Source: Takakia lepidozioides (taxonomy: Eukaryota > Plantae > Bryophyta). From it: 64,000 nt of DNA. This document shows, piece by piece, positions 1 to 64,000 of the stretch; position 1 is the stretch's first letter; each line of letters starts with the position of its first letter. A program made the translations under genes and the position numbers. The notes under the pieces were generated by a model. That model saw only the letters and a program-made list of their open reading frames with translations. It did not search any database and had not been told where the DNA came from. The DNA lies in NCBI GenBank assembly GCA_030704615.1, contig CM060731.1, forward strand, positions 21,700,001 to 21,764,000, given 5' to 3'.

Positions 1-273
1 GGACAGGCCAGTGATACCTCGAATTGTCGAGTCTGGTGGAATCATTGTTTGAATCTGCTTTCAGAATTCATGTGTACTGTTAGAAACAGGGTCAAAAAGT
101 CCCCAAGCATTCGTTCCATCTTGACAGAAATGTGAACATTGCAGATCTCGAACTACAAAGTTGGGTCAACATCAAGTTGTGGGAAGGACTTCAATATGGT
201 TGCATGACTCTTTTATCACAACCTTGTTAGCTCTTGGGAGCTGTATGTGAGTGGCCTATACAACCAAGGGATT

Positions 274-1251
274 ATGTCTTCCGAAATATTGGTGGAATTA
301 TCTGAACACAACAATGGTCCAACGATAAGTTTGACACATGATTTGACAAACGGGCCTACAAGATTATCCAGCTTCAAGTCAGAGACAAATTCACAGGTTG
401 CAAGAGACAAAGGAGAGGTTATAGAGCAGTCCATGGAGCAGTCATCACAAGAGCAATTTGAAAAGAAGAAACAGGTCACTTTGACAAGCATGCACCGGGT
501 TTTCGTGGAATCAATCAACGCATATGCCCTTGTTCTTGTGTTGCTGGCCACTGTGACATATTCTGGTTTCATGCAACCTCCAGGGTCTTTTGATGGGGAT
601 GGATATATAAGAACCTACTCGGATTCCAAGCTGATTCTATTTGTCTACTTCAACAGCTTCTCATTCTTTTTTTCTGTGGCTGATTTGTTGTTATGCCTAA
701 GTGGAAGTTTTGCACCCCTAACCGTGTTGAATCCCGGAATGTTCATCCGTCCAAAGACCCGGCTAGGCGGCACAAATCTGAACTTTAGCATAGAATGGTC
801 AAATATACGTACAACGGCCCCAATCCCCGAGAAGCTATATCTAGAGCAAGCCATAACTCACCAACTGGCAGGATTTGTAGCTTCCACCCTCACCAAATTG
901 GTGTGGATTAACATCTTGTTCACAATCTCGCTAACTTGTTGTGTGGCTGCGTTTGGGTCAGCTGGGTTTGCTATTTTGAGACCGAATGGAGCCCAGCAAA
1001 TGCCAATGATTGTTTCATCAGTTGCCGGCTGCTGCTTGTATTTCGTGTTCCTGATATGGTTGCTGTCTGATTCCTTCAAGTTCTTTTGGCGTGCTGGATT
1101 TGGCCTTGTAGCCTTCAAAGAATCACCACTAGCAGACGCACTAGCAGAGAATGCAGGACATCTGTCGGTTCAGCTGCAATATAGTGAGCCCCCTACAGTC
1201 CATGACAATGGTGATGGTATAGGTCCTTTCCATGAATCAAAAAGCAATTAG
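274..1251 (+). CDS. PGG-domain multi-pass membrane protein (ankyrin-TM/ACD6-like C-terminal module; no ankyrin repeats in this ORF)
   Basis: ORF 247-1251, first ATG at 274. Contains LVLVLLATVTYSGFMQPPGSF (PGG-like motif) followed by about 4 hydrophobic segments. An upstream exon outside the window cannot be excluded. Confidence 0.7.
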   Translation: MSSEILVELSEHNNGPTISLTHDLTNGPTRLSSFKSETNSQVARDKGEVIEQSMEQSSQEQFEKKKQVTLTSMHRVFVESINAYALVLVLLATVTYSGFMQPPGSFDGDGYIRTYSDSKLILFVYFNSFSFFFSVADLLLCLSGSFAPLTVLNPGMFIRPKTRLGGTNLNFSIEWSNIRTTAPIPEKLYLEQAITHQLAGFVASTLTKLVWINILFTISLTCCVAAFGSAGFAILRPNGAQQMPMIVSSVAGCCLYFVFLIWLLSDSFKFFWRAGFGLVAFKESPLADALAENAGHLSVQLQYSEPPTVHDNGDGIGPFHESKSN

Positions 1252-2172
1252 ACTCCAGGGCACCACTGCCGTGATGTCACAGTAGGTCTGTTCTAGGAAC
1301 AATGACTCCTTCATATCAGGGATGTGGCAATGATCACTGCCAGAGTGCTTTTCTCCCAGAATTTCATCACTCAATTAGAAGTTGATCCCTCAGACTTAGA
1401 TCTATCACTGGACATTCTTTGGTGTAATTGTCATACAGACACCTGCTTTCAGGTTAATGGATTGAGAACTCTTGTTGAAGTCTACACACAAAATTTCCAT
1501 GTTCCCTTTCTGTCCTGCGGATGATGCGTTGCAAAGTTCCCTGAGTTCGTGTGAGCTAACGTTGTTAAGCCTAACGGTAGAACGGGTATGCCCAAAAGCG
1601 GTTAACGTTAACGGAACCACATAGTTTCTGTTACCCGTTAGCTCATGCCACATCGGCCTTATCTACTCGGGGTGGCTCTTTGGTCCGCCAATCTCTGTGA
1701 TGCTGTGGATACTACAGCAGGCCATGGCCTGCCTCCGACACTTGCATTTCGGATGCACAACCACATGTCTGCCTTTTAGAATCTGAACTCGGTGCGGTGT
1801 CGTGACTAGAGGAAGTGCGTCAGACAGCGAGCAAGGAACAGATGTCAAGATTCGTGTCACAAACATTAGTTTGAGAGAAAGAAGAGTTAACGTCCAGCGA
1901 TATACTGTATACTCTGTGTAGGAGTGTGAGTGCACTCTGTTGAAAAGATAGAGAAATATAGAGAGATATTGAGTGGAGGATTCCGAGCTTGTGTTTTCTA
2001 TTACTGATATCAGCAGCATTGACTTGCTAGTCCTTCATCGAGGGAAATCGGCGTCCGCGAGAAGGATTAGCAGCTGGATGACTTCGAGGATTGAAGTCTT
2101 ACTCGCATTGATATCCGTAGCCATCTTTCTCTGTTGAGCGCGGTTTTTAAGTATTGCACCAGTGAAGGTTTC

Positions 2173-5100
2173 ATGGCCTCAAGTGTGAGCGTAGGTGCCT
2201 TTCGAGCCCTGGCCGCAGTACCGGCGGCTTCCTCATTATTTGACAAAGGTATCGGTGGCAAACAAGGCTTTTCATCGCCGACATTGAGAAGAGCCTCACA
2301 TTGCAAGCACTGCAAATCTTATGGATTCTTTCCGCCACCATCTTTCCCCCATTCTAAACTTGGTAATGTTTGTAGCCCCTCATTCTTGATCGGTAAATTT
2401 GTTTGAATGAAAAACAGTCGAAATTGTGGGAAATAAAAGCATTCTGTGTCTGGGAAAATAGTGGTAGGCTTTGGAGCTTCATGAACTACCTTTGGACACA
2501 GATACTCTGTTCTTGAGACTTTGATACTAAGCAGGTGGTCTAGTGTTTGAGTGTACCTACAGTGCGTGCAATCTGATCAGTAGAGTATAAGCCATGTATT
2601 AGTGGACTGATGTGTGTTCCATCCTCAGTATTTTCAGGTTTGAATTGCCTGACATCCAAATAAGGAAACCCTGAGCCCTGGACCTGAATGCAATCTTGTA
2701 GCTAACAAGGGGTACTGCAGGGCATATAGAACTATGAGCGTAGTGCTGACATATATATCTTGTGTATGATCATCTTGTGGATAGTTTTAGACAATTAAGA
2801 ACCTGGAAGTATGTTTGCACTTAGAGATGTCGGTGAAAGGACCTTGTCACGGATCCAGAGCATATGCATTGGTTGATGGCCATCTCTTCTATGTATGTCG
2901 TCCTGTAACATGTTCAAGGAGTGAGAGCACCAGACATAGTCTAGTCAAGGTATGTTATCTTCTGCTACCAAAAGAATGTTTCAACTGCTCGGGACTGATA
3001 TAGTTGAACAGAATCTCAAGAAGCAGACAAAGCCCAGGCTTGCTTGAGGCCTTGAAGTTGTTGACGAAATCAAAGAACTGAATTATGTGTATGTGTTCAA
3101 TCTGTTTACCAGTTGCATTCCAAATCAGAGCGGAGGCCAGTGGTTCTGAAGATGGAACAAGTACTTCTACAGCAACAAAACCTGTAGAAATATGTGCTGT
3201 GGACAAGCTTGTTGAGGGCATCTCGTTTGGTCAACTGTGTGATGAATTTCAGTGCGTAAGCAGCCCTGCTGTAGAGAAAACAGCTCGGCAGCTCCTTAAG
3301 GATATTTTGGAAATTCGAGAAGGCAAGAGGTCAATAGGGATCTTTGGTGTCTTTGTGCAATATAAGGTAATCCTGCCTTCAGTGTGAGATTGACCTTTTC
3401 TCCTAAAATGCTGCAGCACTTGTAATTTAGGATTGGTGATGTTTCTATCACCAAAAACAGAATATTCTGTTGGTGTGGCCTGTCTAAGCACTTTGAGGTC
3501 TCATTTACCTCTTTCCCCTGCCTCTGACTTGCAACAGCCATGTTGCTGCAATTCCGTCCTGCGTTGCCCTACTCAATATTTGAAAATCTTGGATGGAGAA
3601 ATGCACTGAAGTCTTGAGGGGTGATGCTTTGTACGATCCTGGAGTTAACTTTGTACAGAAAATGAGAAAAAAGAAAAAATAGCTGGAAGAGAGGTCTCCT
3701 CTATATCTCTGTATAATTCATAATAGAAGATATGCCCGGCCTCACCTACACGTGTCCCAAAAATCACCTCAAACATGTGAAGTGGGTTAGTGAGGATGCA
3801 GTGTGAGGTGAATGGCGGACATTCTTGCATGCTATAGCTGTCCAATATGTTGTTGGAACGAAAATTTCAGTCTTGTTCGTAAACCTCAACCTCACGTCTG
3901 CATTTAATTTATTGCTCACAACGTTACCCTTTCGAAACGTGCTGACAATGTGATGAGTAGCAATCCACTTATTACTTTCCGTTCTTTCAATGACTTGTAG
4001 AATAAACAGACAGTATTCCTGATGGCAAACGGTAGAATCTGCTTTTGTAAGTTTCACACAGTATAAATGTCTCCCATTCTTTTGGATGTACAAACTGCAG
4101 CATCTTAGGAGATGCCTTTCTGTTGTATCGAGGTGCTAACGATGATGCTCCTCGTTTGAATATCTGCACCGCTAAAACATGAACATGACGATGGAGTCTG
4201 CTGAGTTCCATTTGATGTTGTTCTTCTCTAGTTTTCTTCTGGACTTGGCATGCTGAAGTAGTCGTCGTGTGTGGTCTAGGTGACTATATTCCATTCTCAT
4301 TATTGACTATCCTTCAGGATCCATTAAGGTCATTCAAAGGACGGGAGAAGTATAAGAGGGCCAACTGGATCAAGACTGCATTGGATAACCCTTCTGTGGT
4401 ATGGTATTTCAACTTCATTTTGATTCAGTATAGGACAGTTCATTTGAAGATGACTTTTTGGGTGGTCCACATCTGGCTCGCACAAACCAAGATCGTGTTT
4501 GTCTTCCGTTCTCTTCTTAGAGTTTCGCTCTACTTGATGTGGTATGAGCAACAGAAGAGTGTTGCTCGAGTAGCCCGTATTGAAGGCGTAGGACTGGTTC
4601 TTGGACTAGTCTTCAGATGCAGTCACATTCACTGTCTGCCAGTGTTCCATTGTCCAATGGATGTCACTTCAAAGGAAGAGAGAAAGAAAGAGAGAGGGGA
4701 AGTGGAGCAGGGATAAGCAACAGAACCGTGTTTGAAAAAGCGAAGTAAGACTCTCCTGTGGCCAGCAGCTGAGAGAGAGGTAGAGCCACCCAGTCCAATT
4801 GACTGCAGAGGTGTCACTCATGGGGTGCATAGGATTGTTTTTCTGTTAAAAAGAAGTCCTATGTGGGGTTCGTCATGCAGTGATTTCACGCTTGGGAAGT
4901 CAAGTCTGCAAAAGTGTAATTGAGACACATAAGGTGATCCTCCAATCTCTGCTGCGGTTTGACCCAGGCAGTGCGCCAGATGACGATGGAATCGACAAGT
5001 GTGCTTAACGTCAAGTGGACCCTACGAGGGAGGCCAAAGCTTCCTCCAGCTTCACTTCTAGGTGGGGATGTCGTTCTCAATGTCAATTCGACATTCACTT

Positions 5101-5708
5101 TGAATCAAATAAGTGGCCAAGTGACAGAGCATGAGGATGACTGGGATTTGTCGGGCTCCAATCCTTTGGGACAAGCATATTTTTGGACATCACGGTTGGC
5201 ATTTTCAACAGTGGAAGGAGGAAAGGATGCTGCTGAAACAGTGACAGGTCTAAGCAAGTTGATCGACAAAGGCAGGGATGACAATCGTTCTCCTTATTTC
5301 CCAGATCCATCTGGGGACCCAAGAAAGGTACAGTTTGCAGATTTGACCTTTTGCATCTGGTTTTTGCAAGGCTTGGATTAGCACTCCTCTACCACTCGCG
5401 TTTCAATGGAGAATGATTGTGTCCCGTTAGTGCTGTGCAATGACATTGTGTAATCCTGACGATTGGCAGAAGTGAGCATTTGTCATTTTAAACCTACAAG
5501 ATGTTCACAAAGTTAGTCTGATCGGTATTTCAAACAGACAGAGAATTTGTTGTGCCTATGTACAGGTGTGGATGCTCGATTTTGAGACTTCTCTTGTTGT
5601 TTGCAGTTCTTCCAAGTTGATGACAACCCCCAGAGAGACTTTTATCAGCTGGGCCTTGTGCTTGCACTACTCTATCTCGTGGTTCAATTTTTGAGATTAA
5701 CCCTCTAA
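2173..5708 (+). CDS. Uncharacterised plastid-targeted protein, DUF2358/NTF2-like, with C-terminal TM helix (5 exons, 328 aa)
   Basis: Exons 2173-2362, 3113-3366, 4318-4398, 4968-5327, 5607-5708 with GT-AG introns sum to 987 nt in frame. Ser/Ala-rich transit-like N-terminus; DPLRSFKGREKY...LNVKWTLRG...QVTEHEDDWD; ends FYQLGLVLALLYLVVQFLRLTL*. Confidence 0.8.
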
Positions 5709-6000
5709 ATAGGCCAGCTCCCCAAGGAAATCCAGTGAGGTATTATTCACGATGTGCGTCACATGTACTATATGTCACTCTTGTAAACTTCATACTAAGG
5801 AATTAAGGTCTTCTTTGTGTGACCTTCAGCTTAAGGTAGCTGAAAACAGGAACTGTATTTTTATGGCCTGGTTTACCTTGTTGGCTAGACAACCTGGCTT
5901 TTCTCAACAGGTTTGGAATCAGACTTTCAAATTACATATACAACTTCTTAGAGACTCTCTAACAGTTTTCACACTTTAGTAAAGGGGGCTGTCAGTGCAG

Positions 6001-6556
6001 ACGTTTTGCATTTCCCTGTGACATACACCTGATTTATGAAAAGTAACTGACCATTTCCCAGGACTTAGAGCTAATCTCTTCTCTTACCTTTTCCCCTTGT
6101 GAATTGGACTGCTGGTACAATGCTTTTCGCGTCCACTGTGTTTTTGTTATAAAATTGGAAGAAAGTATAATGATAGAAGTTGGCCCATGGTTTACTGGTG
6201 CCGTTGATTGCTATATTTTATGGTTTTTGGCCCAAATTTCTGTACAACTATTTTAGGAGCGATTCAGTCTTACATTTTTCTTTGTAAGAGGAGACGGGTA
6301 TATATTACATGGTGATGGACACATAGAAGCAGTTGGACTGCTTCACCCTCTGCGAGGGTATAGGACTGCGTAGGATCTGGACATTAATTCAGTGTGCTGA
6401 CTATGTGTTTCATGGCTCCAGCACTTCTTGCCAGCATCCTGGAGGCTCATTTGCGTGTCAATCTGGTCAAGTCATTCCAAGTCTGGGATAGATTTACAAC
6501 ATTGCTCTTTCCAAGATTGTTGTCAACATCAAGCTCTAAAATTTGCATGGAATGCT
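6001..6556. repeat. Segmental duplicate of 16660-17245 (FDH downstream flank)
   Basis: Shared blocks such as tttccctgtgac..cctgatttatgaaaagtaactga, atatttttatggtttttggcccaaattt and gatggacacatagaagcagttggac, in the same orientation. Confidence 0.85.
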
Positions 6557-6910
6557 ACACATGGATTTCTGTGATGTGCTGGTGCAGGTGAATGAATTGG
6601 AAACTGCAATTGACAAGTAACCACTGAAACGCAGATAGCTGTGCAAAACGGAATTGATATGGTTTGCTTGCACCTTCCCCCCGGGGCAAGGATTACACTA
6701 TAGTATATAGTATATATAGTATGTACTATAGTATGTATATAGTCTATAGTATATATATAGATTATACTAGATACTATCCTACTTGTAGGATACTATATAC
6801 CGTGTCAACACTACCATAGCCTCCATTTGCTTTTGTTAAACTGCCAGTGTGGGGTGATCATGCTCTTTGCTACTGGCAGAAAGTATTTCACCGAGGGCAG
6901 AAGATGGTGA

Positions 6911-7503
6911 TCCAAGGTACTGAGGGGCAAGTTTGCCTCGCGCACTATGTAATACTCTTCTGGAAATGGCTGGTGCTTGAACCACCGGTCCAGCATGTCC
7001 GTAACTCCAGCTGCGATCCGAGCCTGCGGTCACATAACCCTGTCAATCTGTCTGCAAGCAAGCCATGGCTATGCTTCGATCGAGTTTTCCGATGGAACAA
7101 TCTATTCATGCATCCGACTTGGATATCAGGAAGGAAAAGAGGGAGTGGATTGGAAGGGAAGTGCCTGCGCATCCAGTGTGGCGCCTGAGGTGTGCGGGGT
7201 CATAGCATGGTGGGGCATGTAGCGCCATGGATGATCCTTTGGTGTTGGCTGCTGATCCCATACATCGCCACCGCAGCCTGCATCCCCACACCACTTGAGT
7301 GGCTTTGTTCCACAATGGAAAGGTTCAAGTATTTGACTTTGCCATTGTCATTGTTGCTCACTGTATCCTCATACACACAGCTCTTGAATGATGTGGAATC
7401 TAGAGCACTTGCAAATTTTGAGATTCATCGGAGTAATATGTCATCTCCCCAAGCACCCTCCCTATATATAACCTTCGTCCAAGCTTCTAACTATCTAGAT
7501 GTG
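6911..7503 (-). pseudogene. FDH: Orphan FDH 3' fragment (part of intron 6, exon 7 at 7165-7277, exon 8 at ~6911-7023)
   Basis: [36 protein letters not shown] / [29 protein letters not shown]. Has a 1-bp deletion near the end and a lost stop codon; truncated at 7503 where LINE sequence begins. Confidence 0.9.
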
Positions 7504-8505
7504 GGTGGGCCAAGACTCACCGCAACTCATCACCGGGAGTCGAGGGTGTTCGTGGTGGTTCGCCATAAAATGGCATGGTTGTTTGTGAAACCCCTGCGGA
7601 CAGCTACAGAAGTATATATAGGGAGTAGTAACCTCGAGAACGGTGCAAGCCCGTTGGTGACCAAAAACTAATGAGTAAGCGAGCGAGCCAGAAAGCGACC
7701 AAAGAGTGGGGAGCTGTTCCGGACTGCCAACTACTAAAGGGAATTCTGTTGGTTCCAAATCGTTGGAGGGTACTTTGGGGGATCAAAGGGGGGGACCGTT
7801 ATGCCCCGGTGAGCAGCCGGGAGCTCCAAGTTGGCCCGGCGGCCAGGTTGGGAGTTAGGCGCGCGCATCAAGCGAGTAACTATGACTTGAGGAGGGAGCT
7901 TACCGAAGTGAGGTGCGCGACATGCCATGATACCTTCAGCACGCAGAGCGTCAGAAAGGTCATGCCCAACCAAATGACCCAAGAGAACATGCGATTGGCC
8001 TTCGTGCAACCAAGAAAGACCGAGGGCTTCCCCCCAGGGGGCTGTATGGGCAGCCACCGTGGAGTCCTTTATCTTGGATAAAATCTCTTTAAACTTACTC
8101 CAGTTTATATTCAGACCCGAAGCAGCACAGAATTGCGACAAAGCGAGCAGGGCCCGATCCACATTTCCCATAGTGTTGTTATCAATTAACAAAGAAGTAT
8201 CATCAGCATATAGCGAGGATTTTATACTGTAATTTGGGATAGATCGGTGCTGGATTTTAAGCCCCACCACATCTGGCCTGCTATGTAGGAGATGGCTGAG
8301 GCCATCTGCAGCAATAATAAACAGAAAGGGAGATAGCGGGCACCCTTGTCTCACCGAGCGGAAAAGAGGGAAGGACCTTGAGATGGATCCATTGACCAAC
8401 ACCTTACTAGATGTTGATTGAAGAAGAATGGTAATCCATTTGAGGAAGTTGTCCGTTATACCACAATTTTGAATCACCCCCAACAGATAGGACCACTCAA
8501 TATTA

Positions 8506-11500
8506 AGGTAGCGACATCTAAAAGTGTGCGTTGCCTTTATCTGTCCCCTATTTTTGATGAATGAGTCACCCTTTTCATCCTAGTACTATGCACTTTCGCA
8601 ATGGAGGTAGTTCAAGGTTCATTATTACTTTGGATTAGGTACACTAGCGGGTGTTTTTGGAGTAAAAGGGGGTTAATTAATGGTGGATTAGAGAAGCTAA
8701 TTAAACAGCCGACTAATGATTCTCATTTCAAATTCCTCATTTGTTTTTGAAAGTGGAGGCGGGTGTTTTGGGACAACGGCTAGTTAATACAGCAGTTAGG
8801 CATGAATGCAAATAGGATTCACTCTATATACTGCTATAGTGCACACACTTTATCACACTTCAGTTTACTACAATAGCAATTCGTGGAGCGATAGACATGG
8901 ATTTCCGTCCTAGCCAGTCATTGAGATTACTACCAGACACAGAGGAGGAACACAATGCTACCCAAGAGCACAATAATGATAGTAGTGATCGTGAGAGTGA
9001 GGAATCTGGAGGTACTAGACAACAGCCAGGGCAAAGAGGCAAGGGATCTGAGGACGATGAGTATGAGAATTTTGCATGGGCACAAGACCCGGCCGAGGAG
9101 TGGACGGAAGTGCATTATGCAGCTGGAGTCGGAGGACCGGCTGTAGTTCCAGATGAGGCACCTGCTAGGGAGTCCCCACCACCAATCGATGTAACTCCAG
9201 TCTCGAGACGAGCATCCCAGCAAACACCTACAAGGAATTATGGAGGGCCCCAATTATATGCAGTCGGGGAAGGGATCAACTCGCGTACCAGATCAGGTGC
9301 TCGGCCCCGCCAAAATGGCAATTGGAGTGACCAAGCTCTTGCTGGCGCCTTGGCAGCAATCGAGGCTGGGTCGTCAAACCTAGGTGCTGCAAGACAATTC
9401 ACCATACCTGCAGCTACTCTATGGGCCCACATGTATGGAACCATTCGTAGCAGACGTCGTGGCAAACATGGGGTTATGACTGATGAAGAAGAACGATTGT
9501 TGGTAGCATACATTGAGAGAATGCAGGACGTAGGGCATCCATTGACACTAACTCAGATCGGATTGAAGTTGGGTGAGATCTGTCAGCTAAGGATTACACC
9601 GTTCGTCAATGGAATACCTGGTTTGGGATGGCTACGCTGGTTTAGGGAGAGACACCATCATCTAAGCCTATGAGTTGCTCAAGGTCTGGAGCAGGGAAGG
9701 GCCAAGGGCCTCTGCCAAGAGAATGTTGACAGCTTCTATGCTAACCTAGGCAATCTATACAACAAAAACAACTACGACCAAGAGCGGATTTGGAACTGTG
9801 ACGAGTCGGGGGCGCAGGCAGGAAGAAATGGCGGGGCCAGAGTGCTGGCCAAGACTGGATCTCGCACGGTGCACTCCATTTGTCCAGATGAGAGGGAGTG
9901 GCTCTCTGTATTGACCTGCATTAATGCAGCAGGTAGTTCAATTCCTAATTTTTACATTTTCAAAGGCAAACGCTTTCGTCGTAACTACATTGAGAGATGT
10001 GAGACGGGGGCCACAATGGCAATGCAACCAAAAGCATGGATGACAGGGATCATATTCTCTAAATGGATCTCACATTTTCTTGCATCAGTTAGAGGCATGG
10101 GGAACGAGATTACAGAGGAGAGGAGACATCTGCTGATCCTTGATGGCCATAACAACCATGTCACAATCAATGTTGTCCACCAAGCTAGGTCAGTTGGACT
10201 CGATCTGATCACGTTGCCATCCCATACATCGCACGCACTGCAACCTCTGGATGTCTCCGTATTCAAGCCCTTCAAGACTGCATTTCGAAACTACAGGGAT
10301 ATATGGAGTATAGCAAACAAAGGGAAGCCAGCAAACAAAGAGAATCTGGCGCAATGGGTTTCTTTGGGATTGAAGAAGGCACTATCAGAAGTCAACATTA
10401 AAAAAGGATTCTCCACCACCGGGATCTGGCCTCTACGGCCTATTGCAATGGCAAACAAGATGGGGCCATCATCTACTTTTGCACAAGATCCACCTGCAGA
10501 AGATCAAGATCACACAGCGAAGACAATCAATCACATGAGGACAAGCAACCAGATCCAGCCATTGAAGAGGTGATAGGCAACATGGTTCCCGAAACCCAAG
10601 AGGAATGTATGCACTAGTATGTGCATATGGAGGATGATGACGGGCCCACAGATCAGGCCCCTAATGATGAGAGCAGCCAGGAATCCCAACCACTTGCCCG
10701 AGACCGGGAGCTCTCGATGCTCGCATTCACGGGTCCCACTAATATAGCCAGGTTTCTCACCCTTGCGGAGGCTCCTGCACCCACTAGAAGACGAACGACT
10801 CAAGAGCAAGTGTTAATGGATTACTCCAAATCCATAATTATGACCAGCGACGACTACGTCAACTCCCTTAAGCAGAAAACACGACTCAAGGCGGAAGCAA
10901 TTGCAGCCAAAGAGAAGAAACAAGAGGACCAGCGCATTGCACAGGAAAAGAAGGTAGCAAAAAAAATAGCCAAGCAAGAGGCGACTCGGATCAGAAAGGA
11001 AGAAGCGGCAGCAAAGAAAACATATGCCACTTCTGCTCAGTAGGTCCCTCCTGTAATGCCATACATTGTTCCTTGACATGCACTTAAAGGTGTCATGAGT
11101 GCACAAGGTGTGCACCTACACCTTTCTCAAAAAATTACCAAAACCAAGCCATGTGTGGGCCCAGATATACCCACCTCCCAACAGGGAAATCCGTGCATCT
11201 ACCTATGGAAGGACCCATAACTTACCTTGCATGAATCACAACTTGTGCAAAATCTGACCATTCAGGTATCAAATAGAACCCCTAAATCTGCCCTGAGATG
11301 ACCTACAAATCCTCAGACATGGCCATCTCATAACCTTAAAGTAACCATCCCATAGACACACCTGGAAGACTCCAGAGCCCCCTCATTTCCCATTCTCCCG
11401 CCATTCCAAGGCAACTCCCGCCACAGACCTGCTCCTCCTTGTTCGTGGACTTTAGGGTGTCTTCAGTTATGCATGCTCTCACTGCCTTCCATCAATCACA

Positions 11501-11909
11501 CCCCTATGTGGTGTCAAGTGTGGGACCCCATGTAACTGATGCCCGTGTGCCCAGCTAGAAGCCACGGTGACGAATTGGCTGGTGTCTTCACCCTTTTTCT
11601 TTGCTCGACATCGCCGGATTGCCATGGCTTGCTTATACCTGCATATGTTCGGAATCGATCCACAGAACGGGGCATGGTGCCTGATGGGCCCTCCCGACTT
11701 CAGCAGTGCCTGCAAGCGATCGCCATACTCCCCCAATGCCTTGTTTGACTTTGATAATTCATATATAATACATTAATGATTGGAAAATTATGTGCTTTAC
11801 ACAACAGATTGTTGCTTCATTTGCTATTCAACTCATGTAATTTTTGTGGACACCGCACCCTTTGAGCATTGCACACTACTTAAAAGCACACTTTTAGATG
11901 CCGCTACCT
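8506..11909 (+). mobile_element. Tc1/mariner-superfamily pogo (Fot1-like, DD35D) DNA transposon
   Basis: TIRs AGGTAGCG(A/G)CATCTAAAAGTGTGC at both ends; TA duplication at 8504-8505 and 11910-11911. Excision restores the LINE RT frame (AFD-NIEWSYL). Confidence 0.93.
8897..11043 (+). pseudogene. pogo transposase (HTH-psq + CENP-B HTH + DDE_1) with in-frame TGA at 9671-9673 and a later frameshift
   Basis: ORFs 8897-9673 and 9842-10573 share one frame. Motifs NCDESG, LILDGH and LQPLDVSVF, with 35 residues between the 2nd and 3rd Asp. Basic coiled-coil tail in 10621-11043. Confidence 0.88.
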
Positions 11910-14900
11910 TATCGAAGGCTTTCTCGAAATCCAGCATTAGCATTGCTAATGGCTGGTTAGCTTCGAAAGCAGAGTGAAGAGCTTCATGAGCAAACAAGAT
12001 GTTATCCAATATCATATGGTCCTTTAAGAACCCTGTCTGCTCAGGTCTGATGAGCTTGTAGAGAAGCGGTTGAATCCTTAGGGCCAAGGCCTTAGCTATA
12101 ATTTTGTAGACTGCATTTAGCAAGGTTATCGGTCTATAGTTGGAGATGGAATCACGGTCCCTCTTTTTGTGTATAAGAGTAATCACCCCTTGGCTAATCC
12201 GAGAAGGCATAATGCCTTTGAGAAGAATGTCTTCAGCGAAAGCTATAAAATCATCCCCACACACTGACCAGATTGCCTAGAAAAGCTCCACTGATAATCC
12301 ATCTAACCCCGACGATTTATACGAGGCAAGCTTTGACAACGCATCTGAGAGCTTGTTTGATGTGAAAGGGGCAGACAGTCTCACCAGCTCTGATTCAGAC
12401 ACAATTGGAATGTAAGAAGAAAGCACAGAGCTTCGGGAAGCCAAATCCTGCGGAACAGGGCAGTGAAATGCGAGGCAGCCAGGGAGGACATCTGCTTTGG
12501 GTTGGAGACCGGCAGCCCCTGGGCATTATTCAGGGATGCAATGGATGTAGTATCACGGCGTTGCTTAGCTTTCAGAAAAAAGTATCTTGACATCTTCTCA
12601 CCCTTCATAGACCAATTGATGCCTGCCTTCCTTCTCATGTTCTCCTCCTTTGCATGAAGCAACTCTGCCAAGTTCCTTTTGGCTAAGTGAAAGGAGTCCC
12701 AGGTCTGGTTGTAGGCCCATCCCAACTCAATCACTTTCTGACATTGAGCAAGGCATTTGGTGAGAGCCTTTTCTTGCCTATTCCTGCCCATAGCATGCTG
12801 TTTCGAGATTTCCTGCCCCACTCTTTTAACAGCTTCCATTTTCTTCAAGAATCTGATCGTAGGGGAGGTGAAACCCAATCCAGCAGAAATCCAGGTCGAT
12901 TTTATCAGGTCCAGGTACTGGGGGATGGCCAAGATGGAGGGGTTCAGCTTAAAGAAACCATGCCCCTTGGAATGAGCACCTGGCAAGGAGAAGGAAGCAC
13001 TAATCGCTGCATGATCAAACCCTGGCAGAATGGGCCGTAAAGCTGTAGGCTTCGCCCAAAACAAGGGAGTGGGAGAGCAGTAAATTCGATCCAGGCGGGC
13101 CATGCAGAGGTCTGGGGGTTTACGGTTGTTTGACCAAGTAAAACGTAAACCATCTTCGAAAGAGGTGAAAGGCTCAGACAGACCCACCGCAAAGCAAAGA
13201 GAATCCCAGACCTCTGACTCTTCAAGAGACAACGTGTGTGAAGCTGTTCCAAACCGATCTTCTATACACTCCACCATGTTCATGTCACTAGCAAAAATCC
13301 AATGAACAACATCAAGACAATCCAAGATTTTAAGTCTCAGAAAAGACCAGAATTCAATTATTTCATCAACGGAATTGGGAGCATAAATGTTCACAAAAGC
13401 GCAACCTCGAAGGGCTGAATTGGAAGAAGCAAAAGCAACCTGAATTCTCCCTTGCATCCAAGATTCAACCCTAGTGAATAATGAAATCAAAGCTGGTGAA
13501 ATCAGAATAGCAGTTCCACCTCTAGAGTCTGCTATCGAAGGGTTCCACCAGGCAGCATTGCTAGGCCAAAAAGCATTGCCTAATGCCTGGATTTTCGCTG
13601 CATTTAGTTTGTGCTTTTGTAAAAAGATGATCTGATTAGAGTTCGTAAAGGTGGCTGCCCACTGTTGAAGATGGCGGCGTTTAGGCAAAGAGGCTCCAAG
13701 ATCCAATGCCTCTGATATTCCACGAGGTAAGGCCAAAATTCATGGAGGAAAAGCTTGCAAGCCCATGGCATAACCACGAATTGATGGCTTGGAGAAAACT
13801 GGGAGGACAGGAAGATCTTTGAGGATGGGCAAATGTGGCAATACTCTGAAGGACAAGGCTTGAGATGGATGCTCCGAGCAGTAGGTGCAGGCCAGACCCC
13901 CCCCTCCAGACAGCACATCGAAACACCTGGGGTGAACTGGAACCTCCATTGTAGCACGACTCATGACTGAGACAAACGGACAAGCGTCCCCAAGAGAGGA
14001 ACTCAGCAGAGTAACTGGATAGCAAGAAAGGAAAGAACTGAACGGAGAAGCCAAGCACCACAGCTCTAGGGCAGAATCTCCGAGAGAAAGCGTAGATCCA
14101 TAGCAAAAACCCACCATAACCAACGGTCAAGCTGAAATACAGCAGGGCAGGCTGTTTAAGACTCACCGGTGGAGGTGATGGGATCAGCAAATCAACAGGA
14201 GCCATTGCTCCCTCCCCCTTCTCTCCCTCCTTTGCATTGAAGACCACCAAACCATTGCTAGATCTAGGGACATCCTCAGCCGAGGCCAGAACCTAGACCT
14301 TCTCTGTCGCCATAAGCAGCTTCCTCCCTGCCAGTAAATGTGAGAAAGCCATGGCCATTCCGCAGCCAAGCCTCTGTCCTTGGGAAAGTCACTTTCATAC
14401 AACCAGGAGAGCTTGCCTAATCCTGCAGCCTGAGCACACACATCAGCAAGGCTCATGACTGGAAGGACCTGTAAAGAGTAAGGGAAGGTGGATGAGTTCT
14501 CCTTACATAAATAGGTCCCAAAGAAGAGGGCAGTCTCAGCCGAGAGGGAAAACAGAGGAAGACGGGAAGAAAAAATCTCATTCACCTTAGATACCATCAA
14601 GTTGAGTTCCTGGGAAGGCAGTAACCTACTGACATCCGAATCTGATAACCAGGAACTGATGAAAGTATCAAGCCCTGAAAGCAAGATTGCAGGTTTGCCA
14701 TCCGGGAAACCATAAATGATAGGGGTCACTCTGATGTTAACCAGCAAGTAACCACCAGGAGGCAAGACATCCGATAGAAACACATCAGAAGAGCGAGATC
14801 AGCAAAAGACTTTAATTGAGAGAGTCAAAAGGAAGCCAAATTGAGAGTCTCATCTTCTCCTAAACTGAAAACAGCCGGAGGAGAGGGGCGGAATGAAGAG

Positions 14901-17045
14901 GAAGCTGGGGAATTAGCAGGCAAAAGGTAGATCCGTGGACTTATGGAAGGAGAGCCCGTAATAGAGTCACAGAAGCGCTTGGCAAGGGGCTGCTCAAGCG
15001 GCGATGAGTCCATCATTTTTCTAATCAACGGGGAAGGGGGGACAATACCGCGTCGCATTGACGTCCCTTCAGTGGCTGCAACGGGATTGGGAGGAAAAAA
15101 CTCAGCAGCCTTACCTGGAAGGTCTGGGCAATATGCCTTAACATGACCCTCACGATGACACTGGTGACAAATAATGGAAAGAATTTCTTCTTGAATTACC
15201 ACCGATATAAAAGAGCCATCTAAGGATGGGAGCTTGATGGTCCTCGGGATCCGAGCCTTCTACGGCATCAAAATCACCAGCCTGGGAATCCCGCTGTCTC
15301 TATGCCCGCCAAAAGAGCTCCCATCATGATCCACACTGTGAGCCTCGGGGAAGAAGTGATCGTTCGGTAAATGGAGCCAATGAACACACCAAAATGTGCT
15401 CCGATCTCTGGCAAAGAACGCAGATAATTACCCGGGAGAAACGGAAGTGCTATGATCCGTGGTTTACATGTGGCCCCCCTTTTGTGACCCCAATCTGGGG
15501 ATCATGGAAACAAATTCACTCTGTACCTCGATTTTAGAGTATTGAACTTTAGGGCCTTCTCTGCGTGGTCTACATAAACGAACATGAAAGAGTAGAACCC
15601 ACGCCCCAGGGGAATGCAGAAGTGATGCGTGAGCCCCCCTTCAGGGCCGAGATGCTCAAAAGCCCATTGTCTTGCCCAACGCCTATCCCTTGCACGGCCA
15701 GGAAAGTGGACCATGATCCCAGTTTCTTTTAGCAACTGGGAGTGCTCTCTAACCAGTTCCATGTTGATCTTGAGAATCGGTTGATTGTCGTCAACCACCC
15801 CCGCGTTTTCACTCCACAGTTGGAAGTCATCCGAGGACGGGTTGAAAGTTGAAGGAGGGCCAAAACCCAGAACCCTAGAGCCGTTATGTGCCCTGCGATC
15901 CATCTGCACATTACGCTCTACCTTCTCATTGCGTCTGGAAGGTCCACCCTGTTTTTGCCTGTCATCCTTTCTGACCTCTCTTCTGGTATCCCTTCTGAAT
16001 TGAGGCGCCGCTGAAACAAATGAAGCCATAGCAGAAGTCGGAGGAAGCGGAAAGGCGAAAACAGGCTCAACAGTAACACCCGAAAGGAGATGCTGAAAGG
16101 AGGGGGGGCAGGGAGAAGAGAAGAGGGGGAAGTCATCCAGTAGCCTCATAGCATCAATGAGAGGGAACCAAAGGGGGACAAGGGCAGAGAAGCCAGACAT
16201 AAAAAAGATTAAAAACAGATCCTCATGAAGGTTGCGAAGGCGGGAAGAAGGAGAGGGGGGGGGGGAGCGACGTCAGAGTAAAGAGGGGACAAGTTCATCT
16301 AGTCAGATAGTCGTCACCCACGGAAGCCCAAACGAGCTCATAAAGCACGCGAGACGAATGAATGAGAGAGGTTGGAGAAGGAGAGAAAGCTGTTCATCAG
16401 GGAACTTGGGGAAAGAGTGACCAAAAGAGTTGCAAACAGGGCTCAGTCCCCGAAGAAAACAACCAAAATCTACCGGGGACAAGAGGAGGCAGAGAAGCTA
16501 AGGTCACCACAACCAAATACCAGGCTGCTTCACAGACCATGCGGAGCTCTCCGCCATCGCCCCCGACTTTGAATGTCAATCGCGTGATGTGCATCGGGCT
16601 GAAGAGCTATTTTTTTTAAATGAACAGGGGACCGAGTGGCCCTGGAATTTTATTATACGACGATTTTGTATTTCCCTGTGACACCTGATTTATGAAAAGT
16701 AACTGAGCATTTCCCAGAACTCAGAGCTAATCTCTTCGGATTATACTCTCTGTACAACCCTTTTCCCCCTCACAAGTGTGTTACATGATCTCTAGCCGCC
16801 TTGCCCCAAGACTTTGTACCTCCCGCACACTTCATCACACCTTCCGATTGATATATTTTATGGTTTTTGGCCCAAATTTTTGTACAACTATTTTAGGAGC
16901 AATTCAGTCTTACAGTTTTCTTTACAATTGAGACGGGTATATATTACATGGTGATGGACACATAGAAGCAGTTGGACCGTGTGGACCGCTTCACGCTCTG
17001 GTAGGGTATGTGGACCATTAATTTTGTGCCCCGAATGTGTGTCTC

Positions 17046-17136
17046 ATGGCTCCAGCAATTCTTGCCTGCACCCTGGAGGCTCGTTCACGCACATGGCTCC
17101 AGCAATTCTTGCCTGCACCCTGGAGGCTCGTTCACG
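17046..17136. repeat. Tandem duplication, about 46 bp x2
   Basis: catggctccagcaattcttgcctgcaccctggaggctcgttcacg occurs twice; single copy in the paralogous region at about 6411. Confidence 0.85.
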
Positions 17137-17245
17137 TGTCACTGGTCAGGTCATTTCGTCATTTCCAAGTCAGGGATAGATTTGCGACATTGCTCTTTCC
17201 AAGATTGTTGTCAACATCAGATTCTAGAATTTGCGTGGAACGCTA

Positions 17246-18050
17246 TGTCATAAATACCACTCTCATCGTCTTGTCATCCAGTAACTTCTACTAGGTTTCC
17301 CTTATTTGCTAGTGCTTGCTAGTCGCATTACTCATTAGTCAGTGCCTCCACTCTCCGCTATGAGTACTTATGGGGTGATCACCAAGTAGTGGTGTAGTAG
17401 TTTTCAAACATCCGGAATGCTTTACTAAGCATGAACACTACAACCGGAATACAAAGCCCTTAGAGGCAGCCTATTTATCTGAAGGAGTGCATTTAAAACT
17501 AGTAATAAACAATGGTGGGTGGGGAAAGCCTAGAAAACTGGATGGCCAACTGACTAACACTGAATTGAACTAAATACTACACGGGAGGCCACCTCTCGAG
17601 TGGGCCCTATGCTGAGAGAGTCGCTAATTTCTAACACCCCCTCTCAATCTTAGCATCTTCTCTAGGGTTTTTGTCAACCAAATTCTTTTCTTTGTTGCTA
17701 TCACGGACAGACTACAAACACCCAACGCCGCTCTAAATTTCTCAAATGTTTGCCTTCCTAATGCTTTAGTCAATACAGTATCAGCGATTTGATCTTGTGT
17801 GGCCACATGAATCAAATCAACTTCTTGATTTTCTATCTTCTCGCAGATATAGTGATAATATAATGCAATATGTTTTGTGCGAGCATGGAAGACCGGGTTT
17901 CGAGTCATCATTGCACTGCTCTGATTGTCACATTTGAACACAGTTGGTCCATCCTCCAGAATACCCAACTCTTCGTACAATCTTCGCAACCAAGTCGTCT
18001 CCTTGGCACCTTCAGTGAGTGCGCAGTATTCAGCTTCTGTGGACAAGCTT
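17246..18050 (-). mobile_element. Ty1/copia remnant: RNase H end, PPT and 3' LTR (17246-17636)
   Basis: STEAEY...CDNQS...HARTKHI...QIAD..TKAL (copia RNase H). On the minus strand, PPT TGAGAGGGGG is followed by an LTR running TGTTAG...TATGACA. Confidence 0.85.
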
Positions 18051-18887
18051 GAGTTAATGTTCGAGCGCAGCCAGGCTTACCTTTTCTGAGTGACTGCAGG
18101 TTAGCAGTAAATTATCTAGTACATAAAGAATTAGCAAAATAACCTTGTCATTCTCTTTGTAATAGTAGAGATTGTAATTTGCACCAAAGGGGTTAAGACC
18201 TTGAGACTTGTTTTGGGCTACAAGTACGATTAAAGCTCTTAAGGTGCTCCACTTTACGGCTGGCGCAAAAGTTTCCTAAAAATCCACACCTTGTCGTTGT
18301 TCGAACCCCCTAGCCACCAATCGAGCTTTATGGACAGGGGCAGCTGCTCCAAGCCCTTCTTTTCACTTGTATACCCATTTCGCACTGATTGGTGTTTTTC
18401 CCTTCGGTAGATCGACAAGATCCCATGTGTTGTTCTGTTTATATTGTCATCTAGTTTGTTTCTGGATTTTGAAGCAGACATACAACACTTCAAGATATAT
18501 ATATATATTTTCTGTGAGAGAATGGAGTACGGGAGTGTGTGACTCGAATTGTTCATTAGACTGCGGAGATATTTCGTTCAATCTGCCACATTAATTCTAG
18601 AGACATAATGTGTTTCCATCCCAATTTTCTCGTTTAGAAATAGGCGGATAAAAACTTGGGTAAATATAAGTATTGTTTTAAGAAGAAATATTTTCCTAGA
18701 ATCGATTTCAAAAATAAAACAGGCTTCATAAAATCCATGAAAATTCAATACAAATAAATAAATAGATAACGTATACTGCAATGTATATGCTGTGACAGGG
18801 CACTCTCAATAGTTTTGAGAAAGCTTACAGTGTGGGGCCTTGCTCTTGCTACCGGATAAGGGCCTCACAGAGGCAGACACATGATGA

Positions 18888-21800
18888 TCACAGGTACTGG
18901 GAGGCAAGCTGGCCCTCACGCACCATGTAGTACGCTTCTGGAAATTCCTGGTGCTTGAACCACCGGTCCAGCATGTCTTTTGTTCCTGCTGTGAACCGAG
19001 CCTGCAGATATACAACCCTGTCAATATCTCTGCAAGCACGCCATGGTGATTATTCACTCAAACAGAGACAGTCTGATCTACTCATGCATGACACTCACAT
19101 ATCAGGAAGGAAAAGGGGGATTGGACTGGAAGGGACATACCTGTGCATCCAGCGAGGTACCCGAGGTATGTGGGGTCATAGCATGGTGGGGCATGTAGCG
19201 CCATGGATGCTCCTTTGGTGCTGGCTGCTGATTCCATACATCGCCACCATAGCCTGCACCCCCCATGCTATTTCAGAGCTGTCTTTTGTTTGTTTCCTTC
19301 CACATTGTTATTTTTCACAAATGTGCAGCAAGTTCAGTATTTGCCTTTGCCATTGTGATTGTTCACTGTACCTCAACAACCTCCGGACTGATGTGGAATT
19401 TGGAGCAGTTGTGCATCACGGTCTCACCTTTCTTCGTGATGTATCATCTCCCCAAGCCCCTCAATACCTTTTGTCCAAGCTTCTAACTATTTAGATTTGT
19501 CATTCTCTTGCAATATACCACAATATATTCTACGAACACTGCATTCGGCTTTTGCATTGATGTGGAAGCAGAGGCTAGTACCACCCAGCTGCCCAGACTC
19601 GAGTGCCTCTACCACTGCATCAGTGTCTGCAATGGCGCCCCGTGCATTGTTCACCAGTATTGCCCCCTTCTTCATCTTGGCAATGCGCTCCTTGTTGAAA
19701 AGGCCACTGTCCCCCCAGCCAGTCACAAGTCAAGATTTGAGAGAAATAAAATAATAGTTTTAAAACATCTGCATGAAGCTTATAGATCTTATGGGACAAG
19801 GGAAAGCATGAACAAGAAAGTGATCGGGGCCCTCCACAAGCAACCCAATAACAACTATAGATCGAAGGATGGTCTAAGAGTTAACGCCTCATGCAGATAT
19901 GCTGCTAAGCATTTCTGATCCTCGTAATGGAAAACCTCCTGTGAGAGATTGGCTGTCTCGGAAAGAAACAGGGAAAGGAATCTCTTGTTCAGTACTTACA
20001 AGGTGGAAAACTAGCAACACATTCACGTAATATTTCAGGTGGATATTTACAGCATACCGAGTCGTATCTGTGAGGGGAGTATTCACCACCACGACATCGC
20101 ACTTGCTCAACAGAGTGTCGAGGTCTGTCTCCCTGGTAGCACCTAATTGCTTCTCCATCTCTTCCCCAAGTGAGTTGCGGTCATAATACAGCATTTGCTT
20201 GAGATCGAATCCCTGTTTCAACCCACATGTTCACCACTGTGTCCTATGATGCATATAAGGTCCCCATATGGCGCACCAAAGATTTATGAACTCTTTCACG
20301 GTCATGTTGTACCCTTATCTAGAAGCAATAGGTGGCCGATCTGGCTAGCACACATGTGACTCCAGACTTGGTTGTAGTTGCATAGCTTTGGGAGAAGAGA
20401 ATGTACTCATAAGACATTGTTTGCCGTAGCCTTGTGGCCATTGACCCTGTTGGGAGGAAAGAGAGAGAGTGGCACATGACGATTACCAGCACTCAGGGAT
20501 TCTTCAGTCCGAAGTCAAGTAGAATAAAATAGGTGACGAGTGATAGCACAAAGTTGAAAATTACCTTGAGACGTTTCATGAGCTCCCTCCCGATACGCCC
20601 TGCGCCTACAGTGCCCACAACTTTGTCTCCCAGGTCGTGTGATCTGTGAACTATTTCTGCCACATTCCAGCCCCCTTCCGACACTTGCTTCCATCCTGGG
20701 GCGAAATTTCGCACCAGAACCAGTATGCGCATCAGCTCATCTTCTGCCACTGATGTTACATTGCTCCCTGTCACGGTCCAGTTGACACAAATGTTCAATG
20801 TAAGAAACTGGAGACGACATTTAGGCACGGAAATGTAGGTTTTCATTCCAGTAACTGAGCTGATGAATGTTCTCTTTGTGCTCTCTCTCTCATCTAAAAA
20901 GAATGACCAGGATGTGTAACTGGCCACATACCCAAACTTGGCTGCCTCTATTTCGACAGTGTGCTGAAAATACAGCACCATGATACATATTTTCCACATC
21001 AGACTGTGTTCATGACGTACAATGTTGGTGCCCAGGTCCCTCAATCAAGCAGATTCGTTTGGGGAATTAACTAGCATCTGGCCAAGGGTATGCGTACATT
21101 CTCCATGACCAGAGGAACTAACCAATCCCCAGTAATGTCATCTGCAGTAGACGAGCCATAATGGAAAGGGGGTGGAAAGGGTATTTTGGGAGTCAAACCT
21201 GTGACCTCGGCGACTGTGAGACCAGCCTTAGCTGCTGCCCTAAGATCGATGTGATCTGAGCCTACGCCCGCTGTCACCAGAAGCTCTAGCTTCTTGCCTT
21301 TGTTGAGGCGCTCGGCGGTAATGTACGCAGGATGGAATGGCGTTGTTATTAGGATGTTGGTATCCGGCAACTCCTTATCCAACACTGCAAATGTAATCAA
21401 GCATTCCTTGGTGAGAACTTAGGAGACCTGCTCCCAGGTACGGAGACTAGACTCACCATAGAGTCTGTAGGATATATATTGCAGTGCACGCTGTAGGGAT
21501 AGAATATACTCATAAGACTTTGTTTGCCCTGTAGCTTTGTGACCATAGACCAAGCCCCCAGTTTGGACGGAATAGGCAAGTGCTGCCTTTGTGAGGGCTC
21601 AATCCAGTAGGTGAGTCCCTTGATACAAACAATTAGTTCAGGCTTTCCTCTAGAAAGCCCTTCACATTAGCATCAATCTGCTCTGTGTGAGCAGCCCAAA
21701 AGTTAGATCCCAACAGGGCCAGGACTCTAGGCGCTGTAGGGACAGAAAGAGTTGCTTCCATCGGCCCAGACGTTTCTGTACTCAGAAGAAGAGGTTAGTA

Positions 21801-22913
21801 TTAAAAGTATCTGAAGCCATTCTGCGCTCACTTAACTCTGGGTGTCCTACATTCAAGGGTGATTCGTCATGACCTCTACAGAAGAAGAATAGTATATATG
21901 TACAGTGAAATGTAAGCTCAACTAATTCTGAAATAGCTGGTTTGACCAGTGGATTTATCCGAACTAAATTTCATTCCGTTCCTGGGAGTGAATGCAAAAC
22001 TTGGTCTTACCTTATTAAGACAGTCCAGACTGTAGTGCTGCGGAGAGTATATGTTCGTACATACCAGAATCAGGGCCGTCCTTGTCTGAGGTCACAACGT
22101 AGGTATGGCCCATTGACTCCAGCCACTCTCGAAGTCCCAGTCCATTTTCAGCGCACCCAAGAAAGTCGGGGTTGCTGGCATACTCGTGGGCTTTGTAGAG
22201 CACGCCCAATATCTTTTTCCGCTCTCCCTGCCGTCACGCACAGATTCTTCTTCAGCATGCATCCGCTTCGTACGTATCAATTTACACCAGCGATTTCACC
22301 CAGCAAATAGAGAAGGCACGTGGGATGTTTCGTTTGAATATCTAGAATCTCTATTGAGACTACCTCCAAATGAATGGAACGCATTGGACGAGGACACCTC
22401 TTGTTATTCACCTCTGATCCTTCATGTAACACAATTGCCATAAATTCGAAAGGAGGTTGGAACCAAGGCTAAGGTGATCTCCCGCAATGCAGGCAACCGG
22501 ACTCGTGGCTTGCAACCCATGGGTTCTGACTACACGAGAACCTATCAATCTGCACCTTGTACATCAATTATGCTAACAGGTATGCGTACATGTATATAAT
22601 ATCCCATTCAGAAACGCCCCCTGGACTCACCACCCCCATAAACCTCGGATTTCTGTGGCGATGATCGGCTACTGTTATGAAATTCTCTAGCTCTGCACTA
22701 GCTACTTATGAAGAAGAGTGAGCGGGGAGTGAGCTGAGCCCAGCACGAACTTACCGGCGCCGAGGAGCTGTAGTGACGAGTGAGACATGCTGGAAGCGGG
22801 CGAACTGGCACTTCTGCACTCACATTACTACCATGCGGAGCGATCCGATATTGCTTTGACAGTGCCCTCAAAGCACCTGAGAACAAGAGAGAACAACTCG
22901 ACTTGGGCACCAT
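18888..22913 (-). CDS. FDH: NAD-dependent formate dehydrogenase, mitochondrial precursor; intact, 8 exons, 405 aa
   Basis: Exons 22755-22913, 22065-22227, 21199-21384, 20565-20767, 20058-20212, 19582-19706, 19141-19253, 18888-19001; all GT-AG, total 1218 nt. Motifs [55 protein letters not shown]. Confidence 0.95.
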
Positions 22914-23689
22914 GATCACTAGCAAGCGTTGTCACTCGATCGGAGTGACTATTTCGAGAATCAAATTCCTGAAAACGTGAATCGAGCTACGAATGTGCAG
23001 ACGATACACTCAAATGCACCATAGGATGGCGAGAAGGCATTGAATCCTTTGGCACCTGCAGATAATTAGCCTACTTGAAACAACATCACTTGCTGAAATA
23101 ACTGAGGCCTGAGATGCCAATCTGAGAGACAGAGGAACGAATCACACATAAAATGATAGAACCCTGAATGATGACTAGATCAACAGCGAGCAACAAGCCG
23201 AGATGAGGGCAGCTAATGCTATGTCTGCAGTGAGGGAGGTAAGAGTGGGCATGCAAACAGCCATGCAGGATGGCGCATTTATACTATCCGTCATCTGTTG
23301 ACGAGTGTCTAGAGACACGTGTGTATCTTCGATTGAAAAACCCATGTGAGCTATATTGAGAACCCAGCAGAGTATCTTCTGCCCATCTGCCCCTGACACA
23401 TCGCACAGCTAGGCATGGCCCAGTTTTCTCTGTTCTCAAGACTAACGATGTTCATTTCATTTCTGTTCTCAAGACGAGGCTTGCTCATCTTGTGCCAAAT
23501 CCTACGGTGCTTCTTCTGAGCAGCCAAGAAGACGGTGCTTCTTCAGGCCTCCCATTTTGGGTGAACCAAGGCAAATATACAACCAAAGAGCCAGCAAGCT
23601 ATCTGGAGTCTAAATGACGGTGGGCATTGCATGCCGGCCCCACATGGCTATTACGTGCCACAGGAGTGCATGCGCCCCAGTTGGCTGGC

Positions 23690-23790
23690 GAAGGTAGGCG
23701 AAGGTTTTAGAATGGAGGGAGGGGAAGGTTGGCGAAGGTTTTAGAATGCAGGGAGGGAAGGTTGGGGAAGGTTTTAGAGTGAAGGGAGGC
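23690..23790. repeat. Purine-rich minisatellite, about 33 bp x3, between the divergent FDH copies
   Basis: Unit ggcgaaggttttagaatg(g/c)agggagggaaggtt repeated. Confidence 0.75.
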
Positions 23791-24840
23791 GAGTTGTAGA
23801 GGTAAGCCGATCTCACTTGGCTAGGAGATAGCGAAAGAGGGACGACAGGAAGAGAGGGAGGGTCGGATAGATTTTGTGCGAAGCGATAGCGGCAGAGTCG
23901 GCGAGGTGTGGTAGCGGATTGGGGTTCCACCATAGTTGGCGACGATATGGCTCAGGTGCCCTGTAGATTACTACTCTCTCTCTCTCTCTCCCTCTCAGTG
24001 GTCATGAGTTTCACAGCCTGATCAAAGTTTTACTTTGTGAATGTGTCACGGGGTTGCTTCGCAAGTTTCGATGCAGAGTTCGATTGGGTGGTCTCTTCAT
24101 GATAATTAATGATCCGAGCTGCTAGAACGTATGTTGTCATAGTATATTGCGCGCCATTTGTTGGTGCCTCCCTCGAACAAAGAGTCACTCTACTTACTCA
24201 ACAGTTTCTTACGAAATCACTCTCGGGTCAGCCATCGCAAATCAGCGAGTCGGGAATGAGGGGTGGTTGGTGGGTGAGCACATGGGCGGCCCCTGCGCGG
24301 GGGAACACACAGCGAAAAAGTACTGTCTCGCTGCGCTCGATTCTAGCGAGCGCAGCGGTTCATGATTTGTTGGCCTGCTTTGTGTGGGGCCCGTGAGCTA
24401 CAATTTGTGCACGAGGAGTGATGCTCGTACTTGAGGAAATGGAAGGTGGTTGGAAAGGCGATGCGGCCTGGTGAGGAATGGCATGTGAGCTCAGGAAATA
24501 GTCGCTTTCATATATTCGAGACACTCCCCTGATTGTCCTTTGATGAGATGGGGGGACGCGATCGTATGGCCTGCTGACGTGACGAGTCAGTGGGACAGAT
24601 GGGTGCTGTGTAGAGATGGTATTGAGCCTGAGTTGGTATCAAGCCTGAGTTGTGCTTGCAAGACTTGGATTTGTTGTGGAGAGCAAGCCCACGAATTGAA
24701 CTTAGGCTGGTCGTCTAGTCTCACACTGAGGCACCTTGGAGTATCTAGAAGCTTGCACATAGATCTGCACATTCGTGTAGAGTCCGGAAGGAAGTTGACT
24801 CTCGGCTTAACTAGTTCTCAAGCGACAGATTGACAAAGCC

Positions 24841-27254
24841 ATGGTGCCCAAGTCAAGTCTGTTGTTAGCTGCTTTAAGGGCGCTGTCAAAGCATCGGACC
24901 TCTCCATCTACATCTGTGTGCAGAGGCCACTGCAGCTCACCCTCTTACAGCACGTCTCACTTGTCACTACAGCACCACGGTGCCGATAATTCTGTGGGCC
25001 CCTGTTCTTCTTTCACTGTGCAGTGTACGAAGAACAATACTGGGGAGCTTATGGCCGGTGGTGAGTCTACGGGGAATTTCTGTAGCTAGGAGAGTTCTAA
25101 TTAATACTGGGGGCTGCACCTGGATTGATGTCGACAGGGAGAGCGAGGAGGGAAGAAGGTGTTGGGAGTGTTCTACAAGGCACACCAATATGCAAACAAT
25201 CCTGAGTTTCTTGGATGCGCTGAAAATGCCCTGGGATTGCGAGAGTGGGTGGAATCAATGGGCCATACCTACGTTGTGACCTCAGACAAGGATGGCCCTG
25301 ATTCTGGTAACAATCTTTCGCACTAAAGAATTCCGCGCTCACGCTTATACTCAACTTTGAATTGTAGATTCGAGGACACAAGGGTGCCTCCCTTTCTTAC
25401 CAAGGAATGTGCATGATCGCATGTACGCAGAGTTGGATAAGGAGTTGCCGGATACCAACATCCTCATAACCACGCCATTTCATCCTGCCGATCGCCTCAA
25501 GAAAGGCAAAAAGTTAGAGCTCCTGGTGACGGCGGGTGTGGGCTCAGACCACATCGATCTTAAAACAGCAGCTGCGGCTGGTCTCACAGTGGCCGAGGTC
25601 ACAGGTTTGAATTTCGAATTCTGATCCCATCTGAGCTATGACAGGCCAACTGTTAGTGTCTAGATCTTACATGTTTGGGAGATTGGTTTCCAGCGAAACC
25701 CACTAGGAATGCTCTTACACTGGAGCTGATTGTGGTGATTACACACACCAGGGTAGGATCCACTCAGTCTACAACCGCCTTCATAGCTCTCCCACACAAA
25801 TCTGGTTGCAGGTTTTGATCGAGTGTTATGTGGGTTGGCAAGGTTTGACAGATAATTACCCCTGAACAGAGATGTGGCAGATAGCGCTGCCCAGGGTTAC
25901 ACTGCCAGAAATACCGAGGCAGAATGGAGGCAGTATATAGCCCTTGAGGTAATCTTAGGGCTGGTGAGAGGGAGGGAGCAGAGAGAGGAGACGTTGATCA
26001 ATGCTTTTTACACGCAGTGAATGCATGTGAACCACGTCTTGAACGTTGACTCTGGGAAGACTTTCTCACACAAACCTGCATGGTGGGAGACAGGAAGCAA
26101 TGTGACATCCGTGGCGGAAGATGAGCTGATGCGCATACTAGTTCTAGTGCGAAACTTTCTACCAGGATGGAAGCAAGTGGTGGAAGGGCTCTGGGACGTG
26201 GCAGAAATAGTTCACAGAGCACACGACCTGGGAGGCAAAGTTGTGGGCACTGCAGGCGCAGGCCGAATTGGGAGGGAGCTCATGAAACGTCTCAAGGTAA
26301 TCTGCAACTCTGCACCATCACCATCTCTTTCTGGGATTCTGCAGGATCTTCCCTACATTATCGAGATAGACAAAAGTTGTTGCCAGCGGCGATGGTGATG
26401 ACTGAGTCCAAATGTGCATGTGGCCTGCTGTTCTGCATGCCATACATGCACCCTGGCAGCAAACCCAACGTTAATGGGGCCCATTCAAACAGTTCACACT
26501 CTTCATGTGGAATGCTTAAAATAAAAGTTAGTTCAGAAATAATGCCACAGAGCAAATTTTGACAGCCGCTAGGCTAATGGGTTTGGATAAGGGTACAGCA
26601 TACATGCCTGTGAAAGAGAGTCTAGAAATCTTTGGTGCACAATATGGAGCCATGGGTTCTTGGGCCACAGTGGTGAACATGTGGGTTGAAACAGGGATTC
26701 GATCTCAAGCAAACGCTGTATTATGACCGCCGCTCAATTGGGGAAGAGCTGGAGAAGCAATTAGGTGCTACCAGGGAGACAGACCTCAACACTCTGTTGA
26801 GCAAGTGCGATGTCGTGTCCATAAATCTTCCCCTCACAGATGCAACTCGGTATGTTGTCCACAACCACCTCACAACTGTACTATGTGAATGTGTTGCTGG
26901 TTTTCCACAGTGTCATGTGGAAGTTCTCTAGTGAGTAGTGACAAGAATAGATCGCCTTCTCTGTTTCTTTCTCTCTGATTTCTTGGGCTTGTGACTCGGG
27001 TGGGGACAGTGGCCTTTTTAACAAGGAGCGCATTGCTAAGATGAAGTGGGGGGCCATACTGGTGAACAAATGCACGTGGTGCCATTTGTGACAAAGAGGC
27101 AGTGGTAGAGGCTCTCAAGTCTGGGCAGCTGAGTGGTAATAGCCCCTGCTTCCTCATCAAATGCAGTGTTCCTAGAGTATTGTGCGGTAACTGCAAGAGA
27201 ATGACACATCTAGATAGTTAGAAGCTTGGACGAAGGTTACATATAGGGAGTGCT
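24841..27254 (+). pseudogene. FDH: FDH pseudogene, exons 1-6 only
   Basis: Exons ~24841-24985, 25138-25306, 25431-25604, 26094-26296, 26695-26849, 27010-27135. Exon-1 donor is AT rather than GT and exon 1 is frameshifted; 12-bp deletion (FHPA-DRL); +1 frameshift in NNARG. Homology stops inside intron 6 at about 27254. Confidence 0.9.
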
Positions 27255-30200
27255 GCGCGATAGGTTTACCGCAGATCTTGTGAAAAGAAATCTTTGACAA
27301 GCATTACAGTGAGTAGTGAGTACCATGTGGGATCCATGTAGGGTCCACATTCTGTAAAACCATTAAGACCAATGGCCTAAACAGTGTCCTAGTACATTCC
27401 ATTCTCAAGCGAACATTGCAGAGGCAAAAGCCCACTTGTGCATCATCGCGGAAGCCGCTCAGTGCAGACTGCTGTTACTGGCAGTCATAATGGTGTGGTC
27501 GCAAATGCCGGTTCCAAGCCTTTACTGCTCCTCCCCGTCGTGTGGGGTGACAACGGCCCGGGGACCCCTATCTCCAAGAAGCCACACGATAGGAACGGGC
27601 AGGCTTTGACGCCCCGCGCCATGTCGTCCGAATAAGGCTGTTGGACACAGTCGGACTGTCAGGTCAGGGGACGACCCGGTTCTAGGGGAACACAGGCCAT
27701 GCTAGTTCCATAACTTGGGCTCTTGGACGGGACCTTCAGGTGCCGGCTCTTGGACGATGTAGATGGCAGGTTTTGACACCCGGGTTCCATGGGAACACAC
27801 CATGACACCCATCCGTCGAGCTCCAGCCACGAGTGGTATCCCGTGCTACCTTGCTCCTACTACTTAAGCTCAAGCTATGTTGCAGTCTTACTTACTACCG
27901 CTGTCGAGCTAGATAGAAACTAGCCTTACAAAATTTTACAAAAACTTTTTGTAGAGTCATGATCTCTGAAGAGTCACTAGAGGCTAATCAAAATTGCCCT
28001 CAACTCCTCGCAAGCCGGTCCACGCACGGACGAAACTTCAAACTTCTTTGCTTGCGTGAGAAACAGCCTCGAATTAAACCACTGTGAGGCAAGTGGCTTT
28101 TACAATTCACCACAACATCCGAGTCACAGTCAGGTAAAGAAAGTTGGTCTATACATACATCTTGAATTCTAAGTTTGTTGTCCTCCCAACTTCTCCTCTA
28201 TGATCGTAGTCACCATTTCTACAATCATACATGTGTCCTGGATGATTTCTTGAAGTACTAAGTATTTTCTTAGGAAAGTTCATCTTGTCCAAAACAACTC
28301 CTCCAAAACGACGCGACTGCTAGCAAATCAGCCTAGGTATTCCTTGCAACATAGGCAACGAGAACTGAATTGCAAAGATACACATGGAGAATTATCTGAT
28401 GAGTAAATCGGATTGAACTTTTGACGACAATGTAGATAAGATGTTGCAAATCTATGACGCGAAGTTATCATTTAATCTTGAGAGCTTGCCGAATATGTCC
28501 AAATCAACTTCACGCGACATGTACAACATTAGTGAGAGAAGAGACCTACCGTTGTCTTGGCAAGGTCCTCGCATCCAGTGAAAATCTCATGTCCAGGTGC
28601 CAAAGGCGACAGTGTAAGCCCGGGCTTTGTTAGCTCCACTGGTAGCCAACCTCTTCTTGTCATTCAGATCCTAGAATCCAACAAAGAGATGAACAAACAG
28701 TTGAGGCTCGTTCATAGAATACCACAAGTAACCGCAGTTGACATGACATGGACACTAATAAGCACCATCGTTCGGATGTCTGATCCAAAAGCCAAAGTGA
28801 TGACCTCCACTTCATGTGGCCCGGCTTAAGAGACACAGGGATTGAAATTGTCACAGCCTCACAAATCCAACAATGTACTCAAGATGATGGGTGGCAGTAT
28901 TAACTTGGCCAAATTATTTTCTCCCTCCCATTTTCATGCCGAAGCTAAAGTGTGAAACCCTTCGATACCTACTGAAACAATCAGCAAGGTGCCGATATCA
29001 CTTTATTAGTTACTTTCTCTACGGTTTGTCGTCCATTGTTTGAACAGATATCATGTTTGCACCCTTTCCATGAATCGCACCCTCCCAGATCGGAAAGGAT
29101 AGGCTAAATGGCCCTGTATCTATCTTCTTTACAGGTCCAATCATCCTTCTTCATTATCCCCACATCTGTGAACAAGTTATCAACATCTATGTACAACTAG
29201 ACGGGTCACATGGACTTAATCAGGTATTCAATCAGGTGGTGAAGCATACCATGTACTTCGTGCAACCATAGGCAAGAGGCTAAACCACATCTTTATTAGA
29301 AAAAAATTCACATTTACTATATAATTTTGAAGCATTTATGTCCGAGTTCACTGCAACGTTTGGAGAGAATGATAGAGAGAGAGTTGCAGAGACAAAGATA
29401 CGAAATCTTCGACAAGGAGCACGTCCTGCTTCCGTTTATGCTGCCGAATTTCGACAACTTGCGTGCGACCTCGATTGGAATGAGAAGAGCCTCATTAGTC
29501 AGTTTTAATATGGGCTAAAAGATGATGTAAAAGATTTGTTGCTGACAATGCCAAATGTGAGCACACTGAGTGAAGTCATCACCCAAGTCATTGCATGCGA
29601 TAATCGTTTGTTCGAAAGACGTCAAGAGAAGCGATCTGGATGGTCGACGACGCATCATGTCACTGTTACTACGGCACCAAACACAACAATCCATCAGACA
29701 TCCGGTAGTGATCCTATGCAGATTGATGCTGTCCGATTCAAGCTACTAACGCCACAAGAAAAACAAAGACGGCGCTCGAATGAATTATGCATCTATTGCG
29801 GAGAAGAAAATCATATAGCATTAAATTGCCCCAACAAAAGAAGATTCAAAGCTCGGGGCACAACTCAAGTGTTCGATACAAGGAGGTCCAAAAACGAAGA
29901 TGTCCAGTCACAGTAAGGACCATGCGGCTGGACACCACAAATTCCTTACCGAAAAAAAGTCTTTTTTTACCTCCAGACCCTGCACTTTGCTTCACAATTC
30001 CGGTAAAAATCAGAGTGCAAAATCGAGATATTTCTGTAGAAGCATTTTTGGACTCGGGGGCTTCAGCTTGTTTTATGGACAAAAACTTTGCGAAGCAACA
30101 CAATTTAACGCTCGTAAAGAAGAAACTCTCGGCCCCCGTTGAAATCATCGATGGACGACCATTAGCATCAGAAAATGTGGACCATGAAACTCGACCACTC

Positions 30201-32720
30201 GAAGTGAAGCTTAAAGATCAAGCAACACATATTGTTTTCAACGTCATCCAGTCTCCAACGAATCCTGTGATCCTTGGACTTTCCTGGTTCGTACTTCATT
30301 GTTCTTTGGAGCTAGAGCTTTCATGAGAGCATGTGGCATTCACACTTTATGCGACTCCGATCAAGACCACAATAAGCAAAGATACTTCAACATTATCCGC
30401 TCAATATCAAGATTTCAAAGATGTCCTCGAGAAGAAAAATGCAAACATATTGAGAACATCGACCTTATGACTGTGCAATTGAGTTACAAAAATGAGCCCA
30501 ACCACCATTCGGCCCAATCTATAACTTATCCCAGACGGAGTTGGCTACATTACGTGAATACGTTGATGAAAATTTGTCAAAGCACTTCATCCGACATTCA
30601 AAATCACCTACGGGGGCGTCTATCTTGTTTGTGAAAAAGAATGACGGATCATTACGCATGTGTGTCGACTATCGCGGTCTCAACAAAGTCACAATCAAGA
30701 ATCGTTATCCATTGCCACTGATTTCTGGGCTTCTCGACCAGCTAGGATGAGCGAAGATTTTCACCAAAATTGACTTGAGATGAGCTTATAACCTTATACG
30801 GATAAAAGAAAGAGACGAATGAAAAACAGCTTTTCGAACAAGGTTTGGACATTTTGAATATAGTGTTATGTCTTTCGGTCTTATGGCTCTAGCAATTTTC
30901 CAACATATGATGAATGACATCTTTCGAGAATTTTAGATGACTTTGTGTCATCTATTTGGACGACATTTTGATATTTTCACAGAATGAAGAAGAACATGGC
31001 CGCTATGTACGCCTTGTCCTTAATAAATTAAGAGAAAGATGACTATATGCCAAGTTCGAAAAATGTTTTTTCCATCAATCTAAGGTCGAATTTCTGGGCT
31101 ACATTATTTCCGATAAAGACGTCTTTATGGATCAGGAAAATACAAACCATCATCGAGTGGATTAAACCAACTTCGGTCCGAGATATACAATGTTTTCTGG
31201 GCTTCGCAAATTTCTATAGAATCTTCGTCAATGACTACTCCAAAATTGCTGCACCATTGACATGACTCATATGGAATGACAAATTTGTATGGGACGAGAA
31301 GGCTGACCAGACATTTGAAAGGCTGAAGCAAGCATTTACAACGGCTCCAATACTGGTACATATAGACCCATCTAAACCATTCTTCTTGGAAGCAGATGCA
31401 TCGGACTTTGCACTTGGCGCTATACTCTCTCAATACGGTACAGATGGCCGACTTCACCCTGTTGGTTTTCGTTCTCGCAAATTTTCCGCAACAGAGATCA
31501 ATTATGAAATCCATGACAAAGAACTTCTAGCGATCATCGATGCTTTTGAGGAATGGCGTCATCTACTGGAGGGAGCTAGACATCAGGTCACTGACTACAC
31601 TGATCACAAAAACCTCGAATATTTTATGATTGTTCGTGTTTTGAATCGACGTCAAGCCAGATGGGGTATGTCACTAGCAATGTTTGATTTTGTTATTACT
31701 TATCGCCCCAGACATCTTCAAGGGAAACCCGATGCTCTTTCTCGACGATCGTATCTTGCGTCGAAAAAAAAGGAGGCAGCTTTCGACCAACAGAAATCCA
31801 TCATCTTGAAACCAGCAAATCTCTAAATGAATGTGCTATCCATGTCCATCTATGACGATGCAGAGATCATAAAGGAGATTCAGGAAGCACTGAAGAATGA
31901 CCAATTTGCTACGATACTACGAAGTCAACTAAATTGACCTCGAGACAACCCACATGTTACAAACGTCTTCGAATTCAAAGATGATTTACTTTATTTCAAG
32001 GGACTTCGCTATGTACCTCCAGGACCTACACGACTTCAAATTCTTCAAACATGTCATGATCTTCCGGCTGTAGGACATTTCGGCTTCAACAAAACAATAG
32101 AATTGATATCCAGAGACTATTGGTGGCCGCAGATGTGGAAACTCGTGAAAGAATTTATAAAATCTTGCGACACGTGTGCTAGAGCACGACATCGACCTTA
32201 CGGCCTTCTTCAACCATTATCCATTCCCAATGGTCCATGGTCGTCTGTGTCTATAGACTTTATTACGGACCTTCCAATTTCCAAGACCACCGATTCAATC
32301 ATTTTTATTGTAGATCATTTTACGAAGATGACACATTTCATTCCATGTAATAAGACGATTACCGGCGAGGAAACTGCAAACTCTTCCTCAATAATATTTA
32401 CCGCATTCATGGACTCCCGAAGGACGTCGTATCTGATTGAGGACCACAGTTTATATCAAATTTCTGGAGGGGATTATTTCACATATTGGATACTAAGATC
32501 AATCTCTCTACAGCTAATCATCCACAGACTGATGGTCAAACCGAACGTGTAAATCAGAGGAGCAGTATCTTCGCTGTACGATAAATTATCATCAAGATAA
32601 TTGGACGGACCTTTTGTCATTGGCTGAGTTTGCCTACAACAACACTATACATTCTTCGACCAAACAAACTTCATTTTTCTCCAATTATGGTCATCATCCT
32701 CGAGCAAACCCTTTCCACAT

Positions 32721-32970
32721 TGTCGTGCGCATACATATCGCTACACAACTACATCGCTGTCCAAACCACACCACACATATATGCACAATAAAGTAGTCTA
32801 GCACAATCGCCCCCCTAGCTGGTGGATAGGTCCCTCTACCTCCAGATAGCTACAAGATGTAATAGCCACAGCCGTACTAAGTCCTCTATCACTGTCTTTA
32901 TCGTGCTCAAACTCTATCAACCAAGAGGCCGGGTACAAGAGTAGCCCCATCGTTAGTCGCCGTCTTGCAA
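32721..32970. repeat. Split direct repeat A, copy 1 (250 bp)
   Basis: Matches 33278-33499 except for a 28-bp indel bounded by ctctatca microhomology. Confidence 0.95.
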
Positions 32971-33275
32971 CCAAACCATCACTCTTAGAAATAGAAGTCG
33001 AGCCAGGGGCACCCCAAGCTATGGGGACTCCACCCCACAACAACCTACACTCCCATCATAAGCACACTCAGATCTAAACGCATGAAGGAGCTCGGTCGCG
33101 CAGGCTCAACTCGAGAGAGATGAGCTGCGCGACTGCCGCTCTCGTGAAGATAAGACAGACCAGGTGTCAAACTAAACTTGACACCTGATTTAACACTTGA
33201 CCTAAATCCAAGTGTTAAATACAAATAACTAGTTTTATTCTAGCTGTTTTCACACTGTGCTTATTTAACTTGACA
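32969..33275. repeat. Split direct repeat B, copy 1 (307 bp)
   Basis: Identical by eye to 44416-44722. Confidence 0.95.
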
Positions 33276-33277
33276 GC

Positions 33278-33499
33278 TGTCGTGCGCATACATATCGCTA
33301 CACAACTACATCGCTGTCCAAACCACACCACACATATATGCACAATAAAGTAGTCTAGCACAATCGCCCCCCTAGCTGGTGGATAGGTCCCTCTACCTCC
33401 AGATAGCTACAAGATGTAATAGCCACAGCCGTACTAAGTCCTCTATCAACCAAGAGGCCGGGTACAAGAGTAGCCCCATCGTTAGTCGCCGTCTTGCAA
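33278..33499. repeat. Split direct repeat A, copy 2 (222 bp)
   Basis: Starts TGTCGTGCGC two bases (GC) after B copy 1 ends in TTGACA. Confidence 0.95.
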
Positions 33500-33594
33500 T
33501 CTGTGAACTTGAGCCAAGATCTCGTGTGTTCAAGGTCTCCTAGTAGCTGGGCCTTGCGTTTCTTGTTAGCCTCCCATGGTTGTATCCACTCCCA

Positions 33595-36500
33595 CTATCC
33601 AATGCAATGTGGACATAACCAATCCCCATCCGGAACCATCTCAAGAGGTGGAGTCAAGCATCCCATATGCCAACCTCTAGAGCATCGATCACATACCAGC
33701 ATGGTGGCTGCCCCTTTAGCAGACCCACACAACATGCACCTCAAACCTGCAGATACCACTGCCAGGTTTGGGTCAATCCTGCCATCGACATTCGGAAGGT
33801 GACATGGCGCACAATTACGCACATGGTCCTTCCAAGTGATGCCATCCCGACCCTCCAAGACCAAGACGCCTGAGGGCAAGACCTCTCGAACCCTCAAAAT
33901 AACACGTCCTGCAGTCACATCCAGGGTCGTAGGAGCAGTCTGCTGCAGATAGACATAGTCACCAGGGTTGAATCTCCGAACCCCAGGACGATAGCCCCCA
34001 CCACGTATGGTAGCATACCTCAACGTATCACGGTGTTGTGCAATGGCAAGGTTCTCGAAAGCCATAGGCATGACTCTCTTGAACAACTCTGCACGCTGCT
34101 CACATGCACGTGCCCACACGTCCGGATCGTCAAGGTTAAGAACTGTAGCAGCTTCTCTGCGAATGGATGTAGGCAAATCCGGCTCTCGGCCAAAGAGAAG
34201 AAAGTATGGTGAGAAGGAGGCAAGTGATGCTTGCTTGCTGAACCTGTAGCCCATGGCTAACCAGGGTAACTGAAGGTCCCAATCTCCTAGGTGTCCCTTC
34301 TGCAAGCCATACTTGCGCAAACCCCTCTTTACTGTCTGAACAACTCTCTCTGCCAAGCCATCGGCTTCAGGATGATCCCGAGAAGTGGTGCGGTGGTCTA
34401 TCAAGGCCTTGTCACACAAAGCCTGAAACTCCCCCAAGAACTCTCTCCCTTGGTCCGTGAGTACCTCAGCTGGAGCACCGAATCGGCTAAGCACACAATC
34501 CAGGAATGCATACGCAGCTCCCTCACTAGCCTTATCAGGCAATGGAACCAATTCAATCCACTTGGAGAAGTGCTCCACCATCACCAACACGTACTTGTTG
34601 TGGCGCATGGTCAGTGGCAACGGCCCTGCGAAGTCAAGACTCCACCTGTAGCCCAATCCCATGATCGGAAGAGGGTGCAATTGTGGAGTAGGGGCGTTGA
34701 ATGAAGCACGCACCCTGTCACACACCATGCACCTAGCCACAAATTGTTGCACCTCTGTGTGCATACCACGCCACCAATACTGCCCCTGCAGTAGACTATG
34801 AGTGCGTCGCACCCCAAAATGCCCCAACTCCTCATGGGCATGCCGCACTAACCGTGCCCGCTGTGTTGGGTGAGGCACAATCCTCACTCGACCATCCTCC
34901 CACACTCGGAGCAGGTGTGTCCCCTCCCACCTGAACCTCTTGGCTCGTTGTAGGATCCGATCCCTCTCCTTGGCAGTCATAGTGGCTGTCGTGTCTCCAC
35001 TGCGGAGGTAGTCCAACACAACTGAATCCTCATGTATATCTTTGGCGCCACTCTGCTCATTGCTGGCCTCAGGGTCCTCAGACACTTGATCTACAGTCAT
35101 CCCTGTTGTAGGTCCAACCTGGCCTTCCGCTGCCAAGATACACAGAAATGCAGATGCATGCCATCCGGGCACCATCTCCTCGTCCGTCTCACCATGCCAC
35201 CGAGCTCCAGTGTCATCCTGCTGGCTCGTGCATGGATTGCGACTCAACCCATCTGCATTTCGATTGACCAAACCCGGTCGATGCACCACCTGAAAGTCAT
35301 ACTCTTGAAGGATGAGTGCCCACCGTGCAAGCTTCCCCGTAAGCTTGTCTGACTCCATCAACCACTTGAGTGGTTGGTGATCCGTGACAAGGGTGAAGAG
35401 ATTGCCGTATAGATAGCACCTGAAGTGTGCCACGGCCCACACTGCAGCTAAGCATTCTCCCTCATATGAGCTATACTTAGACTCTGCAGCATTGTTCGAG
35501 CGGCTAGCATAAGCCACTACGAACTCTCTTCCCTCATCATCCACCTGTGTGAGCACCGCTCCAAGCCCCAGCATGCTCCAATCTGTATGCAGCTGAAAAG
35601 GACGCCCCCTGATAGGTCGTCTCAAGATGGGCGCCGAGGTCAACCTCGCCTTGAGCTCTTGAAAAGCTTGTTCTTGCTCATCTTCCCACTGCCACTCCTG
35701 GTCCACCTTGGTCAGCTTGGTTAGAGCCTTTGCAATGGCACTAAATCCCTTAACAAACCGTCTGTAATAGTTTGCTAACCCCATGAAAGCTCGAACTCGG
35801 CTCACATCCGTGGGGCGTGGAACCTGTGCAATGGACTCTACCTTAGTCTGCTGTACCCCCAATCCTCCAGGATATATCATGTGACCCAGATACTCAATCT
35901 GGTTGTGGAAAAACTTGCACTTGCCCGGATGTAACTTCAATCCGTGCGTCCTCAAGCGCTCAAATACCCCCTGAAGGTGTCTCTCATGCTCCTCCACCGT
36001 AGCACTAAAGATGATGATGTCATCTATGTAGCACCGAGCAAACTCCACCCCTGCTAGAATCCTGTCCATGACTCTTTGAAACTCAGCGGGAGCGTTTTTA
36101 AGCCCAAATGGTAAGAACCGCCACTGGTATAGGCAATCCTTCCCGTGCTCATTGATCCCCCAGAATGCCGTCTTTTGCTTATCCGCCTCCTTGATCGGCA
36201 ACTGGTGATATCCGGATCGTAAATCCAACGTGCTAAAGACCTTGGAATGCCCAATGGCATCAAAGATCTCCTCTGGTGTTGGCATGGCATACCTATCGGA
36301 CTTGGTCTGACGATTTACAGGCCGGTAATCACCGCACATACGTCTCTCCGTCCAATTGCCATAGACATCCTTCTTAGCTGGCATCACTGTGGCTGAAGCA
36401 TACTCTCCACCAGAGAGCTCCACCAAACCTGCCTCCCAGAGATCTTGAGTCCTCATCTGAATCAAAGACCTCTCCATGTCACTGTATCTATAGGGTCTCC

Positions 36501-36729
36501 GAAAGATTGGCGTGTCAGTGGCCAACTCAATACGGATCTCTTGACCCTTCAGTGCTCCCAAGTCCTTCAAACTGAAGGCAAAGCAATTCCTGTAAGCCCT
36601 CAGGAACCGCCGTATACGTCGTCTCTCTCCTCCGGTGACAATGGGTCCAATGTCAGGCTCCCAATTGTCCTCCGTAACTGCAACCTTAAGTCCAGTGGGC
36701 TTAGAGGTAGAGGACGCGTCCCGTGGTTG
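33595..36729 (-). CDS. pol: pol: RT, RNase H, DDE integrase and C-terminal PHD finger
   Basis: RMCGDYRPVN, LDLRSGYHQ, LPFGLKNAP, YIDD; LHTDWS, ADGLSR; HHCC, WSLDFAG, LTDQG, GLAER; PHD CMLC..CDRC..WHMGC..WLCPHC (C4HC3). Frame is open upstream to the TAG at 36730-36732. Confidence 0.95.
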   Translation of the reverse strand, partial: QPRDASSTSKPTGLKVAVTEDNWEPDIGPIVTGGERRRIRRFLRAYRNCFAFSLKDLGALKGQEIRIELATDTPIFRRPYRYSDMERSLIQMRTQDLWEAGLVELSGGEYASATVMPAKKDVYGNWTERRMCGDYRPVNRQTKSDRYAMPTPEEIFDAIGHSKVFSTLDLRSGYHQLPIKEADKQKTAFWGINEHGKDCLYQWRFLPFGLKNAPAEFQRVMDRILAGVEFARCYIDDIIIFSATVEEHERHLQGVFERLRTHGLKLHPGKCKFFHNQIEYLGHMIYPGGLGVQQTKVESIAQVPRPTDVSRVRAFMGLANYYRRFVKGFSAIAKALTKLTKVDQEWQWEDEQEQAFQELKARLTSAPILRRPIRGRPFQLHTDWSMLGLGAVLTQVDDEGREFVVAYASRSNNAAESKYSSYEGECLAAVWAVAHFRCYLYGNLFTLVTDHQPLKWLMESDKLTGKLARWALILQEYDFQVVHRPGLVNRNADGLSRNPCTSQQDDTGARWHGETDEEMVPGWHASAFLCILAAEGQVGPTTGMTVDQVSEDPEASNEQSGAKDIHEDSVVLDYLRSGDTTATMTAKERDRILQRAKRFRWEGTHLLRVWEDGRVRIVPHPTQRARLVRHAHEELGHFGVRRTHSLLQGQYWWRGMHTEVQQFVARCMVCDRVRASFNAPTPQLHPLPIMGLGYRWSLDFAGPLPLTMRHNKYVLVMVEHFSKWIELVPLPDKASEGAAYAFLDCVLSRFGAPAEVLTDQGREFLGEFQALCDKALIDHRTTSRDHPEADGLAERVVQTVKRGLRKYGLQKGHLGDWDLQLPWLAMGYRFSKQASLASFSPYFLLFGREPDLPTSIRREAATVLNLDDPDVWARACEQRAELFKRVMPMAFENLAIAQHRDTLRYATIRGGGYRPGVRRFNPGDYVYLQQTAPTTLDVTAGRVILRVREVLPSGVLVLEGRDGITWKDHVRNCAPCHLPNVDGRIDPNLAVVSAGLRCMLCGSAKGAATMLVCDRCSRGWHMGCLTPPLEMVPDGDWLCPHCIG

Positions 36730-37029
36730 CTATGCTGCAACCTCTTGAGCAGTACCCCCTTCCTGCTCAGTCAATGACAAGGCCTCATCCTGCCCCATCA
36801 TCTCATCATTGAGAACCTCCTCATCCCGAGAAGAATCCCCAACCTCATCCATCACAGCTGCCTTCGCTGCCAACTCCCTCTGAACCTCGAGCACCTCCCA
36901 CATGTGCCATGGATGTCTACACCTCGTGGTCCTCACCGGCTCGCCCCCACTCGCTGCCTGTACCGTCTCGGTAGGCAGAGAGACCGTCAAGGGAAGTGCA
37001 CTCCGCACTCTACGTTGCTCAGCCATAGC

Positions 37030-37980
37030 CAAGCTGACAATCCAGGTCAAGCAATTGAGATCCATTGCTTGCCCCAACACCTGACGACGTGATGCCTCAG
37101 AAAGAGAAGGCACCGCCGTGGTCCCAGTGGAAAACCCATAGCCCGCTCTCGCTCGTCGGCATTAGGCTCCACTAACTGCTGCAACTGAGCATCCCACAGG
37201 AGGCCAGGTCCACCATCCCGAAAAGCATGGGATCCTGGGAAGCTGAGCAGTGTAGGTAATGCTGCTCGTGGTTGACCCACCCTGTTGACCACTGCCAAAG
37301 GCGAACGGTCATCGTGTCTCACACGTTGAGACTGCCTTCCTGTGTCCAAAATGCCATCCACGGTGAGGTGTGCTGGCCGCTGCACCCCATCAAATGCACG
37401 CTTGAGCAGTGCGGGTGGCATCAAGTTAGTCCACCATAGTCGTGGACGATGAGCCCGTGACCCCACTGCAGCTGCATCCAGCAATACTGCTGACCCAAGC
37501 CACGACCGGACTTGATGCACACTGGCCATCACCCTGGCCCGAGAATCACCCATCAGTGGTACATTCTCCAAGATGTATGCTGGAGATACAGCTTGATGAA
37601 GCTGCAAGCAGCGCAAAATCCGCACCATCTCCCAAAACAGACCCGTCCTCGAGTCTCGCAATCCATTGCCATGCCCGGCTGATGAATGCCCTTGGCAGGG
37701 CCAACCTGCCACTATCAGATCAATGGAGCCAACCTGCTCCAAATCTTGCGCCCCCAACAAGGAAATGTCTGCTGGCAAGGCTTGTTGGTATCCACGAACT
37801 GCAGACACAGGCAACAAGTCAGGGTACTGCTGTACCAACTGAGCCACATGGCGCAGTGAGACGCGTCGTGCAGTCTCATCCCTCTCCACATACAGGTAAC
37901 GCCTTACCCGCACACCTGCCTGTAGCACAGCAGCCAATCCGGTGCTGATCCCGCCAAACAAGTCCAGAAGGCAAATGCCT
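37030..37980 (-). CDS. DNMT3-like C5 cytosine methyltransferase domain within the polyprotein
   Basis: Motif I LDLFGGISTG, II YVE, IV IVAGWPCQ, V GLFWE, VI ILENV, VIII AHRPRLWWTNL, IX ERAMGFP; after a 1-bp shift, motif X SRRQVLGQAM. Canonical non-permuted order. Confidence 0.92.
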
Positions 37981-39074
37981 TCATCCGGCCGCTGCCACAC
38001 AAGAGGTGTGGTGTCCAATGGCGACAACTGAGGTGGCCCTGGTGCAATCACCGCACTCTCCTCCTCTCCTGACGGTACAAAAGCTTCTACCCAAGCTTGT
38101 TGCACCCGTCCATCAGCAGCTTGCTGCAAATCCTTGCTCGTACCCCACAACGGAGTGTGAGCAACCATGGCAGGCAACTCCGCCGTACCATGCATGTCAT
38201 CCTGCTCTGCTGGAGGTGGCACATCCTCTGCATGGGCATTGCCTTCCAGCAACTCTCCAGGCCAACTAACTGCAGCTGTGAAGGCGGCTAGTGTTGGCAT
38301 CTTGCCCCGCTGGGCAGCTGCAATACCCCCAATGAATGTCACAGGGAGCTGTGCACGGCGACCATCCCCTGACTGCCATCCAGGCCTGTAGGATGCTGAC
38401 TCCTCCCAGAAATCCAGGGTGAAGCCCATGGGGTATAACACTGCCCCACCAACGAGGACATCGTAAGAGACCGCGTCTGTCACAATGGCCTTGGCTCGCA
38501 TCACTGAGCCATCTACAGGATGATCCGGCTGCAGTCTAATAGCCAACTGATGCCGTGTCATGCCGCGAGCCTGCTCTGATCCTCCCAGAGATGTCTGTAT
38601 CTGGAAAGGACAAGGCTCCATATCCGCCTCCATGAGGCCCAAACCTGCAATAGCAGCTCTGCCCAACATCAGTGGCTGAGCTCCTGAGTCCAACAAGACC
38701 CGCAGTGGCCGGTACTTCTTGCCTGCCGGTCCACTCAAAGTGAAAATGCCTCCCTGGTTGTCTAACAAGACAACTCCAGGTGTCACCATGGCGCGCTCAA
38801 TGGCTGGCCTAGCTGGCAGCTCCGTCAACCTGGCAGCTGCAACTTGCCATGGCGCAGCCGTGGCAGTCTTGACCCTCAAATCCGAGGATCCCTCTGCCAC
38901 TACACCTTCCACTAACTCCGCAGAAGATGAAGTGACCTCCCCACTCTCACAGAGAGTTGCTGCTAGTCTGAACACTGCAGCTGGTCTCACCCCCGGCGTC
39001 GCAATCATGGTTGCCGAGAACAGTGGGGCTTGACACACAGAGGTGGCTGCTCCCCAATAACACACCGGCTGCAC
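37981..39074 (-). CDS. Aspartic protease region of the polyprotein
   Basis: VLLDSGAQPL active site and YDVLVG C-terminal motif, in the same ORF (37047-39074) as the methyltransferase. Confidence 0.85.
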
Positions 39075-40928
39075 TAGCCTTGGTAGCAGGTGTCAGTGCT
39101 GCACGTGTAGCTCTCCCCAATGGCATAGTAACCTCCGCCTCGGTAACAGTCGGGCGAGAACTAGGTGCCATGGATGGCGTTGACACTGTCTCCGCCAAGG
39201 TGAATGACTGAGGCAGCCTCGCCTGACGGCTTGCCTCCCCACGTTGTGGATCCAACTCCACCTCTGCACCTCGTGGCTCAGGAACTCGTGCTGCTCCTCG
39301 AGTCACGGCTGCAGCAGACTCCACCTGCTCTAGTGGTAGTGCTGCTCCGCACATGAATCCCATGCCTCCCATATCTCCTCCCTCAGGAGCAGGAGGTGGA
39401 CCATCCCGCCTGGGAGCCGGTACCACCTGAGCTATAGCCATGGCGAGCCTCTGCTCTAGCTGCTGAAGCCGATTGGCCATGCCTTGGTCAACACCCTGAC
39501 CTCCGCGTCCTTGGCCATGTGGAGCTTGCCCTTGGCCTGCACCTCGTGCCCGACCACCTCGTCCTCTTTGGGCTGGTCCACCTCGCCCCCGGCCACCATT
39601 GTTCCCTTGGAACTGGCCTGGGCGCAACTCAGGATGCAAGTCATAACACTGGGCATCTACATGCCCATACTTGCCACAATGCCCACACTGCAACTGTGCA
39701 GGCTGTGCTTGTGCCGGCCTTCTGCCATTCTCTGGGCAATCTCTTTGACATGGGGTCCTCCACATGTCCAACATATCACCCCTGGTTGCTGTTGGCCTGC
39801 AAAAGATGCCACGGGCCTCTGCACCTGAGGTCCCCTGTAAGCTCCATGGAACTTGGGCTGGGCAACCTTGCCCCCCTGACCACGCTGTTGGGCAGTCCCT
39901 TGTGCCTGTGGGCTGACAGCTGTGCCCCGTACAGGCATGTCCTTGCCAAATCCAATTGTAACAACTCGCTCCTCCACCATGTTGAGCTCAATCCGCTCAG
40001 CCAGCAGAAACACATCTGCTAATGTGGGTTGGGCTGCTTGTAACAGGGTTGCATCTCGCACCCTTCTCTTGAGCTCCTTGTCCAGAATTCCATACCAAAA
40101 CTGGATTGCCTGAGCTTCAGTAACCCCTTGGGTCACACTTATCAAGCGCCTCATACGAGTGTACGCCTCTCGCAGGCTCTCACTGGGTTTGCGCTGGAAG
40201 TCTTGCAAACTTCGCAGCTTCTCTGTCCGTACACCTTGGTAGTTCCTCCGCAACTCCTGGAAGAACTCCACCACCGGGTTGAATCTAGGCACATGTGTTG
40301 TAGTTGTGGCAGGAGGAGTAGTAGCACCTTTTGAACTGGTACCACCTGCAGAAGTACCAGCACTACCTGCTCCACTACTAGTGCTGGCAGTGGGAGCTAT
40401 TGGTACTGATGCAGCTACTGGTCGCGTCGTGCCTCGAGTAATGGAGACGTAGTCAGGTGACCAATACATCCTCCACTCCTCAATCTCTGCTTCATGTCCT
40501 CGCCTGAACTCGTGGTAATCGTCCATAGGCGGGCCTTCCAAATGCTGGAACAGTCCCTTCCACGCCATGAATGGGGTGAATAGCTGTGGATTGCGCATCT
40601 GCTGCAAATCACACCAGCTGTCGAACTCCTGGATAAAGTCATCCAACTCGATTGTGCCCACAGCTCCAGAGTACCTACGAGGCCCCTTGGTAGCTCCATA
40701 CATCTCCTCCATGTCGTCCCACAACAATGGCGAATGAAAGTGCACACCTGTTGATGAAGCCTCCGAGTCTGTGTCTGACTCTACAGTAATTGAGGGTGGC
40801 GGTGAAGGTGGTCTGAACCGAATACCTCGTCTTGTGAACCCACTCTCACTGTTACTGCCTGTAGCCGTACTCCCCTCAAAACCCTTGGGTAACTCCGTAA
40901 TGACACTCACAATGTGCACCTCCTCCAC
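39040..40928 (-). CDS. gag: gag with two zinc knuckles and an RGG-rich stretch (two 1-bp frameshifts)
   Basis: Retrotransposon gag-like LQDFQRKPSESLREAYTRM; CWTCGGPHVK/RDC across a frameshift; CGHCGKYGHVDAQC; GGRGRGG. Confidence 0.82.
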
Positions 40929-42451
40929 GTGACACTATAAGGCTCTAGTACTAATCTAATAGTGACACGGGTGGGCACCTGTTGCAGTTTTAAGGGTCAT
41001 ATCCCAATGGCTCAGGGCACCTGCACCTGCATCCACCGCAAGAATCCTATGGTTGGCTGGTCATCAACCCAGCCTCACCATAGAAGAAACACTGGTGGTC
41101 TTGCTGGTCATCACTCCCAGCCTCACCACCGACAGCATACTCTAGGATTGACGGGTGATCAAATCCGGGCCTAATCCCTATGGAAAGCAAGCGCCCACCA
41201 AAACCAACATGGCGCACAGTCAAGCATGCAGGTGTTGGGGGGGATCCAAAACACAAGAAATCAAAACATCAACACCCCCACACCAAAATCCAGCTTGCAA
41301 TGCTGATCCTGCAGAATATCCCAGCCCAAAACCCCGGACTGACTGGCCTCCACCAAGAGAGGCTTTGGCAACTACAAGTACAGGTAATGAAAATAGTACA
41401 GAGATGGAGGGGAAGAATAGAAGCCCGACCAAGCAAGATCTAATCCTGATCTATGCTATCAACTGCCAGACTCTCTCAAAGTGCCTCGCTCTGCATGATG
41501 GTAAGGTGTAGGAGGTATATCTATGTCCAGAAACCTGCCACTAACCTTGTCCCAAGCTACAGTAGCTCGCTCTAACCACCCTCCTCCTCTGTCTGCCAGG
41601 TAGAGACAAAGCAATACTCCCATTATCTCCCGCTCACTGAACACTAAAGAAAACAAAGGTAGGGTGATAGTCTCTCAACTCGAAAAGCTTGAGACGGTGC
41701 GGGTGTCCTCATTGCGAATGACTGCATCTCCTTCACGCACAACAAACATGTCATTGCTGATGAACCCCGCTCGTGGTTGCCCCTGTGTAGAGTGTATCGG
41801 CTGCAACCATGTCTGATTGCACAAACTTGTGTAGCTCCTGCTCCTCTGCTCCAGTACACCACGGCCTTGTGGCTGAAACACCTTGGTCCCGGGGCTGTCT
41901 TGGCTGTGTTCCAAGCCTAGCTTTCACCCACTTTGGTATTTCACCTACAGCTGCAGAACTGCTGGCTCCAACAGAGTTCTGACTGTCCAAGGCGATATTG
42001 AGGCCCTCAATGCCAACTACAGCAGTCTGTTGTCTATTGCTAATGCTGACTCCCAGTATTGCAATCAACTCGTCCAACTGTTCTCCACTCAAATCAGTCT
42101 GAGTTCCTTGGGAAACATAAATCCTGTCCCCTTGTGTACACAGGCTAAGAGAAGAGACCTGCCCTTCAATTACGTCCTCATTTCCCCCCAGCCATGCAAG
42201 GAGTACATCCACAGATTTGTCTCTCATAGACCAGCACAGGTTCTAGAGACAGGATTGTGGATCTTTTATGGCAACACTCACACTCTCTAAAAATTCCATA
42301 GATTTTTAGCAGAGTCCAAAAACAGAAACCAGGTCTAGGTAGGTAGATTTCCCCTTTCTGCAGCTATCTTCCCAAAAACTGAGTCAAACGGAGTCCATCT
42401 GACAAAGATATGACCAACCAAGCTCTAAATCATTTGAATTAGATCAAAAAA

Positions 42452-42482
<31 letters not shown>

Positions 42483-42780
42483 AACGCCAAAACGTTCTCA
42501 CCATTAAAAACTGTTCCCAGGTTATCTACAGGTTCCGAACATGTTCATGTAGTTCTCTGTTGTTTTGGGGTCGCCTCGCCATTACCACGGAGCAGCTCGA
42601 TTTGTTGGACTCCGATCGGCTTCTCCTCCATGATGGACCGCGTTGCGCTTCGTCATCCCTCAGCTGCATTTGTTCAGGTGTCCGTCCCACATACTTATCA
42701 TTGCTGACTCTCAGGTCGTTTCCCGTAAGTTCCAGCTCGCATGGAGGGAGATTACCGGCAGCCTGCACTTAAACTCGACT

Positions 42781-43058
42781 GCCTCCCTGATACCATGCTG
42801 TGGATCTGACCAGTACTCAATGCTTTATGCAGACACATATTGATCCGCGTAGTCGGTCGCGAACGGCAAGTCCTCTGCATCCCCTTCAATAATCGTGCAC
42901 TCCTTGAGAGGTGCCTTCTCCTTTGCTTTTAGCAAGCTGGTGAGGAGATTGATCCAGAATGCTCACATTATTGGCATCCACAGTTTTTCCAATCCCCAAT
43001 GTGGCGAATCCCGTGCCGCCACCAACATCTACCACCACCAAGGTAGGATCATCGAGGC
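42781..43058 (-). pseudogene. VTE3: Captured VTE3 (MPBQ/MSBQ methyltransferase) fragment, middle part
   Basis: Manual translation LDDPTLVVVDVGGGTGFATLGIGKTVDANNVSILDQSPHQLAK/AKEKAPLKECTIIEGDAEDLPFATDYADQYVSA*SIEYWSDPQHGIREA. Confidence 0.9.
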
Positions 43059-43105
43059 AAATCTGAAGTAAGTTAGGCTGTTTTTGAATTGGGTTTTATT
43101 CAGCG

Positions 43106-43506
43106 ATGGCAATGGCTGCAAGGATGGCCGCACCATCGTTGCAATGGCAGTGGAAGCCCGGTGACAGTTGTGGACAACCAACAAAGGCTTTGCTCGGGAT
43201 ATCCTGCAGGTTTGAGCTCATCATCATGCTTACATAGGTAGCGTCGACAGGCTTGTTGCTCAGCGGGCAATTATAAGCCAAGAACTGGAGCGTGCATGTG
43301 AGCAGAAGGAGAAATAGTAGCGGTCTTCGATTGCGGGCTGTCAGTGCAGACCAAAGCGTCTCAAGGCCTGCGTCGCAGCTGCGGTTCATCCAGCACAAGC
43401 AGGAGGCATTCTGGTTTTACAGCTTAGTGTCTGTATTGTACGACCATATCATAAACCCTGGGCATTTGGGCGGAGGACATGCAGGAGGATACTCTAGAAC
43501 CAGCAG
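43106..43506 (+). pseudogene. VTE3: Captured VTE3 fragment, N-terminal part including transit-peptide region
   Basis: MAMAARMAA...SVSRPASQLRFIQHKQEAFWFYSLVSVLYDHIINPGH/AEDMQEDTLEPA, with stops and a frameshift. Confidence 0.9.
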
Positions 43507-44415
43507 ATGGACTCCACAGGAGCAACGGTGGCCAGAGCACATAGGAGAGCTTTAGCAAGCTTGGTGGAGCTGACAAAGTCACCAACAATTATCATTGTCT
43601 GATTCTGCAGTTGCTGCAAGGGCCTCTCGTCGTCCAGTGGCCATGGCAACGGGAAATCTAATGGCATCCATTGCTGCTGCAGATACTTAGTATCCAAGCC
43701 TCTGTGATCACATCTGTGCATAGGGGACGACGAAGGTCAGGCTTTTGCGAACAAGAGAGCAGGGAAGAAGAAAACAGCTTCAATTTCTTGCTTTATACTT
43801 AGGACCAGCCGATGGAGCTCCCTGCCCATTCTAGCCTGTACATCCTCGTCAGCATCGTTGCTGGAGGGCTCAACCCAAGCACCCAGTTGGAATGTGCGCT
43901 CAGCTATGACGTTGGCTTCCCCAACAGCCCCTTCTCAGGAGAAGAGCCACAGTCCAGAAGCTTCGTGTGTTGATTCCCTGGATTACTGGCCTGATAGCAC
44001 TGTTTTAACCCACACCTGCGTAAGGCAAGCTCGTCGCCGATGACACTGTGAACCTGACGAACTAATGCCGCCGGATCACTTATCCAACAGAGCGCATCTG
44101 CCTTTCGGAAGTGGAGACCCTTGATATATGCGTAAAGAACCACCGGTGCCTCCGACATAGGAAGGCCTTCGATCACATGCAAACTAGGGGCAGGCATAGG
44201 AAAACCAACGACAAGTTGATGATCAATCGCAAGGCTAGAATCTACCACAGAAACCTGCAGCTCAAGTTTTAACCAACATAGAGCCCCCGTCTCTCTTACT
44301 TTCAAAACAAAAACCACAAGTGCTAAAACTAAACTCACCTCTGGCACTCACAGATGCAAGCTGATCTCTCTCGAGTGATAAGAAAGCTAAGGACACACAC
44401 GATGCAAAGCATGAA

Positions 44416-44722
44416 AACCAAACCATCACTCTTAGAAATAGAAGTCGAGCCAGGGGCACCCCAAGCTATGGGGACTCCACCCCACAACAACCTACACTCC
44501 CATCATAAGCACACTCAGATCTAAACGCATGAAGGAGCTCGGTCGCGCAGGCTCAACTCGAGAGAGATGAGCTGCGCGACTGCCGCTCTCGTGAAGATAA
44601 GACAGACCAGGTGTCAAACTAAACTTGACACCTGATTTAACACTTGACCTAAATCCAAGTGTTAAATACAAATAACTAGTTTTATTCTAGCTGTTTTCAC
44701 ACTGTGCTTATTTAACTTGACA
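44416..44722. repeat. Split direct repeat B, copy 2 (5' terminus of the element)
   Basis: Identical to 32969-33275; not accompanied by repeat A. Confidence 0.95.
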
Positions 44723-45466
44723 ACATGAAGACTGTTGGAAGCCCTGCTGTAGAAAACCTTGCTACTCATTTGCTACGATTCACAAAGAGCTTACATTCCA
44801 CCTCGCATAAGCTCAAAAACAATACTAGGAGTATGCAGACCAACGTCGCCAATTCCAACTCTAGTTCAAGGTCGGAGATTGGGTGTGGTTTCTTCAACGG
44901 GACATACAAACCTCGCGACCATCAAGGAAGTTGGATTATCAACGTCTGGAACCACTCAAAATTATTCGACAAATAAATCCAGTCTGTTTTCGGCTTGAAC
45001 TCCCACGAAGTATGCGCATCCATCCAGTCTTTCATCTTTCATTAGTGGAGTTGTATCATCCATCGAATATTCCAGGGAGAGTCTCCGTACCACCTCCACC
45101 AATCGAAGTCAATCAGGAAATTGAATATGAAGTTGACGAAGTCGTAGACTCTCGCATCAAGTATAAACGTCATGAGTATTTCGTACATTGGAAAGGCTAC
45201 GACATCAGCGAACGATCGTGGGAACCTTCATCCAACCTCGTCAATGCATCTGACAAAGTCCAAAAATTTCATCAACGATATCCAGCTAAGCCCCGAGCTA
45301 CACGTCAATAAGACGTCACAACGATGATGTCAGTCAAGTTAGCTTCAAGGTGAAGACTCCACATTCAATGTACCTGATACACATTAAGGAGGGAGGAGCA
45401 CCACACATCAGTATATATAGTTATACTTCCAGCACTTCCAGCACTCTTGCATCTTGTATTGGCAAC

Positions 45467-45904
45467 ATGGAGTCATAGGAACCAGATACATTGGAGTTGT
45501 CGCTTACCCAACTACCAGATCAGTCGTTCCGACTCTCACGACCTTCAACATCACGCTGACGATCTCGAGACGATGGGCCACCAATGCGACGCGTACTTCC
45601 TCGTCTGGACCCCGTACGACGGCAAGTGGAGCCTACTCGAAGTTTGATAATTCTGTTGGAGGTTGAGGCTTCGGACCCAGAGGACAACGAAATCATGTTT
45701 GAAGGCAGTTTCGAAAATCAGAATGCTCAAATCACTGCGTGGTCCGAAGTTCAAGGTGTTGGATACTATCGATGGTTGCAGGGACCTATAAATCATTTGA
45801 GACAAGAACGAAGAGTCGAATACTTGGCAAGCACCATTCGCCGGATTTTCTCCAATTCTAAGCAAGTCCAAGATTTTACCGCTCCTCGAGGAACTCGGCG
45901 CTAG
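45467..45904 (+). pseudogene. Extra ORF between chromovirus pol and 3' LTR (145 codons, two premature stops)
   Basis: ATG at 45467 is in frame with ORF 45584-45904; internal TAG and TGA; TATATATA box at about 45412. Confidence 0.5.
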
Positions 45905-45916
45905 AGGAGGGGGTGA

Positions 45917-46552
45917 TGTCACGGATATAGCCCAGAGGAACTTACCAGAAGTTACCAAGTTACCGAAAGTTACCATGATTTACCGTGATTTACCATGATC
46001 TATCATGATTTACCATTACTTACCAAGTTACCGGAAGTTTACCAAATTATCAAGAGTAATTTGAGAAACTGCTCAAGAAGCTTCCTTTGGAGGAAACTTC
46101 TCCATCAAGATACCTCTTTTGTTTAAGGAAGCTTCTTCATCAAGAAACATTTGCTTAATCGTTGAAACTTCTCCATCAAGAAACTTTCATATGAGAAGCT
46201 TTCTTAGGGAACTTTTTAGTAGCCAGTATATATAGGAGGCGAGATTTGACACTCTTCAGTCTCGCCAACACAAGTTCAAGCTACTCTTGTTCCCAGTCCC
46301 AATACTCCAGTCCAGCTTCCAGTACTCTAGTCCAGTTTCCAATATCTAGTACGCTAGTCCAATTTCCAGCATTCCAGTATTCGAGTCGAGTCCGAGTCCC
46401 AGTATCTTGTACTCTTGTCCATTGTTATAAAGATCATCTTGATTCATGTTTACCCACCATGCATTCGGCCACGTCGACCTTGTCTTCGTGTCTAGTCTTG
46501 TACCTTTAGTCTGATATCTTGTTTGTGTTCAGTCATGTTCTCGTCCTTGACA
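45917..46552 (+). repeat. 3' LTR of the Tcn1-like element
   Basis: TGTCA...TGACA immediately after the PPT; internal ttacc and tccag short repeats; TATA at about 46227. Confidence 0.88.
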
Positions 46553-47229
46553 GATAGTGACTATAGTGATGTCACTAAAGTACTCGAAGCAGCTGTGGAG
46601 GGTATATGCAGGACTGGGTGTCTCAGTTTTTGTGTAACATGACAGTTTCTGCAGTGACCTCCCTCCATGGTTTTACCCATATTTGTCCAACAACTCAATA
46701 TTATGGTTTCTAACTACAATAGGTATGTGTACCAATTGTTAGATTGCAAAAACAATCATGTACCATAGAACCATGGACTTTTAAAGTTGATTACTGGGGA
46801 GTGCGGGTGTTACACATAAAATCTTATGGACTGAAAAAACATCATGTACACTCATACACTGGCACAAAGGAAAACACACTAGGGGTGTTATTTTTAAATC
46901 CAACCCAAATCCACTTTTATATGGACTAGTTATCTTAAGAATTGAGAGCTATGGACTATTTTGCATATAAAAACATGTTGATTTGCTCTAGTCCATAGCA
47001 TCTTATGTTTTGGGTTTTTGAGGTATCGTCTTTAATTAAAAAGGCATACAAACCTATAATCTAGAGGTGTCACGTGGTATATGGAGAAGTGGTTGTAAAC
47101 TCTAGATTTTGACGTCTAAATGTTTTTTTTAATTAAATATTAAAATATCTAGTAAAGAATGTTTTCAATATTTGAGGAAAATAAACTGAAAGCAATAGAC
47201 TAAAATAAAATAAAATTCCATAGACTTCC

Positions 47230-50115
47230 AGTGGACTCAACATGTACCGCTTTTGATCCACCCAATCCTGCAATTGCCCTGGAAGTTGGAGAAAAAGATG
47301 AAGTACTATCAACAGAGATCACTGATCAACATGAATGGTTTGTCAATTCTGGTGCTACAAAACACGTCACAGGAAATTCGGATCTTGTGAATGATGTTTT
47401 AGCATCCGGAAGCTCACATAATGTGAAACATGCCGGTGGGCATACACACAATGTTCTTGGCAAAGCCCATGCCAAAATAAGACTAAATGGTTCAATAAAG
47501 AAAATATCTGACGTTCTTTACGCACCTGGCATAAGACGAAATTTATTTCCAGTAGGTGCAATGACTGATAGTGGACATTTAACAATATCCGAGTCTAGAA
47601 GATGTTTATTTATAGATAGGAAAGACCCCACAAAAATTGGGAACTAGAGATAGTCGAAATGGATTATAAAAACTAGATATGAACAAGTTCCTTGAAAGCC
47701 ATAACATAGACACTAAAACACATGGAAATAAATGTTTGTGACGAGGTTGTACCACATATAGATTATCGTAGAATGACTCAACTTTGGCATCGACGTTTGG
47801 GTCATCTAAACTTTAGGGGGGTCCCCCAATTATCTGCTCAACATCGAGTTGTGGGCATACCATACCTTCCACTTCTCACAGGAACATGCACGGGCTGCTT
47901 ACTAGGAAAACATCAAAGAAATATTTCCGAAGGTAGCTGAACATAGAGCTACTGAGATACTCCAACTGCTGTACACAGACTTGTGTGGTCTTGTGTAGGC
48001 ACCGTCACTCCCAGGCTCAAGGTACTTTATGGCCATAACTGATGATTATAGCCGATACACATGGGTGCATTTTTTGAGAAGGAAAGATCAAGAGGCTCTG
48101 CAAAGCTTCAAAACTTTCAGAAACACGATTGAGAATGCGACTGGATAAAGACGATCAAATGTTTGAGAGCAGATCATGGTGGTGAATTTATGTCTCATGC
48201 TTCACTAAATATCTCCATGAGCACGGGATCACACGACAGCTCAGTCAACCTCGCACACCTCAGCAAGCAAAACGGTGTTTCAGAGCGCAAAAATCGCACT
48301 CTACTTGAATGCGCAAGAAGTATGGTACTTGAAGCTGATCTACCGAAGTTTCTGTGGTCGGAAGCTGTAAATACAACTGCTTATCTGATAAATCGGTGTC
48401 CTTCAAGTGCAAATGCTGGTATGACTCCACATGATAAATTTTCAGGTACCAAACCAGTGATTTCTCATCTTCGTATTTTTGGCAGCAAGTCTTTTGTTCA
48501 TGTTGATAAATAATAACAGGGGTAAGCTGGATCCAAAATCCATAGTTTGCATCCTAGTTGGTTACGACATCAAAACCAAGGTCAATCCTACCATATGTAA
48601 CATATTTGTTAGTCGGGATGTGAAGTTTATTGAGAAGATCCCTGTTCAAGGGGATGCGCCTGAAGCAGATCAGCGACACTCTAATCCATATCGAATGCAT
48701 GATGGAGATGATGATTCTAATTCTGAAGAATCAATAGTCCAACAAATGGCCACGGTCCCAAATCCACCGACCCCTCCTACCAACTCACGAGCAAGTTGCC
48801 ACTCCTATGCACACTATTGAACGAAGGTCAACGAGTGTTCGTCGAAGGCTAGCTCTCTTGGATGACTATGTGAATGTGGTTGAAAATGAGGAACCTACAA
48901 GCTTTCATGAAGCTTCTCAAGTAGAGGGCTGGTGCGATGCAATGCAGTCAGAAATGGACTCAATTTCCAAGAATAAAACTTGGGAATTAGTGGACCTTCC
49001 TCCTGGGAAGACTCCAATCACTGCTAAGTGGGTTAACAAAGTCAAGAAAAAAGTTGATGGGTCACCAAACAAGCTCAAAGCAAGGTTGGTTGCACGTGGT
49101 TTCCAACAGCGCAAGGGAATCGATTATGACGAGACATTTGCCCCTATGGCGAAATGGGGAACTATTCGATCGATTGGTGCATTTGCCGCATACTCAAACT
49201 GTGAGATCTTTCACATGGATGACATATCAAAACCGTGAATGGCGAATGAAAGAGGAAGTCTTTATGAGACAACCAGAGGGATTTCAAAAGCCAAATAATG
49301 AAACTAAGGTATGTAAATTATTTAAGGCACTTCAAGGTCTCAAGGAAACGCCACGTGCTTGGTAATATGCAAAACGTCATAACAGTCTTCCTCAACGGAG
49401 ACCTCTTGGAAGAAGTGTTCATGACACAGCCTGAAGGCTTCGCTATTCATGGCAAGGAAAGCAAGGTGTGTAGGCTTAACAAGGCACTTTACGGGCTGAA
49501 ACAAGCCACCCGTGCCTGGTATGAAAAGATTGATGCCTATCTTTAAATCCCAGGGTCTACAAAGAAGCAGTGCATATTATAATCTCTACTATTCGATTGA
49601 GGATGGAAAAATCATAATCCGCGTGCTTTATGTAGATGATCTCCTTATCACCAGTGACAACACCAACAAGATAGAATGGATTCAATCATAGCTGAGCAAG
49701 AGATTTGAGTTGCTGCCAAACATGTCCTCAGGTATCTAAAGGGTATAGTCAACTATGGATTGTTCTACGAACAAGGAGGAGAGACTGCGATATCTACACG
49801 GATGCAGACTCGGCCAGCGACCCAAACACTACAAGGTCAACCACAAGATATATACATGTTTAATCTCGGCAATGGCCCAGTCACATGGGCAAGCAAGAGA
49901 CAACCAACAGTCTCTTGTTCATTGACTGAAATACCAAGCTCTCACGGAAGGAACCAAGGAGTCTATCTGGCTGAATTGGCTCACCTCAGAGCTACAGCAG
50001 ACAAAGGACATCCCAGTAAAATTGTGGTGTGACAACATGAACAACATCAAAATTGCTAAGAACATGATGTTTCATGGACGAATGAAACACATTGAAGTAC
50101 AACATCACTTCGTAC
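47230..50115 (+). mobile_element. Ty1/copia pol remnant, heavily decayed
   Basis: WFVNSGATKH (PR), LWHRRLGH, RADHGGEF, QNGVSERKNRTL (INT), WELVDLPPG, KARLVARGF, YVDD (RT), WASKRQ and CDN (RH). The QPEGF..KAL.GLK..RAW block occurs twice (49240-49540). Confidence 0.9.
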
Positions 50116-50489
50116 GTAGTTGGGACATGGGAGGTTGATCTAGAGGAGGTTGGGTAGCGAGTGGCGTGAGCATGCTCACGTGAGCACAAGCGAATGTACC
50201 ACATATTCCTAAGATGCCTTTCGAATATTCTTCAGCAAAACGAAAAATTGAGAAACTAAAAAATTTGCGAAACTATTTTTAACTACTCACATAGGCCCTC
50301 AGGGCAACACTTAAGAAACAAGTAACCCCTATACATGATAAACATGTTACCCTATAGGCGTGGGATTTCCTCACGCTATACTCACCTGATACTACCGTAG
50401 GCCCTTTCCACGATAGACTTGAAAAAAGGGCGTTGAGACTCCAAGAGACCTTAAGGTTGTCACGTCCCATGGATAATCTGTCGAGATCA

Positions 50490-50637
50490 AACTCTCACCC
50501 ACGAAACTACCACTTAATGTTAATGCTCAATGCGAAATTAAAACTCTCGTCCCCGAAACTACCACTTAATTTTAATTGCTCAATGCGAAATTAAAACTCA
50601 CTCCCGAAACTACCACTTAATTTTAATTTCTCAATTG
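50490..50637. repeat. Tandem repeat, about 50 bp x3
   Basis: cgaaactaccacttaat(g/t)ttaat..ctcaat occurs three times. Confidence 0.85.
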
Positions 50638-50954
50638 AAAGATAGATCAGATAGTTTATCGTTTTGATGCAACTGCACCCTATAAATGCATGTAACTCCT
50701 ATGACCGCAGTTTAAAAACATACAACCCCCATGACCGTGGGACATGATACCAACCCCCCATCTAGAGCATGTTCTACGGCAGATCAGATTGCAAAGCGAA
50801 ATTCCAAAAGCTGAGGGAACGATTGGGTGTGTTCTCACTATCAAATCTTCAAAAATTAGGCAACTGCATTAGGCAACTGCCTTGGTCGCATTCACAGCTG
50901 CCTCCCTGGAATTATCTAACTTTTTGTCACTGAGGACATGAGAGTGAGAGGAAA

Positions 50955-51142
50955 TGTCAGAAATGAGTCAGAAATACCACTCTCATCGTCTTGTCATCCA
51001 GTAACTCCTACTAGGATTCCCTTATTTGCTAGTACACAATTGTTATCCTGTAGGTTGTTACCTTGCTGGTCGCATTACTCATTAGTTAGTGTCTCACTCT
51101 CCTCTATGAGTACTTATGAGGTGATCACCAAGTAGTGGTGTA
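50955..51142. repeat. Partial copy of the copia LTR at 17246
   Basis: aaataccactctcatcgtcttgtcatccagtaact...gtgatcaccaagtagtggtgta is shared with 17250-17396. Confidence 0.85.
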
Positions 51143-51635
51143 TAATAGTATACATGGAGCCCTCTCAGTTCATTTCATCAAATATAGTTTTTGCTCACTT
51201 TGCTCACTGCAAGACGCTACACATGGATTTCTGTGGAGTGCTGGTGCAGATGAATAAATTGAAAGCTGCAGTTGACAAGTAACCAGTGAAACGCAGATAG
51301 CTGTGCAAGACGAAATTGATATAGTTTGCTTGCACCTTCCCGCCAGGGCAAGGATTACACTATAGTACATAGTATATATAGTATATACTATAGTCTATAT
51401 ATATAGTATATAGTAGACAATAGTCTATACAGTATATACATATTGTACTATATAGTACACTATAGTCTATAATGTACATATATGTAGATCATACTACATA
51501 CTATCCTGCATACTATATACCGTGTCAACACTACCATAGCCTCCATTTGCTATTGTTATGAGGAAACTGCCAGTGTGGGGCGATCATGCTCTTGCTACTG
51601 GCAGAAAGTATTTCACCGAGGGCAGAAGATGGTGA

Positions 51636-52003
51636 TCAAAGGTACTGAGGGGCAAGTTTGCCCTCGCGCACTATGTAATACTCTTCTGGAAATGGCTGGT
51701 GCTTGAACCACCGGTCCAGCATGTCCTTAACTCCAGCTGCGATCCGAGCCTGCGGTCACATAACCCTGTCAATCTGTCTGCAAGCAAGCCATGGCTATGC
51801 TTCGATCGAGTTTTCCGATAGAACAATCTATTCATGCATCTGACTTGGATATCAGGAAGGAAAAGAGGGATTGGATTGGAAGGGAAGTGCCTGCGCATCC
51901 AGTGTGGCGCCTGAGGTGTGTGGGGTCATAGCATGGTGGGGCATGTAGCGCCATGGATGATCCTTTGGTGCTGGCTGCTGATCCCATACATCGCCACCGT
52001 AGC
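51636..52003 (-). pseudogene. FDH: Orphan FDH exon 7 (51891-52003) and exon 8 (51636-51749)
   Basis: [38 protein letters not shown] / [37 protein letters not shown]. The flank 51215-51635 matches 6552-6910. No upstream exons on this strand. Confidence 0.9.
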
Positions 52004-52400
52004 CTGAGAAATGTATCTGATAATAGAAAGTAGGAGAATGCATTGTCACTACCTACCTATGTGTTGCATTGTAAACAAGACCTTGGCTCACACTTTACCA
52101 CTAAGCTCTCTTGTCCGCTTTTTGGTTTGAAAAGGCTGCGAGGCCTGTTCCAGTGGCTAGTCTTGCCGACATGGCATCTATGCAAAGGACGAAGAGGTGG
52201 ACGAGAGCTACATTTTAGTGCTTTGTCTGGTCGGTCCTTAGTCTGGAACCGACCTTAGACCATCTGATTAGTCCACCATCTGGTTATAGATTGAAGTCGG
52301 CCACATCACCGATTTGGGGGAAAAAACAAAAATACTGCTTTGGATATCCCTGAAAAGCATCCTGACAAAGATCTTGATTGTATCCGGGTGGTCGTGTGGG

Positions 52401-54003
52401 ATGCTTAGCACTGCTGTGTCTGCATTCAGGGCCCTGCACACATGCGTACCTGTGCATTCATCATCAAGCTTCGCACCTCCACCTGCAGCCTTTTGCTTTC
52501 ATCTTCTGCACAGACATAGGCCAGAGGCAAAGCGTCGAAGTTTGTCTGTTCTTTCTTACTGCATCAGGATGAGTGCCGAGAACGATAATCCAGTCTTGTA
52601 TAACGACTCTGCTACCGCCAAGGACGATGGGCGTGCTGTCAAGTCTGTAAGTTCCCCTGGCTCGTTCTTACTCGCGCAAACAAGTCTGTTTTTGTTTTGG
52701 CTAGGAAAAGAGGAAATGCCCCATAGCAAAGTGATAAACCCAGAAACCTCGATCACAACCTGGGCAAGCTAAGAATTGCTGATCCCGGCAATACAAAGAA
52801 CACACGACTGCGGACCAACCAGGGGAGAGTGCTTGAGCCTCCCGTTTTTCCAAGAAAGAGTAGGCTCCTCTTGTCTCTTACACTCGTCATCGGACAATGC
52901 GACTGCGGAGGGGCGTTGGACCAATCCTGTGACCCGGAGCAGGGGTCTAGGGTAAAGAACCCTAAGCTGTACATACTAGAATGAATTGAATGTCCTGTGT
53001 TACAGAATCAACAAGGGGTGGGGCCTGGCTGTAGTTCACGTTTTCGGCACCCCGTGCTAGAATTACTTTGGGAATGGTTAGGCCAGTTCTGAAGCCTGTC
53101 AAAGTGAAGATGCATTGCGAGTGAGTTATGGACATTGCATGAGGAATTCACTTGATGCTTGACTCACTTTGTCAAACTACTAGCAACTGACCACCCTGTG
53201 TGTAATCCCAGTCCTCTGCACCCACAAAATGGAATTTCCCACAAAGAGTAAGCATAGAATTAGTGGGGTCATCTTGAAGGGGGACCACATATGATATTAG
53301 GTAGTCAAGAGAACTTGTTTAAACCCTTCCCGTTTGCCATTGCAAAGTGCTCAGAAGATGGAAGCCGCCAGACTTCATACTCTATCTTATGTTCGCTACA
53401 GCTTACCAGATCCATACAAAGAAAGAGTTATTTCTTTTCACTCATTCTGTGGCCAGGTAACGTGGGGATGGAAGCAGTGAGATGAATTGAATCCAGTGTT
53501 AAGTAAACAAGGCTTTATGTGAAGCAACTCCTCCGGTGGTGCTTTTTTGGGAATTGTGAACCATAAATTCGAATATGGATGCTGAACTTTGTTGTCTGAA
53601 GTGACTTGCTGTCAATGTATTTTAATTTGATGTGATATTTTCAATGACTCCTGAAAATACTTTCATAACTGTATCAAAGTTTCATAGGAATGTTGATTCC
53701 TGCAGATCTGAAATTGTATATTTGTGGGTGCAGGTTAATGTGATCATCAAAGGCAAAGTGCAAGGGGTTTTTTACCGGAAATGGACTGTTGACACTGCTC
53801 AGAAAATGGGGCTCCATGGTTGGGTCCGAAACTGTCGTGATGGATCTGTGGAGGCTGTTTTCGCAGGACCATCCGATGTAGTGGACAACATGATAGAAAA
53901 ATGTCGCGGTGGCCCAGCGGCAGCCCGAGTTGCCGGGTTAGATGTCTCTTCATGGGACAAGGTAGTTCCCCAAGGGTTTGAGCAGAAACCCACAACCTGG
54001 TAG
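52401..54003 (+). CDS. Acylphosphatase, organelle-targeted (2 exons, 171 aa)
   Basis: Exons 52401-52646 and 53734-54003 (GT-AG, phase 0); signatures IKGKVQGVFYR and GWVRNCRDGSVE. Confidence 0.9.
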
Positions 54004-55434
54004 GGGATGTCGGAAAGGTAGAATGAGCCTCATTAACAGGACATTCAAGAGCCCTCATGATTAATATGGTTGACAAACAACAGTAGCACACGAGCAGTAA
54101 GCACTTCAGTATTTTAGTTCCATCTGCACCACTTGAGATTTGGAGAAGGACCAATGTCTTCATCAGAATTTGTTTAGTTCTTCAAGCAAAAATGAACATT
54201 TATGTAAAGAGAGAGTACTAGACCAAGGTCTATCTACTGCCTATATTAAAAACTCAGTACAACTAAAAGGTTGTTTACATATCTTCATCACATGGTGCGG
54301 GTTGTGTGTAGGGACCATTCCAATTGTTGCTGAGTAAGGCTGCTTGCAGAATAAGATTACTCTGTAATATATTCAGGCACATTGCAACAAATACTGTGCA
54401 GGCAATGCTGGTCTCACAACCTTTCTCTTGGCATCTTCTTGCTGCGACTTATCTATCAAGTCAACACAAATTCTCCCACCCCTGATATGTGAATAATGTA
54501 AGGATTTGAGCCACGTTCCTGACTGACTTGCTCTGGTCATTACTCAACTTCAGTGACTTTGAGATGCAATACATCTCACAGATAACACATCAAATCAGAA
54601 ATGGATTACCTGAAAAAGCAGCGGCAAGATTGGCATCAATTGCTGGACGACCTCATGTTGTGCCAACAGCTCAACACAACTGTACTGAATTTCCTAATTT
54701 CTGGTGGGGAACTTTGCAATCATGGTCCATGCTTCTCTAAAAAGGATTCCTTCAGAATAAATGTGCAAGAGTTTCACCACGATGACAAAGGAGGGAAAAA
54801 CCTTCGGAGCTAAAGGTCGTTCAGTAGGAGCTGATGTGAAGGATGACTATGATTGTGACGAAGAATATTTGAAGGACCTTGACTTCACCGAGGATGTATA
54901 AAGAGCAAACCGCCGTGCTGATATTCTGAAACATTTGAGCTCATTGGACCAGTATCTGTAGCGGATTGTCAGTCTTTATGTCCTTCCAAAAGTATCTCTC
55001 TGCCAGGGCCTGGAGCTATTGCCACAAAGCTGGGGCAAGTGACGGCTAATGAGTAGAACTTCCTCCTCCCTTTACTGTCTGAGCATGGGCTAGAGATAGA
55101 ACGAGGGCAGGCTGAATAGAACCGTGCAGCACGGAAGGGGAAGACCTTGGGATTTGGTGCATGTGAAGGTGTATGCTCGCTTATGGCAGTCTAGTAGGAA
55201 GGAAACGATACCGGACCACATCTAGAAAACTACACAAGCACACTTGACAGATTCTCAACTGAAGTTTCCTTCTTGTGAACTCATAAAAAGCACCTTCTCA
55301 TGATCATGCACGCTTTATTTTGAGCTTGGGTGCACACATTTCATGCCCACCTCCACATTTATTGTGTATGTAGGGGCCATAGCTGACACCCTGTGTACCA
55401 AGAAAGCTAGCCGAGTGACTAGCATTGGTGGATG

Positions 55435-56851
55435 TCACCTCCAGGCTGATGCCCCGACTATGGATCTACCCTGCCAGCCCAACAGCAAGCAGCCATGAGT
55501 CTCCTCCAGCTTGTAACCTTTACACGGATAGAGTTCCAACAAAGCTCTGGACTCGCTGGTAGCATGGTCACCCAAGGGTACACTCTCGAATCCCACACTC
55601 TTCATAATCTTGCGCCAGCGCTCCAACTTCTCGTGCCTCTCCAGGCGCTCAGTTCCTTCACAAGCAACTATGTTGATTATCTCTTGCGAGAATAATGTCT
55701 TCTCCACCTTGGCCCGTTCTGGGCTTGTCTGGGGCAGTGTAGCATGTAGTGAGTCAAAAAGGGCAGAGTAGTAGTGCAGAGCCTCCAGAAACCGGGCCAA
55801 GAATAAGGGCCCGTTGTGACTGGCTTCTTTTTCTACCAATGTCACAACCTTGGGAGCTTGTTCACGGATCATGCGCAAAATGCTCACCAGTGGACTCCCG
55901 GGCTCACACAGCAGCCTGTGCAAACGGTTCACAGAATTGACAGCCAGTGCTTCCCCAACACGGCGCTGCAGCATGAACTCTTGCAAGTTTTCCAGCCTTT
56001 CTCCTACAGCATGGAATTCAAACGGAATGTGGAGGGATGCTGCGAGATCAACTAGTCCCCTCCCTGTCTTTAGAATCTCTTCTAAAGGCATTCCCACCCC
56101 CGTGATCCGGAGATGAGGTGCTCCATTAGGTCGCGCTGCTAAGGCTTGCATGAGTGCTGGCCATTGATATCCTTGCATTATCTCCAGGTCGATGATGTGA
56201 ACCCTCTCCTCTCCCTCGAATGCCTCGAAAATGGCTTGATTGGCTGTAAAATGGGCAAACTTGATGTAAGGGCAACACTGATACAGTAGTTGGTACGCTG
56301 CCAACACTTCGTCTGAGGTGACTGGGTCATAGGATCTGAGTGCAAGGTAGGAGAGAGACCCTGTTCCGTTAATGCGTGCAACAAGTGCATCCGCAAAGTA
56401 TGAAGCCACCCGTTGAAAGGAGTCACCCTGGGGAGACGCCACTTGCTGCACCTGAAGCAATCTGAGATTGGCCTCCACATGGTTGTCCTTTGACACAGAG
56501 TCTGCACAAGCAAGCAGCCGATGGACAAGGTCCAGCCCACTGTTTTCTGAACCCTCCTGTTACAATGCAATGATGAGATTGGGTGAGAACAGTACTGAGA
56601 TGAAGATTCAAACTTCAAAGCATGGGGATAAGGTCAATGGCATTAAGAATGCAGCGTTGTAAGCAATTAGATTTGTCCGGTATGTAGCTTGGCCTTCTAC
56701 AGCTGAAAGGAAGGTCCAGAAGGCCTGGTGTGCGACATGAGATCGATCCTGAACTCTTAAAGGTTGTGTCTCGATATGCAAAGCAAATACCCTCCTGGAT
56801 TCAGAAAAATGGATTTGGCACAGAGAGATTGTACTCGTAAGACGTTGTTTG

Positions 56852-56899
<48 letters not shown>

Positions 56900-57688
56900 T
56901 TCTTATGAGTCCAACTTGCAATGAGTGAAGAAAACTAAGATCCATGCCTGTAAGGTGCTTGCAGCAGAATTTGTGGAAAGAATCTCCTCGTTATTTTGCT
57001 CCAGATCAATTTGCATGCATTCTGCTAAACACGCCGACGCAGAGCTAGTCTGTTGCAACGCAGACGCTTGGTGCTTGCTGAGATGAGGTGTTCTATAAAC
57101 TGTGGGGAGGACCCCAGATTGGCGGTAGGGGCTAGGCTCTTCTGGAATTCCAGTGTCACCTAAGCCCACTGTTGACCTTTGTACATCCACCTGTGACCTG
57201 TGTCCTTTGAGGAAGACGCTGCCATCGAATTGCATGGGGGAGGAAGATAAGCCTTGACTTGCATATGTCTCAGGGCCATGGTCGTAAGCTTTGTTGAGCT
57301 TAAAAGTAAGGTTGGAAGAGAGAGTGCCGCCAGGAGATGGAGGTAGGAGAGAAGCGTTTTGCCGTTGATATTGTTGGGGTTTGTCAACGGGTTTTGTCTC
57401 GAATGACAGAGGCGAAAGAGGGGCGAGACCGGAGGAAATGTCATTGTCGTCAGGGGCAGACTCTAAGAGATCAAAGTCAAGCATACTGTCTATCCACCCG
57501 GCCAGGTTGGAACTGTCAGGAGGAGACTCTGGCGGTCCATCATGAGGCGCGTCTGGAAGTTCAGTGTAGCTCGATACTTGGTCTGACCTGGCCAAAATGC
57601 TTGCGAAAGGAGACTCTACAATTCCATCTTCGGGCGAGTCTGATTCCGTGTAGCTCAATGATTGGCCTGGCCTCTCTACATGCTCCAT
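55435..57688 (-). CDS. RAM1: GRAS transcription factor, RAM1-like (2 coding exons, about 620 aa)
   Basis: Exons 56948-57688 and 55435-56556. [87 protein letters not shown]. Confidence 0.82.
56855..56896. repeat. (GA)n microsatellite in the GRAS intron
   Basis: About 21 consecutive GA units. Confidence 0.95.
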
Positions 57689-58959
57689 TTTAGCTGCCAA
57701 GCAGCTTGCGAAAGGAATAGGACGCAGGAACTTTTTAGGCACACATGAGGTGAGGAAGAGAAGAATCTATTTCCTGCCGCCAGAGGCGCTAAGCGACGAC
57801 ATCTTGAGTTCTGCATGTCTGCAAATACATAACCTTGTTCACAATCCGCTTCAATGCTCCTGTCAAGCCCCTCTGTACACGTGAATACCTATATCCCCTG
57901 CCCATCCCTGATTCGGAGGATTCTTCGATGAAGTCTGGCTACAGAACATGTTGCGTTGATCCTTTTACTCAATCGGTACTCATTTGTCAAGTGCAACTAC
58001 CTGCACCATTCAGACCATCACTTCTAGTACCTCAACCCTTCTCTCCTCATCAACTACGACATTTGGGACTCCAGGGCCAGGTACCTGGCACGCCAAAACA
58101 ATCACAATTCCTCAAACAACCCCTTCGAAGCACTGGCGAATTTTTCCAATTACCCAGCCCTCAATGTTCATAAAAATTTCCATCGTTCCAAGCTTACTAC
58201 AGGAAGACTACTCGACTTTCATAAAACTATCACTCAGTCTGAGCGGCATTCAATACTACCTTCAAGAGTACCTTCCTGCGGGCCTGTGAAACGTGCAATT
58301 CATATTTCCACCTGCATAGCCCTTTCTCACTACTCACTTCAAGCCGGCTCCGATGCAATTCGACCACTCCCGTTCTACTCACACACCTCGTCTCTCTCTT
58401 TCTTTCTTGCTCTCTCGCACACGGCACACTCCTGAACGGCACACTCCTGAAGCCACAGACATACCAATATCACACCTTCCCAGCATCCCTACAATCTTAC
58501 CATCCATCTTCTCCGCACCTTTCGGATTCCAATGTTTTAAAGATCGACGAGTCCTCCGTCTCTCTCCACTTTCCAAGTTTCCGCGTGCACACAATGTCAA
58601 CAAGAGGCGATGGAATCCAGGGTAGGCGCAACAATTGGTCACGCCCCACCTACTGCGAGCGCTCTCCCCCCTGGCTCATAATGCACACCTCCACTGCACT
58701 CTCGCACCTCTCTTCTCTCTCTCTACGCCTGCCGCACCCTGGCCCAGCCCCGCCCTGCTTGCGGTCCACCATCGGCTCTGACACCTGCACCAACGCGAAG
58801 GCGCCAGCTGGGCCCCGCCACTAGCCTCTTCCTCTGCTTTCACTCGGAGACTTTCGCGCCACCGTCCACGCTTCCCTAATTACCCGCTCCCCTTTTTTAT
58901 CCGGGCCTCTCCCTATAAATTGTCGTTTTTTTTAACTTTCTTTCTCTTGTTTTCTTCTG

Positions 58960-59905
58960 TTTTTGCTTTTTTTTTCCAGAACAGGAGACAGTGGCCCTGA
59001 CTAAAATTTATTAAAATTAGAGCCCAGAGGCCTGAATAACTTATTTGGGATTATTTTACTTTCACATTTTACTTGAGAGGAGAAAACATTTAGTGACCAC
59101 CAAATGGCCCCAGGAAAACAGAAAAAAACAAAAACAAAAAAGCCGTGAGGTACTTTGATTCAAAAGGCCCCCCTGACCCCTTTCTCTTATTAAAATGTCT
59201 TAAGAACAAAGGCCAAATCCGCAGATTTTCTGTTTAATATTTTTAATGTTTTTATTATTTTTGGATTTACTGTCTTTATCTTATTTTATGGAGAAATGGG
59301 CCAGAGTTTCCTAAAATGCATTAAAGAATGGCGAGGAAAAAATAACCTTGCAAAATATTCATGGGGACTAAACATAAATTCAAATAGATGGTATGATGGC
59401 TAACAACTTTTTATTCTATACTTTATTTAATAAATGATCAAACCATGCATAAATATATAATCAATTTTCTTTTTCTTTTTTTTCGTTTTTTCTTTTTTAC
59501 AGAACAGGGGACAGTGGCCCTGGAAATTTTTATTAAGGTAAGGAAAAAATAACTTTACAATAGCCATGAAGGCAGATGAAAGAGGTACCACTCATAGCCA
59601 ATTTGTTTCCCAAAAGGCATTCGCCATTTAGTTTTTTTTTTTTTTTTCCTTTTTTTTCTTTTTTTTTGGTAAGAGAACAGGGACAGAGGCCCTTAGGTTT
59701 ATTGCAATTATTCGAGGAAAAACAGGAAAAAACAGTTCTATCGTTAATGCTTAACAATATAGCTTAAAAACTGTAAGTAGTAAAAAATAAGAATTCTAAG
59801 AGGTCATTAAAATGCTTATTCTGTTGAATGCTGACAAATTATATATATATATATATACTATTTTTCTAATGAACAGGGGAGAGTGGCCCTGGCGAAATTT
59901 TAAGG
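58960..59905 (-). repeat. Cluster of four short stem-loop / A-tail modules (probable retroposon 3' ends)
   Basis: Minus-strand CAGGGCCACTGTCCCCTGTTC-like core followed by an A-rich tail at ~58967-59012, 59470-59535, 59632-59703 and 59860-59900; the first three are preceded by AATAAA. The same module occurs at 16611-16652. Confidence 0.6.
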
Positions 59906-61893
59906 AAGCAAAACCGGAGACAGCGGGAGGAAAAAATAACCTCCAAGAAGGCCGTAAAGGCGTATCAAACGGGGAACTCCCCAGCAGCTAGAAGGGGGAA
60001 TAGCGGGAATGGGCTAATATGGGCTAATGGGCTTATATGGAATAATAATAGTAATAATAGAGATAGTTTTAAAGGCCCTCTGTTCAATTCCCTTTAACTA
60101 GACAAAATAGAAATAGAAGGATTCAGCAGTAATCTGGACCCACGAGCCGAAAGTGACTGAAATAGTAAAATGTGAGATAAAGAGCGACAGAAAGGAATGA
60201 GCCTGACCTGTCTGCGTTGGAAGACAAAACGAAAGGGCTACGTGGAGAGCGGCCACAAAATAGCAACCCCTGCACATGGGGTCCACGCCCACCCCTTGCG
60301 CGAATATTATGACGGGTCGCCATCGACACGTGTACCAATTCAAATTTCAAACAACAGCTGATGCTCCCCAATGTTTTGGGAATATGGGATTCGAGTTCGA
60401 ATCTGATCCGGTCCACTTTTGTAGTTTATGCTTGGCCGCATTAGTTTTAATCAAAAGACACCAAAAAAGGGCATCTAAGGAATGGATTTATTGGCTTGCT
60501 GGCAAGATTGATGTATCTTTGGTTCCTCGCCCTCGCCCTCTGCGAGAATCTCGGGATTTTTGAGGTATAGAACCAGTTGGGAACGAATCTCAATGCATGG
60601 GAATTCTTTTTGGGACGTGTTCCCAGGCCTGGTTTCAAATTTGAAACGGGCTAGCGGGAAGTAGCCCCCTTCTCAGTGATGGGCTTGAAGGACGAAATTC
60701 ATCGGTCCAGAGATCCGTTTATATGTACCTTCATCCAGACATAGAATAAAAGAAAGAAGAGTATGTTTATTCATCCTACCCTCAGAGACCAATCCAAAGT
60801 TCATTCATCTGCTTGCACCCTTCTTCTTGGTTGCGCGAGCCTTCTCTGTGGCGATCTCGTGCGCGTGTAAAGACGTTTCTTCCCATTTGGTAAATTCTCT
60901 TTCCAAATGCACTTGAGCAGGGAGCCCAGTGGTTGGGTGTTTGTGCCTTGCCTGTGCATAACCTAGGTGATCCTGGGTTCAATCCTTCAACATGTGCCTT
61001 CAGACTGTCCACGATGGCCTGTGTGTTGAGCAGTAGGCTCTGTAAACTGGACGTTACAGAAACTTTATCTTTTAACTTAACTATAGGTTTCTGTGAAAGA
61101 GGTTATTTTCTCCTCTCATTAACCCCTAATGGACGAGGCGACCTGTTTCGGGTCACGTCAGAAATCATCCACGATGGCAAATCGTTGGATGACCTCTGAT
61201 GAAAAAACTTTCTGAACGAAAGTTGTGCTCCTTGATGTCATGCACCTGCCTGTGTTCATGGCACCCTAAAATAATAAAATCCTTGCCGTCAGTAATTCTC
61301 TTAGTGTGCAGGGTACCCAAAATTGGCCGTCCAGCAGCTTTGACTTAGCACCGTGACAGGCTGAAGGGGTGACAACAAGGCAAAAATAAAAATTGAAACA
61401 AATGCAAATCTCTGCCTGAATTTTTGTTAGAATTCTGAATTTCTTTATGGAGGTAGTAGTTCATCATTCAAGGAACACTTTCACCGCAGCAATTGTGATT
61501 CCAAGGAAATTTCGAAGACTCAGCTACGTTTTTCGAGTTTCTTTTCTCAAACTTCTCCCTGCTCCAGACTTGGGTACTACTTTTGCCACCGGACAGCTGT
61601 TCTACTTGTTATCATCCTCCTTGGCTGCTTACCAGCCTTGCTCTTTAGGCTCTCCTGTTTTATCTCTCCTCATGCACTGGCTGCACTCATATCCGCTTGC
61701 TTTGCTCTTAGCTAGTATGCTTGGTCACGAGGAAGTTCCCCCTCAATGAGCCTCTACGGCCTCCATGGTGGTTATTTTTTCCACCTTGATGTGAACCTTT
61801 ATTTCATTTAATTTGATTAAAAGGCCCATGTCCCCCTTTTCTAAACATAAATCAATAAATAAAATATTGATAATCGTTGTGCATAACTATTCA

Positions 61894-62497
61894 CTAGGAT
61901 AGCCTGTGCCGCCCAAGTGTCCAGTGTCATCTAAGTCCAAGTGCAATCCCCTATGTATTCATAGAATTTTTCATACGCAACTTTTTATAATGTCGAGCCC
62001 CATCTCAATCTCCCATGTAGAGGCCCAAGTGCGACCTCTAGGATACCTTCCAGAAAAAATCAATTTTATTTTTTTCATGAAGTTTGGGAGATCTCCACAT
62101 CGTTGTTCCAACAAAGCCCACTTTTCTATTTTTGCAATCTCCCCTGTGAGGCTCCATATATTGATATATCCACTTTGCTATTTTTTGCGAATTTTCAGCG
62201 ACCAAAAGTACTTGAAATTCCAAATCTCCCACATGAAGGCCCAATCATTGCTCCAAGAAAGCCCACTTTGATATTTTTCCTGAATTTCCAGAGACCAAAA
62301 GTACTTGAAATTCCATATCTCCCACACCGCCGGTCCAAAAATCATGAGACCAAGCCGGTGCACCCCTCCTCATCGAGGGCTTTCCAACGGCACTGCACCC
62401 GCGCTGGGCCCGCGGTTTGGGAGATCTCAACGACGCTACAAAACAAACAAACAAACAAACAAACAAACAAACGTCTGGCTTCACATATTGATTAGTA
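61894..62497 (+). mobile_element. Possible non-autonomous Helitron/Helentron-like (Lep1/DINE-1-style) element
   Basis: Starts ACTAG; internal ~45-bp repeat (62190 and 62283); (AAAC)8 microsatellite at 62441-62472; ends ATTGATTAGTAT. Call rests on architecture only. Confidence 0.35.
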
Positions 62498-64000
62498 TCA
62501 CCATGAAGAACTTTTAGTTAGTGCAAAGTAAGAGGGCGAAAAAAAAACCCATTATTGAGATCTAGAAGGACCTGAAATTTTGTGAAATTACAAATACCCG
62601 GAACTATCTGTTATAAAATATTTTCAAATTATATAATAAAAAGAATTGGCACTACCTTCTTACCGCATGGTGCATTTAATCCTTTAATTTACATGTGAAA
62701 TAATATCAAACTTCGTTCTTTTGAGGAAGAAACTCACAACCCAATGTGTTCATTTTTGTATCATCCTCCAGCCATGCTCACACCGAGGGCACCTCCCATG
62801 CTCATTCATGCATGAGAGCCAAATCAATGGAGCAGTAATAAACAATAACTCAATTTTAACTAATTCCGGATTTTCTGCTTAAATTCTGACCAAACTTAAT
62901 ATATTTACATAATTAAGATTAATTCAAATATAATTAAATTTATGGTTGAATGAATCATGAACTTTGTCAAATTCCAGATAAAGTCATATTTTGTATCACA
63001 AAATGTTGACATATAGAAGAGGTCCACATTGTACTGCTTGTGGGGTTGCACTACTCAATAACTCATTGAACATCCGCTTCAAAGTCGAATGATGTCATAT
63101 TACATTACACAATCACGATAAACAAATGACTGGCATCCAACATCTAACAGGCTCCCACTCTATCATACTCAAAACAGCTAGCTAAATTTAACTTATTTAT
63201 GTCAAGCACATTCACACAATGCCATTGGAATGATGTTTTGAGTGTATATGGTTGACGATTCAAAGCATAAGTATCAATGGACAAACAAAAGAAGAATATG
63301 AAGAGTCATTACATTCAAGACTTAGAAAAAGTTAGAGTGAATCCCCACAACTTAACCCTTAAGTGCCCAGTCTCATTTTCACCCTCTCATGGAAAAACAT
63401 GACCGTGGCCCACAAAAACATTTTTATCTGAAGAATCTTTGTGTCCCTGTAAAACTGACCGTTGGAATTACTTTCCACCCACCCCACCTCCTGCCACAAA
63501 AAGTTTCAAATTCCAACCGCCAGATCGGAAGATATTAAAGTGTAGAGTGGAGACCGAAAAAAATTCTTCGCTAAGAAATAGGTGCCAAAAAAAACAGTTT
63601 TTTGCTCGTATTTGGGCAGTTTTAGTTTCTCTTTTTTTTAGAGTCTCAAGAATGTTGTACCATACCTGATAACACACATCCTCAGAAATTTTCGGTCTTT
63701 TCCTGAAATTTTCTCAAGTGGGCTCCTTTGTAGTGACAAATTGGGGGGGTCAAAATATGCCATTTTCTTTGGGCAGGCCAAAATCTCTCTTCCTATAATT
63801 ATACAACCAAATTCAGCCGTTCAATTCCTAATCCCCCCGATTGAAGTGTCATGAGCATCCATATGAGGTCCCCAAAAAACTTTGGATCCAATCAGTCAAC
63901 GTCATCGAACCTTTAGGTTCCCTGCCCAAGACTTCAAATGGCACACCTAGGTTATAGCCTGCAGGCCTAGGATATTTGGAGCCATAGCCCATAAGGCCAC

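What the first reader, a model, noticed from the sequence alone, without database searches (positions are those of the whole stretch)
33595..40928. Retrotransposon polyprotein with a DNMT3-like cytosine methyltransferase between protease and RT
Seen: ORF 37047-39074 carries the protease (LLDSGA) and, in the same frame, a C5-MTase with motifs I (LFGGISTG), IV (catalytic PC), VI (ENV), VIII (AHRPRLWWTNL), IX and, after a 1-bp shift, X. The linker after motif X is in frame with RT. Established: these motifs parallel DNMT3 (LFDGIATG, GSPC, FENV, AHRARYFWGNL, ERVFGFP) and are not permuted as in plant DRM. DNMT-carrying retrotransposons have been reported in dinoflagellates and the charophyte Klebsormidium; I do not know of a characterised land-plant example. 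Inference: the enzyme is released by the protease, packaged in the particle, and methylates the element's own cDNA or integration site, for example to mimic host chromatin or to self-regulate.
Basis: partly seen in the sequence, partly recalled or inferred. Interest (0 to 1): 0.93.

Follow-up and report, generated by a model that had tools for sequence, protein, structure and literature searches.

The report
Land-plant retrotransposon carrying its own DNMT3
A broken copy of an abundant plant jumping gene encodes its own DNMT3-like DNA methyltransferase ahead of a conserved stop codon that is likely leaky, so the enzyme would be made in capsid-level amounts, and its scrambled end repeats suggest that it likely inserts by cutting a circular DNA copy at an internal site; elements of this kind were described before only from an alga.

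Summary
Observation confirmed, with corrections. The element spans 44722 to 32721 on the minus strand (TG...CA ends, 4-bp target duplication). It encodes Gag, protease, a DNMT3-like methyltransferase (MT), then RT, RNase H, integrase and a PHD finger. This copy has three frameshifts. MT is not fused to RT: an in-frame TAG lies between them. That stop, in a TMV-like CAR-YYN context, is present in 32 of 36 sequences spanning the junction, so readthrough is likely and MT would be made at Gag levels. The repeats run A-body-B-A-B, as in Klebsormidium KnitGypsy-Dnmt3. Three subfamilies show a self-priming site after A, a G-tract before B and a palindromic CA-GC-TG joint. This implies the working LTR is B+A and integrase cuts inside it, probably on a circle (inferred). 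MT is under purifying selection (dN/dS 0.11-0.14). It occurs in Marchantia, Calypogeia, Sphagnum, Closterium and Tetraselmis elements and tracks the RT tree. Ten paper searches found no land-plant description. This scan noted the family before in two other (moss-like) genomes. Activity is untested. Verdict: new variant of a known kind.

The parts
44416..44722 (-). Repeat A1 (left end of element, begins TGTCA); the U5-like part continues to a CA at about 44376
   Evidence: 307 of 307 bases identical to A2; left flank carries the 4-bp target duplication
44556..44575 (-). Predicted 5' end of the RNA (self-primer) inside A1
   Evidence: 13-nt exact reverse complement of the stretch at 44376-44364; 0 of 100 shuffles reach 13; duplex -32 kcal/mol
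44359..44376 (-). Predicted self-priming primer-binding site, directly after a CA
   Evidence: same arrangement with different letters in L022/L028 (17 nt) and L025 (16 nt)
42400..44300 (-). Low-copy insert in the 5' leader: decayed host-gene fragments ending in a poly(A) run; limits approximate
   Evidence: depth drops by two to three orders of magnitude in three DNA-type runs; weak class I methyltransferase and PC-esterase hits
39100..40712 (-). Gag with zinc-knuckle region, broken by a frameshift near 39750
   Evidence: Retrotrans_gag E 1e-3, below cut-off; 61% and 40% identity to Marchantia P0002 residues 1-309 and 311-490
38350..38760 (-). Aspartic protease region (LLDSGA)
   Evidence: motif seen in sequence; no Pfam hit in this copy; some relatives carry PF13650
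37000..37991 (-). DNMT3-like C5 cytosine methyltransferase, motifs I-X, frameshift between IX and X
36724..36732 (-). In-frame stop TAG followed by CAA CCA: predicted readthrough signal
   Evidence: conserved in 32 of 36 sequences spanning the junction; matches TMV UAG-CAR-YYA (PMC2754532)
33595..36729 (-). Open 1044-aa frame: RT, RNase H, integrase, PHD finger
   Evidence: Pfam; YIDD, RNase H and DDE motifs present; best solved match Ty3 Pol
33278..33499 (-). Repeat B1, with a G-rich PPT-like tract at 33378-33364
   Evidence: matches B2 apart from a 28-nt gap; G-tract 92-120 nt upstream of the joint in 4 of 5 joints
33272..33281 (.). Palindromic internal joint GACA-GC-TGTC: element right end, 2 nt, element left end
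   Evidence: seen in the window, L004, L025 (GT spacer), L028 and L029
32969..33275 (-). Repeat A2, 40 nt short of the U5-like end seen after A1
32721..32970 (-). Repeat B2 (right end of element, ends GACA)
   Evidence: empty-site joints 32716 to 44723 in three runs

Best explanation
This is a frameshifted copy of a Ty3/Gypsy-like retrotransposon with A-body-B-A-B repeats, a DNMT3-like methyltransferase and a PHD finger, whose methyltransferase is likely made with Gag, likely packaged, and predicted to methylate the element's new DNA copy, which likely inserts after integrase cuts a circular form at an internal site. Shown: domains, conserved catalytic residues, selection, the conserved stop, the repeat layout and the 4-bp target duplications. 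Inferred steps: (1) most ribosomes stop after Gag-PR-MT and a minority read through TAG-CAR-YYA to make RT-RH-IN-PHD, so MT outnumbers RT and integrase; (2) the RNA starts inside A and primes itself on the site after U5, and a G-tract primes the plus strand before B, so the working LTR is B+GC+A; (3) the linear copy is joined end to end, and integrase makes a 2-nt staggered cut at the palindrome CA-GC-TG, which gives retrovirus-like recessed CA ends; a two-LTR circle yields A-body-B-A-B and a one-LTR circle yields A-body-B; (4) MT methylates this cDNA before insertion, so new copies arrive pre-marked, while the PHD steers integration to chromatin lacking H3K4 methylation. My odds: readthrough 0.8, self-priming 0.8, internal cutting 0.7, via a circle 0.55, MT active on own cDNA 0.5.
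For: Stop: 32 of 36 sequences have TAG (24) or TAA (8) at the same place; the next codon is CAA/CAG in 30 of 32 and the following one YYN in 32 of 32; 8 groups mostly 40-57% alike around the stop keep it, 6 of 8 with YYA. No Met within 10 codons in 8 of 32, including the window. TMV consensus from PMC2754532. Relatives' Gag-PR-MT proteins end about 75-165 residues after motif X. Selection: MT dN/dS 0.12, 0.14 and 0.11 in three pairs of the L024/L025/L029 group, equal to the protease. Catalytic Cys in 115 of 120, motif VI Glu in 129 of 137, motif VIII Arg in 126 of 133 sequences covering each column. Ends: 4-bp duplication in 5 of 5 insertions with both ends; palindromic joint in 5 sequences; primer complementarity in three subfamilies whose A repeats do not align, 0 of 100 shuffles each; the A2-B2 joint differs in all three copies seen, L019 keeping 9 nt of the primer site, as expected for fresh end-joining; two monomers (L021, L039). 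PHD: best matches are CHD4, PHF12, KDM5A/B PHD1, ATXR5, PHF21A, which I recall as readers of unmethylated H3 tails.
Against: No activity, expression or readthrough was measured. The Klebsormidium MT did not methylate yeast DNA (inconclusive). 22 of the 32 stop contexts are one Sphagnum-like family, many duplicates, with CAA CCC followed directly by ATG, which also allows separate initiation. Random cutting of a two-LTR circle should also give the mirror form A-B-A-body-B; it was seen in 0 of 12 left ends (11 distinct). The window's B2 begins about 155 nt upstream of the G-tract and holds 28 nt that B1 lacks, which a plain linear cDNA does not explain. L019 is damaged, so only two clean joints exist. 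In L021 the primer match is poor and in L010 and L039 short. CpG depletion of the element (o/e 0.43-0.55) is shared by LINE, Tc5 and GRAS sequences in the window, so it does not show self-methylation. Within the decayed Sphagnum-like family dN/dS is 0.4-0.7 for all domains.
Confidence: 0.55

Rival explanations
1. PAT/Ngaro-like copying: the RNA runs through B2, the A2-B2 joint is inherited, and the ends arise by template switching without a free circle; monomers come from B1 x B2 recombination after insertion.
For: Same repeat order as DIRS-type elements (PMC5890265); no mirror form in 12 left ends; the window's B2 differs from B1 by 28 nt and starts upstream of the G-tract.
Against: Two copies of one family (L028, L019) have different joints, one with primer-site remnants; a normal primer site and G-tract frame B+A as an LTR. 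Even here the integrated ends do not match the primer-defined ends.
Confidence: 0.25
2. RT-RH-IN-PHD is made separately (reinitiation, splicing or a subgenomic RNA) rather than by readthrough.
For: A Met lies within 10 codons of the stop in 24 of 32 sequences; Ogre elements splice out the spacer between their ORFs (PMC6317226).
Against: No nearby Met in the window, L003/L044/L045, L021, L025, L029, L048; zero spacer, constant frame and a conserved CAR-YY context.
Confidence: 0.15
3. The MT acts on targets other than its own cDNA: it is released in the cell and methylates host DNA or rival elements, or it serves mainly as a DNA-binding scaffold that coats or circularises the cDNA.
For: Gag-level supply exceeds what one cDNA needs (inference); DNMT3 chains form oligomers in the matched structures; some algal relatives have weak, degenerate MT hits (P0192, P0196, P0204, P0225); 23 of 120 have Glu in place of the motif IV Pro.
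Against: Catalytic Cys, Glu and Arg are kept in over 90% of sequences; the domain always lies inside the particle polyprotein, at either of two positions.
Confidence: 0.3
4. One-off capture of a host DNMT3 fragment, now neutral.
For: This copy is frameshifted and also carries captured host fragments in its leader.
Against: 164 relatives at E <= 1e-10 among 7993 scored; dN/dS about 0.1; MT and RT trees share subclades; depth over MT is like that of gag.
Confidence: 0.02

Closest known systems
KnitGypsy-Dnmt3 of Klebsormidium nitens (de Mendoza et al. 2018, PMC5890265)
   Same: Unpermuted DNMT3-like domain in a Gypsy polyprotein; repeats 'the same as a DIRS retrotransposon', given for SymbioDIRS as A-coding region-B-A-B; purifying selection.
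   Different: Land-plant host; the paper places the capture in the K. nitens lineage, while my trees point to an old green-lineage clade; MT ends a Gag-PR-MT ORF at a conserved stop; the text I read does not mention a PHD, priming or integration mechanism. No direct sequence comparison: 0 of 4 K. nitens proteins retrieved held an MT, and the main supplementary PDF could not be read.
SymbioDIRS-Dnmt3 of Symbiodinium (PMC5890265)
   Same: A-body-B-A-B repeats, DNMT3 in Pol at two alternative positions; shown to methylate CG in yeast.
   Different: Integrates with a tyrosine recombinase; this element has a DDE integrase and 4-bp target duplications.
Tf1/Sushi and Tcn1 self-priming Gypsy elements (PMC6317226, passages)
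   Same: Primer site complementary to the element's own 5' end instead of a tRNA.
   Different: Ordinary LTR-body-LTR layout, chromodomain, no MT.
PHD-bearing Gypsy elements of Chlamydomonas (Gypsy-7a_cRei; bioRxiv 10.1101/2022.06.16.496473, passages)
   Same: PHD finger in Gag-Pol, proposed to guide insertion.
   Different: No MT or split repeats mentioned in the passages read; relationship not tested.
TMV type I readthrough signal (PMC2754532, passages)
   Same: UAG followed by CAR YYA.
   Different: Viral replicase; the paper lists rice gypsy elements (RIRE2) only as untested candidates.
IS3/IS911 circle-junction transposition (recalled, not checked here)
   Same: A DDE enzyme cutting abutted ends separated by 2-3 bp on a circle.
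   Different: Bacterial DNA transposons; no reverse transcription.

Membership tests
KnitGypsy-Dnmt3-type elements | Gypsy domain set and order (Gag, PR, RT, RH, DDE IN) | tested here: met
KnitGypsy-Dnmt3-type elements | Unpermuted DNMT3-like domain with catalytic residues in the polyprotein | tested here: met
KnitGypsy-Dnmt3-type elements | A-body-B-A-B repeats | tested here: met
   window, L028
KnitGypsy-Dnmt3-type elements | Purifying selection on the MT | tested here: met
   dN/dS 0.11-0.14 in three pairs of relatives; window pairs have saturated dS with dN 0.23-0.48
KnitGypsy-Dnmt3-type elements | MT in one clade with the Klebsormidium MT | tested here: inconclusive
   K. nitens RTs fall in the same broad RT set, but no K. 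nitens MT was retrieved
DNMT3 family | Groups with host DNMT3 in a tree against DNMT1/CMT/DRM | tested here: inconclusive
   Best sequence and fold matches are DNMT3; tree has only 13 phage/bacterial outgroups and no host DNMTs
DNMT3 family | De novo cytosine methylation activity | not testable with these tools
   needs an assay
Canonical LTR retrotransposon structure | Two complete identical LTRs at the ends, PPT directly before the 3' TG | tested here: not met
   5' end lacks B; G-tract lies 92-120 nt inside
Canonical LTR retrotransposon structure | TG...CA ends and 4-6 bp target duplication | tested here: met
   4 bp in 5 of 5 insertions
DIRS/PAT/Ngaro | Tyrosine recombinase instead of DDE integrase | tested here: not met
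   rve integrase with DDE residues; no recombinase hit in the ORFs scanned
Troyka | CG...CG ends, 3-bp duplication, animal hosts | tested here: not met
   PMC12440569
Chromovirus | Chromodomain after integrase | tested here: not met
   PHD instead; the chromodomain nearby belongs to the element it inserted into

The most novel reading that the evidence does not exclude
An ancient green-lineage clade of Gypsy-like elements, hidden from LTR finders by its permuted repeats, replicates by a route not described for LTR retrotransposons: self-primed cDNA is circularised, and a retroviral-type integrase opens it at an internal palindrome. Each particle is loaded with Gag-level amounts of an active DNMT3 that pre-methylates new copies, and intact ORFs sit annotated as hypothetical genes in Marchantia, where this can be tested.
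Probability: 0.35. Interest if true: 0.9.

Novelty: new variant of a known kind. Interest (0 to 1): 0.72.

Why it matters
It extends DNMT3-carrying Gypsy elements from one alga to liverworts, peat mosses, Closterium and chlorophytes, and suggests one old capture instead of a Klebsormidium oddity. It makes an open question from the 2018 paper testable in a model plant: Marchantia has several full-length Gag-PR-MT ORFs (Mp4g09160, Mp5g06330, Mp5g06860, MpVg00370, MpVg00540). These could also inflate host DNMT counts. If integrase really cuts an internal joint, circles would be productive intermediates for a retroviral-type integrase, which I recall is not the accepted rule.

Tried and rejected
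It is a land plant, probably non-seed: GRAS and PGG genes, an aromatic-cage chromodomain in the flanking element (PMC6317226 limits these to non-seed plants), and liverwort elements as nearest named relatives. Troyka was a lead from memory and is rejected. CpG depletion as a trace of self-methylation is not specific. Viral contigs gave only distant phage methyltransferases, 30 loci at 29-50% identity over short stretches. Rfam: 0 hits in 32000-46000. No RNA holder listed. The 50%-representatives search never ran, so host DNMT3/DRM/CMT sequences are missing from the tree. Whether the stop and the three frameshifts are shared by sibling copies in this host, or whether the frameshifts are assembly errors, is open; one 2173-nt contig covers the stop with 4 differences and no gaps, three of them placed elsewhere, which is only a hint. 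No target duplication was found for the leader insert. Both trees are quick searches with SH-aLRT only. No complex prediction was run.
Full report
OBSERVATION. The ORF 37047-39092 (-) holds the protease motif LLDSGA and C5-methyltransferase motifs I, IV, VI, VIII and IX in one frame; Pfam PF00145 scores 5e-13. A profile of 18 relatives hits DNMT3A/B/C in its first 29 of 50 PDB sequences (E 2e-18 to 9e-14), before HaeIII and HhaI. A model of the domain (pLDDT 80, pTM 0.77) finds only DNMT3 chains in the 35 rows shown. Against Marchantia P0002, an intact 1278-aa Gag-PR-MT, this copy breaks frame near 39750, 39050-39160 and 37122-37137. The downstream 1044-aa frame is open and has RT, RNase H, integrase and a PHD finger with catalytic motifs present; its best solved match is Ty3 Pol.

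THE WHOLE ELEMENT. It runs from 44722 to 32721, begins TG, ends CA and has a 4-bp target duplication. It sits inside a chromovirus integrase gene, and empty-site joints appear in three runs. The repeats are split: A1 (44416-44722) equals A2 (32969-33275) at 307 of 307 bases, and B1 (33278-33499) matches B2 (32721-32970) apart from a 28-nt gap, in the order A-body-B-A-B. Identical A repeats suggest a recent insertion; whether the frameshifts are real or assembly errors is open. Summed contig depth over the body is hundreds to thousands of times that of the leader insert in three DNA-type runs. The tool warns this is no copy number, but the family is clearly abundant and the MT is covered like gag.

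FAMILY. The MT search gave 60 longer proteins and, with a profile, 164 at E <= 1e-10 of 7993 scored, named from Marchantia polymorpha, M. paleacea, Calypogeia and four Sphagnum species. The Pol search (120 of 5657 listed) added Riccia, Klebsormidium, Closterium, Tetraselmis and Tetrabaena. Among 326 proteins held, the MT lies either before RT or between RNase H and integrase. In a quick RT-RH tree of 99 rows the window groups with Marchantia, Calypogeia and one unnamed row (support 95), among Closterium- and Klebsormidium-containing clades (rows were limited to first-round hits with a 370-480 aa RT-RH span). In a quick MT tree of 60 rows (44 hand-picked proteins, the window, two loci, 13 phage or bacterial enzymes) all 47 element MTs stand apart from the outgroups (100), and the Closterium, Tetraselmis, RH-MT-IN and land-plant subgroups recur. 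That fits long co-inheritance, but without host DNMT3 a single capture is not proven. Of 154 MT-bearing proteins, the catalytic Cys is kept in 115 of 120 covering it, motif VI Glu in 129 of 137 and motif VIII Arg in 126 of 133. dN/dS for MT is 0.12 (L024-L025), 0.14 (L025-L029) and 0.11 (L024-L029), like the protease; window comparisons are saturated at silent sites; pairs within the decayed Sphagnum-like family give 0.4-0.7 for every domain.

THE STOP. I gave 53 of the 71 metagenome loci (the element-like ones) to the script; 35 plus the window span the RT start. In 32 of these 36 the first upstream stop in the RT frame is at the same place; the four exceptions (L043, L047, L049, L050) are divergent elements. 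The stop is TAG in 24 and TAA in 8; the next codon is CAA or CAG in 30 and a C-to-T variant in 2; the next is YYN in all 32 (YYA 9, CCC 22, CCT 1). They fall into 8 groups, mostly 40-57% alike around the site, 6 with YYA. CAR YYA after UAG is the TMV readthrough consensus, giving 20-32% readthrough in plant reporters (PMC2754532, passages). Against: 22 rows are one family, with duplicates, and have ATG three codons on; 24 of 32 have a Met within 10 codons. The window and four other groups include members with none. Several unnamed relatives have a single ORF without the stop. Inference: MT is produced at Gag level and RT/IN at a fraction of it.

THE ENDS. The B1-A2 joint reads CACGACA-GC-TGTCA: right end, two bases, left end, a palindrome. 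It recurs in L004, L025 (GT), L028 and L029, with a G-tract 92-120 nt upstream in 4 of 5. Directly after a CA at the end of A lies a stretch complementary to a site inside A, 26 nt after a TATA-like box in L022, L028 and L025 (32 nt after a weak one in the window): 13 nt in the window, 17 in L022/L028, 16 in L025, each beyond 100 of 100 shuffles, although the three A repeats do not align. Decayed copies show shorter matches, and L001 and L021 none at that site by this test. This is the self-priming layout known from Tf1/Tcn1 (PMC6317226, passages). So the priming signals frame B+GC+A as the working LTR, whereas the integrated ends lie at the internal palindrome. Five of five insertions with both ends have 4-bp duplications: three end in A-B (window, L028, damaged L019) and two are A-body-B monomers (L021, L039). 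The A2-B2 joint differs in all three: near exact in L028, with 9 nt of primer site retained in L019, and in the window 40 nt short of U5 and about 155 nt upstream of the G-tract. My reading: linear cDNA is joined into a circle and integrase opens it with a 2-nt stagger at CA-GC-TG, leaving recessed CA ends like processed retroviral DNA. Against: the mirror product was seen in 0 of 12 left ends (11 distinct), the window's B2 is hard to derive from a plain linear copy, and monomers could arise by B1 x B2 recombination.

WHAT THE MT DOES. Not shown. Its place in the particle polyprotein, conserved catalytic residues and selection favour activity on the cDNA, the idea de Mendoza et al. raised for the DIRS elements. 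Their Klebsormidium domain gave no signal in yeast, nor did human DNMT3B. CpG depletion here is shared with LINEs and a host gene and says nothing. The PHD resembles CHD4, PHF12, KDM5 PHD1, ATXR5 and PHF21A fingers; that these read unmethylated H3K4, as the DNMT3 ADD domain does, is recalled.

WHAT IS KNOWN. PMC5890265 (abstract, passages of the Klebsormidium section, three sections whole, three supplements searched; main supplementary PDF unreadable, and it may bear on domain order and the stop) describes KnitGypsy-Dnmt3 with DIRS-like repeats in K. nitens only. PMC12344493 and bioRxiv 10.64898/2026.05.21.726589 (passages; preprint supplements closed) cite it as streptophyte elements without land-plant examples in the passages read. 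REXdb (PMC6317226, passages) has no hit for PHD, methyltransferase or Marchantia, and was built with LTR-FINDER, which needs two LTRs. PMC12440569 (parts 1-3 of 5) excludes Troyka. PMC12859917, PMC10952607 and bioRxiv 10.1101/2022.06.16.496473 (passages) added nothing on this family. Ten searches found no land-plant description, no readthrough signal and no integration model; 'KnitGypsy' occurs in one paper. Subscription journals and Repbase are not covered. This scan recorded the same family in two other, moss-like genomes (e1-7364918, e1-7303700); I saw only a few lines of each.

VERDICT. A real feature and a new variant of a known kind. The MT in a land-plant element is solid but already seen elsewhere in this scan. 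The added value is the conserved stop and the evidence that integration ends differ from priming ends. Interest 0.72.

Noticed in passing
window 42400-44300 (-): Low-copy insert in the element's leader: a decayed class I SAM-methyltransferase fragment (42730-43095; from memory like plant VTE3), a weak PC-esterase-like fragment (43494-43736) and a poly(A) run at 42460-42483. Looks like captured host transcripts.
   Followed up: partly
window 29784-32720 and 44723-45311 (+): The element sits inside the integrase gene of a chromovirus with an intact aromatic-cage chromodomain. Its four ORF pieces have CpG o/e 0.87-1.18, the only undepleted sequences among 16 ORFs measured.
   Followed up: partly
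P0042, P0046, P0051, P0225 (Tetrabaena), L043: A second architecture with the MT between RNase H and integrase forms one group in the MT tree (99) and one in the RT tree (96), suggesting a single relocation. Some members have a degenerate MT.
   Followed up: partly
L028 10080-10130, L025 8240-8290, window 33499-33440: A conserved non-coding motif shortly after the PHD stop is shared by three subfamilies whose repeats otherwise do not align; the window's B2 starts exactly there. Possibly a second priming or packaging site.
   Followed up: no
P0343, P0063: Element proteins are deposited under cyanobacterial names (uncultured Synechococcales; Obscuribacterales), probably plant contigs binned into metagenome genomes.
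   Followed up: no
P0399, P0400, P0401, P0404: Four members of the Marchantia Gag-PR-MT cluster, two full length, are annotated on the V sex chromosome.
   Followed up: no
window 19465-22229 and 25142-27250: A long inverted duplication (85-94% complementary) that includes a 2-hydroxyacid dehydrogenase fragment at 20493-21044.
   Followed up: no
window 7734-14800, 47204-49238, 55435-57766: LINE RT fragments, a Tc5/pogo transposase, Copia pieces, and a GRAS gene whose Pfam match is complete.
   Followed up: no
L049 1-133 and 11941-12073: A 12-kb contig with terminal overlap carries a divergent MT (SCQ at motif IV) upstream of RT; either a collapsed repeat or a circle.
   Followed up: no
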